DNA of 64,000 bases from Gammaproteobacteria bacterium (GCA_041395725.1 JAWKZW010000001.1:919127-983126), one strand, 5' to 3'; numbered from the stretch's first letter, positions 1 through 64,000 are shown. Notes: a model not told the origin generated them from the letters alone. Program-made: numbers and translations.

Positions 1-1449
1 CAGCAGGAGTGGCAGATCCGATCCTGAAGTGTCGATAGCCCCGTTAATCCTTGGCTCATCGGTATCGATACCCGTAGCCTGGAATTCGCCACTCAGACTG
101 GCACCGAGCAGCTGCGCCTGCAGTACAGGCACCAACACCGAACCGCCATTGTTGGAAAGCTCAAACTCCAGCCCCACATTAAAAGGTCGGTCTGGCACCC
201 TCCGCAACTCCTCGCTCACCCGGCTTAACAGGGCATCACCGCCACCACTCAACTGACCAAGCACTTCCACAACCAGCGGCAGGTCAGGGCCCGTCGCGTT
301 GAGTCTGCCCGTGGCGTTGGGGTTTTCCGATTGGACACCCGAAACACTCAGGTTGGCATCCAGCTCCGCGCCTAACAGACTGGCCGTGAGATCTTGCAGC
401 TCCAGGGCGCCCGGGCCGGCTCCCCGGTAACTGGCGCCCGCTTGTAACGCGAAGCGTCGATCACTCAGCGCCGCCAGCCGATTGGCCAGATCCGTCACTC
501 CGGCGGCCGCAAACAGGCTGGCCAGATCGTCGCCCGCCAGACCGAATCTGCCCTCGTAGACAGGTGCGTCGGAATTCACTGCCCGGCCCTGCAGTTCCGC
601 CTGCAGACTGGCACCCAGGCCAGAGACATCCAGCTCGGTGATCTGCAAAGAATCTGTTGCCAGGTCAATAGACAGGGAGGTTCTCAGGTCGATGCTTGCG
701 CCCGTATCGGGAAGCGTGTCACCAGCCAGCTCTGCCCGAAAGGTCAGCGGCGCCAGTTGGTAGCGGCTGTTGTCCAGATCGTAGTTGAGGGTGCCGGACA
801 GCTCCGCAGTCCCGTTCAATGCCGGTTGACTGGACATCGCATCCAGCGTCATATTGAGGTTAATCGGTGTGCCATACACCAGTTCACCAACCGTAAACGC
901 CAGGTTGTTGATCTGATAAACCGTCGTGGTGCGCCTGTCCTCATAACGCAGATTCACATTGCTAACATCGACACCACCCAGAATAACCCGGGTCAGCGGC
1001 AACCCTGTGCCGTTGGGGGGGGCGGTTTCCACGGCAGCCGGCCCGGCGGACCCGGCAGCCCAGTTGCCGACGCCGGATTCGTTGACGATAAGATTCAGGC
1101 TCACGCCACGCAATTGCACGGTATCGATTTCATACCGCTGCCGCAGCAGGGGTAGCAGCTTGATACGCGCCTGCGCGGCCTCGGCCTGCAGCAAGGGTTG
1201 ATCGCCGAATCCTGCTCCCGCGCGGCTGGAAACCGTTACCTGCTCCACTCCGACTCCGAGCCACGGGTAGAACGACAGGCTGATATTACCGTCCAGGGCC
1301 AATTCCAGGCCGGTCTGAGACTGGAACTGACCGGCTATCCAGTCACTGTAGTCGTTGGGGTCCAGGGTGAGCACACGAACTACCAGTAGCACCAGCAGCG
1401 CCAGCACCAGAGCCAGCAGGGTAAAGCTAATCTTGAGAAACTTGGACAT
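1..1449 (-). CDS. AsmA family protein, N-terminal 483 codons (C-terminal part lies beyond the window start)
   Basis: Absent from the ORF track because it runs off the window. Hand translation from ATG 1449-1447 gives MSKFLKISFTLLALVLALLVLLVVRVLTLDPNDYSDWIAGQFQSQTGLELALDGNISLSFYPWLGVGVEQV... This is an N-terminal membrane anchor followed by repetitive beta-rich AsmA-type sequence. The frame stays open to base 1. Confidence 0.75.
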   Translation of the reverse strand, partial: MSKFLKISFTLLALVLALLVLLVVRVLTLDPNDYSDWIAGQFQSQTGLELALDGNISLSFYPWLGVGVEQVTVSSRAGAGFGDQPLLQAEAAQARIKLLPLLRQRYEIDTVQLRGVSLNLIVNESGVGNWAAGSAGPAAVETAPPNGTGLPLTRVILGGVDVSNVNLRYEDRRTTTVYQINNLAFTVGELVYGTPINLNMTLDAMSSQPALNGTAELSGTLNYDLDNSRYQLAPLTFRAELAGDTLPDTGASIDLRTSLSIDLATDSLQITELDVSGLGASLQAELQGRAVNSDAPVYEGRFGLAGDDLASLFAAAGVTDLANRLAALSDRRFALQAGASYRGAGPGALELQDLTASLLGAELDANLSVSGVQSENPNATGRLNATGPDLPLVVEVLGQLSGGGDALLSRVSEELRRVPDRPFNVGLEFELSNNGGSVLVPVLQAQLLGASLSGEFQATGIDTDEPRINGAIDTSGSDLPLLL

Positions 1450-1769
1450 CGTCGGATACCGGAAGGTGGCGGTGCTGACGACCCGAGGTTCGCCAGCACA
1501 GTAAACAGTTGCAGATTCTCAGCTCCAGTCAGCATCGGGCTGACTCCCTGATCAGGAACCACAAAATTCCTTCGCAGAGTTTCCCTGGTCTGAGTCAGGC
1601 TCTCGGGTCTCACATTATCGGACGAAAGGTCCCCAGGTAGTAGACCGTAGCTGCCCCGGGCAAATTCCCGAACTGGATCTCGCGACATCAGCAGGACATC
1701 GACCAGATTGCGAGTGCACAGCCTGCAGCGCCTGACGGCAGCCCTCTGGTCGACCAGTGGTTCGCCCGG

Positions 1770-3182
1770 TTACTGACTTACTGCCTGCAGGTCTGTCCCC
1801 CTGGTCTCGGTCAACAGCAGGACGGAGATAATTGTCAGAACCGCCGCCAGCGCGATGTAGACGGACACGAAGACTATGCCGTACTCATTCCACAGCAGGG
1901 TGGCGATAATGGGGGCCAGCGCACCACCGACAATCGCCCCTACCTGATAACCCAGCGAGGCTCCCGAATACCGCACGTGAGTGCTGAACAACTCGGTGAA
2001 AAAGGCCGCCTGAGGACCATACTGCATGCCGAGAAAACCCAGTCCACCGGTCACCCCGACCACGACCCAAAGGAAACTGCCGGTGTCGATCAGCGGGAAC
2101 AACACAAATGCCCAGGCGGCGGAAAGCACCGCGCCGGCGAGATAAACCCCGCGGCGCCCCTTGCGATCCGAATAAGCAGCGGCGAAGAACTGAAACGGTA
2201 TCTGTATCGCGGACGCGATCATTACCGCGGCCAGCATGAAATTCCGCGACAGCCCCATACCGATCTCGGCGTTCGTGCCATAGGAAACCACGAACACGAT
2301 CAGGATATAGAAAGTCACCTGGATAGACAGGAACGCCCCTGCCGCCAGCGCAATCCTGCCCGGGTACAGTCGCAGGGCTTCCAGCACGGGCGATCGCTGC
2401 CCTGCCGGTATTGGTTCAGCCGCAACCGCCTCAAAGGCCTCGTCCGGCGGCATGATTTCTTCTCCCTGGTGGGGGTGTTGCTGTTGCAGTTTCGCCAGCT
2501 CTTTAAACGCCTGGGTATCTTCCAGGTGCAATTGTACATACATGCTGATACCGATCAGCACCACACTGGCCAGGAAAGGAATGCGCCAGCCCCAGGCCAT
2601 GAATGCCTCTTCGGAAACGCTGCCACTGATAATAAGAAATGCCAGGTTGGCCAGGATCACGCCTACTGGCGCGCCAGCCTGTGCATAGGCACCGTAGTAG
2701 CCGCGCTTATCGGGGGGCGCATTTTCTGTCACCAGTAACATGGCGCCTCCCCATTGCCCACCAATGGCCAGGCCCTGAACAAAGCGCAACAGCACCAGCG
2801 CCACGGGCGCTAACGGACCGATGGTGCCATAGGTTGGCAACATGCCAATGAGGGTCGTGCCAACCCCCATCATCATCAGCGCGATCACCAGGGTGCGTTT
2901 ACGTCCGACACGATCACCGAAATGACCGAAAATGATACCCCCCAGCGGACGCGCCACGAAACCGACGGCGAAGGTGCTGAAAGAGGCGATCAGGGCAACG
3001 ATGGGCGGCATGTCTTCGGAGAAGAAAGCGACCGGGAACACCAGTGCTGCAGCCGTACCGTAGAGAAAAAAGTCGTACCACTCGATACTCGTGCCGGCAA
3101 GCGCAGTCAGGGCGACCTTGCGCATGTTCTTGCGAGTCTGCTGATCAATTGCTTCTGGTGTGGCCGTTACCTCTGTAGTCAT
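1770..3182 (-). CDS. MFS transporter, metabolite:H+ symporter (MHS; ProP/KgtP/ShiA-like) family
   Basis: 470-aa ORF with about 12 hydrophobic segments. TSIEWYDFFLYGTAAALVFP and GDRVGRKRTL motifs are typical of MHS-type MFS permeases. Confidence 0.85.
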   Translation of the reverse strand: MTTEVTATPEAIDQQTRKNMRKVALTALAGTSIEWYDFFLYGTAAALVFPVAFFSEDMPPIVALIASFSTFAVGFVARPLGGIIFGHFGDRVGRKRTLVIALMMMGVGTTLIGMLPTYGTIGPLAPVALVLLRFVQGLAIGGQWGGAMLLVTENAPPDKRGYYGAYAQAGAPVGVILANLAFLIISGSVSEEAFMAWGWRIPFLASVVLIGISMYVQLHLEDTQAFKELAKLQQQHPHQGEEIMPPDEAFEAVAAEPIPAGQRSPVLEALRLYPGRIALAAGAFLSIQVTFYILIVFVVSYGTNAEIGMGLSRNFMLAAVMIASAIQIPFQFFAAAYSDRKGRRGVYLAGAVLSAAWAFVLFPLIDTGSFLWVVVGVTGGLGFLGMQYGPQAAFFTELFSTHVRYSGASLGYQVGAIVGGALAPIIATLLWNEYGIVFVSVYIALAAVLTIISVLLLTETRGTDLQAVSQ

Positions 3183-3429
3183 GCTGACTCCCGATTATTG
3201 TCTTTCTTATTGGGGCGCATTCACTGCGCGGCGATGTCGCCCGTGCAGCATGAGTCGCCCGTGCAGCATAAAAGGCCCCTAAGCAATTGTCCATGCTCAA
3301 ATAAGGAGCCTCTGATTAAGTACCACAACGCTCTGCGGGAGTTGCCATAACGCGTTGATTCGGTTATCAATGTCTGCCAGGGGCGGCGCGTGATCACACC
3401 ACCCTGCAAAAACAGGTGGGGAGAGGACC

Positions 3430-4329
3430 ATGAAGCGAACAGTGCAGGTCGGCGTGATCGTTATTCAATGCCTGGCATTGCTGGTATTGCCTGCCGCAGG
3501 AAAGGCGGCTGCAGACCACAGCCTCCCGCCGGTTGAAGAAATTCTGATCGACCTGGGTGACCACCAGCTTACCGCCTGGGCCTGGGGCGACCCGACTGCA
3601 GAGCTGGTCCTGGCATTGCCCGGTTCCGGCGCGTCCAATACCCGCTATTTTCTGCTCGGAGCCCTGGTGGCCTCTTCCGGATACCGCTTTGTGGCCATCA
3701 ACCAGCGAGGAATAGCCGGCAGCAGCGGGCACCTGGAAGGTCTGACTCTCCATGACTATGCCGATGATATTGCCCGGGTCATCGACTATTTTGGCGCACC
3801 ACAGGCACACCTGGTGGGCTGGGCTCTGGGCAACCGGATCCAGCGGACGGTGGCCACCAATTACCCCGACAAGGTGGCAACTGTCACGCTGCTGGCCGCA
3901 GGTGGCCTGGTGGCACCGGACCTGGCACCGGGCGTCCTCAATCGCCTGTTGTCCGAACCTGACCTGCCTCTGGATGAGAAACAGGCGCTGGCCCGAGAAT
4001 CCCTGTTTGCGGCCGCCACCGATGATCAACAGGTGCGCGGTTTCGTGGAGCAGCTCAGTTATTGGCCTGCTGCGCGCCGTTCGCAGCAGGTCGCCAACCG
4101 TGCCGTACCCAGAGAACACTGGTGGGCGGGCGGTGACAGCCCGTTGCTGATCGTACAGGGCCTGGAAGACCGTACGGCTCCTCCCTCGAATGGTCGACAG
4201 ATGCAACAAACCTATGGCGACCGGGTGACACTGGTGGAGATAAGCGACGCGGGGCATCTTATGGGTTACGAGAAACCGGAAGAAACGGCCCGGGCAATCG
4301 TTGAGTTTCTCAAGCGGCATTCGCTATAG
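3430..4329 (+). CDS. Secreted alpha/beta-fold hydrolase family protein (nucleophile position is Ala)
   Basis: 299-aa ORF with a signal-like N-terminus (VIVIQCLALLVLPAAGKAAA). It has alpha/beta hydrolase layout, with an elbow HLVGWALGN, an acid LIVQGLEDRT and a His in ISDAGHL. Confidence 0.75.
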   Translation: MKRTVQVGVIVIQCLALLVLPAAGKAAADHSLPPVEEILIDLGDHQLTAWAWGDPTAELVLALPGSGASNTRYFLLGALVASSGYRFVAINQRGIAGSSGHLEGLTLHDYADDIARVIDYFGAPQAHLVGWALGNRIQRTVATNYPDKVATVTLLAAGGLVAPDLAPGVLNRLLSEPDLPLDEKQALARESLFAAATDDQQVRGFVEQLSYWPAARRSQQVANRAVPREHWWAGGDSPLLIVQGLEDRTAPPSNGRQMQQTYGDRVTLVEISDAGHLMGYEKPEETARAIVEFLKRHSL

Positions 4330-4408
4330 CAGATAGCCGGCCAGCAAAGTAAGCTGGGCCGGGCTGAAATTTACCCAGCATTTCATGCACTGATCAGGTT
4401 GGGTTTAC

Positions 4409-7400
4409 TTGAACTGGAGGCTCACCTTGGGTGTCGCAGCAAGCGCCGGACAAAGCACAGGAAAAAGAACCGGAAAAAGTCCCGCGGAATCGAATCCGGC
4501 CAACGGCAATGGACAGCGACAATGGCTGCGGTTTATCACGGCGGCGAGTCTGTTCGACGGCCACGATGCAGCTATCAATATCATGCGCCGAATGCTGCAG
4601 GCTTCCGGTGTCGAAGTAATACACTTGGCCCATAACCGTTCGGTGCAGGAAGTCGTCGAAGCGGCCATCCAGGAGGACGTGGACGGTATTGCCATCAGTT
4701 CTTACCAGGGTGGTCACCTGGAGTATTTCAAGTATCTGGTGGACCAGCTCAGAGATCGCGGCGCCGGCCACATCCGTATCTTCGGTGGCGGTGGGGGCGT
4801 AATCATCCCGGCGGAGATCGCGGAACTGCACGACTACGGCGTCGAACGACTCTTCTCCCCGGCAGACGGCCAGAAAATGGGCCTGCAGGGAATGATTGAC
4901 GACATTATTAAGCGCTCCCATGCTGCCAGCGGCAGGCCGGCAGCTCCACCGGCCAGCGAGCTGCCCGGTGGCGACCGGCTGCAGCTGACCCGGTTTATTA
5001 CGGCGCTGGAAAACGGCAGCGTCAGCGCCGAGCAGCTTGAGCTGCTGCGCGGATTGGCGGACCAGGCCGCTGCCACCCCGGTCCTGGGAATAACGGGTAC
5101 TGGCGGTGCCGGTAAATCCTCGCTTACCGACGAACTGGTCAGTCGCTTTCGCCAGGACAGTAATGACAAGGTCTCAATCGCTATTCTGGCCATTGACCCC
5201 ACCAGAAGAAAGACAGGTGGCGCCCTGCTCGGCGATCGTATCCGCATGAACGCCATCAACCACCCAAGTCTGTTCATGCGCTCCATCGCAACCCGTCGGG
5301 CCGGTGCGGAGATCCCGGAGAACCTGCAAGCCATTATAGACGCCACGAAAGCGTCCGGCTTCGATCTGACAATCGTCGAGACACCAGGGATTGGCCAGGG
5401 CGACGCCGGTATCGTACCGTTTGTAGACTGCTCCCTGTATGTGATGACGCCTGAGTTCGGCGCCGCCAGCCAACTGGAAAAAATAGACATGCTGGATTTC
5501 GCCGATCTGTTCGCCATCAACAAATTCGACCGCCAGGGCGGCGAGGACGCGATCAGGGATGTCAGCAAGCAGGTACAACGTAACCGTGCGGCCTTCGATC
5601 TGAGCCCTGACGCTATGCCAGTCTTTGGCACCATCGCATCAAAGTTCAATGACGACGGTGTCACCGCCCTGTATCAGGCCCTGGCCGCAGAGCTTCAGCA
5701 GCACGGACTGAAAGACTTCGAGCGCCATTTAAAACCTGTCAGTACAAAAACCTCCACCCAGCGCACAGTCATTATCCCGGCTCAGCACAAACGCTACCTG
5801 GCGGAAATTGCGGAAACCGTGCGCGGATACCGCAACGAGGTGGAAGCGCAGTCCCGTCTGGCGAGGGAACGTCAGCAACTGCAGGCATCCTGTGCCATGC
5901 TGGCACAGGCGGGCCATAGCCCGCATGAGCTGGAATCCTTGATCGCTCAGCGCGAGCAGTCCTTGAGTCCAGAGGCAAGAAAGGCGCTGGCGGCGTGGCC
6001 GGAAATCCAGGCAAGTTATGGCGGCAGTGAACTGGTCGTGCAGGTCAGGGATCGGGAAATCCGGACCGCGTTGAAACAGACTACTCTGTCGGGAACTGCC
6101 ATCCCCCGGGTTGCCCTGCCCCGTTATCACGATGAAGGCGATCTGTTGAGCTGGTTGATGCTGGAGAACCTGCCCGGCTATTTTCCCTTCACCGCCGGCG
6201 TCTTCCCGTTTAAACGCGAGGAAGAGGACCCTACCCGCATGTTTGCCGGTGAAGGGGACGCCTTCCGCACCAATCGGCGTTTCAAACAGCTGTCAGAGCA
6301 CTCGGAGGCCAAGCGCCTGTCCACTGCCTTCGACTCGGTGACGCTGTACGGTTTCGATCCTGACGAGCGCCCGGATATCTACGGCAAAGTGGGCAACTCC
6401 GGTGTGTCTATTGCCACCCTCGATGACATGAAAGCTCTGTACCAGGGTTTCGACCTCTGTCACCCGACCACCTCCGTATCCATGACGATCAACGGCCCGG
6501 CGCCCACCCTGCTTGCCATGTTCCTGAATACCGCCATCGATCAGCAGCTGGAAAAATTCAGCGCCGCGTGCGGCAGGCAGCCGGACGAGAAAGAGACCCG
6601 GGAGATTACCGCCCGGGCCCTTGGAAGCGTCAGAGGCACAGTACAGGCGGATATTCTCAAGGAGGATCAGGGCCAGAACACCTGCATCTTCTCGACGGAG
6701 TTCAGCCTCAAGCTGATGGGGGACATTCAGGAATATTTTATAAGCCGGGACATTCGCAACTTCTACTCGGCCTCCATCTCCGGTTATCACATCGCCGAAG
6801 CCGGTGCCAACCCGATCTCGCAGCTGGCCTTCACCCTGGCCAACGGCTTCACTTTCGTGGAAGCTTATCTGGCCCGGGGCATGAAGATCGACGACTTTGC
6901 CCGTAATCTTTCCTTCTTTTTTTCCAATGGCATGGATCCGGAGTATACGGTCATGGGGCGCGTGGCACGGCGGATCTGGGCCACGGCCATGCGCTACAAG
7001 TACGGGGCCAACGAACGCAGCCAGAAACTGAAGTACCACATCCAGACCTCAGGCCGGTCATTGCACGCCCAGGAAATGGCCTTCAATGATATACGCACCA
7101 CCCTGCAGGCACTGATCGCCATTTACGACAACTGCAACAGCCTGCACACCAATGCCTACGACGAGGCGATTACCACGCCCACCGATGAATCGGTACGGCG
7201 GGCGATGGCAATTCAACTGGTCATTAACAAGGAATGGGGGCTGGCAAAAACCGAGAACCCCAACCAGGGCGCTTTCATCATCGAGGAGCTGACTGATCTG
7301 GTGGAGGAAGCGGTACTGTTGGAATTTGAGCGCCTGTCCGATCGGGGCGGGGTTCTGGGCGCCATGGAGACCGGGTACCAGCGCGGCAGAATCCAGGACG

Positions 7401-7732
7401 AATCCATGCACTACGAACACAGGAAGCATGACGGCAGCCTGCCGATTGTCGGGGTCAACACCTTTCTCAGCGCCAATGCCGAACCGGCAGGTTCTGAAAT
7501 TACCCTGGCCAGATCCACAACCCGGGAGAAAGACAGCCAGATCGAACGGTTACGGGATTTTCAGGCCCGCAATCGCCCGCAGTGTGAGGAGGCGCTGCAA
7601 AGTCTCAGACTGGCAGTGGCTGACAATGCGAACGTCTTCGCTGAATTGATGCAGGCAGTAAGGTACTGTTCACTCGGTCAGATTACCGACACGTTCTTCG
7701 AGGTCGGAGGACAGTATCGGCGCACCATGTAA
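4409..7732 (+). CDS. icmF: Fused isobutyryl-CoA mutase (B12-binding domain + MeaB-like GTPase + mutase substrate domain)
   Basis: 1107-aa ORF with an N-terminal B12 domain ([20 protein letters not shown]), a central G-protein P-loop ([13 protein letters not shown]) and a C-terminal methylmalonyl-CoA-mutase-like barrel. There is no in-frame ATG before the conserved region, so a TTG start (4409 or 4427) is required. Confidence 0.9.
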
Positions 7733-7805
7733 CCGCCGCTACAATGACCAGCAGGCGTGCCTGAGTACAGGCCGCAAAAAAACCGCCACCAACGGCTGTA
7801 ACCCT

Positions 7806-8747
7806 ATGCAACAACCAGTACTAACGCTGGAAAACATCAGCAAGAAGTACGGCGACTTCACCGCCGTGGACAAGGTGAATCTGCAGATCCCGCGGGGATC
7901 TGTGTACGGCTTCCTGGGGCCCAATGGGGCCGGCAAAACCACGACGATTCGCATGATCCTGGATATTATTCAGCCCACCTCAGGGCGCATTTCCATACTG
8001 GGCCATCAGTCGGCACAGGCGGTGCGGCAGCGCATTGGTTACCTGCCGGAAGAGAAAGGCCTGTACAAGAAAATGAAAGTGGCCAGCCTGATCGCCTACT
8101 TCGCAAGACTCAAGGGGATGGCGAAGCAGGACGCCGAGCGCCAGGCGGAGGCATTGCTGCGTCAGTACGGGCTGATCGAGTTCTGCGATGCCCGCATCGA
8201 ATCCCTCTCCAAGGGTATGTCCCAGAAGGTCCAGGTACTGGCGTCGGTGGCACACGAACCCGAACTGGTGATCCTCGATGAACCCTTCTCCGGACTGGAC
8301 CCGGTCAACCAGCAGGTGCTGGAAGACCTGATAAAGAATCTGAGTGCGAACGGCCAGACGGTGATTTTTTCCACCCATATCATGGCCCATGCAGAGCGGC
8401 TGTGTGATCAGATACTGCTCATCGCTGGCGGACGAAAAGTATTCGACGGAACCGTCTCGGAAGCCAAGGCACTGGTGCCTCGCCGGGTGCTGCTGGAAAC
8501 TGCCGGGGATGTGGCCGGGTTGGCCAGACTGGACTCCGTGGCCAGGATCACAGCCTCCGAGACCGAGCCGGGCACTGTCCCCCATTGGGTAGTGGAAATC
8601 ACCAATAACGCCCAACCCCAGGATATTCTCAAATACTGCTTTGATGCGGGCATTCCACTCAGCCGTTTCGAGTACGCCGAGCCCAGTCTGCACGACGTAT
8701 TCGTAGACCTGGTAGGGGCTGAAGCCAGGGAGCAGCGACTGCGATGA
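7806..8747 (+). CDS. ABC transporter ATP-binding protein (ABC-2/NatA-like)
   Basis: Walker A GPNGAGKTTT, signature LSKGMSQK, Walker B LVILDEPFSGLD. Confidence 0.9.
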   Translation: MQQPVLTLENISKKYGDFTAVDKVNLQIPRGSVYGFLGPNGAGKTTTIRMILDIIQPTSGRISILGHQSAQAVRQRIGYLPEEKGLYKKMKVASLIAYFARLKGMAKQDAERQAEALLRQYGLIEFCDARIESLSKGMSQKVQVLASVAHEPELVILDEPFSGLDPVNQQVLEDLIKNLSANGQTVIFSTHIMAHAERLCDQILLIAGGRKVFDGTVSEAKALVPRRVLLETAGDVAGLARLDSVARITASETEPGTVPHWVVEITNNAQPQDILKYCFDAGIPLSRFEYAEPSLHDVFVDLVGAEAREQRLR

Positions 8748-10327
8748 ATGTTATTCGAATCATCGCCTGGCGTGAATTCATGGAGAATGTCCGCACCAGG
8801 GGATTCTGGATCGGTATCCTGTTACTGCCGGTCATGGTTATCGGCATCTACCTGATTCAATCATCGCTGGCGAGTGCAACGCCGACCCGTTACTACATGC
8901 TGATAGACCAGACCGGCCGTTACCAGGACACGGTGGAGTCCGCCATCGAACTGGAACATCAGCGCCAGGTTCTCCAGGCGTTCGTCAACTATCTGCTGGA
9001 CAACCGCAAAGAAAGAGACCTGGAACTCACCGCCGCTGACGCCAGATCCGCGGCAGACCAGCTCGTAGACGACGTAGGTGCAGACGAGGCCGCAGCCCTG
9101 AACGAATGGATCGAAGCCGGGGGCCTGGATTTCGCCCTGACCATGTCGACGCCCTACCTGCGGGAAGACGCACCACCCTTCGAGAGTCCGCGCCGCACCT
9201 TTATTCAAGCCCCGATGCCCGACGGCATCGACCTTAACGCCAGCCCGGAACAACTTGTCGGCCAGCTGAGGCCCCTTCTGAGCGGCGAACAACGGGTGTC
9301 CGTGGATGGCAATAGTGGTGAACTGTTTGCCCTGATCCTGGTGCCCGCCGATATTGACGACCACGTCATGCGTCCCGGTGTGATGCCGGTTGCCGGCCAG
9401 GCTCCGCGTACCGGCATTCAGTACTGGAGCCGCAATCTGGCCGATACGCGGCTTCCGAATGCCGTAGAGCGCAGTCTCAACTCCAGAATTCGCGATGAGG
9501 AGTTCGCTAACAGCGGTCTCAATACGCAGTTGATCCGCTCTATTCAGCGCACCCGATTGCCACTCAGCAAACTTGACCCCCTTGCCAGTGAAGGGGAGGA
9601 AGCGGTGAGCATGGCCGATACCTTTCGGCAGTTTGCCCCGATGGGCTTTGTGTACTTCATGTTTCTGGCCCTGATGCAGAGCGTTCAGTACCTGCTGACC
9701 AACACCATCGAAGAAAAATCCAATCGTATCCTTGAGGTCCTGCTGGCTTCGGTAACACCGAATGAGCTGCTGATGGGCAAATTGCTGGGCATCGGGCTGA
9801 GCAGCCTGACCACGCTGGCAGCCTGGCTGCTGACCCTGTTTCTGTTTCTGAATTTATACGACAGCGCGGAAACCAGCGCCATCGTGCAGATTATCGGCGT
9901 TGCCCTGAGTTCCGACCTGGTCCCGTGGTTTATTTTTTACTGCCTGGCCGGCTACGCTTTGTACTCCGGCATCTTCCTGGCCATCGGCAGTCTCTGCAAC
10001 ACGCTCAAGGAGGCGCAGGGCATGATGGTGCCGGTGCTCGTCACCATGATGATACCGATTACCATTACGCCCTTCGTGGTCATGGACCCCAATGGCAGTC
10101 TGTTCAGAATGCTCTCCTGGTTCCCGCCATTCACTCCGTTCCTGATGATGAACCGGGCAGCCGCCAATCCACCGCTGCTGGATCTGATCGGTACCACACT
10201 AGTGCTGCTGTTCAGCATTTTTCTGGTGCTTTGGCTGTCGGGGCGGGTTTTCAGACAGGGCCTGCTGCGGACCGGCCAGCCACCACGGGTGATTGAGTTG
10301 CTGCGGATGCTACGCGGCGGTCACTGA
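8744..10327 (+). CDS. ABC-2 family transporter permease (NatB-like, large extracytoplasmic loop)
   Basis: 527-aa ORF with an ATGA overlap with the upstream ATPase gene. It has an N-terminal TM, a soluble loop of about 250 aa, then 5-6 C-terminal TM helices. Confidence 0.8.
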   Translation: MNVIRIIAWREFMENVRTRGFWIGILLLPVMVIGIYLIQSSLASATPTRYYMLIDQTGRYQDTVESAIELEHQRQVLQAFVNYLLDNRKERDLELTAADARSAADQLVDDVGADEAAALNEWIEAGGLDFALTMSTPYLREDAPPFESPRRTFIQAPMPDGIDLNASPEQLVGQLRPLLSGEQRVSVDGNSGELFALILVPADIDDHVMRPGVMPVAGQAPRTGIQYWSRNLADTRLPNAVERSLNSRIRDEEFANSGLNTQLIRSIQRTRLPLSKLDPLASEGEEAVSMADTFRQFAPMGFVYFMFLALMQSVQYLLTNTIEEKSNRILEVLLASVTPNELLMGKLLGIGLSSLTTLAAWLLTLFLFLNLYDSAETSAIVQIIGVALSSDLVPWFIFYCLAGYALYSGIFLAIGSLCNTLKEAQGMMVPVLVTMMIPITITPFVVMDPNGSLFRMLSWFPPFTPFLMMNRAAANPPLLDLIGTTLVLLFSIFLVLWLSGRVFRQGLLRTGQPPRVIELLRMLRGGH

Positions 10328-10800
10328 TCGAGGGAAGCGTCGCTGTTCAGCTCATAGGTGTAGCCAATGACTGACTCCACATGGGCCGGTTGCAGAGATC
10401 TATACAGCGTATTGGCAGCCAGGTTGGCATGCTCCGTGCCAAGCCAGGCCTCCTGACAGCCCCGTCCCCTGGCGGATTCCAGCAGGAAAGTCATCAGTGC
10501 CTTACCGACACCCCGGCGCCTGAAATTGACACAGGTGTCCACTTCATCGATGTAAAGCCAGCGGAAATCCTCATAGGGTTTACGCTCTATACGCGCCGCG
10601 GCGATACCGCCAAGTTCGGGCGGATCTTCACCCACAAACGCGGCGACAAACAGGTGGTCATCGTCGGCAAGATAAGTGCGCAACGCGTCCACCTGGTAAC
10701 CGTCGATATCGTTTCCGGCATCCCACTGCGCCGTATTTATGCGTTGTGTCAACAGCTCCAGGTCGTCTGACCCGACTATCCGCCTGACCTGTATCTTCAC
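10321..10800 (-). CDS. GNAT family N-acetyltransferase
   Basis: 159-aa ORF. The acetyl-CoA motif RRRGVGKALM follows a beta-strand LYIDEVDT. It converges on the ABC-2 permease gene with a 7-nt overlap. Confidence 0.8.
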   Translation of the reverse strand: MKIQVRRIVGSDDLELLTQRINTAQWDAGNDIDGYQVDALRTYLADDDHLFVAAFVGEDPPELGGIAAARIERKPYEDFRWLYIDEVDTCVNFRRRGVGKALMTFLLESARGRGCQEAWLGTEHANLAANTLYRSLQPAHVESVIGYTYELNSDASLDQ

Positions 10801-10831
10801 TGCCCAGTCCCTCCTTCGCCGCTACCAGGCT

Positions 10832-11209
10832 TCAAAAGTTTCTGCCGCCAATGGAAGACTCACTATTCCCGGGCGGCCGACAGGAAAGCCCACAGTGGAC
10901 ACAGCGACGAGTAAAAAAATTAAGGAAAAATCCCTTCACGAAAAATTGTTTGCCACAGCGGGGACAGGCCCGGATGACCATATCTACGGCAAAAACCGCG
11001 TACACCGCCATATAGACAAACATGAGCGTGGTGACACTGCGACGTTCATTCAACAACATGAGCAGAACAAGGATGTAGAGGGGAAGCGTGTAAAAGCAGA
11101 CCATCAGCCGGCTGCGCGCTCGTTCGATTCTGCGCAGTTGCTCTTTGAGCTGCCGACTTTCTTCTTCTGATTGCCCGGTTTCCGGCTCTTTACCGTTGTC
11201 GACTGTCAC
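10832..11209 (-). CDS. Hypothetical membrane protein with CxxC...CxxC zinc-ribbon
   Basis: 125-aa ORF with an acidic/charged N-terminus, two TM segments, then CPRCGKQFF...CVHCG. Confidence 0.5.
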   Translation of the reverse strand: MTVDNGKEPETGQSEEESRQLKEQLRRIERARSRLMVCFYTLPLYILVLLMLLNERRSVTTLMFVYMAVYAVFAVDMVIRACPRCGKQFFVKGFFLNFFTRRCVHCGLSCRPPGNSESSIGGRNF

Positions 11210-11465
11210 TGACTGGTTGCTCTCGATAGTCTCGTAAGTCAGGCGATCCGGGAAATTCGTCAGTCCCGGGAGCCGGGCTCAACGCCATTCTGCACAGCGG
11301 GCTCGCCTGGGAGCCGGAGAGTGCCTATAATCGACGACTCTCTCCCTGGCTCAGGGTCAGTCAACAATCTTAGCGTTTCCACAGGACTAAAGCTATGGAA
11401 CGGAGTTCCTCACAGACCCGAAACTGTCTCGTCACCCTGCCCGCTTCGCCAGTGCAATTCTCCTC

Positions 11466-12671
11466 ATGCTGACTGTGCGTCTGAAAAAGGGCCGGGAAGC
11501 CTCATTGCTGCGTCATCACCCCTGGGTATTCTCCGGTGCAATCGAGTCGGTGGAAGGCAAGCAGACAGCGGGCGAGCCGGCAGAGGTGGTCAGTCACGAC
11601 CACAAACCCCTGGGTGTAGGCGCCTATTCTCCCCAGTCACAGTTACGCGTGCGTCTGTTCAGCTTCCAGGCCACCGGCATCGATCGCGCCTTTTTTCGCA
11701 CTACCCTGACCAGGGCGCTGGCTAAACGGGACAGCCTGCTTAATAACAGCGAGCGCACTGCCTGTCGCCTGGTATTCGGAGAATCGGATCACCTGCCGGG
11801 ACTGGTGGTGGACAAGTACGGTGATTACCTGGTGTGCCAGTTTCTGTTTGCCGGGCTGGAGCCCTGGAAAACCGATCTGGTCGAATTGCTGGCTGAACTG
11901 ACCGGCTGTCGGGGTATCTTTGAACGATCCGACACGGCGGCGCGTAAAAGAGAAGGTCTGGAACCCAGTGAAGGCCTGCTGTGGGGGGAACCACCCCCGG
12001 AAACCCTGTTGATTCGCGAAAATGGCCTGCAACTGGAGGTCGATGTCAGGAGCGGGCAGAAAACCGGTTTCTACCTGGACCAGGCCGACAATCGCCAGGT
12101 TATCAGGCCCTACTGCCAGGGCCGGGAGGTACTCAATTGTTTCGCCTATACCGGCGCCTTCTCCCTGACCGCACTGGCCGCCGGTGCCAGGCGGGTAACC
12201 AGCGTCGATTCGTCCCGACCTGCACTTGCCATACTGCAGCGTAATATCCATCACAATGGCCTTGACGAAAACCGTCACGCCACTGTAGAGGCTAAAGTCG
12301 GTAACCTGTTAAGAGAATGGCAGACGCAGGGCCGGCAGGCCGATCTGGTGATCCTGGATCCGCCAAAGTTTGCCGAACAGAAGTCCCAGGTCATGAAGGC
12401 AGCCCGGGCCTACAAGGATCTGGCGATGCAGGCGGTGAAACTTATTTCGCCGGGAGGCTTTCTGGTCACCTTCTCCTGTTCGGGCGCCATCGACCTGAAG
12501 CTGTTTCAAAAAATTACCGCCGACGCTTTTCTCGACGCCGGCCGTGAGGGCGAAATCGTCGATTATCTGCATCAGTCTGCCGACCACCCGATTGCCCTGG
12601 CGTTCCCCGAGAGCCAATACCTCAAGGGTCTGATCTGTCGTGTCAACGACCAGGGGACCTCTCCTCAATAA
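11466..12671 (+). CDS. rlmI: 23S rRNA (cytosine1962-C5)-methyltransferase RlmI-like
   Basis: 401-aa ORF. The N-terminus MLTVRLKKGREASLLRHHPWVFSGAIE (PUA-like) and the class I SAM-MTase core ending DLVILDPPKF are collinear with RlmI/YccW as I remember it. Confidence 0.85.
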   Translation: MLTVRLKKGREASLLRHHPWVFSGAIESVEGKQTAGEPAEVVSHDHKPLGVGAYSPQSQLRVRLFSFQATGIDRAFFRTTLTRALAKRDSLLNNSERTACRLVFGESDHLPGLVVDKYGDYLVCQFLFAGLEPWKTDLVELLAELTGCRGIFERSDTAARKREGLEPSEGLLWGEPPPETLLIRENGLQLEVDVRSGQKTGFYLDQADNRQVIRPYCQGREVLNCFAYTGAFSLTALAAGARRVTSVDSSRPALAILQRNIHHNGLDENRHATVEAKVGNLLREWQTQGRQADLVILDPPKFAEQKSQVMKAARAYKDLAMQAVKLISPGGFLVTFSCSGAIDLKLFQKITADAFLDAGREGEIVDYLHQSADHPIALAFPESQYLKGLICRVNDQGTSPQ

Positions 12672-12835
12672 CCAGCTGACCCTGAAAAATCCGCCGGCAA
12701 AGCCCGCCTGCTGTCGGTCTGTAACAAGAGCAGACCATTGCTGCACACTACGCCCGGCGGCATTGTCCGCCTGACCGTCGCGGTTCCGCAGGATCTGTGC
12801 GGAGAATCTTTACGCAACGGGTTTTTCCCGCGCCG

Positions 12836-15800
12836 TCACCGGGCGCCCGCCTGCAGGCCGAACTCCAGCACCAGCCAGCCGTCTTCGTCCGGCTCGCCAG
12901 CTTGTGATTCACCAGTCCCCAGTTGTGCAGGGTCCAGTTCTCCTCCCGCCAGCAGGAAATCCCTGATGGCAGTAACACGGGCTTCGGCGAGCGCTTTCAG
13001 CTGCTGATCAGAGACGGACTCCGCGGCAGTCAGACGGCTGCGAAGGTCCTCCACGTAGGCCTGCACATCCGGCTGGCGGCTGGACAAGGGTTCACCGGTC
13101 AATGGATTAGTCACGGTGGTCTCAATGTAATTGGCCGCCTGCAACTCCGCCGGAGAGGGAGTCAGACCAGCCTCCAGGTACAGGGCTTCCAGGGCCGCGA
13201 GACGCCGGTCAGTTAGCGACGATTCCTGATCCGGCAATTCTTCGATACGGGCATTCACCTTCTCGATCATCAGGCTTTCCTGCAGTGCCTGACGATCGGC
13301 TTCCCCCGCCAGCAGCGGTAATTCCAGCACCAGCTCAGGCCGCTGCGCCAGAGCCTGACGCAGCTGGTCCAGCACCTGGCGTTCCGGCGGTGCGAGAGCA
13401 GCCCGGCCGGCCTGAAATTTTATGTTGCTGATATCGTCTTCCTGCCCCCCCACCAGTGAGCCCAGCAGCCGGAACGGCGCAGTCACCAGGTTGGTCAGCA
13501 CATTGGTGAGAGCCCGGCGTATTGCCGGCCCCAGGTTAAACTCCGGGCTGTTGACATCGCCGCTGACTGGAACTTCCAGATCGATTACTCCCCGGCTGTC
13601 TTTAAGCAGGGCCATTGCCAGATCCAGGGGCAGGTCCATGGCGTCAGGATGCTCAACCCGCGCACCGAGGCTCAGGTCACGCAACACCACCTGATTATTA
13701 GCCGTCAATTGACCGGCCTCCATGAGGTAGGAGAGATCCACGTCCATGTTGCCACTGGCGATTTCACGACCGGCGAACTTAATAACATAGGGTGTCAGTG
13801 GCGGCAGGTCCAGATTGCGAAACTGCAGCTCGATGCGACTCTGCTCCGTAATCGCGAAGGGATTGAAACTGCTGTCCAGCTGCACCAGGCCGTATTCATC
13901 CACATTCCCTTCCAGGATGAATTCAATAGGCTGACTGGACGGCGCCGAGAAACCCTCGGCCGTGCCTGCCAGTTCACGGATGTCGGCGGCAAACGGAATC
14001 GGCAGGTTCAGGTCGGTGAAATGAGACGCGCCGTTGGCTACCTGGATCCGGCCAATGGTCAGTGTCACGGGTAATGCCGCTGTGACGGCGGCGGTGTCGG
14101 CGTTAGTGTCGGCGTTAGTGCCGGTCGTTGCTTCCAAGGTTGTAGCGGCGGCGGTCGCGGCGACTTCAGAACCTGAGGTATCGGTTTGCCTGGCGAGCTG
14201 GCCGACATTGGTGCTGCCGTCTTCGTCAATCAAAACCCGCGCATAGGGGGAATCGAAAACCAGCTCGGAAATGTCCAGCGAGTTCCCGGCCAGGGAAAAG
14301 CTCACCCCGGTTACCGCTAATTCTGCCAGACTGACCAGAGTTTCCTGTAACCGCTGATCCGCCACCGAGAGCTCACGCAGCTGAACATCGCCCCGATAGG
14401 AAAAGGGTTCGTCGCCGCTCACCCGCAGCTCGCTCTGAAATTCCAGCAGTGCGCTTTCCAGCTGCACCAGTGCATATTCACCGATATAGGGCTGCAGCAC
14501 CGTCAGATCCAGCGCTGCCAGCGAGGCGCTGGCGTTCAGAACCGGTTCCGGCAGGGCACCCACTTCACCCTGCACCTGCAGTTCGCCACCGGAATCGAAG
14601 GCCACGCTGACCTGCAGCGGGAACAGGGCCTCTGCCTGATTGCTCAGATCGGTCAGTTCCACATTCAGCTGGACGCCGAACTGGCCGGGTGTCTCCAGGC
14701 TGCGGTCGCTGAATGTCACCCGATTATCCACCAGCACCAGGCGCTCCAGGCTGAGTTCCCAGGGGGCCCCGGCACTGGCCTGATCGGCAGCCGGTGTTGT
14801 CGGGCCAGCGTCAGCGTCGCCGGTCATGGCAGCGATCATCTGCTGCAGGTTGATCTGCCCATCGGCCTCACGGGACACTGCCAGCTCGACCTGGTCCAGT
14901 TGCAGGCTTTCCAGTTCCACGCGATTGTCTGGTATGGCTACACGGCCGTTGCTCACCTGGAGACGACCGGCGGTCAGAAAGGGCTGGGGCTGTCCCGCCT
15001 GCACAGCGGCCAGGTCACTGACCGACAACTGCACCTGATCCAGTGCCAGGACCAGTTGCTCGCCGGACAGGTCAAGCCGATAATCCAGCCCGGCGTTCAA
15101 TCTGCCGCTATCGAGAGTCAGTGGCAGGGTGTCCTGCAGGTAGCGGCTGACCACGCCGAGCGAAAAATTCTCCAGGTTAAGCTCACCCGTGAACAGCGGT
15201 GGATTAAGCTGCAGTTCACCACGCCAGCCCAAACGCGCCTGATCTTCAAAGTCAAAGGTCAGGACATTCGAGCCTTCACTGTCCCGCAACGAGGACAGGT
15301 TGGCAATTCGAGCGTCCGTCAGGGTAAGCGTGGTCTCGAAAGGGGTAACGGGTACTTCATCCCTGATAGAGAGATTGATATCAGTAAGGCTGATATTTTC
15401 AAGCTGGAATGGAAAGGGTTCGCTCGCCTCTTCCGGTTGCAGTTCAGGCGGGGCAGCCGGCCCGGTGGCCGTCGCCGACCAGGTCTGTGCCAGCCGCGAC
15501 ACTGTATCCAGCCCGTCCTGATCGCGTTCAAAATAAAATTGCAGGCTCTGCACCGACAGTTCGGCAAGCTGTAATCTGAGCAGTGCCAGCCTGGTCGGTT
15601 GCACGTTGGCAGTTAGTGTCTGCATTTCCAGCAGTGGTCCGGTAGTCCTGTCAACGACCTGCAGACCATCCACCCGGGCATAGAAAGTAAAAGGGTTGAA
15701 GTAGATCGATTCCACCTCGGTGGTCAGACCCAGGCGCTGGTCCGTAATTGACCTAAGCTGTCTTTCCGCCAGCCACGGTACACCGAAAAAGCCTGTCAGA

Positions 15801-15877
15801 GAATAAACGACCAGGACACCCGCGCACCACCAGGCTGGCTTGGGAATATTCTTAAGAATTTCTTTTACGGGTCTCAT
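12836..15877 (-). CDS. DUF748 domain-containing (AsmA-like) giant envelope protein
   Basis: 1013-aa ORF with an N-terminal anchor KPAWWCAGVLVVYSLTGFFGVPWLAERQL, then long repetitive beta-rich sequence typical of DUF748/AsmA-like proteins. Confidence 0.75.
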   Translation of the reverse strand: MRPVKEILKNIPKPAWWCAGVLVVYSLTGFFGVPWLAERQLRSITDQRLGLTTEVESIYFNPFTFYARVDGLQVVDRTTGPLLEMQTLTANVQPTRLALLRLQLAELSVQSLQFYFERDQDGLDTVSRLAQTWSATATGPAAPPELQPEEASEPFPFQLENISLTDINLSIRDEVPVTPFETTLTLTDARIANLSSLRDSEGSNVLTFDFEDQARLGWRGELQLNPPLFTGELNLENFSLGVVSRYLQDTLPLTLDSGRLNAGLDYRLDLSGEQLVLALDQVQLSVSDLAAVQAGQPQPFLTAGRLQVSNGRVAIPDNRVELESLQLDQVELAVSREADGQINLQQMIAAMTGDADAGPTTPAADQASAGAPWELSLERLVLVDNRVTFSDRSLETPGQFGVQLNVELTDLSNQAEALFPLQVSVAFDSGGELQVQGEVGALPEPVLNASASLAALDLTVLQPYIGEYALVQLESALLEFQSELRVSGDEPFSYRGDVQLRELSVADQRLQETLVSLAELAVTGVSFSLAGNSLDISELVFDSPYARVLIDEDGSTNVGQLARQTDTSGSEVAATAAATTLEATTGTNADTNADTAAVTAALPVTLTIGRIQVANGASHFTDLNLPIPFAADIRELAGTAEGFSAPSSQPIEFILEGNVDEYGLVQLDSSFNPFAITEQSRIELQFRNLDLPPLTPYVIKFAGREIASGNMDVDLSYLMEAGQLTANNQVVLRDLSLGARVEHPDAMDLPLDLAMALLKDSRGVIDLEVPVSGDVNSPEFNLGPAIRRALTNVLTNLVTAPFRLLGSLVGGQEDDISNIKFQAGRAALAPPERQVLDQLRQALAQRPELVLELPLLAGEADRQALQESLMIEKVNARIEELPDQESSLTDRRLAALEALYLEAGLTPSPAELQAANYIETTVTNPLTGEPLSSRQPDVQAYVEDLRSRLTAAESVSDQQLKALAEARVTAIRDFLLAGGELDPAQLGTGESQAGEPDEDGWLVLEFGLQAGAR
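14094..14117. repeat. In-frame 12-bp tandem duplication (GTGTCGGCGTTA x2) inside the DUF748 gene
   Basis: Read directly from the sequence. It encodes the TNADTNAD duplication in the protein. Confidence 0.9.
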
Positions 15878-15959
15878 TGTCGAATTCCACTCGGCGGGTT
15901 GTGATAGGCCAGAATTTTAAGCTTCCAGTAGGATAACAGGTTAGCACAGCGTCGCCACT

Positions 15960-16541
15960 TTACAGCTGGCTGGACAGCGGTACCAACTGCATCAGCCTGA
16001 AGAGAACCCGTTGCCAGAAGCCATGGGCAGGTTCCCGGCCGAGTACCTCCACGCCTGCCTGCCACTCGATCCCGGCAGTGGTGAGGACCAGATGATAGGC
16101 ATTCTCTGTCCTGATCATCTCATCAAAGGATCGCCGTAGCGCGGTTACCAGGTCACTCGATACCAGCATGACACCCAGTTCGGTATTGAGATACAGAGAC
16201 CGTGGGTCCAGATTCATGGACCCGAGGAAGACTGCCTTATCATCAAAGAGAATGTACTTGGAATGCATCGTGGCCAGGGCCTCACCCGAGTCCTACGCCA
16301 GCCTGGCGTCCGGGCGAAACTCGTAAAGCTCGACACCCATTTCGAGCAGGCGTCGACGAAACCGTGTGTACGCGGCGTGGGCGCTGGTGTGGTTGTTGGT
16401 TGCCAGCGAATTGGTCAGGATCGTGACTCGCACGCCCCGGTCAATCAATCTCGCGCCGATCTCCAGCAGAGTCTGATCCAGAGGCTTGAAGTCGTGCCTG
16501 ATCTGGCGCGCATCAGCAATAGTCTCCCACGGACCCTGTTC
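15960..16541 (-). pseudogene. Phospholipase D / cardiolipin-synthase-like family gene remnant (second HKD half only, in-frame TAG)
   Basis: The 102-aa track ORF carries the HKD motif (HSKYILFDDKAVFLGSMNLDPRS). The same frame continues upstream as ...LDQTLLEIGARLIDRGVRVTILTNSLATNNHTSAHAAYTRFRRRLLEMGVELYEFRPDARLA. It is interrupted by TAG at 16295-16293 and closed by TGA at 16544-16542. No first HKD domain is present. Confidence 0.65.
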
Positions 16542-16730
16542 TCACCCTGCCCTGCCCTGCCTGCCCCAACAGCAGGCGCGAAACAGACAGGCTTTGCCCG
16601 CCGGTCTGCTCCAGAAAAAGTAGTAATGGCTGGCCCACAGAGACACGGACGGGGCCATTGACGAGGCGGGATAGCCGTCAGCCATGGTAGCCACCAGGCG
16701 AATCCTGTGACTTGAGATAGGTCATGACAT

Positions 16731-16758
16731 AGGGGACAGACCACGGTTTTCTGCAGAA
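16731..16758. repeat. Inverted partial copy of the 36-bp repeat unit found at 16852-16923
   Basis: AGGGGACAGACCACG (16731-16745) is the exact reverse complement of CGTGGTCTGTCCCCT in the tandem units. Flanking similarity (TTCTGCAGAAAAC vs GTTCAGATTAAAC) has indels. Confidence 0.7.
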
Positions 16759-16851
16759 GTTGTGGTTTATCGTGGGTGATAGCCTTCTTCTTTACGGGAA
16801 AGCTTACCCTGGTCAGCGAACGGAGCAGAGCAGGATTGGCAGACCGCCAAC

Positions 16852-16923
16852 CAGTTCAGATTAAACGTGGTCTGTCCCCTCTTGAATCAGTTCAGATTAA
16901 ACGTGGTCTGTCCCCTCTGGCCC
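16852..16923. repeat. Tandem direct repeat, 2 x 36 bp (CAGTTCAGATTAAACGTGGTCTGTCCCCTCT core)
   Basis: 31 consecutive identical nt at 16852 and 16888. The second copy ends 2 nt before the stop codon of the ABC exporter gene. Confidence 0.95.
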
Positions 16924-16925
16924 GT

Positions 16926-18776
16926 CTACTGATAGCCTGCCGCCTGCAACCTGAACAGCTGGGCATACTGCCCCCCTGAATCCAACAGGCTCTGATGCGA
17001 ACCCTCTTCGATAATGTGGGCCTTGTCCAGGACGATAATATGGTCCGCCATGCGCACGGTGGAAAAGCGATGGGAAATAATAATTGAGATCCGATTGGCG
17101 GTAAGCTCGCGGAAATGGGCGAAAATCTCCGCCTCTGCCCTGGCATCAATCGCCGCGGTGGGTTCGTCCAGAATCAGTACATCGGCCTCACTGCGCATGA
17201 AGGCCCTGGACAGGGCGATCTTCTGCCATTGCCCGCCGGAAAGTTCATTGCCGGCCTGGAACCAGGTGCCAAGCTGGGTGTCATAGCCCTCTGGCAGATC
17301 GGCTATAAAGTCCGCCGCCAGCCCCTTTACGGCAGCTTCGGACACCCGGTCCTGTTGATCCAGATGGCGGACATCGCCGACACCGATATTCTCGCTTACC
17401 AACAACTGGTAGCGGGCGAAATCCTGGAAGATCACGCCGATTTTCTGGCGCAGTGCGTCAACATCCCACTCCCTCAGATCCAGCCCTTCAAAATAGATGG
17501 TACCTTCCGTCGGATTGTAGAGTCGGGTCAGCAGCTTGATCAGAGTAGTCTTACCACTGCCATTCTCCCCGACGATTGCCAGGCTTTCTCCTGGGCGGAT
17601 CTGCAGGTTGACGTTTTCCAGCGCCGGCCGGGTACTGCCAGGATAATAAAAACTCACCTTGTCAAACCTGATGCCCTGCTCCGGGGCCGGCCCCGCCGCC
17701 TTATCCCCGGCTGGCTCCGGAACCTCGTGCTCAAGATATTCGATGAAATTGGACAGGTAAAGGTTATCCTCGTACATGCCATTGATAGACGTCAGGCTAC
17801 TGGTTACTGCCGTCTGTCCCTGACGGAACAGCGCCACGTACATCGTCATTTGACCGATCGTTATAGTTGCGGCAATGGCTGCAAAAGCGACCCAGCCATA
17901 GGCGAAGTAGAAAGCCGCACTGGCCAGCAACCCCAGAACATAGCCCCAGAAGCCCCGCCGCAGCACTAGGTTACGATCTTCGAGGTAGATACGCCGGAAA
18001 ATATCCACGTAGCGCTGCAAAAAAAGCTTACCCAATTGCAGCAACTTGACTTCCTTCACACCGTCTTCGCGGGTCAACACCATTTCCAGGTAGATCTGCA
18101 TGCGCCTTTCCGCGGAGCGGCGACGATAGATACGGAATGCTTCGCCGGAAAATCGTGCTTCGGCAACGAACGCCGGCACTCCGGCAAGCCCCAGCAGCAA
18201 TACCGCGTAGGGTGAAAACTGGAACAACAGGCCGCCCACTGCCACCAGGGAGATAAAGTCTTTAATAACGTCGAAAGTTTTCGTTACCAGGCTCAGGGGG
18301 CGACTTGAGGCCTCGCGTCGTGCCCTGACCAGTTTGTCGTAGTATTCTGAATCCTCGAAATGCGCCAGCTCCAGAGTCAGGGCCTTTTCCAGGATCATCA
18401 CGTTGACCTTGTTGCCCAACAGAACCCGCAGAATTGACTGACTCACCGTATTGATGCGCTGGGCACCGGTCATGATCACCACCAGGCCGGCTTCCAGCAG
18501 CACATAGAACAGTACATCACTGCGGGCCTGATCTCTGACGTCACCGCTCTGCTGCACCGCGGTTACCACCGAATCAACAATGAACTGGCCGACAAAAGCG
18601 ATGGCGGCCGGCATCACACCCGCCACCAGGTTGGCCAGCCCGAGTACAATCGTCAGCGCGGCGCTGGTGCTCCAGACAATCTGCAGCGCCACCTTGCTGT
18701 ATTTAAACGCCGACAGAAAGCGTGTGAGGCGGGATTCAGGATTTTTACTGTTCAATGTGCCTGGACCAGGATTCAA
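16926..18776 (-). CDS. ABC transporter, fused permease/ATP-binding exporter (MsbA-like type)
   Basis: 616-aa ORF with an N-terminal 6-TM domain and an NBD: Walker A GENGSGKTTL, signature LSGGQWQK, Walker B VLILDEPTAAID. Confidence 0.9.
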   Translation of the reverse strand: MNPGPGTLNSKNPESRLTRFLSAFKYSKVALQIVWSTSAALTIVLGLANLVAGVMPAAIAFVGQFIVDSVVTAVQQSGDVRDQARSDVLFYVLLEAGLVVIMTGAQRINTVSQSILRVLLGNKVNVMILEKALTLELAHFEDSEYYDKLVRARREASSRPLSLVTKTFDVIKDFISLVAVGGLLFQFSPYAVLLLGLAGVPAFVAEARFSGEAFRIYRRRSAERRMQIYLEMVLTREDGVKEVKLLQLGKLFLQRYVDIFRRIYLEDRNLVLRRGFWGYVLGLLASAAFYFAYGWVAFAAIAATITIGQMTMYVALFRQGQTAVTSSLTSINGMYEDNLYLSNFIEYLEHEVPEPAGDKAAGPAPEQGIRFDKVSFYYPGSTRPALENVNLQIRPGESLAIVGENGSGKTTLIKLLTRLYNPTEGTIYFEGLDLREWDVDALRQKIGVIFQDFARYQLLVSENIGVGDVRHLDQQDRVSEAAVKGLAADFIADLPEGYDTQLGTWFQAGNELSGGQWQKIALSRAFMRSEADVLILDEPTAAIDARAEAEIFAHFRELTANRISIIISHRFSTVRMADHIIVLDKAHIIEEGSHQSLLDSGGQYAQLFRLQAAGYQ

Positions 18777-18829
18777 TTGCAGGGGGTGGACGGTTTACGC
18801 CGCTGTGGTGATAGTAGATTCCAGCAAAT

Positions 18830-18856
18830 AAAAAAGGGCTCCGTTTACTGGAGCCC
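18830..18856 (-). terminator. Rho-independent terminator downstream of the methyltransferase gene
   Basis: On the minus strand: GGGCTCC-AGTAAAC-GGAGCCC followed by TTTTTT. Confidence 0.6.
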
Positions 18857-18917
18857 TCTATGATAGCCGAGCAGTCACCGAATCGCGACGGCCCGGGGCG
18901 GTTACCGCAATCCGGCC

Positions 18918-19622
18918 TTAAAGCTTCATCAGTCTGATAACGATCCTGTCGGTATTACGACCGAGACTGGGGTCGGTGGGGGACAGGGTATGATCGTCGG
19001 CGGGATTGTCCAGTACCTGACTCACTCCTACCACCGCAAAACCGGCCTGGGTGACCGCCCTCACCACCTCATCGAAAGCGATTCGGTGCAGAGCGGCATT
19101 GTCGGCGCCAGGAGTCCCCTCATGGTCGATGATCCCGAGAATACCGCCCGGCTTCAGAGCAGTCATAACCTGCTCCAGAATGCCCTGCGCGACCTGGGGA
19201 TCCCGATTGTGGAAATCATGGAAGTTCAACGCCGTCATGGCGACATCCACTGAGCCGGGCGCGGCATCGCTGATGGCACCTACCAGCTCGACATTTCCCA
19301 GGCGATTGGCCCTGGCAGTGGCGACTTCTTCCGCACTGCTGCCCGGTCGGTTCTGCATCAATACTGTACCGTTCGCACCTACCGCGTAGGACAGCACTTC
19401 GGTGTACCAGCCCGTCGAGGCGTTGATATCCAGCACTGTCATCCCCGGTTCAACACCAAAAAAGTCCAGCACCTGAGGTGCCTTGCGGCTGGCATCCCGC
19501 TCTTTATCCGCAGCAGGCCGGTCCGGGTTGGCCATAGCCTGTTCCAGACTGGCAATATCCAGTGCCGATGCGGTACTGCAAACCAGGCATGCTGCTGCCA
19601 GCAGGGAGGAAATGAATTTCAT
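18918..19622 (-). CDS. Class I SAM-dependent methyltransferase-fold protein with N-terminal signal peptide
   Basis: 234-aa ORF. MKFISSLLAAACLVCSTASA looks like a Sec signal peptide. MTase motif I is VLDINASTGWYTE, and GGILGIIDH lies later. Confidence 0.75.
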   Translation of the reverse strand: MKFISSLLAAACLVCSTASALDIASLEQAMANPDRPAADKERDASRKAPQVLDFFGVEPGMTVLDINASTGWYTEVLSYAVGANGTVLMQNRPGSSAEEVATARANRLGNVELVGAISDAAPGSVDVAMTALNFHDFHNRDPQVAQGILEQVMTALKPGGILGIIDHEGTPGADNAALHRIAFDEVVRAVTQAGFAVVGVSQVLDNPADDHTLSPTDPSLGRNTDRIVIRLMKL

Positions 19623-19713
19623 AGACTTCTACCTTTTCTCAGTGACTTCAATTTGATTGGGAGTGAATGGCGCTGGTTGCAGCGCTTATACTTGTTGGGT
19701 TTGTCCCACTTTC

Positions 19714-19737
19714 TATTTATCTAATTATCTAATTATC
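19714..19737. repeat. Tandem octamer (TATTTATC TAATTATC TAATTATC) upstream of the methyltransferase gene
   Basis: Read directly. On the minus strand it reads GATAATTA GATAATTA GATAAATA, about 90-115 nt upstream of ATG 19622. Confidence 0.85.
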
Positions 19738-20062
19738 GATTGATCAGGTTAGTGATCTGTCGATGCGACAGGGAAGCTGACAGCAATGATGGCGACAAGC
19801 CATCGTCCCAGCCGGTCAGCTGCAACAGACAGACCCCGTCGGGCCTCGCAGAGCATAAACCAAGCACGCTACCGAGTATAGCGCCTGTGAGCCGCTCGCC
19901 GCGGCAGGTGGTTAACTCGTAGCTTAGACTGCACTGAATCGACAGCGCAACGGCATTGATCCGCGCAAACCTGCACCTGGAGTCAGCAGACTTTGCGGCT
20001 GCCCCCCCCGCTGGCAGAAACAGAAACTCTTGCCTGCTGAGCCTTGGCCATTTTCCCAGGGC

Positions 20063-20090
20063 AAAAAAAAGGCCGCTGGGCATTGCGGCC
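20063..20090 (-). terminator. Rho-independent terminator downstream of the 62-aa ORF
   Basis: On the minus strand: GGCCGC-AATGCCCA-GCGGCC followed by TTTTTTTT. Confidence 0.65.
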
Positions 20091-20170
20091 ATCAGGCTTA
20101 CTAACCAAGGTTTACGTTATTATTTTTAAGTACAACCTTTGTAGTGCTAGTCTGTTAAGTACTGTTCAAC

Positions 20171-20359
20171 CTAGTGCAATCGATGGGCGACCATCAGTTC
20201 CTTTTCGAACATCTCCTTGACCTTCAGCAGTTCGCTGACGTCATCGTCGGTTTCCATCAGCGGCAGATGCTGCTCGATGTCCGTCAGAATATTGGTGATG
20301 CTGCCGGTATCCAGCGCGCTCAGGTCCACCTCGAAAGGCCAAAGTTTGTCGAAGCTCAT
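20171..20359 (-). CDS. Hypothetical small acidic protein (62 aa)
   Basis: ATG-initiated ORF followed about 80 nt later by a good terminator. I recognise no family. Confidence 0.45.
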   Translation of the reverse strand: MSFDKLWPFEVDLSALDTGSITNILTDIEQHLPLMETDDDVSELLKVKEMFEKELMVAHRLH

Positions 20360-20629
20360 ACCCCAGTGTCCAAATTTTGATCAGTTCCGCTGTCGTTGCC
20401 TGAAATACTATCGACTGACTTTAAGATATCTTCATAACAAATTCTAAAATATAAGGTTTTTATCCATATCAGAAGAGTTCTCACGCCTCCTGCCACAAAC
20501 TTTACGGGACCTGTCCGTACGTGTAGACTGCGTCAACCTTCAGGGCTGGAGGGGGAGTTACCGCAGCATCAGGCCAGCCAGACAAGGACTTGCGACCCTA
20601 CGACAATAAAATAAAAAAGGGCATTCGGG

Positions 20630-22975
20630 ATGACAGCCTTTATTCGCGCATGGGCAGATACAGTTACCACCCGGCGCCATCTGATACTTCTTCTGGGAAT
20701 AGTGCTTCTTCCGGTCATGCTGTTCACCGGCAAGGCTATCCCGTTCGACAATACGACAGAGCGGTACTTTGTCAGCGGCGACCCTGCCCTGGAAAATTTC
20801 GAGTACCTGATCGACCTGTTCGGCGACTACGAATATCTGATCGTCGGTATCGAACAATTATCCGCTGAAAGTGACGTGTTCAACCCGGACACGCTCGACA
20901 CCATTAACCGTATAACCGGGTTTTTCGACTCCCACCGCTTCGTCACTCAGGTGCGATCGCTGACCAATTACCAATATACCCACGCCGACAGAGACGCCAT
21001 CAGCACCGACTACCTCATCGAGGATGTCAGTCAGCTGGTAAATAATCCCGCCCTGGTAAACGCCATCCGCAACACCGTGCGCGGCGAAGAACTGGCGCTT
21101 GGCACACTGGTCAGTGAAGACTTCCGCCATGCCCGGATTACCGCCCGGGTGGAATACCGGGACTACACAGCAGCGCACAAGGTGGCTCTGGCTCAGGAGT
21201 TCTACCAGTTCATCGCCGAACAGGGCCTGGAGAGCGAGGAGTACGCCCTGCACTACTCCGGTTATCCGCTTCTCAGCGAGCGTTTTGAAACCCTGGTTCA
21301 GGACGATATGCAGCTGGTGATACCGGTGATGGGACTGCTGATGTTCCTGATGCTGTTTCTAAGCTTTCGCTCACCCCTCGCCATGGTGATGCCGGGCCTG
21401 GTCATCGGCGTCGGTGTACTCGGGGTCAACGAGATTCAAAGTTATCTGGGCGCTCCTCACTCCACGGTCGACCAGGCGCTATTGCCCACCATGATCATTA
21501 TCGGCGTGGGAATTACCGTTCACGTGCTGGTGGAGTTTTACCATGCCATGCGGGAAAACCCGGACAGTATCGCCGCCGCCCGCCTGGCCATCATACGGCT
21601 CTGGAAACCCGCATTCTTCACCACCATCACGACCTCGGCCGGCTTCCTTGCGTTGTCGGTCATCCGCATCACGCCGATCCGTGACTTTGCGCTGCTGGGC
21701 GCCATCGGACCGCTGCTGTTATTCCTGTTCGCCATGACGCTGCTGCCTGCCCTGCTGAGCTTCACCACCCAGATTCCCCGACGCACGCTGGGCGCGATCT
21801 CTACAGGGCTGGTATCACGCTTCACCGGCGCCCTGCCCGACTTCACTTCGAAACACCACAAAGGCATCATCGCCTGTGGGCTGGCCTGCCTGGTCTTCGC
21901 AGTACTGACACTACCAAGAATCCAGATTGACACGAACTATATCACCCAGTTCAAACAGGCCAGCCCGGTCAGACAGGATATCCTGTACCTGGATCGTATT
22001 TTCCGCGGTGTGCTGACCCTCGATATCATTCTCGATTCCGGTGCGCCGGAAGGTGTCAAAGATCCTGAATTTCTGCGCCAGGTAGAAGCCTACCAGGCGT
22101 GGTTGGAAAGCCGCCCGTCCACCGGGCCGGTCAACTCACTGGTTGATTACCTGAAGGAGATCAGCCAGGCGCTCAACGGCGACAATCCCGATTATTACCG
22201 TTTACCCGACAGCCGCGAGATGGCTGCGCAATTCCTGCTGCTCTATGACAGCTCAGGAACCGATGAAGACCTGTCGGACATCAAAGATTTCGATAACCGC
22301 TTTCTGCGGTTGATCGTACCGATAGTCAACATGGCCGCCTCCGAGGCCAGGGCGGAACTCGACACTATCGAGACCTATGGCCGGCAGAACTTCCCGGCGC
22401 TGGAGCCCATACTCACCGGCGGTATGGCACTGCGAACCGCCCAGGATGTCTATGCCGCGCAGGGCATGTCCCGCTCCTTCGGTACCGCCCTGCTGGTGAT
22501 CAGTCTGTTCTTCTTTATTCTGTTCAGATCATTCAAGTATGGCGTGCTGTCCCTGATACCCAGCGTGCTGCCCATCGTACTGACGGGCGGCATTGCCGGC
22601 GTTCTGGGGGTTTACCTGGACCTGAACACCATGCTGGTGGGAGCCATGACCATGGGAATAGCCGTGGATGACTCCATCCATGTCATGAGCCGTTATCTGA
22701 CTGCCAGAAAATCCGGGGCGTCCACTCACGAGGCCATTGACAGGGCCATGAATGAATCCGGTCGCGCGGTAATTTTCACTTCTGCAGTACTGGTTCTCGG
22801 CTTCAGTGTGTTCTGTCTGGCATCCTTTACTACTATTATTTATGTCGGTCTGTTCGGTTCCATAATCATGCTGCTGGCGCTGCTGGGCGACCTGCTGCTG
22901 TTACCGGCACTGCTTTTCTGGATAGACGGTAAAGAACCTGCTCATGAATCCCGACAACAGCCCGATGTCACCTAA
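20630..22975 (+). CDS. RND superfamily / MMPL-type inner-membrane transporter
   Basis: 781-aa ORF with two 6-TM bundles, each preceded by a periplasmic loop of about 200 aa. The second bundle contains GAMTMGIAVDDSIHVMSRY, typical of MMPL/HpnN-like exporters. Confidence 0.85.
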   Translation: MTAFIRAWADTVTTRRHLILLLGIVLLPVMLFTGKAIPFDNTTERYFVSGDPALENFEYLIDLFGDYEYLIVGIEQLSAESDVFNPDTLDTINRITGFFDSHRFVTQVRSLTNYQYTHADRDAISTDYLIEDVSQLVNNPALVNAIRNTVRGEELALGTLVSEDFRHARITARVEYRDYTAAHKVALAQEFYQFIAEQGLESEEYALHYSGYPLLSERFETLVQDDMQLVIPVMGLLMFLMLFLSFRSPLAMVMPGLVIGVGVLGVNEIQSYLGAPHSTVDQALLPTMIIIGVGITVHVLVEFYHAMRENPDSIAAARLAIIRLWKPAFFTTITTSAGFLALSVIRITPIRDFALLGAIGPLLLFLFAMTLLPALLSFTTQIPRRTLGAISTGLVSRFTGALPDFTSKHHKGIIACGLACLVFAVLTLPRIQIDTNYITQFKQASPVRQDILYLDRIFRGVLTLDIILDSGAPEGVKDPEFLRQVEAYQAWLESRPSTGPVNSLVDYLKEISQALNGDNPDYYRLPDSREMAAQFLLLYDSSGTDEDLSDIKDFDNRFLRLIVPIVNMAASEARAELDTIETYGRQNFPALEPILTGGMALRTAQDVYAAQGMSRSFGTALLVISLFFFILFRSFKYGVLSLIPSVLPIVLTGGIAGVLGVYLDLNTMLVGAMTMGIAVDDSIHVMSRYLTARKSGASTHEAIDRAMNESGRAVIFTSAVLVLGFSVFCLASFTTIIYVGLFGSIIMLLALLGDLLLLPALLFWIDGKEPAHESRQQPDVT

Positions 22976-22998
22976 TGAACTAATGAATCAATGAACTA

Positions 22999-23853
22999 AT
23001 GAAATTTGAACCAGCCAGACCCATGACACCAAAGAGCAGAATATCCGCACTATTGCTGGCCTTCGTCCTGTTGCCGATGGAGCACCCGGTACACGGTCAA
23101 AGCCCCGAATACAACGCCGCGGAAGTGGTACGTATGAACGATCAGCTCGAAGATGGCGAGTCGGCCGTCAGCGATTATCGCCTGGTGCTGATTGACCGGC
23201 GCGGCCGACAGCGTGAGCGCCAGCTGCGGATGTATTCAAAAGACTACGGGGAGGATTCCCGCACCCTGTCCCTGTTTGACGCACCAGCTGATATCCGGGG
23301 TACCGGCTACCTGAACTATGACTGGGACGACCCCGACATGGATGACGATTCCTGGCTTTACCTGCCCTCCCTGCAGCGGGTCAAGCGGATTGCCACCAGT
23401 GACACGTCGGATTCCTTTCTGGGCAGCGATTTCACTTACGCGGACATCAATGGTCTCGAGATCAGCTGGTATGACTACAGTTTTGCCAGTGAGAGCGAAG
23501 TGGTGGACGGACAGGACTGCTGGGTGATCGATATCGTGCCCAAACCGGAATTCCGCGACAAGGCAGAAGACGCAACCGGCTATTCGCGCCTGCGAACCTG
23601 GATTCGCAAGGACAATTTCGTGCAGCAGAGAAGCCAGGCCTGGGAGTTGCGCGGCAACCGCATCAAATACTTCAATTCGTCGGAAATTGAACAGATCGAC
23701 GGGATCTGGACCACCCGGCGCATGCAGGTCATCACCACGCGCAATGACCGGCAGGAGCATGCCAGCGTTCTGCAACTGGAAGACGTCGCTTACAATATCG
23801 AGCTCAGTGACGACATTTTTACCACCGAGAACCTGCAGCGCGGTCTCGACTGA
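22999..23853 (+). CDS. Outer-membrane lipoprotein-sorting (LolA-like fold) periplasmic protein
   Basis: 284-aa ORF with a signal peptide. DDSWLYLPSLQRVKRIATSDTSDSFLGSDFTYADI matches my memory of the LolA_like family core. It lies 23 nt after the RND gene. Confidence 0.75.
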   Translation: MKFEPARPMTPKSRISALLLAFVLLPMEHPVHGQSPEYNAAEVVRMNDQLEDGESAVSDYRLVLIDRRGRQRERQLRMYSKDYGEDSRTLSLFDAPADIRGTGYLNYDWDDPDMDDDSWLYLPSLQRVKRIATSDTSDSFLGSDFTYADINGLEISWYDYSFASESEVVDGQDCWVIDIVPKPEFRDKAEDATGYSRLRTWIRKDNFVQQRSQAWELRGNRIKYFNSSEIEQIDGIWTTRRMQVITTRNDRQEHASVLQLEDVAYNIELSDDIFTTENLQRGLD

Positions 23854-23865
23854 CAGGGTCGCTCA

Positions 23866-25266
23866 TTGAATCGGTCACCCCGACAGCTTCACTCCCAGTT
23901 CCGGACCGCGCTGCTGTGCAGCACTTTCCTTTTTTCCTGTGCGGGCGCCCCGGTACAGGCCCAGGATGATTTTTTTACCAACCTGGAAATTGAACCGCCC
24001 GATCAGGGAGCAGACAGGGACGCGCCGCTTTCAATTCTGGGCTGGGTTACCGAGGAGTTGTCCTACGGTTACCGTCGTCCGGACCCGCCTTTCAGCCGCA
24101 CCGATCGCCAGCTCACCCAGGTGGAAACCAGCCTCTATACCCAGGTGGACTGGCAGGCGTCCGACACGCTGAATTTTCGCTTCAGCGGCAAAGCGTATCA
24201 CGATGCCGTGTTCGCCCTTGAGAGCGACACGCCCTTCACCAACTCCGAACGCAGTCTCTACCGCAATCGTTTTGAGGTCCGGGATTTCTACCTCGAAAAG
24301 CAATTCGACAGCGGGCTGTACCTGAAGGCCGGCCATCAGATCCATGCCTGGGGTTTTGCCGAGTTTCTGCGGGTTACCGATCTGATCAATACCGAGGACC
24401 AGTACACCATCGGCCAGCAGGACCTGGAGGACATCCGCCTGCAGGTACCCTCCCTGCAGCTCAGTTATTCACTGCTGAACTGGACCCTGGATGCCGTAGT
24501 CACCTTTCATGCCGGCTACAACGACATCGCGCCAGCCGGCGACGAATTTGATCAATGGCTGCCCATCCGCCAGGAGAACTGGCTGATAGAACGAGACGAC
24601 CCTGGTAACCGTTCGGAAACTTTTCTGAGAGCGTCCACCCATTACGCGGATGGAGACCTGCAGATAGTGGTGGGCGAATACAACAACAATCAGTTGACCA
24701 TTGACGGAATCAGCCGCATCAAATCCTTCAGCCCGACCTTTCATCTGGCCCAGCAGCGCATGCAGGCTCTGGGCGTGGCCGCCAACCGCGTGCGCGGCTC
24801 GTGGCTTCTATTCGGAGAGCTCGGGGTGCAGCGAAACGCACCGGTCACGCCGTTGGGCCTCGATGCCCTGCTGAATCCCCGTGGCTGGGAAGAACGCAGC
24901 CGCGTGCTGGGTGCTCTGGGCATCGAATACAACGGCTTCAGCAACACCCTGCTGAGCCTGGAGCTGGACAATACCCATACCCGCGGCGACGTGCAGAGGC
25001 TGGAAATAGACCGCAACCAGGTAGGGGTCGGCACCCGTCTGTACTGGACCGGCTGGAACGAGCGAGTGGAGCTGTTGTCGGTCTGGAACCGGCTGGCCAA
25101 CGACCAGGGCTCTCTGACCCGGCTTTCGGTGGATTACAATTGGTCTGACAACTGGAAATTCGGTTTGCTCTGGGTGGACTACAGCGCCGGCCGTGGTTCC
25201 CTGTACCGTGGCTTTCGCAACAACGACATGTTGCAGTTGAATGCCCGCTTCAGTTTTCAGCGTTGA
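23866..25266 (+). CDS. DUF1302-like outer-membrane beta-barrel protein
   Basis: 466-aa ORF with a TTG start and a signal peptide (ALLCSTFLFSCAGAPVQA). LKAGHQIHAWGFAEFLRVTDLINTED resembles the DUF1302 motif (RxGxQxxxWG...D.INP.D). It lies 12 nt after the previous gene. Confidence 0.65.
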   Translation: MNRSPRQLHSQFRTALLCSTFLFSCAGAPVQAQDDFFTNLEIEPPDQGADRDAPLSILGWVTEELSYGYRRPDPPFSRTDRQLTQVETSLYTQVDWQASDTLNFRFSGKAYHDAVFALESDTPFTNSERSLYRNRFEVRDFYLEKQFDSGLYLKAGHQIHAWGFAEFLRVTDLINTEDQYTIGQQDLEDIRLQVPSLQLSYSLLNWTLDAVVTFHAGYNDIAPAGDEFDQWLPIRQENWLIERDDPGNRSETFLRASTHYADGDLQIVVGEYNNNQLTIDGISRIKSFSPTFHLAQQRMQALGVAANRVRGSWLLFGELGVQRNAPVTPLGLDALLNPRGWEERSRVLGALGIEYNGFSNTLLSLELDNTHTRGDVQRLEIDRNQVGVGTRLYWTGWNERVELLSVWNRLANDQGSLTRLSVDYNWSDNWKFGLLWVDYSAGRGSLYRGFRNNDMLQLNARFSFQR

Positions 25267-25473
25267 CAAGCTCGGATCGAGTCCATCGACTATCAACTGT
25301 AAATTCACCAACAGCTTGGAAGCTCCGCAGCAATAAAGCAGGGCAAACTCTGGGTAGAGAAAGCGTAGTCAATCTCACAGCAGTTAGGGCTGTGATAATC
25401 TACGCCAGGTAAACGTTTGTGCTGACAGCCAGCAACCACCATTGGAAAGCTTTCCGTACGAGGATCTGCATGT

Positions 25474-26127
25474 ATGAATAAGTTGGAAATCAATGAAGAA
25501 AGCCTCCAACAGATACTTGGCAATTGCCATCACAAGAGCTATCCAAAAAACGCCAGAATCGTCAGCCCGGGGGACGCAGCCGACAAGCTCTACTACGTTG
25601 TGGAAGGCTCATTGGTGGTCATGCTGGAAGATGAGCTGGGTCAGGAAGTAATTCTTACCTATCTGAACTCAGGCGAATTCCTGGGCGAGATGGGGCTGTT
25701 TGTTGAACAGTCAACCCGCAATGTCCTTATCCGAACCCGTGCAGATACTGTACTGGCTGAGATCAGCTACAGTCGGGTAGCTGAATTAATCCATGACTCT
25801 AACAAAGAGGCTGCAATCGCTTTGCTTATTGGTATTGGCTCACAGTTGAGTGATCGCTTGTTGAAAAGCAGCCGAAAAGTTGGCCTCCTGGCGTTTCATG
25901 ACGTGACAGGCCGTATTGCACGAACCCTGATTGAGCTTTGTGAAGAGCCCGAAGCGCTGACCCATCCAGATGGCATGCAGATTCAGATTACCCGGCAGGA
26001 ACTGAGCCGGATCGTAAGCTGTTCACGGGAAATGGCGGGGCGAATCATGGCCAGCCTGGAACAGGAGGGTCTCATCACCGTGGAAGGGAAAAAGACCGTT
26101 ATCGTCCATGGTGCGTCCAGGCCTTAG
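25474..26127 (+). CDS. crp: cAMP receptor protein (Crp/Vfr ortholog)
   Basis: 217 aa, collinear with E. coli CRP. [39 protein letters not shown] matches E. coli [39 protein letters not shown]. A cNMP-binding region is present ([10 protein letters not shown]). Confidence 0.9.
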   Translation: [217 protein letters not shown]

Positions 26128-26139
26128 TTAGCAGCGCGG

Positions 26140-26649
26140 CTAGCTGGAGCTTACGCTGGCCTTAACGTCTACTACATTACCGGCGTTACTTGTCGTCTCA
26201 GCGCTGTCCGGTACGGGATGATCTTCAAGGGCGGCAATCTTCGCCATCTGCCGCACGGCTTCATGCATCTCCAGCAGAATTCCTTTGAAATCCCCCCTGT
26301 CATCATCACAATTGCGTATTGCCAGGGCAGATCTGTGCAATCGCCTGATCAGTGCAATCATTCTGTCTCCCTCCTGTCGCAGGGCAATATATTTGCGCTC
26401 CCTGGGAAGTAACCTTAAGGCGGCGCCATAGCTTCCCGCGCCAGCGCACATCAAGCCAATTACCACAATTTCGAATTGCACTTGCTGGCCCATTTGGTTG
26501 GTAAAAAAGACCGATGCAAGGACGGCAAGTACTCCGGCACTTGTCAGCACCATATCCAGTAAGCGGGAAATCTTTCTTGTCATCGCCGTTTCCACTGAGA
26601 TTAGCAGGTAAATGAACGCTCCGACCACAACATTAAGGCCACGTCTCAC
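26140..26649 (-). CDS. Hypothetical membrane protein
   Basis: 169-aa ORF with a GTG start, three hydrophobic segments and a soluble C-terminal tail. I recognise no family. Confidence 0.45.
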   Translation of the reverse strand: MRRGLNVVVGAFIYLLISVETAMTRKISRLLDMVLTSAGVLAVLASVFFTNQMGQQVQFEIVVIGLMCAGAGSYGAALRLLPRERKYIALRQEGDRMIALIRRLHRSALAIRNCDDDRGDFKGILLEMHEAVRQMAKIAALEDHPVPDSAETTSNAGNVVDVKASVSSS

Positions 26650-26877
26650 CAGCGTAAACCATACATCTTTGATTTTGTGAAATTTGTCACTTCTTAAAAA
26701 ACCTCAGTGCAATTGCCCCTTTGCGGTAATCAATCCGCGATTTCGTGAAATAAATAGGAAAACTGGCGAGACTGGCTGCCGATAACATGACGGTACTGAA
26801 ATTATCGGACAATTCTCAGGGCTGCGTGCCACCGCACGCATGGTTCTGGGAATTTTCTTCCGCAGCAGAGAGATCCC

Positions 26878-27651
26878 GTGAAACATCGTCTAAGAAGCGC
26901 CTGTCTCAAGCTTGTACAGAAAACGCCCTTTGAGCATGCTATCAAGGACCTGGTAGTACGGTTCTCATCCAGCGCTGGAGCAGCCGATGATCGCAGCACC
27001 TTCCAGGTCATCGACAGATGCGTCAAGGAGGGCTCCAACTGCATCGATATCGGTGCTTATCGTGGCGATATCCTGCGACGCCTGGTAAAACGTGCAGGCA
27101 AGGGTGAGATCCACGCCGTTGAACCCATCCTGGAAAACTGTGAGTACCTGCGGAAAAAGTTTCCTACCGTTAAAGTTCACAATCTGGCCCTGTCGGATCA
27201 TGTAGGGAAGGCGACCTTCTTCCACGCCCTTGGCAGACCGGCGCGGAGCGGCTTGCATAAACAGAATTACCCGGATCCCGATGAACAGGTTAACGAGGTG
27301 GCCATCGGCGTGGCTACCCTGGACACCCTCATACCACCCGGGACCCGCATCGACTTCGTAAAGATTGACGTTGAAGGCGCGGAACTGGCGGTGCTGCGGG
27401 GCGGGCGGGAACTGATCCGGAGATGGCGGCCGATAATAATTTTCGAGCATGCGGAACCTGCCGCACTGAAATTTGGCGACAGCTCGGAGAGCCTGCGTCA
27501 GTTCCTGACCGAGGAGTGTGGCATGAACATTTCCAGCATGCAGAGGTGGCTCGACGGGGGCAGGCCCTATAGCCCGGATGAATTTCATGCAGCACGACTG
27601 CAGCATCATGCCATGTATTTCATCGCCTATCAGACTATCGAAAAGGAATAA
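26878..27651 (+). CDS. FkbM family methyltransferase
   Basis: 257-aa ORF with a GTG start. IDIGAYRGD...IHAVEP...FVKIDVEGAELAVLRG is the FkbM-family signature. Confidence 0.8.
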   Translation: MKHRLRSACLKLVQKTPFEHAIKDLVVRFSSSAGAADDRSTFQVIDRCVKEGSNCIDIGAYRGDILRRLVKRAGKGEIHAVEPILENCEYLRKKFPTVKVHNLALSDHVGKATFFHALGRPARSGLHKQNYPDPDEQVNEVAIGVATLDTLIPPGTRIDFVKIDVEGAELAVLRGGRELIRRWRPIIIFEHAEPAALKFGDSSESLRQFLTEECGMNISSMQRWLDGGRPYSPDEFHAARLQHHAMYFIAYQTIEKE

Positions 27652-27659
27652 GATTACCG

Positions 27660-28379
27660 GTGAAAATACCTATACTCAGCCAACTCATTCGCAGGATCCA
27701 ACCTGAAACGCTGATCGATAAGACCGCCAGGTTTGTCGCCTGCGAGATGATCGAAGGTGATTATCTCGAGTTTGGCGTTTACCAGGGGGCCGCCTTCATC
27801 AGTGCCTACCATGCCTTCAGAGAACAGTTCGAAGACCGGGTCAATCTTCAGATTGGCGGCAAGGATCAGCAGGCATCCAGGGCCAGGCGACAGGATTTGT
27901 GGAACAGCATGCGCTTCTTCGCCTTCGACTCTTTTGCCGGATTACCCACCCTGGCAGACGAAGACACCTCGACTGCGGATTTCGAGCAGGGGCAGTTTGC
28001 CTTTCCAGCCAGCGAGTTTCGCAACAGGTTGAAAAAGGGGCGTGTACCACTGGATCGCGTCAGGGTAGTAGAAGGCTGGTTCGAGGCAACCTGCACGGAA
28101 CAGACCCGGAAGACACATGATCTCACCAGAGCAGCGGTGGTCTGGATAGACGCCGACCTTTACAGCTCTGCCAGAACCGCACTGGAATTCATCACGCCAC
28201 TGATCCAGGACGGAACAGTAATTATCTTCGATGACTGGTATTCCTACCGGGGCAACCCGAAAGAGGGAGAACAGCGGGCTTTTCAGGAATGGCAGGAAAC
28301 TATCAGAGACAGATTCTCGGTGCAGGAGTATCAGAAAGAATCCTGGAAGCGAAACAGTTTTATCATTTCCGCTCGGTAG
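27660..28379 (+). CDS. TylF/MycF (macrocin-O-methyltransferase-like) family methyltransferase
   Basis: 239-aa ORF. GDYLEFGVYQGAAF and VWIDADLYSSARTALEFITPLIQDGTVIIFDDW are typical of TylF-type O-methyltransferases. Confidence 0.8.
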   Translation: MKIPILSQLIRRIQPETLIDKTARFVACEMIEGDYLEFGVYQGAAFISAYHAFREQFEDRVNLQIGGKDQQASRARRQDLWNSMRFFAFDSFAGLPTLADEDTSTADFEQGQFAFPASEFRNRLKKGRVPLDRVRVVEGWFEATCTEQTRKTHDLTRAAVVWIDADLYSSARTALEFITPLIQDGTVIIFDDWYSYRGNPKEGEQRAFQEWQETIRDRFSVQEYQKESWKRNSFIISAR

Positions 28380-28462
28380 TCTGCCGTGGCTCTGATTTTG
28401 CAATGGGGAAGGTTACAGCGCCCGCTCAGGACTTCGCCGAAGACCGGAGGCCCGCGGAAGAA

Positions 28463-29125
28463 TCACTGCAGTCGGCATGAAACAATCAGGGTTTCGGAAT
28501 ACCAGGGAAAGATCAGGGCCAGCTTTCTCCAGATCTGCTTAAACACAGAGAGCCGCTTCCGATTCAGAAAGGTGAAATTGATTTCTTCGACGACGAGGTT
28601 ATTCCTGGCCAGACATTGAACAAGTGTGGTTGGGGTAAAGTTGACGACATGGTCAGGATGACAATGCTCCTTCCGAAAGAACGCATTGAACACATTGAGC
28701 AAAGACAGCGCATTCGGCGTACTGATCAACAGGTGCGTGTTTTCGTTCATCGCGGCGATAATGTTTGATAGCCCCGTTCTTATGTTCTCAAGGTGTTCAA
28801 TAGTTTCTCCGAAAATAATAACGTCTGGTTCAAAATCAATTTTATTAATATCATTCATGTCCAGATGCATAATGTTCCCGATGCCGTTTTCGCGCAGATA
28901 GTCGATGGCGTCAGTATCCACATCCAGACCGACCACCTCTGCGGCGGAATGACTGAGCCTGGAGTGGAGCAGCAGGCCATCAGCAAGTTTCTCTCTGGTA
29001 AATGGCGCATCACATGCCCCGATGTGCAGGACCTTTTTATTCCTGCAATAGTCAGCGAAGTATTCGTCGCGAAGCGAGGGCAGCAGTGCCGGTTGGTTGG
29101 GTAACATAGAATAGAGATCTGCCAT
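28463..29125 (-). CDS. Class I SAM-dependent methyltransferase
   Basis: 220-aa ORF. Motif I is KKVLHIGACD, with VVGLDVD and IIFGETIEHLEN later. The DNA is very AT-rich (15 of 60 G+C in the line starting 28801). Confidence 0.7.
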   Translation of the reverse strand: MADLYSMLPNQPALLPSLRDEYFADYCRNKKVLHIGACDAPFTREKLADGLLLHSRLSHSAAEVVGLDVDTDAIDYLRENGIGNIMHLDMNDINKIDFEPDVIIFGETIEHLENIRTGLSNIIAAMNENTHLLISTPNALSLLNVFNAFFRKEHCHPDHVVNFTPTTLVQCLARNNLVVEEINFTFLNRKRLSVFKQIWRKLALIFPWYSETLIVSCRLQ

Positions 29126-29250
29126 TTTTCTGAATGGTCAGCATTCTAGCTGAGATCTCCCTGCGGTAGAAGCGAACAGCGCAATCTGCGCTGCCTGAGA
29201 TACACACTCTGATGAGAAGCCTGAGCAGTCAGAAGTCGGAACACCACACT

Positions 29251-30462
29251 ATGAGTACAGAAAAGAAGTACCTCCTGGTATTCGTTGAGAACCTGGAAAA
29301 GCTGGCTTTTTTCTCCCGGCTTTATCCTGCCTTCAGAGACAGGGGCTACGGACTGCTGGTAGTGTCCAACCGGGTTTCCGTGATTCTCCAGGCCAGGCGT
29401 CATGGGATGATCAGCAGACTCTGCCGGAGAGATCACCGTGATGTCGATCTCTCCGGTACTCTGGAATTACTGAGACAGGACCTCACTGAGCACCAGGCGG
29501 AAAATTTCTACGGCGGAATCCTGAAATGCGTGGAGCAGGCCGCAGATTCAATTCAGCTCTGTGGGGGGTTGATCTGGAATGGTGGCAGGCTGGCTGATTG
29601 GGCCATTGCCGACTATTGCAATGAGCGGGGGTTGAATTGTCTGTTTTTCGAAATAGGCAACATACCAGGCAAGATGATCGCCGATCCAATGGGCGTGAAC
29701 GCAAGGTCATTGCTGGCGGGTAAGGGATTCCGGCAGGAATACCAGCCAACCCCCTCTTTCGACAGCTGGAGAAAGTCCTACATCGCCACCAAACTGCAAC
29801 AGCGGTCTGTTCCTCAGGCCCGCTCAGTGGGCCAAATCAATCCTTTCTACCTGATTGATCTGCTTGGATTCCTCTTGCTGGCGGCGCCCAGAAATACCAA
29901 CCGCACGGTGAAAGCGATGCTGAAGAACGTATTCCTGACACGATCGGTGGCACTGACAACCACAGAGACGGTACCTGAAACCAGATTCTTTTTCCTGCCC
30001 CTGCAAGTAACCAACGACACACAGTTGTTCCTTAACAGCAAGGTCGATAATCGGGGTGCACTGGAATTCGCCCTGCATCTCTGTGAAGAAGAACAGGCTA
30101 TGCTGGTCGTCAAGCCTCATCCGGCCGAGACATCGCCGCAGTTTCTTGCCTGGCTGCAACAATTCGCCCAGGAGAACAATATTCAGTTAAGCCGGGCCAA
30201 CACCATGGAGTTGATCAGTAAATCAGATCGGGTCATTACCATCAATTCCACCGTCGGTCTTGAGGCCCTGCTGTATGGCAGAGAAGTGGAAGTGCTCGGC
30301 AATGCGGTCTACAAGGGTTTCGGGGAGGCTGACCTGGACAGGTACGTCAACCGCTACCTGCTCAATATCGACTATTTTTCCCGCCAGGAGATCGCGGCCG
30401 AAGCCGTCAATGAAATCGAATTCCGATTATTTACCGGCTCGATAGATTGTGTAAATCCCTGA
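29251..30462 (+). CDS. Capsule polysaccharide biosynthesis protein (KpsS/KpsC/LpsZ-like, Capsule_synth family)
   Basis: The track ORF starts at 29212; I prefer ATG 29251 (MSTEKKYLLVF). LFFEIGNIPGKMIADPMGVNARS, LPLQVTNDTQL, VKPHP and VITINSTVGLEALLYG match the family as I remember it. Confidence 0.7.
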   Translation: MSTEKKYLLVFVENLEKLAFFSRLYPAFRDRGYGLLVVSNRVSVILQARRHGMISRLCRRDHRDVDLSGTLELLRQDLTEHQAENFYGGILKCVEQAADSIQLCGGLIWNGGRLADWAIADYCNERGLNCLFFEIGNIPGKMIADPMGVNARSLLAGKGFRQEYQPTPSFDSWRKSYIATKLQQRSVPQARSVGQINPFYLIDLLGFLLLAAPRNTNRTVKAMLKNVFLTRSVALTTTETVPETRFFFLPLQVTNDTQLFLNSKVDNRGALEFALHLCEEEQAMLVVKPHPAETSPQFLAWLQQFAQENNIQLSRANTMELISKSDRVITINSTVGLEALLYGREVEVLGNAVYKGFGEADLDRYVNRYLLNIDYFSRQEIAAEAVNEIEFRLFTGSIDCVNP

Positions 30463-31596
30463 CAGGGACAGCGTGCACAGACTGAGGACCATGCCAATGG
30501 CGGCACTGGCGATACCAAGACGGTCCAGCAGCAGCAGGGTTGCCGCGATATTTACAACGGCGGCGCTGAAAGAGATAAACATATACTTGCCCGTGAGACC
30601 TCTGGCAATGAGGATATTGCTGAAATACATGGCGACCGGCGACACAGCCAACCCACCCAGAAGAATAAGCAGGCTGGTCTGTGAAGCTGAATAGGGAGCG
30701 CCAAACACCAGGCTCAGAATCGACTTCCCGTAAACAGCAAACAGCAGAACGGCGGCGCCCCATACCGGCAGAAGTCGCTTGATACACCTGGCCAGTTCTT
30801 TGAGGAGGAGATCTGATTTCAGGTACTGCGCAACTGAAATTCTGACAATCAGCGCGCAAATGGACAGGAAGCCCAGGTAAAGGGTCAGCGATACGGAATA
30901 CAGGGCCAGGTTTTCCAGTCCCAATCTCGATTCGATCAGAAAGGTCGGAATATAGAGATTGATATAAGAGGCGACGGAGCCAAGGAAAGTAAAAACACTC
31001 AGCGAGAAATACTTCCGGGCGTGAGTAAAGTCCAACCGCCCGAGGAGATTGGGTACATGGTGGTGCTGGAGAAAAACATACAACAGGTAACCCGCCAGAA
31101 GCAGCAGGAAGTGGGACGTCAACAACACGCTCCCCTCGGCGCTTAACAGAATCAGCGGGTAAAGAAGCAGGAGGGGTGCGGCCCTCAGCACCCCGAGCGC
31201 CACATCCTGTTGGACATTCTGATTAATATCAAAACTGTACTTGATGTCGAGGATGGCCGGAGCAACACAAAGCAGCGCCAGCAACACCAGGTACGAAGGT
31301 ATATCGGAATAATCAGAGTAGATAACAATCGGAACAATTAAAGCGCAATAGATGAAGAGCCTTATGGGTACTATGTTGCTGGTGATTGTTCTCAGTGAAT
31401 AGTCCCGCTGCAGATTCAGGGCTGTCCGTTCGAAGCCGAAATTCACGAAGGCGTAACCCATGATGACCATGTTTTTCAGTAGATTAAAAACACCGTAATC
31501 ACTTTGTGTCAGCGCGTGGGCCAGCAGACTGGCGACAATTAACTGGATCAGTGCCGGCAGTTGCGATCGAAAAATGAGGCCGAGATCATTCACCAC
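30427..31596 (-). CDS. Polysaccharide flippase-like (Wzx/MOP-type) membrane protein
   Basis: 389-aa ORF with 10-12 TM helices. Its 3' end overlaps the convergent KpsS-like gene by 36 nt. Confidence 0.6.
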   Translation of the reverse strand: MVNDLGLIFRSQLPALIQLIVASLLAHALTQSDYGVFNLLKNMVIMGYAFVNFGFERTALNLQRDYSLRTITSNIVPIRLFIYCALIVPIVIYSDYSDIPSYLVLLALLCVAPAILDIKYSFDINQNVQQDVALGVLRAAPLLLLYPLILLSAEGSVLLTSHFLLLLAGYLLYVFLQHHHVPNLLGRLDFTHARKYFSLSVFTFLGSVASYINLYIPTFLIESRLGLENLALYSVSLTLYLGFLSICALIVRISVAQYLKSDLLLKELARCIKRLLPVWGAAVLLFAVYGKSILSLVFGAPYSASQTSLLILLGGLAVSPVAMYFSNILIARGLTGKYMFISFSAAVVNIAATLLLLDRLGIASAAIGMVLSLCTLSLSGIYTIYRAGK

Positions 31597-31638
31597 TGAA
31601 CCTGCCCCTCTGGCAATCCTGGCATTCAGCCATCCGTT

Positions 31639-32679
31639 CTATTCCTCACGGGCAGAAACATCCAGTGATTCCAGTTTTCCTACCAACACTTTCCAGTCAT
31701 AAGGCGCTGCCGTTTTCGCGACTTCCTCGGGGTCAACTTCTCTATTAACCAGCGTCAGTACCTTCGTTACAAAGCTTTCAAGGGGCGAGATCAGCACGGC
31801 ACCACCACTGATCAGCTTTTCAAACCCCTCGGCACCGAACCTGGTGGATACTACAAGGAGGCCATTCGCGACAGCCTCGACGATTTTCAACCTGCTGCCA
31901 CCTCCTTCACTGACAGGACAAAGCAGTATCTTTGCCTGCGAAATAGCAGCGGAAACATTGTCAACCTCTCCGGTTACGACCCAGCCTTCCATGGTATGAC
32001 TCCAGGCCGGAGGATTCCGCCCGACCAGCAGCAGTGTCGCCTCAGGCCAGCCTGCCTGCAGGCTGGGCCAGGACTCTCGAATGAAGGCCAGCGCCCGGCT
32101 GTTGGGCTGATAATCCAGCGCCCCGAAAAAACAGAAGGTATACTTCCGTTCAGTGCCGGGGGTGGAGTTTTCCAGGTTGACGCCGTTCGGTATCAGCAGA
32201 ATCGGTTTACTGTAACGCGCCTGCAGGTAGTTCTGTTCTTCCTCACTGACACAGATGACAGCCTTTGAGTGCCGAATCAGCGCCCGCTCGAAGAATCTGA
32301 CAAACTTCGCCAGCACGGGCTTCCCCAGGCGTTCAAAACGCAAATGTTCAATGTTATGGGCATCATAAACCAGTGGAACTCCATACTTCCTTGAGAAAGA
32401 GAGCAACATTGCTGCCTGATAAGGAAACGCGCAGACCACCAGATCCGGGCTGAATTCGACAGCCAGATGCCTGAGCGCAGAGGCGAAAGAGCAATTAAAA
32501 AAATAATTCAGGGGGTGAGGGCTCCTGAACGCGAAGTTATCCGCCAGGGCGTTATTGGCCGAGAGAATCGCAACGTCATGCCCTTGTGATCGAAGTGCGT
32601 TGGCCAGCTCGATTGTGCGTACCGCGCCACCGTAATTCGCCGGCACCAGATTATAAGGGGTAGTTAATACTATTTTCAC
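31639..32679 (-). CDS. Glycosyltransferase family 4 (GT-B fold)
   Basis: The conserved N-terminus VKIVLTTPYNLVPANYGGAVRTIELANAL begins at GTG 32679; the track ORF extends to 32796. The C-terminal motif is EGGGSRLKIVEAVANGLLVVST. Confidence 0.8.
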   Translation of the reverse strand: MKIVLTTPYNLVPANYGGAVRTIELANALRSQGHDVAILSANNALADNFAFRSPHPLNYFFNCSFASALRHLAVEFSPDLVVCAFPYQAAMLLSFSRKYGVPLVYDAHNIEHLRFERLGKPVLAKFVRFFERALIRHSKAVICVSEEEQNYLQARYSKPILLIPNGVNLENSTPGTERKYTFCFFGALDYQPNSRALAFIRESWPSLQAGWPEATLLLVGRNPPAWSHTMEGWVVTGEVDNVSAAISQAKILLCPVSEGGGSRLKIVEAVANGLLVVSTRFGAEGFEKLISGGAVLISPLESFVTKVLTLVNREVDPEEVAKTAAPYDWKVLVGKLESLDVSAREE

Positions 32680-32836
32680 GTTGCCGGCCTGGCAGCAGCA
32701 TACCTGCTCCCTGTGAGTTTCACTGTTTATTCTTCGGGCAGCCGTCTGCCGGGAAACCGCTGGTAAAACAGCCGATGACCTGGCCTGAAGAAGCACTTGC
32801 CTGCGCGAAACAGTGTGCTGCCCCGATCGCAGCTCC

Positions 32837-34099
32837 CTAAATCCCCATTGCCTGACGCATCAGACGATTCTTGATAAAACCGGCTCGATTGATACTGCTC
32901 ATTCCGGTATTTCTTAGCCAGCGAACGGGCAGTGCGTCCTGCGCAAACAGGAATTTGAACCCTTCCATGACACCCATCATTCCCAGATTGTGCCCTTTTC
33001 TGGCCCGTTGATAGCGCCGCAGAATGGCGTACTCACCAAGCGGACGCTGGGCCTGCAGGGCCTGCCTGATTTCCAGTGCCAGCGCCTGCGCATCCATGAA
33101 CCCCAGGTTGACACCCTGACCGGCCAGGGGATGTATCGTGTGCGCCGCATCCCCCACCAGGGCGATGTTGGGCTGCACATAATCCACGGCGTGACGTTGT
33201 CGCAGCGGAAAACACACGCGCTGGTCGACCCATTCCACTGCCCCGAGACGATGCTCGATAGCACCGGCCAGCACGGTGGCAAACTTTATATCGTCCATTG
33301 CCTGCAGCTGTTCGGCATGCTCCGGCTCTGTGGACCAGACAATGGAGCAATAATGTTGTCCCGAACCGGCCGCCGCCGAATCATCCCGTAATGGCAGAAA
33401 GGCCAGCGGTCCGGTTGCCATGAAGCGCTGCAGGGCAGTCTCATGATGGGGAAGCTCGGTTCGCACGGTGGTCACCAGGGCCTGGTGCCGATAATCCCAT
33501 TCCCGGGTGGCGAAGCCGGCCAGCTGGCGTACTTTGGAAAAAGGCCCGTCGGCACCCACCAGCAGGGTCGTGGTCCAGGAGCGGCCATCATCGGCTTGTA
33601 CCCTTACGCCGCTGCCACTCGGTTGGCTGCCCTCCGGACGTTCAAAGCGCTCAAGTGTCACGGGACTGATCACCGACACATTCGCCAACTGCTGCAGGCG
33701 CTCATAGAGCCCCAGCAGGATTACGGAGTTTTCAACGATATGGCCCAGACTTGGCTCGCGGATGTCGGCTGCCGAGAATTGAATCGAACCGGTGCCATCG
33801 GCATCCCAGACCGACATGCCTGAGTAAGGCGAAACCCGCGTTGCCGCGATGACATCCCAGGCGCCTGCCCCGGCAAGGAAGCGCTGTGAGGCGGGAGCGA
33901 TAGCACTGACCCGGGAATCGAAGGCCGGTGTCGGCTTTCGGCAGAAAAGGTTTTCGGCTGCGAAGCTGACACTGTCAAACAGGGCTATTCGAAGCGGTGT
34001 GGTACCCAGAGCACAGGCCAGTGCGGCGCCGACCATACCTCCACCCACGATAGCGATGTCGAAATCTGAGCTGGTCCGGGTTGATTGCATACCACGCAT
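32837..34099 (-). CDS. UbiH/UbiF/VisC/COQ6 family FAD-dependent ubiquinone-biosynthesis hydroxylase (UbiI/VisC-like)
   Basis: 420-aa ORF. FAD motif DIAIVGGGMVGAALA, LVGADGPFSKVR, and IALVGDAAHTIHPLAGQGVNLG. Confidence 0.85.
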   Translation of the reverse strand: MRGMQSTRTSSDFDIAIVGGGMVGAALACALGTTPLRIALFDSVSFAAENLFCRKPTPAFDSRVSAIAPASQRFLAGAGAWDVIAATRVSPYSGMSVWDADGTGSIQFSAADIREPSLGHIVENSVILLGLYERLQQLANVSVISPVTLERFERPEGSQPSGSGVRVQADDGRSWTTTLLVGADGPFSKVRQLAGFATREWDYRHQALVTTVRTELPHHETALQRFMATGPLAFLPLRDDSAAAGSGQHYCSIVWSTEPEHAEQLQAMDDIKFATVLAGAIEHRLGAVEWVDQRVCFPLRQRHAVDYVQPNIALVGDAAHTIHPLAGQGVNLGFMDAQALALEIRQALQAQRPLGEYAILRRYQRARKGHNLGMMGVMEGFKFLFAQDALPVRWLRNTGMSSINRAGFIKNRLMRQAMGI

Positions 34100-34435
34100 T
34101 ATAGGCTGGAGTGACCCAGGGGGACAGTCGGGCCGTAAGATGATAAGGGGTAACGTGGCCGTGCGGCTCAGAACCAGTGACTGTCGGCTTGCAGGGGGTG
34201 GCCTCTGTCAGAGGCTGCTTTGCCCGGCAGGCTGGCACGGGTGCAGTGTGGTTGCTCCTCGTACGAGCGATCACCCCACCGGGTAAACCGGGTGAATAGC
34301 CGACCAGTCCCTGCAGTCAGCGGCTGGCGGCTGGCAGTTGCCTGCTGAATCCGTCAGGCGCATTATGGTAGCCTTGCGACGAAATGCATACAGGCACCGG
34401 GGCCCGTAAGCAGGCCCTGAAACGAGGTTTTGAAA

Positions 34436-34897
34436 ATGAGCAATGTAATCGATCCTTCAAGACTGGCTGACTATATCGGCCACGAAGTGGGGGTGACCGA
34501 CTGGTTTGAGATCGACCAGCAGCGCATAAACCGGTTTGCCGAAGCCACGGAGGATTTCCAGTATATCCACGTAGACCCGGATCGTGCCGCCCAGACCCCG
34601 TTCGGCAGTACCATCGCCCATGGTTTCCTGACCCTGTCATTGCTCAGCATGTTCAGCAGCAACAATGGCGGGATCAAGCTGAAAGACGCTGTCATGAGCA
34701 TTAATTACGGCCTGGACAAGGTGCGGTTTGTCAGCCCGGTACGGGTCGGAAAACGCATCCGTGCCCGCTTTACCCTGCTGGAGGCCAGCGAGAAACAACC
34801 GCGTCGCTACCTGCTGAAACACAAAGTCACCGTCGAGATTGAGGGTGAAGAAAAACCGGCCCTGATCGCTGAATGGCTTGGCATGACGGTCCTGTGA
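34436..34897 (+). CDS. MaoC-like (R-specific enoyl-CoA) dehydratase family protein
   Basis: Hot-dog fold motifs: FAEATEDFQYIHVDPDRAAQTPFGSTIAHGFLTLSL. I prefer ATG 34436 (GAGG lies 8 nt upstream) to the TTG at 34430 in the track. Confidence 0.8.
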   Translation: MSNVIDPSRLADYIGHEVGVTDWFEIDQQRINRFAEATEDFQYIHVDPDRAAQTPFGSTIAHGFLTLSLLSMFSSNNGGIKLKDAVMSINYGLDKVRFVSPVRVGKRIRARFTLLEASEKQPRRYLLKHKVTVEIEGEEKPALIAEWLGMTVL

Positions 34898-34913
34898 CCT
34901 GGAGCATTATGTA

Positions 34914-35330
34914 ATGAAGAGAAGACTTACCCTGGCCTGCCTGCCCCTGTTATCAGCCTGCGCCGGAGAACCGCCCCAGAACATCGGCGCACTGAACGGC
35001 CGCCTGGCAGATTGCCCTGACTCACCCAATTGCGTATGCAGTTTCGAGGCACGGGAAAGCCACTATATCGAACCTCTGGAGGCCAACCTGTCCCAGGTGC
35101 AACAGGTCCTGATTGGGCTGCCCGAAGCACGGATTGTGTCCTCTACAGGCAACTACCTGCATGCGGAATTCAGCAGTCGCCTGATGGGTTTCGTGGACGA
35201 CGTGGAATTTCTGTATGACCCGCAGGCCGAAGTTACCCATGTTCGATCCGCTTCCCGCCTTGGATACAGCGACCTTGGCGTAAACAGGAAGCGAATCGAG
35301 TCTTTGCGCAGCGATCTGGAGACCCCCTGA
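34914..35330 (+). CDS. DUF1499 family lipoprotein
   Basis: 138-aa ORF with lipobox LLSAC. CPDSPNCVCS and RSASRLGYSDLGVNRKRIESLR are typical of DUF1499. Confidence 0.7.
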   Translation: MKRRLTLACLPLLSACAGEPPQNIGALNGRLADCPDSPNCVCSFEARESHYIEPLEANLSQVQQVLIGLPEARIVSSTGNYLHAEFSSRLMGFVDDVEFLYDPQAEVTHVRSASRLGYSDLGVNRKRIESLRSDLETP

Positions 35331-35494
35331 CCAGCTGCCACAATAACCTGACCGGGCCCACGGCAACTGACAGCAAGTTGCCATTGATCCGTGCGGCCCG
35401 CTAAAAAGTACTGATATAACTAGCTTTTTTGCCATCCGCTGCCGTAATCGGAACAGCGCCCGGCTATCTTCCTGAACCTGGAAAAAAAAATCTG

Positions 35495-35548
35495 TTGACA
35501 TTACGCCTGCAGGTGCTATTTTTTTAGCACACTGTTGCTTTTTTAGCA
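35495..35548 (+). promoter_or_regulatory. Candidate promoter (TTGACA-16 nt-TATTTT) overlapped by palindrome GTGCTA-N6-TAGCAC, followed by TGCT-N5-AGCA
   Basis: Read directly: TTGACA 35495-35500; perfect 6+6 palindrome 35513-35530; second weaker dyad 35536-35548. It lies about 260-310 nt upstream of the BlaI-family repressor gene. Confidence 0.35.
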
Positions 35549-35618
35549 GGGAGGGTGAAGCCCAGGGACCACGAGGGGAATAATCACGAAGCGGGTCGGC
35601 ATGAAAAGGCCCATGAAC

Positions 35619-35648
35619 AGATAGAGATAGAGATAGAGATAGAGATAG
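35619..35648. repeat. Hexanucleotide microsatellite (AGATAG)5
   Basis: Five perfect tandem units read directly, in the leader region upstream of the blaI-like gene. Confidence 0.95.
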
Positions 35649-35807
35649 AACCAGGTATCAGGCAGGCAATGAACCAGACGACGAGCCAGCCGAACAGCCA
35701 GGCAGCGAAGCTCTATCAAGACAGCCCGGACACCGGCGACCCTGCCAGCAGTTCAGGCCGGCGGCTCAAACCACTGCAACTGACGACTTAAACGGCGATC
35801 TCAGCAC

Positions 35808-36200
35808 ATGCCAACGACACACCTCAGCAGGCGCGAACGACAGATCATGGACATTGTCTATGAACTCAGGGAAGCCTCTGCAAAACAGATCCTCGATCGA
35901 CTGCCGGATCCACCGAGCTACTCTGCCGTCCGTGCCTTGCTGGTAAAGCTGGAAACCAAGGGGCAGCTGAAACACCGGGAACAGAATCTCAAGTACATTT
36001 ATTACCCGGCCCACGACCATGAGGACGCGCAACGTTCGGCGGTTTCCAGACTGCTCAAGACATTCTTTGATGGCTCGGTATCACAGGCAATGAATGCCAT
36101 GATAGATCTTTCCGGTCAGGAAATTCCTGACCAGGAACTGCAGGATCTGGAACAATTGATACAAGAGGCAAGAAACAGGAAAGACGAAAGCAAGAAATAG
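35808..36200 (+). CDS. BlaI/MecI/CopY family transcriptional repressor
   Basis: 130-aa ORF. LSRRERQIMDIVYELREASAKQILDRLPDPPSYSAVRALLVKLETKGQLKHR is a winged-helix of the Penicillinase_R family. Confidence 0.85.
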   Translation: MPTTHLSRRERQIMDIVYELREASAKQILDRLPDPPSYSAVRALLVKLETKGQLKHREQNLKYIYYPAHDHEDAQRSAVSRLLKTFFDGSVSQAMNAMIDLSGQEIPDQELQDLEQLIQEARNRKDESKK

Positions 36201-36226
36201 ATTCCGCTCAGAGGGATAGAATAACA

Positions 36227-37816
36227 ATGACAACAATTATCACCAGCCTCGATCTCCTGCAAGCCCACAGCCCGGTGTTCTATTTCTGGGTGGACACGTT
36301 TATCAAGGCGTCATTGATTGTCCTCATAGCCCTGCTGCTGCGTTGGACGTTCCGTCGTCAGTCCGCGTCCAGCCACAGCCTGATCTGGCTGATTGCCCTG
36401 GCCAGTTGCCTGTGCCTGCCCCTGTTCAAGTTAATCACTCCCCGAATCGAGTTCGCAGTTTCCTTTACTGTAAGCGATGCAGCCCCGGCATTGGGATACC
36501 TGGCCGAGCAACTTCTGGAAACCCCTGCCGAGTTTTTTGCCAGGCTCACGATACTGGCAGAGTTTCTGGGCTGGTTCTACCTGGCCGGCGTGCTCTTCAT
36601 GGTCGCCCGCCTGCTCACCGGTGTCCTGTCACTTGCCGGACTGAGCAAGCGGGCATACGCAGTACCTGGGCACCCGGCCCACAGCCTGCTGGCAGGCTTA
36701 CTGAACGACAATGGCAGCGCGGCAGAAGTGGAATTACTTTTCAGTCCCGGGGCACAGACTCCTTTTACGTGGGGTGTTGTCCGTCACCGGCTGATCCTGC
36801 CGGAAACTGCGCTCGAATGGGAGCCGGCGCCGCTCACCCAGGCCATCGGCCACGAGCTGGGACACATTCAGCGCAATGACTGGATAGCACAAATGCTGGG
36901 CAGGCTCGCACTGTGCATCTATTGGCCCAATCCACTGCTCTGGCATGCAGTCAGACGCATGAAGCTGGCCAGTGAACATGCCTGCGATGATGCGGCCGTG
37001 GACAGTTGTGGTTCTGCAGTGGAATACGCGTCCAGCCTGCTCAAACTGGCCAGCAGGACCCGTCACCGGTTGCGCCCGCTGAATGCGGCCATAGGGCTGA
37101 TCCCAAAAGCTTCAGAGCTCGGTCTGCGTATCCGGCATATCGTGCATTCCGACAGGAACCGGGAGTTTTTGCGGGCAGACGAGATTTGCGCCGCTACAAC
37201 TGCAACCCTGCTGCTGGTCATTCCCTTTTCCTCTATTGAACTATCCGCCCGCATCGTGGAACCAACCCAGGCAGCCAGAGCAGTCGTACCGGTCAGCTTC
37301 GGCCTGCCGGCTGGAAATCTGCCTTCGGATGCTGCTTACCAGGACACTGCGCTTATCAATCCCGTATTGAATCCACCCCGGCAATTCCAGTCGGGCTCCC
37401 GGACTGTCGAGCGCTTGAACACGCCGCCAGGTGCCGCACAAACGGGTCAGTTGGCACGGCTTGCTGTGGCGGACAGCCCATCGGCTCTGGCAGACAACAT
37501 CGACTTTACGGTCTCACCAGAAGCGCTGTTCAAGAAGTGGGAAGCGGCACCACTCATAGTTTCAGCACCGGCGTACCCGCCTCACGCCTTGCAGCGTGGC
37601 ATTGAAGGGCATGTGGTCGCAGAATTCAGCCTGGATGAAGAAGGCCGGGTAAGAGAGACAACAATAATAGAGTCAGTACCAACTGGCGTGTTCGACACGG
37701 CGGTATTGCGGGCGGTAAAGAAGTTTGTTTACTGCCCGGAAGTCGTGGATGGAATCGGCGGGAATAACCAACCAATCAGAAAGCGGTTTTCGTTTGCCCT
37801 TGACGGCCTGCTCTAG
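36227..37816 (+). CDS. M56 (BlaR1/MecR1-type) zinc-metalloprotease signal transducer fused to a C-terminal TonB domain
   Basis: 529-aa ORF with N-terminal TM helices, HELGHIQRND (HExxH) and EHACDD, a further TM, a linker, then the TonB_C-like PAYPPHALQRGIEGHVVAEFSLDEEGRVRETTIIESVPTGVFDTAVLRAVKKF. Confidence 0.8.
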   Translation: MTTIITSLDLLQAHSPVFYFWVDTFIKASLIVLIALLLRWTFRRQSASSHSLIWLIALASCLCLPLFKLITPRIEFAVSFTVSDAAPALGYLAEQLLETPAEFFARLTILAEFLGWFYLAGVLFMVARLLTGVLSLAGLSKRAYAVPGHPAHSLLAGLLNDNGSAAEVELLFSPGAQTPFTWGVVRHRLILPETALEWEPAPLTQAIGHELGHIQRNDWIAQMLGRLALCIYWPNPLLWHAVRRMKLASEHACDDAAVDSCGSAVEYASSLLKLASRTRHRLRPLNAAIGLIPKASELGLRIRHIVHSDRNREFLRADEICAATTATLLLVIPFSSIELSARIVEPTQAARAVVPVSFGLPAGNLPSDAAYQDTALINPVLNPPRQFQSGSRTVERLNTPPGAAQTGQLARLAVADSPSALADNIDFTVSPEALFKKWEAAPLIVSAPAYPPHALQRGIEGHVVAEFSLDEEGRVRETTIIESVPTGVFDTAVLRAVKKFVYCPEVVDGIGGNNQPIRKRFSFALDGLL

Positions 37817-37862
37817 CGGGCAGTTCAAGGGCGAGCAATAACCGGTTAACAGGAGGCCGATC

Positions 37863-38477
37863 ATGCATACCATCAACATTCACTTACTGAGAGTACCTAC
37901 CGCCCTGTTCGCAGCGGCAATCGTTACAACCACGTTGTTCTTTCTGATGCATCTGATGGTGCATTCCGACAGTGAGCGAGTCCAGGAGACTTTTGTAATT
38001 CCTGTCGTCGACGCGACCATGCCGGTGATAGAGATGGAGACCTTTGAGCCCATTGAAAGACCGGAACCTATCACGGAGCCGACGCCCACGGAGGTACCCG
38101 AGAAACCGCGAGATACCCCTGTCGGTTCCGTGCCAGTCCTGAGCTATGACCCACAGACCTTCGTGCTGGATCCACCTGGCTGGACTGGTCTGACATTTCA
38201 GGACAGCGAAATGGTGCCAATAGTCAGGACCACCCCGGTCTATCCGAATCGGGCACTGCAGAAGCAGATCGAGGGTTTCGTAGTAGTCAGTTTCAGCGTG
38301 GATGAACAGGGCAACGTGAGCAACCCGTCTGTAACCTATGCCGAACCGGAGGGTTATTTCGAGCGCGCCGCCCTGCAATCCATCGCCAAGTGGCGATACG
38401 CGGCCAAAGTTGAAAATGGCCAGCCGGTAGCGGTTCACGGCGTTCAACAACGCATCGTTTTCGAAATAGCCCGCTGA
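37863..38477 (+). CDS. tonB: Energy transducer TonB
   Basis: 204-aa ORF with an N-terminal TM, a Pro/Glu-rich spacer (EPIERPEPITEPTPTEVPEKP) and a C-terminal domain TPVYPNRALQKQIEGFVVVSFSVDEQGNVSNP. Confidence 0.8.
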   Translation: MHTINIHLLRVPTALFAAAIVTTTLFFLMHLMVHSDSERVQETFVIPVVDATMPVIEMETFEPIERPEPITEPTPTEVPEKPRDTPVGSVPVLSYDPQTFVLDPPGWTGLTFQDSEMVPIVRTTPVYPNRALQKQIEGFVVVSFSVDEQGNVSNPSVTYAEPEGYFERAALQSIAKWRYAAKVENGQPVAVHGVQQRIVFEIAR

Positions 38478-38512
38478 ATTCCCGCGCCTGGGCCCTTGCT
38501 GGGGCCAGGGAG

Positions 38513-38557
38513 CCTTTGCCTGGCCCTGCGGGGAAAGGCAAAGGTTCCTGTTTTTTT
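38513..38557 (+). terminator. Hairpin plus T-run downstream of tonB
   Basis: CCTTTGCC (38513-20) pairs with GGCAAAGG (38537-44), followed by TTCCTGTTTTTTT. The loop is long (16 nt), so confidence is moderate only. Confidence 0.45.
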
Positions 38558-38563
38558 GCAGGA

Positions 38564-39799
38564 TTACCGGTCAGCCAGCCCCATGGCACTGCGGGCAAAT
38601 TCATGGCGGACCAACGGGACGATATCGATGGAGGCCAGACCCAGCTTGCGGGCCCATATCAGGCTGCTGCGGTTGCTGGAGAACAACCGGGTCAGGTAAT
38701 GGGAAAAACTGATAGTACGGTCCTGATCACGCTGCTGCAGATTCTGAAAAGTGTTTAGAACCTGCATGTTCCCGGGAGAAGCGCCGGCCGCTATTCCCTG
38801 TGCAAGCACGCCAGCCAGTTCCTCGGCATCGCGTAGTGCCAGGTTAAAACCCTGCCCCGCCACGGGGTGGAGCGTGTGAGCCACGTTGCCCAATAATACC
38901 AGGCCCGGCCTCACCTGCTCACGGGCAACCTGCAGACTGAGGGGGTAACAGAAACGCTCACCTATCCGATGAATCCGACCCAGCCGATAGCCAAAGCGCT
39001 CCTGCAGAATTGTAACCAGCTCTCTGTCTTCCAACCCCATCAGGCCCTCGGCGTCCTGCTCGGCAACAGTCCAGACCAGAGCACCTCGATATTCCCCGCC
39101 GAGGGGCTGCAGCGGCAGGATTGCCATCGGCCCGGTGTCGGTAAAGCGCTCATAGGCCACATTGTCGTGACTGCGGTCAAAGCCGATATTGGCTATTATG
39201 GCTTTCTGATCGTACTGCTGCCTGTCAATGGCAATACCAAGCTGATGACAGATGGGAGACCTGCCCCCATCAGCGAGAACAACCAGTGCAGTTTCAATCT
39301 CAACCAGCTGGCCTTCACCATTTCTTAATTGCAATGCCATACCAGTGGCAAGCGGTGCTGTGTTTTCAACACTGGCCGGAGCCAGAAAATCTATTCCCCC
39401 GGCTTCGTGCAGCGCCTGATTCAACACCGCACCAAAACGACGGTTCTCCACCACATACCCCAGGGCAGCCACTCCCTCGGACTCCCGGTCAAGTCGCGCA
39501 GAGCCGAAGTGACCGCGATCTGAAACATGGATCCGGTCAATGGGCGCCACACTGTCTGCCAGTGCGGCCCACAGGCCGATTTTCCCCAGGATCTGGCTGC
39601 TGCCATAGGACAGCGCCGTGGAACGATCGTCAAAACTGGGGGACAGAGCCTGACTCAACTCGGAACGGGCAGCCTCAACCACCAGGATAGAGGTATCAGC
39701 TGGCACCATGCGGCGCAACGCCAGGGCGAAACTGGCTCCCACCATACCCGCACCGATGACCGTGATGTCATATCTTTTATTCGGATTCTGTATAAACAT
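38564..39799 (-). CDS. ubiH: 2-octaprenyl-6-methoxyphenol hydroxylase (UbiH-like FAD monooxygenase)
   Basis: 411-aa ORF. YDITVIGAGMVGASFA, VLADGGRSP, and LVLLGNVAHTLHPVAGQGFNLALRD. It lies directly downstream of pepP, as in other gammaproteobacteria. Confidence 0.85.
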   Translation of the reverse strand: MFIQNPNKRYDITVIGAGMVGASFALALRRMVPADTSILVVEAARSELSQALSPSFDDRSTALSYGSSQILGKIGLWAALADSVAPIDRIHVSDRGHFGSARLDRESEGVAALGYVVENRRFGAVLNQALHEAGGIDFLAPASVENTAPLATGMALQLRNGEGQLVEIETALVVLADGGRSPICHQLGIAIDRQQYDQKAIIANIGFDRSHDNVAYERFTDTGPMAILPLQPLGGEYRGALVWTVAEQDAEGLMGLEDRELVTILQERFGYRLGRIHRIGERFCYPLSLQVAREQVRPGLVLLGNVAHTLHPVAGQGFNLALRDAEELAGVLAQGIAAGASPGNMQVLNTFQNLQQRDQDRTISFSHYLTRLFSSNRSSLIWARKLGLASIDIVPLVRHEFARSAMGLADR

Positions 39800-39813
39800 T
39801 CTATTCAGCGTGG

Positions 39814-41127
39814 CTAACCGGCCATAAGCGCTTCTATCTCATCGCCGTCTTTCGGCACGTCCCTGCTCAGCACCTTATTGCCTGTGCGGGTTACCAGCAC
39901 ATCATCCTCGATCCTGACGCCAATGCCGCGCCATTTCCTGGCAACTTTCCGGTTGTCAGGAGCGATGTAAATACCCGGCTCGATAGTGGTTACCATGCCT
40001 GGTTCCAGTAACCGCCAATTACCGTCGATGCGATAGTCGCCCACGTCGTGTACATCCATTCCCAGCCAGTGGCCGACCCGGTGCATGTAAAAATCGCGGT
40101 AGGTTTCCTTTTTGATAGCCTGACTCAGGGGTCCCTCAATCAGGCCGAGCCTGATCAGGCCGGAGGTGATGACCCGGACCGACACGTTGTGGGGCTCGTC
40201 GTAGGCGGCGCCGGGTTTGACCGCGTCGATAGCCGCTAAATTCGCCTTTAGAACGATATCGTAGACAGCACGCTGTTCCGGGCTGAAAACGCCACTGGCG
40301 GGAAAGGTTCTGGTGATATCGGAAGCGTAGTGCTGGTACTCACACCCGGCATCGATCAGCACCAGATCCCCTTCTCTGACCTCGGCATTGTTGGTGTCAT
40401 AATGCAGGATACAGGCATTATCTCCCGCGGCGACTATGGAGTTATAGGCCGGGAACCGGCTGCCGCTGCGGTAGAACTCATGAAGCAATTCCGCTTCCAG
40501 CTGGTACTCGTACACACCCGGCTTGCAGATTTTCATGGCTCGCTTATGGGCACGGGCGGAAATTTTTGCCGCCTTTTCCATTAACTTCATTTCCTTGCTG
40601 CTCTTCACCAGCCGCTGCTCGTGCAACAGGTGGTCCAGCACCAGGAATTCGCCGGGCGGGTGCACGCCCTGGCGCTTGTGGCTGCGCACCACATTCACCC
40701 AGTCCATCACCTGCTGATCAAACTGGGGGTCCTTGCCCATGGAATAGTAGACCCGCTCCCGCCCCTCGATCAGGCCCGGCAGGATATCGTTGACGTCCGA
40801 AATGGGAAATGCGTCATCGATCAACAACGCTTCGCTGGCACGCTGGGGCCCCATCAGGATTCCATTCCAGAGCTCCTTGAGCGGGTCTTTTTCCTGGCAG
40901 AACAGCACCGCCTCTCCCTGTTTGCGCCCGGGAATAAGCGCCAATACGGCCTGCTGCTCGGTGAAGCCGGTCAGGTAGTAGAAATCGCTGTTCTGCCGAT
41001 AAGGATAGTCGGCGTCGTTGTTGCGGGTTTTCGGGGTGGCAGCGGCCAATAAGGCAATGCTGTTGGGCTCCATATGGGCCATCAGCTCTTTGCGCCGGCG
41101 TTTATATTCTCGGGAATCGACTGTCAT
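39814..41127 (-). CDS. pepP: Xaa-Pro aminopeptidase
   Basis: 437-aa ORF. The N-terminal creatinase-like domain (YRQNSDFYYLTGF) and the pita-bread M24 domain (DLVLIDAGCEY..., HRVGHWLGMDVHD, TIEPGIY) are present. Confidence 0.9.
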   Translation of the reverse strand: MTVDSREYKRRRKELMAHMEPNSIALLAAATPKTRNNDADYPYRQNSDFYYLTGFTEQQAVLALIPGRKQGEAVLFCQEKDPLKELWNGILMGPQRASEALLIDDAFPISDVNDILPGLIEGRERVYYSMGKDPQFDQQVMDWVNVVRSHKRQGVHPPGEFLVLDHLLHEQRLVKSSKEMKLMEKAAKISARAHKRAMKICKPGVYEYQLEAELLHEFYRSGSRFPAYNSIVAAGDNACILHYDTNNAEVREGDLVLIDAGCEYQHYASDITRTFPASGVFSPEQRAVYDIVLKANLAAIDAVKPGAAYDEPHNVSVRVITSGLIRLGLIEGPLSQAIKKETYRDFYMHRVGHWLGMDVHDVGDYRIDGNWRLLEPGMVTTIEPGIYIAPDNRKVARKWRGIGVRIEDDVLVTRTGNKVLSRDVPKDGDEIEALMAG

Positions 41128-41480
41128 ATCCTTCCATTACTTCCACTTGCTTCTTAAGGCGTGACCGGATAGCACAGCGAAGACCGATGCGGCCTTCCGG
41201 TCCACCCGTTATCCACACGCACCCTTAACCCCTGATAATGGCAGGCCGATACACGCCGGCGGCAATGGGCCCCGACACAGGACCTGCCTGAAGGCCGGTG
41301 CGCCGCGTTACTTGTCTAAAGGACGGTTAGCATAGGCATAACGCCCGGACAGGTCCACCGGATCAGATGTTATTTTTGCGAATTGGGTCATTGACCCCCC
41401 TTGTCGGCCCCTCTATAGTTACTCTGCACTTAAATAAGTTCCGATAACATATTGCTTACATTGGAATTTAACCTGAAATC

Positions 41481-41702
41481 ATGGATCGAGTAATGAGCGA
41501 CGACAAGTTTCAAGCCCTGAACGAGAAGGTGGAATCCCTGATCGCCCTGTGTGTGGAAATGAAACAGGAGAATCAGCTGCTGAGAGCCAACGAGGAGTCC
41601 TGGCACGGCGAGCGCAGGGAACTGATGGAAAAGAACAAGGTAACGAAGACCCGGCTGGAATCAATCCTGGCCCGTCTGAAGGCCATGGACGAAACCCGGT
41701 AA
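41481..41702 (+). CDS. Small coiled-coil protein (ZapB-like / TIGR02449-type, usually found upstream of zapA)
   Basis: 73-aa heptad-rich ORF (FQALNEKVESLIALCVEMKQENQLLRANEESW...). Its position upstream of zapA is as in Pseudomonas-type loci. Confidence 0.6.
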   Translation: MDRVMSDDKFQALNEKVESLIALCVEMKQENQLLRANEESWHGERRELMEKNKVTKTRLESILARLKAMDETR

Positions 41703-41968
41703 TCCGCAATACCCAACCCCAGCCACAGCCTGACCTGACACCATGCCGGCCGGTGAATCTGTCGCCGGCTGGCATGGCTCGAAGACAGCTTACGCCAAGT
41801 ATTCAGAGAATCCGGTTCGGTATACAATAAATGTCGGCTTCAGGAACTCCGGTTTGGTCTGTGTACGCCCGGACCTGATAGATTCGGCGCGGTAAATCGC
41901 AATCAATAGATAGCAAGAAGCAAGACCTGAAGCCAGCGCGATAATAAATTTAACAGTGGGTAATCTTA

Positions 41969-42283
41969 ATGTCTGAAAAAAGCTCTTCTGTACAGATCCG
42001 GATTCTCGACAAGGAATACCATATCAACTGCCCGCCCTCCGATCAGGAAGCCCTGATGAAATCAGCCCGATACCTGGACGAGAGCATGCGCAAGGTCAAG
42101 GAAAAGGGAAATATCCACGGCAGTGAGAAGGTGGCGGTGATGGCAGCCCTGAACATTACCTATGAACTGCTGCAGAAAAACCGCCTGATAAATGAGACCC
42201 GTCGCGCCAACTCCGAACAGCTGGGTAAGCTGGAAGAAAAAATCGACCAGGCTCTGCAGCGCAGCCGTCAACTGGAAATGTAA
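41969..42283 (+). CDS. zapA: Cell division protein ZapA
   Basis: 104-aa ORF. VQIRILDKEYHINCPPSDQEALMKSARYLDESMRKV...VAVMAALNITYELL. Confidence 0.9.
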   Translation: MSEKSSSVQIRILDKEYHINCPPSDQEALMKSARYLDESMRKVKEKGNIHGSEKVAVMAALNITYELLQKNRLINETRRANSEQLGKLEEKIDQALQRSRQLEM

Positions 42284-42357
42284 GGCCAGTCTCCACCCGT
42301 CCTTGCGAAATCGAACTTGTCTGGCATCAACCCCGACAGCCAGCTATACTACTCAGC

Positions 42358-42540
42358 AGAGTTTCCTGGGGCATTTGCCAGTCAAAAGTGTTCTTGAGCC
42401 GATATTTGTAATACCGGAGGCAACTCGCCAGATGTTGTTGTGCATGTCCGCCAGACGGAAAGCCTTATACATCGCGGGAGCCACCACCTGAACCTTTCGG
42501 TTCAGGGCAAATTTGATAGCGGTGTTTTGGGGAACTTTCT
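42358..42540 (+). ncRNA. ssrS: 6S RNA
   Basis: It lies between zapA and the 5-FCL gene, as in E. coli. TTGAGCCGATATTTGTAATACC matches E. coli CUGAGCCGAUAUUUCAUACC. CACCTGAACCTTTCGGTTCAGGGC matches CACCUUGAACCAAGGGUUCAAGGG. The 5' AGTTTCCTGGGG pairs with the 3' TTTTGGGGAACT closing stem. Length is about 180 nt; ends are accurate to about 5 nt. Confidence 0.85.
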
Positions 42541-42597
42541 TACAACTCCGGTTCCGGCTGAGCGATAAGACCTCAGCCTCCAGCCTGCCCCTTTTCC

Positions 42598-43212
42598 ATG
42601 AGTCATTCCGACCGCGTCAGTCTCCGCAAGCAACTTCGTCAGAAACGTCGAGGTCTGTCCGCCGCTGAGCAACGGGACCGGTCTGAGCAGATTTTTCGTC
42701 GCGTCGTTACCCAGCCCAGTTTTCACCGGGCCAGACGTGTGGCCTTTTATTTTGCCAATGACGGGGAAGTGGACCCTCTGGCCATTCTGCTGCGATCCTG
42801 GCAGCTGGGCAAACGCTGCTATCTGCCTGTTCTCAGCGCCCACCGCCCTGACAAGGTCTGTTTTGCGCCTTTTCAGATGCGGGATGAACTGGTGCCTAAC
42901 CGCTGGGGAATCCTGGAACCTGACCTGCCTGCCAGGCGCCTGGTTGCGGCATTTTCTCTTGACCTGGTATTTGTGCCGCTGGTGGGTTTCGACCCGGACT
43001 GCAACCGCATGGGCATGGGCAAGGGGTTCTACGATCGCACTTTCGCTTACCGGGAGAGGCTGGGGTTCAGGCGGCCGCAGCTGATAGGCCTGGCCTATGA
43101 ATTACAGAGAGTAGACAGCATCCCCACCAGCTCCTGGGATGTGCCGCTGGACGCGGTCGTTACTGAAACCGGCTGTTACTGGCGCCGGAAAGGTACCGGA
43201 CAACTGCCCTGA
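42598..43212 (+). CDS. 5-formyltetrahydrofolate cyclo-ligase
   Basis: 204-aa ORF. LRKQLRQKRRGLS..., YFANDGEVDP, and GMGKGFYDRTF. This is the classic ssrS-ygfA arrangement. Confidence 0.85.
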   Translation: MSHSDRVSLRKQLRQKRRGLSAAEQRDRSEQIFRRVVTQPSFHRARRVAFYFANDGEVDPLAILLRSWQLGKRCYLPVLSAHRPDKVCFAPFQMRDELVPNRWGILEPDLPARRLVAAFSLDLVFVPLVGFDPDCNRMGMGKGFYDRTFAYRERLGFRRPQLIGLAYELQRVDSIPTSSWDVPLDAVVTETGCYWRRKGTGQLP

Positions 43213-43676
43213 CACCGCCAGCTCCCTGCCCGCAGCAACCTTCTTTTACTACCCGCTATATTATAGCCTGGCAGATGCCTGAGCAGCTCTCAGGCGGTTA
43301 AGGCTGACTGGCACCTGCCGGCACTAAAACAGTGCGCTTTGCGCGACGCTGCTGGCAAGCACGCTAACGACAAACAAAGTGATAACGACGATCACCATAT
43401 CCGGTTTTCTACTCATATCCCCGCTCCAGATGGTTTGTTGTTAACTCCGGAATACCGTCCATACTGTACTGCTTCCGGTGACACAGAATTTAGCGGCGCC
43501 CTGTCATAATCCTTTAATAATTAAGGTAAATCAGGCAATTACTGCTCTTATGGCGGAATACAACAGGGATTGACTGCCGGCTTCACAATGACACTGGAGC
43601 GCGGATTCCATATCCGCCTGATAACGGATTGGCCGGCCTCCAACGCTTGAAACAGCAATTTAGTCGCCCGTGGCTA

Positions 43677-43721
43677 TTGCCCGGGGAAATTTCCTGGCTA
43701 TACTACTGTACATACATACAG
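43677..43721 (+). promoter_or_regulatory. imuA promoter (TTGCCC-16 nt-TATACT) with LexA box CTGTACATACATACAG (43706-43721)
   Basis: Read directly. CTGT-N8-ACAG is the gammaproteobacterial SOS-box core, 2 nt downstream of the -10 hexamer. Confidence 0.8.
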
Positions 43722-43736
43722 TTATTTTATGCAGGA

Positions 43737-44540
43737 ATGCCATTCCCAGGTAACCGGGCCACTCCCATGAAAACCATAACAAGTTTCCCAGAAAGCCAGA
43801 CGCAAAGCCTGAAAGCCCTTGAAAACACGGCCTCCAGCAGGAACACCATCGACAGCCTGCTATCGTGCAACCCGATTCTGTGGCGTGGCTGCGACATGGC
43901 CGGTCGTGGTCATCACGGCCAAACCACCGGCTACCCGCGACTGGACGATATCCTGCCTGGTCGCGGCTGGCCCCGTAATGCCATTGTGGAAATCGTCACT
44001 CCCCAGTGGGGCATGGGGGAGCTGCAGTTGCTGGTTCCACTGATGCGCAAGACAGTCAATCGGGGCCAATGGATTCTGTGGATTTCACCACCCTACCTGC
44101 TCAACAGCCCGGCCCTGCTACAGGCCGGCATCGACCCTGGCCGGATACTGGTAGTCAATCTGGAAACTTCCTGTCAGGACGCACTGTGGAGTATGGAAAA
44201 AGCCCTGCAGGAACCAGGCTGCGGGCTGGTACTGGCCTGGCAGAACTGGTTGCCGGACAAGGTGGTCCGCCGTCTGCAACTGGCGGCAGAGGGTGGTGAA
44301 ACCCTGGGAGTGCTTTTACAGCACAGAGCCAGTAAGTACTCACAACCGTCTTTGCGCCTGCAATTGAAGGAATCCTGTCCTGCAGACCAGGCACCATCCA
44401 GGGGCCGAAATAACAGACTATCCCCTACGGAAATCACTGTGCTGAAAGCCCGGGGCAATTTCCGCCCCCGGTCGGTACAGCTCAACCTTTACCAGGAGAA
44501 TTTCCCGTTTTCGCTGCCCTGTGACCACGAAAATTCATGA
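43737..44540 (+). CDS. imuA: Translesion-synthesis-associated protein ImuA (RecA/SulA-like)
   Basis: ILWRGCDM...TTGYPRLDDILPGRGWPRNAIVEIVTPQWGMGELQLL matches ImuA. The track ORF starts at 43629 but would include the LexA box and promoter, so the start is ATG 43737 or 43767 (undecided). Confidence 0.8.
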   Translation: MPFPGNRATPMKTITSFPESQTQSLKALENTASSRNTIDSLLSCNPILWRGCDMAGRGHHGQTTGYPRLDDILPGRGWPRNAIVEIVTPQWGMGELQLLVPLMRKTVNRGQWILWISPPYLLNSPALLQAGIDPGRILVVNLETSCQDALWSMEKALQEPGCGLVLAWQNWLPDKVVRRLQLAAEGGETLGVLLQHRASKYSQPSLRLQLKESCPADQAPSRGRNNRLSPTEITVLKARGNFRPRSVQLNLYQENFPFSLPCDHENS

Positions 44541-46000
44541 AAAAGCATGAAGTCATTCTGCAACTGCCGTTGTCAGGGCCGGCCGAAGCCGCCAGGGGAC
44601 AGGTGGTGCAGCTGCCTGGCAAGGCAAAGTCGCCGGTCCCGGCAAACAAACAGCAAACACAGCCGCGCAGCCTCTGGTATGCCCTGCACCTCCCCCAGCT
44701 GGCGGAGCTTCCCGAACAACGCCAGCAGCAGCGACTTGAACAGCTGGCGGCACTGGCCACCGGGGTCAGTTCCAGAGTCAGCCTGCACCCCTGCTCCCTG
44801 GTGTTCGAGATACGCAGCAGCCTGCGCTACTTCGGCGGTATCGATAAACTGCATGAGGTCCTGGCTCCCCGGATAACCAGACAACTGCTGGACTGGCAGC
44901 TTGACGGGCAGTTTTATCACGCCGCCGCCCCCACTGTTACCGGCAGCCTGCTGCTGGCACGAAGTGGCCACAACCAGCTGATCTACCGCCGTGACAACCT
45001 GCGCTCCGCCCTGGGCAAACTCTCCACCGACGCGCTGGAAATGAGCCGGGAGCAGCGCCGGCGCCTCTATAATATGGGGGTACGGCACCTGCGAGACCTG
45101 TGGCGTCTGCCTGATGAGGGCTTACGGAAACGTTTCGGCAGCGATTTCCTCAACCAGCTGCATAAGGCGGTGGGCGAACGACCTGAACCGCAGCACTACT
45201 ATCAGCCACCTCCGGTTTTCCAGAGCAGTTATGACCTGCCCTGCGAAATCGAGAACGTGAGCCTGTTGCTTCCAGTCGTGGAGGAGTTTCTGGCTCAGCT
45301 GGTGGATTTCCTGCGCCGCCGCGATCTCAGCACCAGCCGGCTGATGCTGTCGCTGGTTCATGAAAAGCAGACCAAAACCCGGGTAAACCTGGGGCTGCGC
45401 CAGCCCAGCCGCTGTCAACAGCACCTGCTGCAACTATTGCAGATTCACCTGAGCAGTCTTGCCCTGCCGGCACCCGTGGTCGGCCTGAAAATGCAGGTGG
45501 AACGCTTTGACGCCCACCTGGGAGAGTCCGACCAACTGCTGCCGGGCAGGCGTTTGGACGAAAGCAGGCCGGTCGAGCAGCCTGCGGATTATCCCCATGA
45601 CAGGCTCGACTCGTTTATGGATCAGCTGCAGGCCCGCCTGGGAGAACAGCCTCTGCGCAGGATCAGCGGCGTAGCGGAACACTGCCCGGAATATGCCACC
45701 AGGGAGTTCCATCCACTGCATGACCTGACCCGGCCCGGGTGCACCCTGGCCGCCCGGAACCCTCGCCCTTTCTGGATTTTCCCCGCCCCCCGGCTCCTCA
45801 GGGTAAGAGGCGGCCGACTCTATCATCGCCGCCCCATCACCATCCTCAGCGGACCCGAGCGCATCGAAAGCCGCTGGTGGTCCGGCACCGACGTGCGTCG
45901 CGATTATTATGTGGCCCTGGAAGAAAACGGCAGCCGTCTGTGGATTTACCGGGAAAAAACCGGCGCACAGGGCTGGTACCTGCACGGGGTTTTTGCCTGA
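44537..46000 (+). CDS. imuB: Y-family-polymerase-like protein ImuB
   Basis: 487-aa ORF with an ATGA overlap with imuA. SLWYALHLPQLAELP..., VSLHPCSLVFEIRSSLRYFGG, and LRDLWRLPDEGLRKRFG are typical of ImuB. Confidence 0.85.
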   Translation: MKKHEVILQLPLSGPAEAARGQVVQLPGKAKSPVPANKQQTQPRSLWYALHLPQLAELPEQRQQQRLEQLAALATGVSSRVSLHPCSLVFEIRSSLRYFGGIDKLHEVLAPRITRQLLDWQLDGQFYHAAAPTVTGSLLLARSGHNQLIYRRDNLRSALGKLSTDALEMSREQRRRLYNMGVRHLRDLWRLPDEGLRKRFGSDFLNQLHKAVGERPEPQHYYQPPPVFQSSYDLPCEIENVSLLLPVVEEFLAQLVDFLRRRDLSTSRLMLSLVHEKQTKTRVNLGLRQPSRCQQHLLQLLQIHLSSLALPAPVVGLKMQVERFDAHLGESDQLLPGRRLDESRPVEQPADYPHDRLDSFMDQLQARLGEQPLRRISGVAEHCPEYATREFHPLHDLTRPGCTLAARNPRPFWIFPAPRLLRVRGGRLYHRRPITILSGPERIESRWWSGTDVRRDYYVALEENGSRLWIYREKTGAQGWYLHGVFA

Positions 46001-46169
46001 TTCTGAAAAAACCTGGTCCTGGACAAAAAAGCCAAGGCAAACCCACAGGAAACGCCCGGCCGGATCGGGGTCGAGCCACGCATATCCTCAATTTCGGAAG
46101 GATTTCAACGCCGGCAGGCATTACAATAGGCACCCGGTTAACTGCCGAGATGGTCCACGGAGAACAGTA

Positions 46170-46577
46170 ATGAAATCATCGACACACCTCACCTGCAGCG
46201 CCCTGCTGCTGACCAGCCTGCTGGTATCCGCCTGCACACAGAGTGGCGGCTATACGCCAGGGCGTCGGGGGCCCGGCGGACCGCCCGGCCAGGCCCAGAC
46301 AGAAGTCTCAATCACAATCAGCACCGCGGATGCGCGAAGACTGGCCGTAACCTACGGGCTGGCCGGCAGACGGGCCCTGCCCCCGGGCATACGCCGTAAC
46401 CTGGTACGGGGCCGGCCACTGCCGCCCGGCATCGCGCGCCAGATTGTGCCCCTGCGCATGCTGGGGGAGTTGCCGGTTGTTCCTGGTCACCAGTGGCATA
46501 TCGCCGGCCGGGATCTGTTGTTGATTGCACTGGGAACACTGGTTGTGGTGGAAATCCTCGAAGACGTGTTCGAGTAA
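46170..46577 (+). CDS. Putative lipoprotein with duplicated R-x-LPPGI motif
   Basis: The internal ATG at 46170 gives MKSSTHLTCSALLLTSLLVSAC (lipobox). GRRALPPGIRRNLVRGRPLPPGIARQ follows. The track ORF (45909) would overlap imuB. Confidence 0.6.
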   Translation: MKSSTHLTCSALLLTSLLVSACTQSGGYTPGRRGPGGPPGQAQTEVSITISTADARRLAVTYGLAGRRALPPGIRRNLVRGRPLPPGIARQIVPLRMLGELPVVPGHQWHIAGRDLLLIALGTLVVVEILEDVFE

Positions 46578-46841
46578 AGCAAGCAGATTCCCACCCGCCT
46601 ATTCCTGCAATCCGAATGCTGACAGGGGCAGGTCAGGGAGGGCTTTTGACGAGCAAGCGGGCGTCAGCCGCCAGGAGAAAGCTCTCCCCGGGCTGACCCG
46701 CGCAGGGTCAGTCGAGGGTTAATCGGTTTGCGGAGGGCGCGTTGCATCAACGAGGCCTGGCTCTGAGGAGTACTTGGCATGCCTCGCAATAATAATAGAA
46801 TCAGCTGATACTCACTTCTCTAGTGACAGGAGGCGAAACCC

Positions 46842-47330
46842 ATGAAAAAAATAACCCCCTTCCTGTGGTTCGACGGCAACGCCGAGGAGGCGGTCGAGTT
46901 CTACACGGGCATATTCCCGAATTCCGCAATCACTCATACCAGCCATAGCGACGAAGCAGGTCCGGGCGAGCCGGGTAGTGTTCTTACCATTGGTTTCAGT
47001 TTAAATGGAAACGAAATGACCGCCTTGAACGGCGGACCTGCATTCAAGTTCAGCGAAGCAATTTCGCTCTTTGTGCACTGCGATGACCAGGATGAAATTA
47101 ACTATTACTGGGAGAAATTACTCGAAGGTGGCACACCGATGGCCTGCGGCTGGCTGAAGGACAAATTCGGTGTGGCCTGGCAGATCGTCCCGGCAGGCTT
47201 TTTCGAGATGATCACCGGTGACGATGAGGCCAGAAATTCACGGGTGAAGGCAGCAATGTATACGATGATTAAATTTGATATCGCTGCCCTGGAAGCCGCA
47301 TACCACGACAAGAATCCAAACATTGCATAA
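46842..47330 (+). CDS. VOC (glyoxalase/PhnB-like, 3-demethylubiquinone-9 3-methyltransferase domain) family protein
   Basis: 162-aa ORF. MKKITPFLWFDGNAEEAVEFYTGIFPNS and KDKFGVAWQIVP are hallmarks of this family. Confidence 0.8.
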   Translation: MKKITPFLWFDGNAEEAVEFYTGIFPNSAITHTSHSDEAGPGEPGSVLTIGFSLNGNEMTALNGGPAFKFSEAISLFVHCDDQDEINYYWEKLLEGGTPMACGWLKDKFGVAWQIVPAGFFEMITGDDEARNSRVKAAMYTMIKFDIAALEAAYHDKNPNIA

Positions 47331-47546
47331 TTTGTTGGGGTCGGGAGCTTTCAGAGTAGAATTTCCAGCCTCGCACGGAGATTTTTATGGATTGAGCCTA
47401 GTCACTTAGTCACTCTACGTAATATCCAGAAAAATTGAGTACGGCGCTGGAAAGGCTGCTATGGAAGCAGCGAAGCGGTCCTGGGCCAAGAATTTATGCA
47501 ATGAATGGGTTAACTGCCCAGGGCTTCTCCCTTCAGGCCGGCCTTC

Positions 47547-48413
47547 TCAGCGCCTCGCAAGTTTGCGCAGGATGCGGCGTAACAAGCCTGCCGACATTCT
47601 TTTTTTGACATCGGAAACACCCTCCCGGGTTTCGGGTATCCAGATGGGATCCCGATAGTGAGTGTCCCCTTCACTGCTGAGCATTGGCGTGTAGTACCTG
47701 CAGCCTTCGAAATAGTAATGGGTCACCTGGGAATGGCGGCTTCGCGCCAGATCTTTGCGAGGTGCCCCGCCGTGTAAGAGGTTAGCGTGCCAGATCAGTG
47801 CCTCGCCTTTGCGGATGCAGCCATACTCCGGTTGCAGATTCTGCTCCTCGATGACCTGCTGAACTGCCCGCTCATAATCCTTGTAGAAATTGTAGCCAGT
47901 CCCTAAACCAAAATCCTGCATGGTGTATTCATGCAGCTTATGGCTGCCGGGATAATAGATCAGGGATCCGTTGTTTTCATCCATGTCTTCCAGCGCAACC
48001 CATACCCCCGCCATGAAGCCGGACGGCATGGAATTGAAATGTATGGTATCGGAATGAGCCAGTTGAGAGGTGCCGACCGGAAAATTCAACGTTTGAAAAG
48101 CCAGCGCCCGACGCCCGTATAATTCTCCCAGAGCCCGCAAGACGTTTTCCTGAACCGCCAGTTGTCGAACCTCGTCAACCTGCAGCCAGGCATCCTGCAC
48201 CCGGGTGCCAAAGGTGGGGTTATTGCGAAACTCTTCCGGGTATAAGGGATAAACCTTTTCCTTGATCCCCTCGAGCAAGGCATCGTCGAACTCGAAATCC
48301 ACGACCAGGTACCCATTGGTGTGAAATGCCGCTTGCTGCTCCGGGCTGAGTATCTGTTCAGGGAGTTGCGGGCGGGCTGAAGATTCAGCGCCTGGAAAGG
48401 ATGTCTGCCCCAT
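47547..48413 (-). CDS. Phytanoyl-CoA dioxygenase (PhyH) family Fe(II)/2-oxoglutarate oxygenase
   Basis: 288-aa ORF. H-x-D in QLAHSDTIHF, then VWVALEDMDENNGSLIYYPGSHKL. Confidence 0.7.
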   Translation of the reverse strand: MGQTSFPGAESSARPQLPEQILSPEQQAAFHTNGYLVVDFEFDDALLEGIKEKVYPLYPEEFRNNPTFGTRVQDAWLQVDEVRQLAVQENVLRALGELYGRRALAFQTLNFPVGTSQLAHSDTIHFNSMPSGFMAGVWVALEDMDENNGSLIYYPGSHKLHEYTMQDFGLGTGYNFYKDYERAVQQVIEEQNLQPEYGCIRKGEALIWHANLLHGGAPRKDLARSRHSQVTHYYFEGCRYYTPMLSSEGDTHYRDPIWIPETREGVSDVKKRMSAGLLRRILRKLARR

Positions 48414-49367
48414 GAAACCGTCACCATTGCTTTTGATAGTCTGGAGAATCTCTGATCAATGACCATAACCCTCTACTTGAGCCTGCAAGGCGTGGCCTTC
48501 AGACCAAGCTACTGGATTCGTTGCCTGGCCTTGTCAGGCCGACGCATACCGGCAGCGATACATCTTGCCAACGGATTCGTCTGAAGGTCAGAACCTTGAG
48601 GTAATTAATCAGAAATTCCGTGGCTATTCTAGCAGAAATCCGGCTTCACCGGATCACAGCGCATGATCCGAAAGCGCGCAATTTAATTCCGGAAAAACTC
48701 GAGCCCACATGATCCATGTTCACAATTTTCTGTAGACTGACATGCTAGTTTTCCCGCCACAGATGCGGGAAATCGTCAGTGGACGACGGGATACCTGAAT
48801 ACAATCAGGCAGAGAGCCAATTGATCACATTAACACGCAAACTCAACACATTGTTAACCGTCACCTTTACGGTGTTTTACATAACGGCTGCAGGGACGGC
48901 TCTGGCAGGCAATGGTAACGGTAAACCCGCCGGGCACTTATCAGCCGGGGCTGATACTCACTGTTCCTGGAGGCGACCCCCTCGGCCTGGGAACCTGGCT
49001 TAATGGTCTGCTGGGCCTGGTCCACATCAAGGAGTTGACCCTCAGTGCGGAGGCTCTCCCTGCCGATGCCGACGGCGATGGCATGATGGACTGTGATGCT
49101 GAATACGAGGGACTGACCTGCGAGGAAGAGGAAGACTCTTCCACGGCCAGCTCCAGCTCAACCTCTGAATAAGTTTTGTTGCCTGCCTTCACGGCTCCTC
49201 TGGACGGGAGCCGCGATAGCTGATTGAAGGACTTGCAGCTTGTGTCAGCTCTTACTTGTAAGAGCATGACCTTGACCTGACAGCAGCCATTGAATAGGAC
49301 TCGCTTTATGGTTCGCATCTGCATAAGTCCCCGAGATGTGGTTAAGGAGACTCTGATTAGCGGGAAG

Positions 49368-49937
49368 ATGTTTAGCGGGATCAACCACGTGAACTTTATA
49401 GATTCAATTTCACTTTTCTTAATAATGGTCACACTGGCAGCAATACCGAACGCCAGTGTTGCACTTGTTGTAGCCCGATCGGCTACGCTTGGGATCTCAA
49501 ATGGCATAGCGGTAGCAACAGGCATCGTTCTAGGTGATCTTGTATTCGTTGTTCTGGCAATACTAGGATTATCAGTTGTGGCTGAAACTATGGGCGCCCT
49601 GTTTGCCGTCTTCAAGTATCTTGGTGGTGCTTATCTAATCTGGTTTGGGTTCTCATTACTCAAACCCGGAAGAAAAGCCACTTTCGTAGTAGAGGAAGAA
49701 AAATTGAATGGAAACATTCTGACCAGTTTGTTTTCTGGATTACTTCTAACTCTTGGGGATGTAAAAGCGATAATCTTTTATGCAAGCTTACTCCCCGCCT
49801 TTATAAACCTGGCCGCAATCGAGATTACCGATTCAATAATTATTATCTTTATAACCCTAATCGCAGTCGGTACTGTAAAAGTATTCTACGCAGTGCTTGC
49901 TGATAAAGTTGTAAAGGTGGCCGGATTGCTGATGTAA
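49368..49937 (+). CDS. LysE/RhtB family amino-acid exporter
   Basis: About 190 aa from the internal ATG (the track ORF starts at 49290). LIMVTLAAIPNASVALVVARSATLGISNGIAVATGIVLGDLVF, with 5-6 TM helices. Confidence 0.75.
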   Translation: MFSGINHVNFIDSISLFLIMVTLAAIPNASVALVVARSATLGISNGIAVATGIVLGDLVFVVLAILGLSVVAETMGALFAVFKYLGGAYLIWFGFSLLKPGRKATFVVEEEKLNGNILTSLFSGLLLTLGDVKAIIFYASLLPAFINLAAIEITDSIIIIFITLIAVGTVKVFYAVLADKVVKVAGLLM

Positions 49938-50279
49938 AGCGACTGATATCTCAAGATCTCTGATCTGACATTAGACTTATTGTGGCTCTCAGTACGTCAC
50001 TTACTCGCCGCCCACTCACAAACTGGACAACGGCCTACTTTGGAGATACCTTCCTGTTTTACCTGAAAACTACAAGCCTGAAGCAACTTGTCACTGCTTC
50101 CGCCGAGGAGCCTGGTTTCAACGACGTTGCGGAGAAGACCTTATTCTCCGGGACACTGAGATTCAGCTCAGCAAAGCAGTACTCATTCGCGGCTCCGCAG
50201 AATCACTGAACATTCTTAAAGTACCAGGGAGCAACTACAAAAACTCACATTTGTCGCAAGGATTAACAGTGGACTATCT

Positions 50280-51065
50280 ATGATCAAATGGCTAATCGGA
50301 ATGAAATGCTTAATAAAACAATATCTACTTGCCTTTGCGCTGCCTATAGCTGCCTACCCATTGGGAGCCTATTCGGCAGAATTGCTGGATGAGACCAGAA
50401 CCACAATTCGCGAGTGGGTAGAGACTGAGCAGGCAATTTCTCACGAAAAAAGCCAATGGCGGGAAGAGCGCGCCTCATTGACGACACTGCTATCTATCCT
50501 AAGGGCAGAAGAGGAAACACTTAACGAAGAAATAGCCCTCGCTCAGGACATCGCAAGTCGTGCAGATGAAGAAAGACTTGTTTTAGTTGAACAACTCTCG
50601 TCATATCAGGAAGTATCAGCGTTACTGGAAGTCCTGATCTCAGACTACGAAAGGCAACTTAAAATTATTGAGAGCTATCTTCCTCAGGTATTGCGTAGCG
50701 AGCTGCAGCCACGCTTGAACAGGTTGCAGCAAGAGCGAACCTCCCATTCTTTGAGTGAACGAACACAGAATGTGCTGAATATTCTGGCGGAGATTGAAAG
50801 TTTTGACTCCAGGATTACGCTGGCCAGCGAATTGATCAGTGTCGAACAGGATCAATCCATCGAAGCACGCATATTGTATCTCGGGCTTTCAAAAGCATTT
50901 TTTGTGAATGAAAGTGCGACAATTTCTGGCTACGGATCGCCTTTTGACACTGGCTGGCAGTGGCGGACTGACGAGACATTGAGTGGTTCAATAGTGAGAG
51001 CGATCGATGTCTATGAGACACGGTTGACCCCGCAACTTGTCACCTTACCACTAAAGGTGGACTGA
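50280..51065 (+). CDS. DUF3450 domain protein (coiled-coil periplasmic partner of TonB2-type systems)
   Basis: 261-aa ORF with a signal peptide, then coiled coil (IREWVETEQAISHEKSQWREERASLTTLLSILRAEEETLNEEIA). It overlaps the next gene by 1 nt. Confidence 0.7.
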   Translation: MIKWLIGMKCLIKQYLLAFALPIAAYPLGAYSAELLDETRTTIREWVETEQAISHEKSQWREERASLTTLLSILRAEEETLNEEIALAQDIASRADEERLVLVEQLSSYQEVSALLEVLISDYERQLKIIESYLPQVLRSELQPRLNRLQQERTSHSLSERTQNVLNILAEIESFDSRITLASELISVEQDQSIEARILYLGLSKAFFVNESATISGYGSPFDTGWQWRTDETLSGSIVRAIDVYETRLTPQLVTLPLKVD

Positions 51066-52483
51066 TGAATCAACTTATAGAATTCACTCATCGACTGATT
51101 ATGCTGGTCGCCTTTTCCGCTTTCATGTCCGTGGCGGTTACTGCACAGGATGTCTCCCTGGATCAGGTTCGGATTTCGGTAAATTCAGATCTTGAGAATT
51201 CGCTGCGCGAACTGTCAACATTGAGAGAGGAGATAGCAGATGAAAAAATACCACTGGTAACGGAGCTCAATGAACTTGAAGGTAGCATCAGGCGATTAAG
51301 AAACGAAGCGGCACGGTATCAGGCGTTAAGAGACAGCAGAGAGTTGGGATTAAGCGATATTCAGAGTCGGTTGCAGGCCTGGGAGAATGAGAACACCTAT
51401 TTGTTGAATTTACTGGGTGAGTACGCGTCTCGCTTTCGAAGCAATCTCAATATTTCAGAATTGAATCGATTCGAACAGATACTGCAAGAGATTGATTTGC
51501 AAGACGACTCCATAAACCAGGAAACCAATCAGGTGGAGACAGAGTTGGAATTGGTGGCTCTTGGACTTGACCGGATCCGAAGTTCTTTCGGAGGAGAACA
51601 GTACGCAGGCAGCATAGTTGGCGAAGACGGAAAGTTGATTGATGGCGGATTCACTCGGTTCGGCCCGATTGTCTATTTCCTCGATGAGGGAAGCCAGATT
51701 GCCGGGTTGGTTACTGTCGAAGATGGTATCAGCGCACGTATTCTGGAAATGCAGAACGAGCTTGACAGCTATGTACGTCTGGCGACTGGTGACAGGGCTT
51801 CCATGCCGGTTGACGTATCAGAAGGCAAACTCCCTCTGATTTCGTCAAGCCAGGACTCGCTACTGGTGCACATAGGCAGGGGCGGAATCTGGATCTACCC
51901 CATCCTCTTCTTTGCTTTTATTTCACTGGCTATTGCGCTTTTTAAAGCTATACAAATACTTCGAATAAAGATGCCCAAAATAGAAGAAGTGCGAAGCATC
52001 CTGGCCAGTATCCGCTCCGATGATCTGCTGTCCGCAAAAGTATTAGCAGACAAAATGCCGGCTCCCGTAGGGCCCATGCTGAATCACGGTATTGACAACC
52101 TGGGTCAACCCAGACAACTGCTTGAAGAAATCCTGTACGAGAAAATACTGGATACCAGGCCAAGGCTGAATAATCTTTTACCAGTAATTGCTACTACAGC
52201 GGCCATTACACCACTTCTTGGTTTGTTGGGCACAGTGACCGGAATGATAAACACGTTTAATCTGATTTCGCTGTTTGGTACAGGTGATACTCGAATACTC
52301 TCCTCTGGTATATCGGAAGCACTTGTTACAACCGAATTTGGGTTGATCGTCGCAATACCCGCACTGATTATTCATGCAGTGCTGAGTAGAAGAATACGAA
52401 CGATATTGGGAGATATGGAAAAATACGCACTTATTTTCAGCAATGGCCTGATCACAGATGACCAGAGCAGGCTGCCAGCATGA
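51065..52483 (+). CDS. Large MotA/TolQ/ExbB proton-channel family protein (TtpC-like)
   Basis: 472-aa ORF with an N-terminal periplasmic region of about 270 aa, then 3 TM helices with TPLLGLLGTVTGMINTF and GISEALVTTEFGLIVAIPALI. Confidence 0.8.
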   Translation: MNQLIEFTHRLIMLVAFSAFMSVAVTAQDVSLDQVRISVNSDLENSLRELSTLREEIADEKIPLVTELNELEGSIRRLRNEAARYQALRDSRELGLSDIQSRLQAWENENTYLLNLLGEYASRFRSNLNISELNRFEQILQEIDLQDDSINQETNQVETELELVALGLDRIRSSFGGEQYAGSIVGEDGKLIDGGFTRFGPIVYFLDEGSQIAGLVTVEDGISARILEMQNELDSYVRLATGDRASMPVDVSEGKLPLISSSQDSLLVHIGRGGIWIYPILFFAFISLAIALFKAIQILRIKMPKIEEVRSILASIRSDDLLSAKVLADKMPAPVGPMLNHGIDNLGQPRQLLEEILYEKILDTRPRLNNLLPVIATTAAITPLLGLLGTVTGMINTFNLISLFGTGDTRILSSGISEALVTTEFGLIVAIPALIIHAVLSRRIRTILGDMEKYALIFSNGLITDDQSRLPA

Positions 52484-52971
52484 TGGACTTCTGGCTCAGT
52501 TTCTGGAGCGTCACCAGTGGCGGTGGGCTTCTGATGCTGGCGTTATTTGGATTGGCACTAGTGATTTACTGGCTATCGATCGACACTTTGTTAACAATTC
52601 CCGGCACTGTGCGAAAGCAGGAATCTTTATTGGCTGGCATTAACACACGCCAGGACATTGAAGTTTTTAAAAATGATGTGCTATCACCTATCAAGAGCAG
52701 GAAAGCGCTGATTGCTACTTTGGTAACTACCGCACCGCTTGTCGGGCTTCTGGGTACCGTATCGGGGATGTTGAAAACTTTCAGGGGCCTCAGCACTGGC
52801 AAAGGTGACACTTTTGATCTGGTAGCGGCAGGAATATCAGAAGCCATGATAACTACTGAAACAGGATTGCTGGTAGCCATTCCGGCGACGTTTCTGATCA
52901 TGCTGATAGGGTCGCGAACCCAAATGCTGGAACATTTAGTAGAGATTAACGAGAAAGATATCGGCACATAG
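52480..52971 (+). CDS. exbB: ExbB-like MotA/TolQ/ExbB proton-channel protein
   Basis: 163-aa ORF with an ATGA overlap. APLVGLLGTVSGMLKTF and GISEAMITTETGLLVAIPA. Confidence 0.8.
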   Translation: MMDFWLSFWSVTSGGGLLMLALFGLALVIYWLSIDTLLTIPGTVRKQESLLAGINTRQDIEVFKNDVLSPIKSRKALIATLVTTAPLVGLLGTVSGMLKTFRGLSTGKGDTFDLVAAGISEAMITTETGLLVAIPATFLIMLIGSRTQMLEHLVEINEKDIGT

Positions 52972-53054
52972 AACTTTCGTGTCGATTCGATCGCACCAGG
53001 TGCCAGACTGTTCAAGCAGCAGTAACATGCCTGTAAAAGGAACTTTCAAAGAAA

Positions 53055-53459
53055 ATGAAAAAAACACTTTTCCAGGAAGACGACGTTCAATCCAGTGAGA
53101 TCAACATTTCACCATTGATTGATATCGTATTCATTCTGCTGATCTTTTTCATTGTTACAACTACCTTCGTTGAAGAGGCCGGTGTGGAGATCACAAAGCC
53201 ACAGGCGATCTCTGCTCAGCAGCTTCAGAAGGAGAGTATCATGATAGCCATCACAGATGATGGTCGGGTTGTATACGGCGGCAGGGTAGTCGGGACGGCG
53301 GGCGTGCGCCCTCTTGTAGACAGATTGCTCTCACGTGGCGACCTGCCAGTAATTGTTCTCGCAGATCGCAACGTACGAACTGAGCTTCTGGTAGATGTTA
53401 TCGATGAAGCCAAACTGGGTGGCGCGACCTCTGTAAATATAGCCACAAGAAGCGATTGA
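53055..53459 (+). CDS. exbD: ExbD/TolR family biopolymer transport protein
   Basis: 134-aa ORF. EINISPLIDIVFILLIFFIVTTTF, followed by a periplasmic domain. Confidence 0.85.
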   Translation: MKKTLFQEDDVQSSEINISPLIDIVFILLIFFIVTTTFVEEAGVEITKPQAISAQQLQKESIMIAITDDGRVVYGGRVVGTAGVRPLVDRLLSRGDLPVIVLADRNVRTELLVDVIDEAKLGGATSVNIATRSD

Positions 53460-53480
53460 GAGGTTACTTGGATTCAGGTC

Positions 53481-54137
53481 ATGAAGCACATTCGAACCAT
53501 CTTACTGCGCCGAACCAGCTTCTACACATTGGTTGTAGTCGCACTGCTTTTTGCGCTATTACCGTTAACCCAACGCACAAAAGAAGGCGTGAGTGATGAT
53601 CTGGTTATCACGCGACAAATTGATATTGCCTTACAACCGCCTCCTCCGCCTGAAGAACGGAAGGGGTCGAGCTCAAACAGCAGCCAGAATTCTGGTATCA
53701 ATTTGGAAGCTCTCACTTCCGGCGTAGACCTTCAACCCCTAAGAATTGATGTGGAATCGGTACTTACCGAAGGGCTGGGGCTGGGGTATGAAGGGGCCGG
53801 TCTCGATGTGACACCAAACGCAACGTTTACACTTGAGGGGGTTGGATTTGGTACCAATGGATTGGACAGGCAACCAATTCTGCTTGTCCGTCCTGTTATA
53901 CGAGAGGGGTTATTACGAAGAAGAAGGATCAGTCAATTCGAAGCCTTGGTTTTCGTCAAGTGGATGAAAGACGGATCACTGCGGTTAATCAGAATCGAAG
54001 AAATAGAATATCCGGAACCTGAATTCGCGGCGATGGTTAGAGATGCGATTTCTCAAATGAGATACACCAAACCTACAGTTGACGGTGAACCTGTTGAAAG
54101 GTTTGTCAGACTGCCCATTACCATTCATGCAGGGTAG
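53481..54137 (+). CDS. TonB-like energy transducer (TonB2-type, short Pro-rich spacer)
   Basis: 218-aa ORF with an N-terminal TM, QPPPPPEE, and a C-terminal domain of about 90 aa (PILLVRPVIREG...FEALVFVKWMKDGSLRLIRIEE...RYTKPTVDGEPVERFVRLPI). Position after exbD supports the call. Sequence similarity is judged by eye only. Confidence 0.6.
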   Translation: MKHIRTILLRRTSFYTLVVVALLFALLPLTQRTKEGVSDDLVITRQIDIALQPPPPPEERKGSSSNSSQNSGINLEALTSGVDLQPLRIDVESVLTEGLGLGYEGAGLDVTPNATFTLEGVGFGTNGLDRQPILLVRPVIREGLLRRRRISQFEALVFVKWMKDGSLRLIRIEEIEYPEPEFAAMVRDAISQMRYTKPTVDGEPVERFVRLPITIHAG

Positions 54138-54144
54138 CTTGCAC

Positions 54145-55668
54145 ATGGATATTCTGCCCGGCAATCGCCTAATACTGATAGGTGTATTTTTACTTTTGAT
54201 TGGCGTAATCGAAACAGCGTCCGGACAAGTCGATTGGCCCCATGGGGTCAGAGATTGGAGTGATGCGCAGTTTCAGGCTCGTGTCCAGGGCGTTTACGAT
54301 TGGAAAGGATCAGGGCCGGATCGATTGCAGACATTGGAATACACTGAAGTGCCCATCGATATGTATCAGTTGTCTACAGTAAATAGAGATCTTAACTCGT
54401 TTCCGCCAAGGGACACGATTGACCCGGAGCTGCAATATTTTCCACCGCCCAAGGATTGGGTGGATCGTAAAGACCTGATCTTGAGTATGCGGGGCAGCGG
54501 CGAAATTGATGCTACGTTTTTCGAGGAAAAACTGGATGAGTCAGCCGGTCCTGACACCTACTTTCTCATGGGAAACATCTACTTTTTAAAGAACCGGTTG
54601 GTTGATGCTATCCGGCAATATGAGATGGCTACGGACCGCTTCTCCCGCTTCCGGCTTGCCTATCAGAACATGGCCTTTGCCTATATCAATCTCGGTGATT
54701 GCGACAATGCATTGACCACTATCAACAAAGCAATCAGCTTAGGTGCATTTGGAGTCCGGGTGAAAGGGCTGCAGGGGTATTGTGCTCTTCAACAAGGCAA
54801 CTATGTAACTGCTGCTGACGCACTCGCTATTTCCAGGATGCTTGACAGTGAAAATTCCATATGGCTTGAATTGCAGATCCAGGCACTCATAGGTGCGGGG
54901 CACTATATGCCTGCCAGAAACCTGCTCAGTTCGCATGCAAGCAGGTTGCTCGACAGCTCTCGAATCCTCGATTATTTGATTTCTATTGCGCAGAGTGACA
55001 GCGATTGGGAATCGTTACATAGTCTGTTAGAAGTCAAGCGCATTGCCGGACAACTCACCAGCAAGGAAAACGCAACACTTCAACGATTGCGAGCCTCTCA
55101 AGGATTACCGGTCTCAAGAGGAGAAGTCGGTAGTCTACTTAGTGTTATGGATGCTGATAGCTACATAGCTGATTCCGCCCAGATAATGTCAGAATTGATT
55201 GACAATGAAGCGTGGGAGATCGCATCAATTGTAGGTGATGGAGTCATTGAGAGCTTAGCCGGGGGTCCGGTGTCGGCGGATTCAGCCAATATAATCTACC
55301 TTCAAGCAAGTATATTAACCACGCAAGGGCAAATTGAAGAAGGAAGTGCACTACTGGATGAACTTTTGCGGGCCTATCCGATCCATTGCGAAGCACTGAT
55401 ATTGCGAGCTGAGCAATTTAATCAGCTGGACGAACTGCAGCAATCGCATGAGTATTTTAACCGGGCGATACGAAGTTCGAGTAGTTGCAGTGAAAAGGCA
55501 AGATTAGAGTACGCGGATGTTCTGATACAAAGAGAAGACTACTCTCACGCATTTGAGCTCTACCAGACCGATCGTCGCCAGAAAGAAATCGCTGGAATCA
55601 TTGATACAGCTATTGCCAGAAAACTGGTTGAGGCCCTTGCACGCCTGACCCAGGCATCAGTTCAATGA
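54145..55668 (+). CDS. TPR-repeat protein (TtpD-like), N-terminal membrane anchor/signal
   Basis: I prefer ATG 54145 (MDILPGNRLILIGVFLLLIGVIETASG); the track ORF at 54079 overlaps tonB. Repeated TPR-like A/Y/L patterns are present (YFLMGNIYFLKNRLVDAIRQYEMA...). Confidence 0.65.
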   Translation: MDILPGNRLILIGVFLLLIGVIETASGQVDWPHGVRDWSDAQFQARVQGVYDWKGSGPDRLQTLEYTEVPIDMYQLSTVNRDLNSFPPRDTIDPELQYFPPPKDWVDRKDLILSMRGSGEIDATFFEEKLDESAGPDTYFLMGNIYFLKNRLVDAIRQYEMATDRFSRFRLAYQNMAFAYINLGDCDNALTTINKAISLGAFGVRVKGLQGYCALQQGNYVTAADALAISRMLDSENSIWLELQIQALIGAGHYMPARNLLSSHASRLLDSSRILDYLISIAQSDSDWESLHSLLEVKRIAGQLTSKENATLQRLRASQGLPVSRGEVGSLLSVMDADSYIADSAQIMSELIDNEAWEIASIVGDGVIESLAGGPVSADSANIIYLQASILTTQGQIEEGSALLDELLRAYPIHCEALILRAEQFNQLDELQQSHEYFNRAIRSSSSCSEKARLEYADVLIQREDYSHAFELYQTDRRQKEIAGIIDTAIARKLVEALARLTQASVQ

Positions 55669-57164
55669 TACCCATTAGTTATTCACCTCTTAAGAGGGAG
55701 CCGATGCTCAATCGGATTACAGTCAGTCTTATCAGCAGGTTTATACTCGGCTTGTCGACTATATTTGGCTCTGGGTTTATCCATGCCCAACTGGCGCCAG
55801 GTCCTGATGAGCTGGGTCTGAGTTTGTCTGACCCCCAATTCTCCCAAGAGTTTAATGGCAGCTTTGAAGTCGGACTGAGACCTGGAGCTCCCGCACTGGA
55901 CGAACGGGAAAGTGTCATCCTGCAAGTTGTAAGCGACATGTATGTCGAGGACATTGATGCAGCATTGCGCTTCATCTTTGATGAAAACCGGCGTGAGGAA
56001 CTGCGGATACAAAGCGATCGTCGATATCGGCAAGGCAACGAACTGGATTTAGTCTACTCTGCCAATATCGAATACGCCATTGGTCAGTTATACCAACTCA
56101 AGCGGGATCGACGCCGTGCTGAGGAGTATTATTTCCAAGCTATCGAAAAATACCCCTCTTATGTTGATGCATACGTTCGACTGATGGAACTCTACCTTAA
56201 TGAAGAGGATTGCGAAAAAGCCATGGAGGCAGGCAGGAAAGCGATAGAGATTGGGGGTGTAGATGGATATGTGTTTAAAGGATTCGGATTATGCCATATT
56301 CAGAATCTGGACCATGACGCCGCACTGACAGCTTTTAGAATGGCGAGTACTTTTCTACCTGAAGATGAATCAGTACAGTATTACTATGCTTTGGCGGCTT
56401 TCAATGCGGGGTATTCATTGGAAGCTATCGGAATACTCGACCAACTAATACATGATTATCCGCAGAATAGAAACTATCACTTTCTATTAGTTAACGCCTT
56501 TCTACAGGACAGCAACTACCAGGGAGCACTGGAAATTCTTGAAATCGCGCATAGAAAAGGCATGGGTAACGCGTCTTCTTATTCCCTATTGGGCGATATT
56601 TATATCGGTAATTCTATGCCTGACGCTGCAGCAGTTGCATACGTTTCAAGCTTGACGACGGATGAGCTTCCTTCTTTCGATACTGCACGAAAGCAATTTG
56701 ACAACCTGGACAGACTGAATGCAAGTGATGCTACCGAGCAATATTTCGCTGAACTAGTCATTGCCTTTGAGGGCCGTCTGAACCGGATTGAGTCTCGCGA
56801 GTTAGATATTCTGCGCGCCAGGGTCCTTATCGATAACGGACAGGCACCAGATGGAATCAGTATCCTACAGAGTGTTATAGAAGATGATCCTATGAACGGA
56901 GAAGCGTCACTTTCACTGGCCAGGTACTACAGCCTTCAGAGTGACTTTGAGCGCGCGTCAATATATTTCCAACAGGCAGCTAATGACGACGATATTGCGC
57001 TTACTGCATTGACAGAGAACGCTCAACTTGCAATTGATAGACAAAACTGGAACCAAGCGTTCGATTTACTGTTCCAGGCAAGTCAAAAAGCGAATTCTGA
57101 ATCAGCAGAAATAATAGACAACAATCTCAAAGCGATCGAACGTATACTGGATTTATTGGAATAA
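55665..57164 (+). CDS. Second TPR-repeat protein with signal peptide
   Basis: 499-aa ORF with an ATGA overlap with the previous TPR gene. TPR-like repeats are present (AIGQLYQLKRDRRRAEEYYFQAIEKYPSYVDAYVRLMELY...). Confidence 0.65.
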   Translation: MIPISYSPLKREPMLNRITVSLISRFILGLSTIFGSGFIHAQLAPGPDELGLSLSDPQFSQEFNGSFEVGLRPGAPALDERESVILQVVSDMYVEDIDAALRFIFDENRREELRIQSDRRYRQGNELDLVYSANIEYAIGQLYQLKRDRRRAEEYYFQAIEKYPSYVDAYVRLMELYLNEEDCEKAMEAGRKAIEIGGVDGYVFKGFGLCHIQNLDHDAALTAFRMASTFLPEDESVQYYYALAAFNAGYSLEAIGILDQLIHDYPQNRNYHFLLVNAFLQDSNYQGALEILEIAHRKGMGNASSYSLLGDIYIGNSMPDAAAVAYVSSLTTDELPSFDTARKQFDNLDRLNASDATEQYFAELVIAFEGRLNRIESRELDILRARVLIDNGQAPDGISILQSVIEDDPMNGEASLSLARYYSLQSDFERASIYFQQAANDDDIALTALTENAQLAIDRQNWNQAFDLLFQASQKANSESAEIIDNNLKAIERILDLLE

Positions 57165-57648
57165 TATTCGAAATTCCTGCTGAGTTTGATCCTCGATTGG
57201 CCCACTGGCTGTAACTGGTTCCGTGATAATCATGCGGGAAATCGCCCATTATCCTCGCATAATCAGAATCAATGGCCAGCAATTCCCAATGCAGCGTTAC
57301 CAGTGGTCCGGCAACCCCATTGGAGTATGGGAGGGACGTAGACTGTACGCCAACAATCGGAGCTTCGACCCGTAATCCCGACATTTATTGATCCGTCCTT
57401 CGGAACAATTGGAAATCAATAAACGCTTCGAACTTGTATTTGAAAACAGGATACTTTATCACTTTGCGGTGACCGACCCAGAGATATACTTAACTCCCTT
57501 CATTGCAGAAGTGACTCTAATTGGATAAGTCGATGGGGAAGTTATCCACGAGTAGGCCTGCCACGAAGGGAACTATTCTCTACCGAGCATCCTTGCTGGA
57601 GCACGACAGGAAGGAGGAGAATCTGCGAGAAACTCCTGACCATTAAAA

Positions 57649-58302
57649 ATGCGAAAGGAGGACTACATAATCGCCTTCAGGCATTACCTTACAGTAGTTA
57701 ACCAAGCAGGCTTAATGTTGTTATTGCTGTTGGCATTGAACGACCACGCAATCGCACAACAGAATGAAAACAACACCGAGTCCCGGCAAACCGATCCGTC
57801 TAACTCATCGACGGTGCAGCAGGCCGCAGATGATTACGCTGAGCGACCAGTAATCAGCATCGAGCAGATAGCGGTGACAGGTCAACGTTCAATGTTCCCA
57901 TTGCGGTCTCAGATCGACGACGCTAAGAGAGCACTCTACTCAAGCTACAACGATCTCAACCTGGACGACGAGTTCGACATCAATTGCCGAGTGTCAGACT
58001 GGACGGGAACCCGTATCAGGGAATTGACCTGCTGGCCAGTTTTCTTCGAAAATGCAGTCGCGAATAGTGCCCAGGTTTTTCTTCGCAAAAATGGATTACG
58101 GGATCCTGTCGGGCAAATGCGAACTCAATATGGGGGAAAGTTCGATGAAATGCGGAACAACATCATCAAGGTGGCCCGGGACAATCCCGAAGTCGAAGAC
58201 GCCCTGATCGAGCTTGGTACCCTGGAAGCCGCCTATGAAAAAAAGCAGGCCGAGTGCCGACAAAATTCTTCTGTGTTGTTTATTTTCAGGAAATGCCGTT
58301 AA
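57649..58302 (+). CDS. Hypothetical secreted protein with TonB-box-like EQIAVTG motif
   Basis: 217-aa ORF with a hydrophobic signal-like segment (GLMLLLLLALNDHAIA), an N/Q/S-rich linker, then IEQIAVTGQR. I recognise no family. Confidence 0.5.
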   Translation: MRKEDYIIAFRHYLTVVNQAGLMLLLLLALNDHAIAQQNENNTESRQTDPSNSSTVQQAADDYAERPVISIEQIAVTGQRSMFPLRSQIDDAKRALYSSYNDLNLDDEFDINCRVSDWTGTRIRELTCWPVFFENAVANSAQVFLRKNGLRDPVGQMRTQYGGKFDEMRNNIIKVARDNPEVEDALIELGTLEAAYEKKQAECRQNSSVLFIFRKCR

Positions 58303-58470
58303 CACTTTAAGGAGCCTCTGATAGATCACCTAGAAGTCCTCTCATTGACGGGAAGCAGATATGATTTATTGTCCGCTTATATTTCCGCTGTTTCACTTCT
58401 CTTCAAGCCTCCACAAACAGAATTTTTATTGAATTTATGGTATGTATAGGACACGCGCCTGACCTCTCAA

Positions 58471-61400
58471 TCAGGTGAAGTCCCTGGAAGATAACTGCAT
58501 AGCGCCCAACCAATGGGTCAGATCCACCAGATCCCGGGCTATCAGGTGTGTCACCCCATCGCTGTGCTGCACATGGCCGGACACCCCCAGCAATCTTGCC
58601 TGGCGCACCACCGGGCGCCGCCTTTCCCCCAGCGCCGGCCAGACCACCACATTGATCGTACCGGTCTCATCCTCCATGGTAATAAATGTGACACCAGACG
58701 CTGTCATCGGGCGTTGTCGGCAGGTGACGATGCCTGCCACCTTGACCAGATTCTCATCCTGAAAGCCGGACAGCCTGTCAGCTCGACTGACCCGATAACT
58801 GTCCAGATGATCTCTTAGCAGGGACAGCGGGTGACGACGCAGGGTAAACCCTGTCGCCCCATAATCGGCCATGATGTTCTGGCTCTCGGTAGCCGGGGCC
58901 AGCATCACAGCAACGTCGATGTCGCCGCCACTATCACTGCCACTGTCAAACATATCCAGGCCCGCCCCTGTTTGCGGGAAACCGCTGTTTTCCGCAACAA
59001 CGCCAGCCGCATACCAGAAGGCACGATGCCTGTCGCCACTCAGACCCCGCAAGGCATCAGCCGCGGCCAGCGCTTCCAGGTCCTTCTTGTTGATACCACT
59101 GCGGAATACCAGTTCCTGGATACTCCGAAAGGTTACGCCTTTCACCCCACCTTGCTGTCGGTCTTTCTGTCGGTCTTGCTGCCCTTCTTTTACTTTATCC
59201 TTTGCCCCGTTTTCTGCCCCTGCTCCTGCCTTCTCTTTTACAACCCCTGTTGCCTCTTGTTTCGTTCCTTCTCCTGCTCTTTCTTTTGCCTTCCCTTTTG
59301 CCTTCCCGTTTGTCTTACCTTTTGTGTCTCCGGTTTCGTCTGCGGCCACACTGCCACCCGCCCGACGCAACTCGATGACAGGATTTTCCCGCGCCTCCAC
59401 GATGGCCCGCGCACCTGCTTCCGACAGACCCTTAACCTGGTTGAACCCAATACGCAGCGCGGGACTAGGGTTGCTGTTAAAGCGCCCTGCTGCTCCGTTG
59501 CCATCTGCTGGTGTATCCGACCGGACTGCTGTTTGCATGCCCGGGCCACCGACACCGTCTCTGGTGGTATCACCGGCACTGACAGATTGAAGGGCCTCAC
59601 TCAGCTCTTCCGCTCTCCGCCGTCTCGCTATCCCCGTTTCCGGGAACACCGACCGCCCCGTGCCCGCTGAAAGTTCCAGGGTGCACTCGTAAAAGCTGTG
59701 GTTCACATCTACCGGCAGCACCTTCACACCATGGCGCCTGGCATCCTGCAACAGCTGAGCTGGCGCATAAAAGCCCATGGGCTGGCTGTTCAGCAGCGCA
59801 CAGCAGAACGCCGCCGGGTGATAGCATTTGAGCCAGGATGATACATAGGCAATCAACGCAAAACTGGCGGAGTGTGATTCAGGGAATCCGTAATCGCCGA
59901 ATCCCTGAATCTGTCGGAACAGCCGCTCGGCGAATGCGTGCTCATAACCCCTCGACAGCATGCCTTGAATAAGCTTTTCGCGGTACTGCTCCAGGCCGCC
60001 CTTGCGTTTCCAGGCTGCCATCGCACGCCGCAGCTGATCCGCTTCGCCGCCGCTGAAGCCTGCAGCCACCATAGCCAGCTGCATCACCTGTTCCTGGAAG
60101 ATCGGTACCCCCAGGGTGCGCTCCAGAACGGCCTTTACCTCATCGCTGGGATAGGTCACCACCTCTTTGCCACTACGCCGCGCCAGGTAAGGGTGCACCA
60201 TGTCGCCCTGAATAGGGCCAGGCCGCACAATCGCGATCTGAATCACCAGATCGTAGTAATTGCGCGGCTTTAATCGGGGCAACATGCTCATCTGGGCCCG
60301 GGACTCGACCTGGAACACGCCTACCGTATCCGCCTCGCCCATCATGTCATAGACTTTGGGGTCTTCGGCCGGAATCTTCTGCATGGTCAATTCTTCGGCA
60401 CTGTAACTGCTCACCAGTTGCAGACATTTTTTCACCGCAGTAAGCATACCCAATGCCAGCACATCGATTTTCAGCAGCCCCAGAGCCTCCAGATCATCCT
60501 TTTCCCACTGGATCACTGTGCGATCAACCATGGAGGCATTCTCGATGGGCACCAGATGCGACAACGGCCCCTGGCTGATGACAAACCCCCCAACATGCTG
60601 GGAAAGGTGACGGGGAAAGCCGATCAGGCTGCGGCACAGATAAACCAGCCGCCTGATATCTGGGTCGGCGTAGTCGATACCGGAGTCAGACAGCTGCTCT
60701 TCCAGATCAGACCCCCACCAGTAGATGGATCTGGCAATAGCATCCAGGCGCTCTTTTTCCAGCCCCAACACCTTGCCCACCTCTCGAACAGCACTGCGGG
60801 AACGGTAGGTGATTACAGTGGCAGCCAGGGCCGCCCGGCCGCGACCATACTTATTGTAGATGTACTGAATAACCTCTTCACGGCGGGCGTTTTCGAAATC
60901 AACGTCAATGTCCGGTGGCTCATCCCGCTCCCGGGAAATAAATCGCTCGAACAACACCGCCACCCGATCCGGATCCACTTCCGTAATACCCAGGCAATAG
61001 CAGACCGCCGAGTTGGCTGCCGAGCCCCGGCCCTGACAGAGAATCTGCTGGCTCCGGGCAAAATCCACCAGATCATGGACCGTCAGGAAGTAATGCTCAT
61101 ACCCCAACTCTCTGATCAGTGCCAGTTCATGCTCTATGATGTTGCGTACTTTAGGTGAGGCACCGCCGGGCCAGCGGCGGCGGATGCCCCGCTCCGTCAA
61201 TTCCCGCAGCCAGCCATGGGGAGTGTAGCCCTCGGGTACCAGCTCCCGGGGATATTCATAGCGCAGTTCGTCGAGGGAAAAGTGGCAACGGCTGGCAATA
61301 TTCACCGTCTCTGCCAAGAGCGAACGCGGATATATTTTTACCAGTTGTTCTATTTTTCTCAGATGCCGCTCACCATTGGGTTCGGCGTCATAACCCAGCT

Positions 61401-62130
61401 CCTCCAGACGCCGCCCCAGCCGGATCGCCGTAACCGTGTCCTGCAGGATACGGCGCCGGGGGCTGTGCATGTAGACACCACCGGCAGCACAAAGAGGCAC
61501 AGCAAACTGTCTGCCCAATGTCTCCAGGTAGCCCAGCTCTTTAAGGTCGTTGCCGCGCAGCAACAGCTCCACGGCTATCCAGAGCCGATTCCGCAGCAGG
61601 CGCCTCAGCCACACCAGCTGCGAAACAACCACCTCTTCCGGCTGTTGCAGGTCCGGCACCCAGAGCGCCAGGCAGTGGGTCGGCAGATTGGCCTCCAGCA
61701 TAGCGCGATCGAGTCGGTACTCCCCCTTCCGCGTCTCACGCCGCGCGCAGGTAATCAGATGGCTCAACTCTCCGTAGCCGCTACGATTGGCAGCCAGCAG
61801 TACCAGCCTGAAAGCCTCCCCCGGCCCGGCTTCCGCACCAGCGGTGACAGTCAACTCAGATCCAATGATCAGCTTCAGGCCGACCTGCCGGGCCGCTACA
61901 TACGCCCTTACCACGCCACTCAGAGAGCACTCATCGGTAATGGCCAGCGCCTGGTAACCCAGGCGGTATGCGGTCTCCACCAGCTCCTCCGGAAACGAAG
62001 CGCCACGCAGAAAAGTATAGTTGGAGATACAGTGCAGCTCCGCATAGCCAGGCAGGTCATCGGACTGCTCAGGCGATTCCGGCTCAGCCCTGGGTGGCGA
62101 AGTGGTTTTGTGGGGGGATTTTCTGGCCAT
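58471..62130 (-). CDS. dnaE2: Error-prone DNA polymerase (DnaE2/ImuC) with two low-complexity insertions
   Basis: 1219-aa ORF. The PHP domain YAELHCISNYTFLRGASFPEELVETAYRLGYQALAITDECSLSGVVRA, the pol III alpha core and the OB-fold C-terminus are present. A LexA box sits 19 nt upstream of the ATG. Confidence 0.9.
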   Translation of the reverse strand: MARKSPHKTTSPPRAEPESPEQSDDLPGYAELHCISNYTFLRGASFPEELVETAYRLGYQALAITDECSLSGVVRAYVAARQVGLKLIIGSELTVTAGAEAGPGEAFRLVLLAANRSGYGELSHLITCARRETRKGEYRLDRAMLEANLPTHCLALWVPDLQQPEEVVVSQLVWLRRLLRNRLWIAVELLLRGNDLKELGYLETLGRQFAVPLCAAGGVYMHSPRRRILQDTVTAIRLGRRLEELGYDAEPNGERHLRKIEQLVKIYPRSLLAETVNIASRCHFSLDELRYEYPRELVPEGYTPHGWLRELTERGIRRRWPGGASPKVRNIIEHELALIRELGYEHYFLTVHDLVDFARSQQILCQGRGSAANSAVCYCLGITEVDPDRVAVLFERFISRERDEPPDIDVDFENARREEVIQYIYNKYGRGRAALAATVITYRSRSAVREVGKVLGLEKERLDAIARSIYWWGSDLEEQLSDSGIDYADPDIRRLVYLCRSLIGFPRHLSQHVGGFVISQGPLSHLVPIENASMVDRTVIQWEKDDLEALGLLKIDVLALGMLTAVKKCLQLVSSYSAEELTMQKIPAEDPKVYDMMGEADTVGVFQVESRAQMSMLPRLKPRNYYDLVIQIAIVRPGPIQGDMVHPYLARRSGKEVVTYPSDEVKAVLERTLGVPIFQEQVMQLAMVAAGFSGGEADQLRRAMAAWKRKGGLEQYREKLIQGMLSRGYEHAFAERLFRQIQGFGDYGFPESHSASFALIAYVSSWLKCYHPAAFCCALLNSQPMGFYAPAQLLQDARRHGVKVLPVDVNHSFYECTLELSAGTGRSVFPETGIARRRRAEELSEALQSVSAGDTTRDGVGGPGMQTAVRSDTPADGNGAAGRFNSNPSPALRIGFNQVKGLSEAGARAIVEARENPVIELRRAGGSVAADETGDTKGKTNGKAKGKAKERAGEGTKQEATGVVKEKAGAGAENGAKDKVKEGQQDRQKDRQQGGVKGVTFRSIQELVFRSGINKKDLEALAAADALRGLSGDRHRAFWYAAGVVAENSGFPQTGAGLDMFDSGSDSGGDIDVAVMLAPATESQNIMADYGATGFTLRRHPLSLLRDHLDSYRVSRADRLSGFQDENLVKVAGIVTCRQRPMTASGVTFITMEDETGTINVVVWPALGERRRPVVRQARLLGVSGHVQHSDGVTHLIARDLVDLTHWLGAMQLSSRDFT

Positions 62131-62144
62131 CGTACCAAATAAAT

Positions 62145-62189
62145 AATACTGTATATATATACAGTATTCTTCGGGTGGCCAGGTGTCAA
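62145..62189 (-). promoter_or_regulatory. dnaE2 promoter (TTGACA-17 nt-TACTGT) overlapped by a perfect 24-bp palindromic LexA operator
   Basis: AATACTGTATATATATACAGTATT at 62145-62168; CTGT-N8-ACAG core at 62149-62164. On the minus strand, the -35 TTGACA is at 62189-62184 and the -10 TACTGT at 62166-62161. Confidence 0.8.
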
Positions 62190-62334
62190 TCGATTGTGAA
62201 TGAAATCCCCTCGAATCAGCACACCGGGATGGGGCCGGAGCTCCAATCGAGGAGAAAGTCCGCCAGTGTCACAGATTTGCCACAAAAGCTCACAGAGCCA
62301 GGTTACATGGTTGACGGGTAAAATTAATCCTGTA

Positions 62335-62955
62335 ATGTATCAGCGCTCCAGTAATTCGAATAAAAACGATCCCGCCGTGAACCTGTACCTGCGACTCTTA
62401 CTTGTCCTGCTCAAGAATATGACGGTCAGTCCGCGCCATCACAGTCATGCCTGTGAAAGCCGGTTCCGCGTTTTACCTCATGATCTGGATGCCTTCGGTC
62501 ACATGAACAACGGCCGCTACCTGCAGATCATGGATGTGGCACGTGCCGAGTGGATGATGCAGACCGGCGTCGCCAGCGCCATCCGCCAGAACCGCTGGGG
62601 GCCTGTTCTGGGAGGCGGTTTTACCCGCTTCCGCCATTCAATGAAGCTATGGCAGAGTTACAGCGTCCTGACCCGCCTGCTCGGTTGGGATAACCACTGG
62701 TTTTACCTGGAACACTGCTTCCTCGATAAGCAGCAGCGCTATGTGGCGGTCGGCGTCACCCGGGCAGGTCTGCGCAAAAAGGGGGCATGGGTCCCCGCCC
62801 AGAAGGTTGCCAACATCGTGGCACCAGGTGCCACTTCGCCTCTGATACCGGATCACGTACTGGAATGGCTTGAACTTGAACAGCGTATGTACCAGCACGG
62901 CAAGGAACATTGGCAACAACACATCGAGATCAAAAATTACAAAAAGGCCGGCTGA
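62335..62955 (+). CDS. Acyl-CoA thioesterase (4HBT/hot-dog fold) family protein
   Basis: RFRVLPHDLDAFGHMNNGRYLQIMDVARAEWM is typical of the 4HBT_2-type. I prefer ATG 62335 to the track start at 62200. Confidence 0.7.
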   Translation: MYQRSSNSNKNDPAVNLYLRLLLVLLKNMTVSPRHHSHACESRFRVLPHDLDAFGHMNNGRYLQIMDVARAEWMMQTGVASAIRQNRWGPVLGGGFTRFRHSMKLWQSYSVLTRLLGWDNHWFYLEHCFLDKQQRYVAVGVTRAGLRKKGAWVPAQKVANIVAPGATSPLIPDHVLEWLELEQRMYQHGKEHWQQHIEIKNYKKAG

Positions 62956-64000
62956 TGTTTTTACTGAATACCAGAACTCGGGACTTTTTCCAGACCGTCA
63001 CTTCCCATCCACGCCTGGCACTCGTGGGTGCCCTGCTGATCATAGCGCTGACGGCTTCCGGATTAACCCAACTGGTCAAAGACACCTCAGTAAAGGCTTT
63101 CATCCCGCCAGGTCACCCGGCCCTGCTGGCTGACCAGAAAGCCGCAGAGCTGTTCGGTTTATCGGACACAATGGCCGTGGCTATCATTACCAACGACGGC
63201 AGTTCGATTTTCAGTGCCGGGACACTGGCACTCATCGATGAACTGACCCAACAGATTGCCGGCCTGCCCAATATTCAATTTGACCGGGTTTCAAGCCTGG
63301 CAACGGAATCCTCCATCAGCGGTGACGGTGGTGCAATCTTCGTAGACCCTTATATAGACCCTTTCGAGCTCAGCCCGGAGTTCATTGCCGACAGCCGGGC
63401 CCGCTGGCTTTCCATGACGCCCCATCAGGGCACTCTGGTCAGTGAGGACGAAAGCGGCGCTGTCATCATGGCCGAACTGGTGGATTCCGATCTGGCCGCC
63501 GAAACCTATCAGCAGGTGCTGGAGCTGACCGCCGGGATCGAAAGCGATGCCGTTGCCATTCATGTGGCCGGCCCGGCAGCAGTCAGTGGCTATTTGAGCA
63601 GCTACATCGACCAGGACGCCAGCAAACTCCAACCCATAGTTTTCATCGTCGTACTGGGTTTTATTTACCTGGCATTTCGCCGCTTCTCCGCCCTGCCCGG
63701 CCCGCTGGTTGTGGTCATCGGTGCCGCCGGCGGCGCCCTGGGTATCATGGCCTGGAGTGGCGTGCCCTACTACGCCATCACCAATGCCCTGCCGGTCATT
63801 ATCGTGGCAATCTCGGTGGCTGATGCCATCCATATTCTGTCCTCGTACTACCAGCATCGGGAACAGGAACCGGACGCCAGCGAGCGGGATCTGATCGTGT
63901 CGGCCATGGCCACCATGGCGCGACCAATAACCCTCACCTCCATTACCACCATGGCCGGTTTCATCGGTATCGCCCTCATATCAATCATGCCCCCGATCAG
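62955..64000 (+). CDS. RND superfamily / MMPL-type transporter, N-terminal 348 codons (continues beyond window end)
   Basis: Absent from the ORF track because it is truncated. Hand translation from ATG 62955 gives MFLLNTRTRDFFQTVTSHPRLALVGALLIIALTASGLTQLVKDTSVKAFIPPGHP...VIIVAISVADAIHILSSYY... It has the same architecture as the 20630 gene. The ATG overlaps the thioesterase stop (TGATG). Confidence 0.8.
   Translation, partial: MFLLNTRTRDFFQTVTSHPRLALVGALLIIALTASGLTQLVKDTSVKAFIPPGHPALLADQKAAELFGLSDTMAVAIITNDGSSIFSAGTLALIDELTQQIAGLPNIQFDRVSSLATESSISGDGGAIFVDPYIDPFELSPEFIADSRARWLSMTPHQGTLVSEDESGAVIMAELVDSDLAAETYQQVLELTAGIESDAVAIHVAGPAAVSGYLSSYIDQDASKLQPIVFIVVLGFIYLAFRRFSALPGPLVVVIGAAGGALGIMAWSGVPYYAITNALPVIIVAISVADAIHILSSYYQHREQEPDASERDLIVSAMATMARPITLTSITTMAGFIGIALISIMPPI

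Follow-up and report, generated by a model that had tools for sequence, protein, structure and literature searches.

Organization of the locus

We analyzed a 64-kb stretch of DNA, hereafter the window, whose source organism is an uncultured MAG. Three co-oriented genes occupy positions 35808-38477 on the plus strand, with exactly the ORF coordinates of the original prediction: a blaI-type winged-helix repressor gene (35808-36200, 130 aa; Pfam PF03965), an M56-TonB_C protease gene (36227-37816, 529 aa; Pfam PF05569 and PF03544), and a short stand-alone tonB gene (37863-38477, 204 aa; TonB_C at residues 125-202). The gaps between them had been given as 27 and 46 nt, of which the second stands and the first is actually 26 nt. 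A Shine-Dalgarno-like GAGGG or AGGAGG lies upstream of each ORF. When the domains were checked with HMMs, Penicillinase_R, Peptidase_M56, and TonB_C all scored above their curated cut-offs. Every motif previously quoted for the 529-aa protein was also found, namely HELGHIQRND (residues 209-218), EHACDD (residues 250-255), and the stretch beginning PAYPPHALQRGIEGHV.

The repressor matched the full Penicillinase_R model (PF03965; 115/115 positions, 86.5 bits against a cut-off of 22.6, E 2e-24), and its residues 3-120 aligned with the structures of MecI (1SD6 and 1OKR) and BlaI (1SD4). It has the winged helix and C-terminal helical dimerization domain of BlaI/MecI/CopY repressors. The scissile bond of BlaI is an Asn-Phe bond in the dimerization helix, and its P1' Phe is almost invariant (PMC9834060). 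This S. aureus dipeptide is not conserved in the window repressor, where the aligned position is N96-A97 or A97-M98. Across 80 Gram-negative-type BlaI homologues the consensus at that position is A-L, with a hydrophobic P1' retained. Because the Asn-Phe dipeptide is not conserved, cleavage of the repressor is unproven. The original prediction overstated cleavage as the output of the system: with the near-invariant staphylococcal P1' Phe replaced, we infer it only.

A BlaR1-like protease with a TonB C-terminal domain

The M56 module of the 529-aa protein (residues 1-340; 36227-37246, plus strand) consists of TM1-3, a cytoplasmic gluzincin domain, and TM4, with HELGH (36851-36865) and EHACDD (36974-36991) inside the module. 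A periplasmic linker follows (residues 341-445; 37247-37561), which is 11% Pro, predicted to be disordered (pLDDT < 50), and clade-specific in length and sequence. The C-terminal TonB_C domain (residues 446-529) and stop codon complete the gene (37562-37816). Peptidase_M56 (PF05569) matched residues 22-302 with 108 bits (cut-off 31; E 6e-31). The HExxH...E site is intact, and residues H209, E210, H213, E250, and D254 did not vary among 17 sequences, and in a set of 148 their conservation was at least 90%. A degenerate M56 part, which the original prediction had named as grounds for its own refutation, is at odds with this near-invariance across the 148 relatives.

Four hydrophobic TM segments with positive-inside charge place the protease on the cytoplasmic side and TonB_C on the periplasmic side, and an M56 gluzincin domain in a four-TM scaffold is the arrangement of BlaR1 and MecR1. 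Residues 1-340 of the AF2 model matched the cryo-EM structures of S. aureus BlaR1 (8EXS, 8EXQ, and 8EXR) with a Foldseek E of 1.7e-6, and the M56 module had a TM-score of 0.62 against 8exr_A (Foldseek). The BlaR1-like topology and domain calls made earlier therefore hold across HMMs, TM segments, and AF2/Foldseek comparisons. The equivalent of the autocleavage loop (residues 283-292) was modeled with low confidence.

In place of a penicillin-binding sensor the protein carries a complete TonB_C domain by Pfam, TIGR01352, and Foldseek, as had been proposed. Pfam TonB_C covered residues 447-510 (52.7 bits, E 6e-14), and TIGR01352 covered residues 448-525 (model positions 1-75 of 76). Residues 446-529 of the AF2 model matched the receptor-bound TonB CTDs 6I97_D and 2GRX_C (TM-score 0.85 and rmsd 2.0 for the latter), and other Foldseek matches were TolA domain III (6S3W and 1LR0). 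By sequence, TonB2 (2K9K, E 6e-12) was matched in the PDB, as was P. aeruginosa TonB. The domain retains the YP motif and the equivalents of Gly174 and Gly186, and has Phe as the Trp213 equivalent. No transpeptidase or beta-lactamase-fold domain was matched in the 529-aa protein. NCBIfam NF000326 (blaR1_generic) reached 74.5 bits against a cut-off of 400, aligning model positions 5-327 with the M56 part only. The NCBI product name is simply 'M56 family metallopeptidase'.

A TonB-box mimic in EL1 (residues 68-107 of the window protein), the loop occupying the sensor site in BlaR1, was considered and rejected as a general feature. The PROSITE-type TonB-box pattern occurred in 0/168 TonB_C-type loops and 0/137 other loops. 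A relaxed pattern occurred in 6/168 versus 0/137 loops, a weak trend given that ~2 were expected from shuffles. The AF2 model contained no EL1 docking, with residues 76-93 at low confidence.

The stand-alone TonB has a TM anchor (residues 8-35), a short Pro/Glu spacer rich in Pro (17%), and a TonB_C domain with the YP motif (67.3 bits, residues 125-202), as expected of a TonB. Its best PDB match was V. anguillarum TonB2 (2K9K, E 1.8e-17). Its description as canonical fits the anchor, spacer, and YP-motif domain but not the position of E. coli H20 (SxxxH, Ser16/His20), where, provisionally, there is no His. The nearby H30 is Gln in one orthologous locus (L004) and Phe in another (L009). Recent duplication of the two TonB_C domains was rejected at ~33% identity, and there was no sign of co-variation between the fused and stand-alone copies.

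Paired operators at the promoter

A sigma-70-type promoter-like site (35495-35522, plus strand) with TTGACA, 16 nt, and a TG-extended TATTTT (10/12 matches) precedes the triad, and its -35 TTGAC is invariant across four orthologous loci. A palindrome search identified a perfect palindrome, TGCTATTTTTTTAGCA (35514-35529), that overlaps the -10 and is taken as putative operator 1; with its flanks it reads GTGCTA-N6-TAGCAC (35513-35530). Putative operator 2, TGTTGCTTTTTTAGCA, is a weaker degenerate copy beginning 3 nt after operator 1 (35533-35548). The palindromes claimed at 35513-35548 thus exist, and both overlap the TTGACA-16-TATTTT promoter-like site. Palindromic operators at their own promoter are expected of BlaI/MecI/CopY repressors, and the pair found here consists of predicted sites of this kind. 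Staphylococcal BlaI/MecI operator boxes are of the TACA/TGTA type, unlike TGCTA-N6-TAGCA.

We gathered orthologous loci by exact-protein look-ups combined with an operator scan. The 17-mer TGCTATTTTTTTAGCAC over operator 1 was invariant in the window and in three other genomes (L001, L003, and L004), and the M56 proteins of these four genomes are 46-52% identical. Operator 2 had unchanged register and 3-nt spacing in all orthologous loci. Three copies of the motif TGCTA-W6-TAGCA precede the L009 triad, and 60 of the 80 metagenome loci have a double operator 1-69 nt before blaI. At metagenome locus L126 this operator type precedes a class-C beta-lactamase-family gene. A search of the 64 kb for further sites with up to 2 mismatches returned 17 matches versus 20.8 expected, and therefore only the two known operator sites count in the window. 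The regulation visible within the 64 kb is autoregulation only.

A 259-nt leader or insert separates the operators from blaI (35549-35807, plus strand). It is unique to the source genome and holds (AGATAG)5 and an ORF (35555-35791). In L001, L003, and L004 it is absent, and the blaI ATG follows operator 2 by 10-50 nt. An RNA element in the leader was rejected after no Rfam match was obtained at E up to 1, and no second copy of the leader was found in the DNA searched.

Conservation and genomic context

Two gammaproteobacterial lineages carry the triad as a recurring cassette, flanked by different neighbors. The placement of tonB as its third gene proved right, but this linkage is confined to those two lineages: in 10 loci tonB and the fusion gene are co-linear, and a linked TonB is absent from 37 of the 47 evaluable M56-TonB_C loci. 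At L141, ExbD directly follows the orthologous TonB of the triad. BlaI is immediately upstream of nearly every M56 gene examined, often with overlapping frames. The same order of M56 followed by TonB_C was observed in 111 of the 150 closest cluster representatives, as assigned by local HMMs that agreed with precomputed Pfam calls in 29/29 cases. A scan of genome contigs gave a best match of 30% identity among the matches listed, with the window's own clade not among them.

It had been stated that neither exbBD nor a TonB-dependent receptor (TBDT) gene is adjacent, which is true of the immediate flanks but not of the window at large as regards ExbB/ExbD. A TtpB/TtpC/ExbB/ExbD-type (TonB2-type) cluster lies 13 kb from the triad (50280-57164); its ExbB/ExbD genes (51065-53459) are not adjacent to the stand-alone tonB, and a divergent TonB-like gene of 218 aa belongs to the cluster itself. 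The window has five ORFs of at least 600 aa, and no TBDT is among them. Near 80 M56 loci, local HMMs seeded with the E. coli proteins ExbB, ExbD, FhuA, FepA, and BtuB, whose sensitivity is limited for distant phyla, returned a single TBDT (L012). Among 56 large neighbors scanned with Pfam, 3 were CarboxypepD_reg/OMP barrels, and neither Plug nor TonB_dep_Rec recurred. With no consistent TBDT or ExbBD neighbor among ~47 M56-TonB_C loci, the proposal that docking to a ligand-loaded receptor is the trigger is unsupported by gene context. Cellvibrionales-type loci have OmpA-like and BamC-like envelope genes and metallo-beta-lactamase-fold genes nearby, and neighborhood genes are not conserved between lineages. 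The stand-alone tonB9 of B. thetaiotaomicron lies one gene away from its M56-type tonB10.

The fusion is not novel. An InterPro survey ranked M56+TonB_C as the second commonest of 254 M56 architectures, and the literature value for a BlaI gene within five genes of M56 genes is 96% (J Bacteriol 2026, PMC13492132). The C-terminal modules in that survey were diverse, with M23, amidase, and unstructured tails among them; only ~6% of the M56 proteins bind beta-lactams, and fusions of M56 to Plug or CarbopepD_reg_2 domains were also reported (PMC13492132). Examples from X. campestris and B. fragilis were noted by Chu et al. 2007, as cited in PMC10350073, which in 2023 described the fusion and proposed a signaling role for Bacteroides TonB1/TonB10. 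No experimental study of an M56-TonB_C protein emerged from full-text literature searches, in agreement with the original statement that such fusions are annotated elsewhere and experimentally uncharacterized. The window operon, with PF05569 followed by PF03544 and a BlaI-like gene within five genes, is a further case of this known kind.

A candidate proteolytic switch

We interpret the operon as an autoregulated BlaI/BlaR-type regulated-proteolysis switch with the TonB C-terminal domain as its periplasmic input, a reading to which we assign a probability of roughly 40%. The proteolytic-switch reading as such is well supported by homology. It draws on the conserved catalytic residues, the BlaR1 topology, and the structure matches to BlaR1 and TonB CTDs; on promoter-overlapping operators that are invariant across genomes with ~50% identical proteins; and on the pairing of BlaI with the M56 gene and movement of the triad as a unit between contexts. 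The existence of M56 fusions to Plug or CarbopepD_reg_2 suggests that the input recurrently comes from the TonB/receptor world.

Several observations were counted against the switch reading. These are the lack of consistently linked TBDT or ExbBD genes, the non-conserved Asn-Phe, the lack of an EL1 TonB-box motif beyond a weak trend, a co-encoded TonB that provisionally lacks a His20 equivalent, and the visibility of autoregulation alone in 64 kb. The fused TonB_C without a TonB-type TM anchor, and the literature without an M56-TonB_C experiment, were counted likewise.

The two operators extend across the -10 and the start region of the sole promoter-like site upstream of the triad, and bound repressor would therefore silence blaI, the M56-TonB_C gene, and tonB together. 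By extension from S. aureus BlaR1/BlaI, for which the mechanism is established (PMC9834060), a change at the periplasmic domain would pass through the TM bundle and raise protease activity. The protease would then cut BlaI in its dimerization helix, such that operator binding is lost and the operon derepressed. Solved TonB_C complexes suggest that, as input, TonB_C may form a beta-strand pair with a TonB-box-like strand that an outer-membrane protein exposes, and the flexible tether of ~105 residues has the length needed to reach the outer membrane. The fused TonB_C cannot be energized in the usual way because it is not attached to a TonB-type TM anchor. Docking to a loaded TonB-dependent receptor may be the specific trigger. 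Because no receptor is linked and the co-transcribed output is TonB, the most economical form of the switch is a generic sensor that responds to TonB boxes left exposed and unserved and tunes TonB supply, rather than a receptor-specific FecA-like channel. The broader proposal that M56-TonB_C represents a third, very widespread trans-envelope signaling class, with a passive, flexibly tethered TonB_C probe that reads TonB-box occupancy on outer-membrane transporters, turns it into proteolysis of a cytoplasmic repressor, and in this lineage tunes a dedicated TonB supply as a demand sensor for the Ton system, is one we hold only tentatively and somewhat doubt.

Different inputs to the same proteins were also weighed. 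Co-transcription of tonB as the third gene in two lineages, the single case of a following ExbD, the proximity of tonB9 and tonB10 in B. thetaiotaomicron, and the lack of a linked receptor gene would all suit a monitor of the Ton machinery, in which the fused TonB_C would interact with the co-encoded TonB, for instance through CTD-CTD pairing or competition for shared partners, or would sense an energized state, in the service of TonB homeostasis. We consider this unlikely given that TonB is unlinked in 37/47 evaluable loci and that the two TonB_C domains, ~33% identical, lack signs of co-variation. The odds appear similarly poor for a sensor of envelope status, which would bind peptidoglycan or a non-receptor partner through TonB_C, or gauge inner-outer membrane spacing, as part of a damage response of the sort that many non-canonical BlaR-like sensors may mount. 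The TonB signature is preserved in the fused domain (YP motif and the equivalents of Gly174 and Gly186), its best sequence scores are to genuine TonB CTDs (E 6e-12 to 1e-9) and not TolA, and neighbors are not conserved between lineages, although the fold is common to TolA domain III (6S3W and 1LR0), alternative M56 C-terminal modules abound (M23, amidase, unstructured; ~6% bind beta-lactams; PMC13492132), and OmpA-like and BamC-like genes lie near Cellvibrionales-type loci.

A non-signaling role is very improbable. The protein would then be a paralogue of TonB whose protease part is vestigial or does housekeeping, or else a protease acting on other substrates, and BlaI would respond to something different. 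The bare NCBI name and the non-conserved BlaI cleavage dipeptide are compatible with such a role, but the catalytic motif is near-invariant over very wide divergence, BlaI is paired at nearly every locus, often in overlapping frames, and the protein is without the N-terminal anchor of a TonB. Hardly credible is a sensor of beta-lactams or cell-wall fragments like canonical BlaR1, with the penicillin-binding/transpeptidase domain absent, blaR1_generic at 74.5 versus 400 bits, and no beta-lactamase gene in the operon, even with the shared operator type before the class-C beta-lactamase-family gene in L126 and the metallo-beta-lactamase-fold genes near Cellvibrionales-type triads.

BlaR-like sensors with a TonB_C tail outnumber genuine beta-lactam sensors. 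If TonB_C reads the state of outer-membrane transporters, this would account for thousands of orphan two-gene modules spanning Proteobacteria, Bacteroidota, Acidobacteriota, and other phyla. It would also add a repressor-proteolysis route to outer-membrane-to-cytoplasm signaling. The window contributes three aids to experimental design: an operator pair defined at the promoter (TGCTA-W6-TAGCA, 3-nt spacing), evidence for a short TonB as part of the output in two lineages, and a negative result on receptor-gene linkage.

Comparison with known systems

The closest parallels are S. aureus BlaR1/BlaI and MecR1/MecI, in which a winged-helix repressor gene is also directly upstream of a four-TM M56 protease. 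BlaR1/BlaI further shares the cytoplasm-facing HExxH...E site, autoregulation through palindromic operators over the promoter, and the fold (8EXS/8EXR). It differs in having a penicillin-binding domain where the window protein has TonB_C on a long disordered tether, TACA/TGTA operators rather than TGCTA-N6-TAGCA, and a conserved Asn-Phe cleavage dipeptide. The window operon is without a beta-lactamase or PBP2a target and belongs to a Gram-negative host with an outer membrane.

B. thetaiotaomicron TonB1 (BT0813) and TonB10 (BT3898) share the order of M56 then TonB_C and a nearby BlaI-type regulator, and TonB10 also has a stand-alone TonB close by. Catalogued M56+TonB_C proteins are ~20-30% identical to the window protein, which is set apart by its 105-residue linker, Phe for the Trp213 equivalent, a tightly co-transcribed short TonB, and an operator pair defined for its lineage. 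The BlaIR systems of M. tuberculosis and M. abscessus and CenIR of C. difficile similarly pair BlaI with M56 and respond to an input other than beta-lactams (PMC13492132), but they have short or unstructured tails in hosts without a TonB system, whereas the window protein has a TonB_C fold.

FecA-FecR-FecI is alike in proposed logic only, whereby an outer-membrane event would act on a periplasm-spanning inner-membrane protein and, via regulated proteolysis, on a transcription factor. Its parts are unrelated, and no signaling-domain TBDT, FecR-type anti-sigma, or ECF sigma is present at the window locus. In place of sigma-factor release, the proposed output would be cleavage of the repressor. 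As for Vibrio TonB2 systems (TtpC-ExbB2-ExbD2-TonB2), the triad TonB lies outside the window's TtpB/TtpC/ExbB/ExbD-type cluster, although the presence of that cluster is itself a likeness and both triad TonB_C domains are closest to V. anguillarum 2K9K.

Domain content and topology of the triad

The three genes of the triad lie exactly at the coordinates claimed for them in the original prediction, all on the forward strand, and carry the motifs quoted there. Gene 1 (35808-36200, +) encodes a BlaI-type repressor of 130 aa that covers the whole Pfam model Penicillinase_R (E 2e-24). Gene 2 (36227-37816, +) encodes a 529-aa protease with Peptidase_M56 (residues 22-302, E 6e-31) and TonB_C recognized by both Pfam and NCBIfam; its C-terminus, predicted to be TonB_C-like, scores as a complete domain (PF03544, E 6e-14; TIGR01352 over residues 448-525). 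Gene 3 (37863-38477, +) encodes a stand-alone TonB of 204 aa (TonB_C, E 1.6e-18). HMM searches thus confirmed Penicillinase_R, Peptidase_M56 and TonB_C, with Pfam/NCBIfam scores of all three genes far over curated cut-offs. The intergenic gaps are 26 and 46 nt, both with a Shine-Dalgarno-like sequence. NCBI names gene 2 in the source gammaproteobacterial MAG 'M56 family metallopeptidase'.

Hydropathy indicated four transmembrane segments in gene 2, at about residues 20-40, 50-70, 107-135 and 320-340. The N-terminus lacks Lys and Arg, and positive charge is found in the 41-50 loop, which places residues 136-320, including HELGH and EHACDD, on the cytoplasmic side and 341-529 in the periplasm, the same topology as BlaR1. 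An AlphaFold2 model (input alignment of 17 sequences; mean pLDDT 69.6) was confident for the transmembrane/protease core and residues 446-529, with a disordered linker at 341-445. When searched against the PDB with Foldseek, the N-terminal part matched cryo-EM structures of S. aureus BlaR1 (8EXS/8EXQ/8EXP/8EXR, E 1.7e-6; TM-score 0.62 to 8exr_A over 241 residues) and the C-terminal part matched receptor-bound TonB C-terminal domains (6I97_D, TM-score 0.76; 2GRX_C, TM-score 0.85, rmsd 2.0). All 17 aligned sequences share H209, E210, H213, R216, D218, E250 and D254, and the same positions are at least 90% conserved in 148 representatives across many phyla. In the fused TonB_C the YP motif is retained, as are residues equivalent to E. 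coli Gly174, Phe180 and Gly186, and the Trp213 equivalent is Phe in the window's clade. This conservation supports the view that protease and TonB_C are both working.

Putative promoter and operators

A promoter-like site, TTGACA-16-(TG)TATTTT (35495-35522), is overlapped by operator 1, the perfect palindrome TGCTATTTTTTTAGCA (35514-35529), and operator 2, a degenerate copy, follows 3 nt later (35533-35548). The -35 element and the operator 1 17-mer are invariant in orthologous loci, and the register of operator 2 is unchanged, though the M56 proteins are just 46-52% identical to that of the window. Such conservation makes a strong phylogenetic footprint. In a more distant triad (L009, Cellvibrionaceae MAG, 30% identity), three TGCTA-W6-TAGCA sites lie upstream of blaI. 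Scanning metagenomes with the double-operator pattern matched at least 120 stretches, from which 80 loci were kept. Among the matches listed, the double operator lay 1-69 nt upstream of blaI in 60 of the 80 loci, with an M56 gene, whether TonB_C-bearing or not, coming after blaI. The operator is therefore a general feature across this large BlaI branch. Autoregulation of the window operon by BlaI at these putative operators is well supported, and no further site stands out within the 64-kb window.

In some metagenome contigs the double operator adjoins genes other than blaI, which may be regulon members in other lineages; examples are a class-C beta-lactamase-family gene (PF00144; L126:458-2059, -), a gene for a 1261-aa CarboxypepD_reg outer-membrane-type protein (L121:35-3820, -), and, in L118 and L128 and in L148 and L172, a divergent ECF sigma factor/DUF5916-CBM9 pair and an unknown secreted protein, in that order.

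Between the operators and the blaI start, the window has 259 extra nt (35549-35807) absent from every orthologue. This stretch contains (AGATAG)5 at about 35619-35648 and a 78-aa open reading frame (35555-35791, including 'EIEIEIEIEIE') whose codon-position GC (0.62/0.42/0.65) resembles real genes. It had no Pfam or Rfam match and no further copy in the DNA compared.

Gene neighbourhood and prior record

At least five related assemblies share the full neighbourhood (ubiH-like, MaoC, DUF1499, triad, ubiF-like, pepP, zapB, zapA). In a second lineage (L009, L141, L164 and probably L153) the triad occurs in another setting, flanked on one side by metallo-beta-lactamase-fold, OmpA-like or LRR genes and on the other by rsmJ. 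In L141, a Cellvibrionales-type metagenome contig, an ExbD gene (381-782, -; PF02472, E 6e-26) directly follows the triad TonB. These arrangements show the triad behaving as a cassette whose TonB probably functions within the Ton system. Outside the two gammaproteobacterial groups the module has two genes, with blaI immediately preceding the M56 gene and in many cases overlapping it; among 47 evaluable M56-TonB_C loci, 37 lacked a linked TonB. Neither receptor nor energiser genes were consistently found near M56 genes, with E. coli-seeded HMMs giving one TonB-dependent receptor (TBDT) in 80 loci. Among 56 large neighbours, a Pfam scan gave nothing recurrent from TBDT families; it identified three CarboxypepD_reg/OMP_b-brl_4 barrels and seven MacB-type permeases.

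At E ≤1e-3 an exhaustive phmmer search returned 73,705 cluster representatives, of which 220 reached E ≤1e-30, and M56 is followed by TonB_C in 111 of the 150 best. The fusion is not novel: a 2007 survey, as cited in PMC10350073, counted an M56-type peptidase fusion in 9 of 263 TonBs, and in 2023 the same fusion was described in B. thetaiotaomicron TonB1 and TonB10, where the peptidase domain 'could suggest' a signal-transduction role and such TonBs were said to lack functional characterisation (PMC10350073). In a 2026 InterPro census, M56+TonB_C was the second commonest of 254 M56 architectures, outranking the BlaR proteins that truly sense beta-lactams (about 6%), and for 96% of M56 genes a BlaI homologue was no more than five genes away (PMC13492132). 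Full-text literature searches found no experimental work on any M56-TonB_C member. The window triad belongs to an abundant class that is already on record and functionally uncharacterised. Our analysis contributes a conserved operator pair, the recurrence of the triad as a cassette in two lineages together with the link to ExbD, and the finding that receptor genes are not consistently linked.

Proposed mechanism and alternatives

In BlaR1, extracellular loop 1 (EL1) sits in the sensor site until displaced by ligand, the ensuing motion passes via helix alpha-3 to the metalloprotease, and the protease cuts BlaI directly (PMC9834060). By homology to BlaR1, the window system is most likely a switch of that kind with a different input. 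Sensing of beta-lactams is effectively excluded because gene 2 has no penicillin-binding domain. In solved complexes TonB_C domains bind TonB boxes by beta-strand addition, so the natural input would be a TonB-box-like strand exposed at the outer membrane, which the TonB_C of gene 2 could reach on its flexible 105-residue tether.

The original prediction of a trans-envelope signalling module is sound in its proteolytic-switch architecture; its receptor-docking trigger is plausible and lacks contextual support, as no receptor is consistently linked. Since no specific receptor is linked and the operon's cargo is a TonB, we tentatively prefer a generic sensor of Ton demand, responding to an 'unserved TonB box', to a dedicated FecA-like channel. 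Three observations point against this model: the window repressor has another residue in place of the P1' Phe that is near-invariant in BlaI (aligned site N96-A97 or A97-M98; family consensus A|L), no TonB-box mimic was found in EL1, and the co-encoded TonB has no His20 equivalent. Rival readings, each less likely, are that the fused TonB_C monitors the Ton machinery itself, that gene 2 senses envelope status, or that it is a non-signalling protease.

Other loci in the window

A TonB2-type energiser cluster (50280-57164, +) occupies a low-GC stretch (46-50% versus 55-60% around it) and encodes DUF3450 (TtpB-like), a 472-aa MotA_ExbB protein (TtpC-like), ExbB (163 aa), ExbD (134 aa), a 218-aa TonB-like protein (gene at 53481-54137) and two TPR proteins. 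The TonB-like protein combines a transmembrane anchor with a PPPPPP spacer and lacks a YP motif, and no TonB_C was detectable in it at Pfam E ≤1e-4 or NCBIfam E ≤1. Elsewhere, 4409-7732 (+) encodes an 1107-aa protein of IcmF-like architecture, in which a B12-binding domain, a MeaB GTPase and methylmalonyl-CoA-mutase-type domains are fused, and 12836-15877 (-) encodes a 1013-aa DUF748/AsmA-family protein (PF05359, E 8e-216), one of the large AsmA-like envelope proteins.
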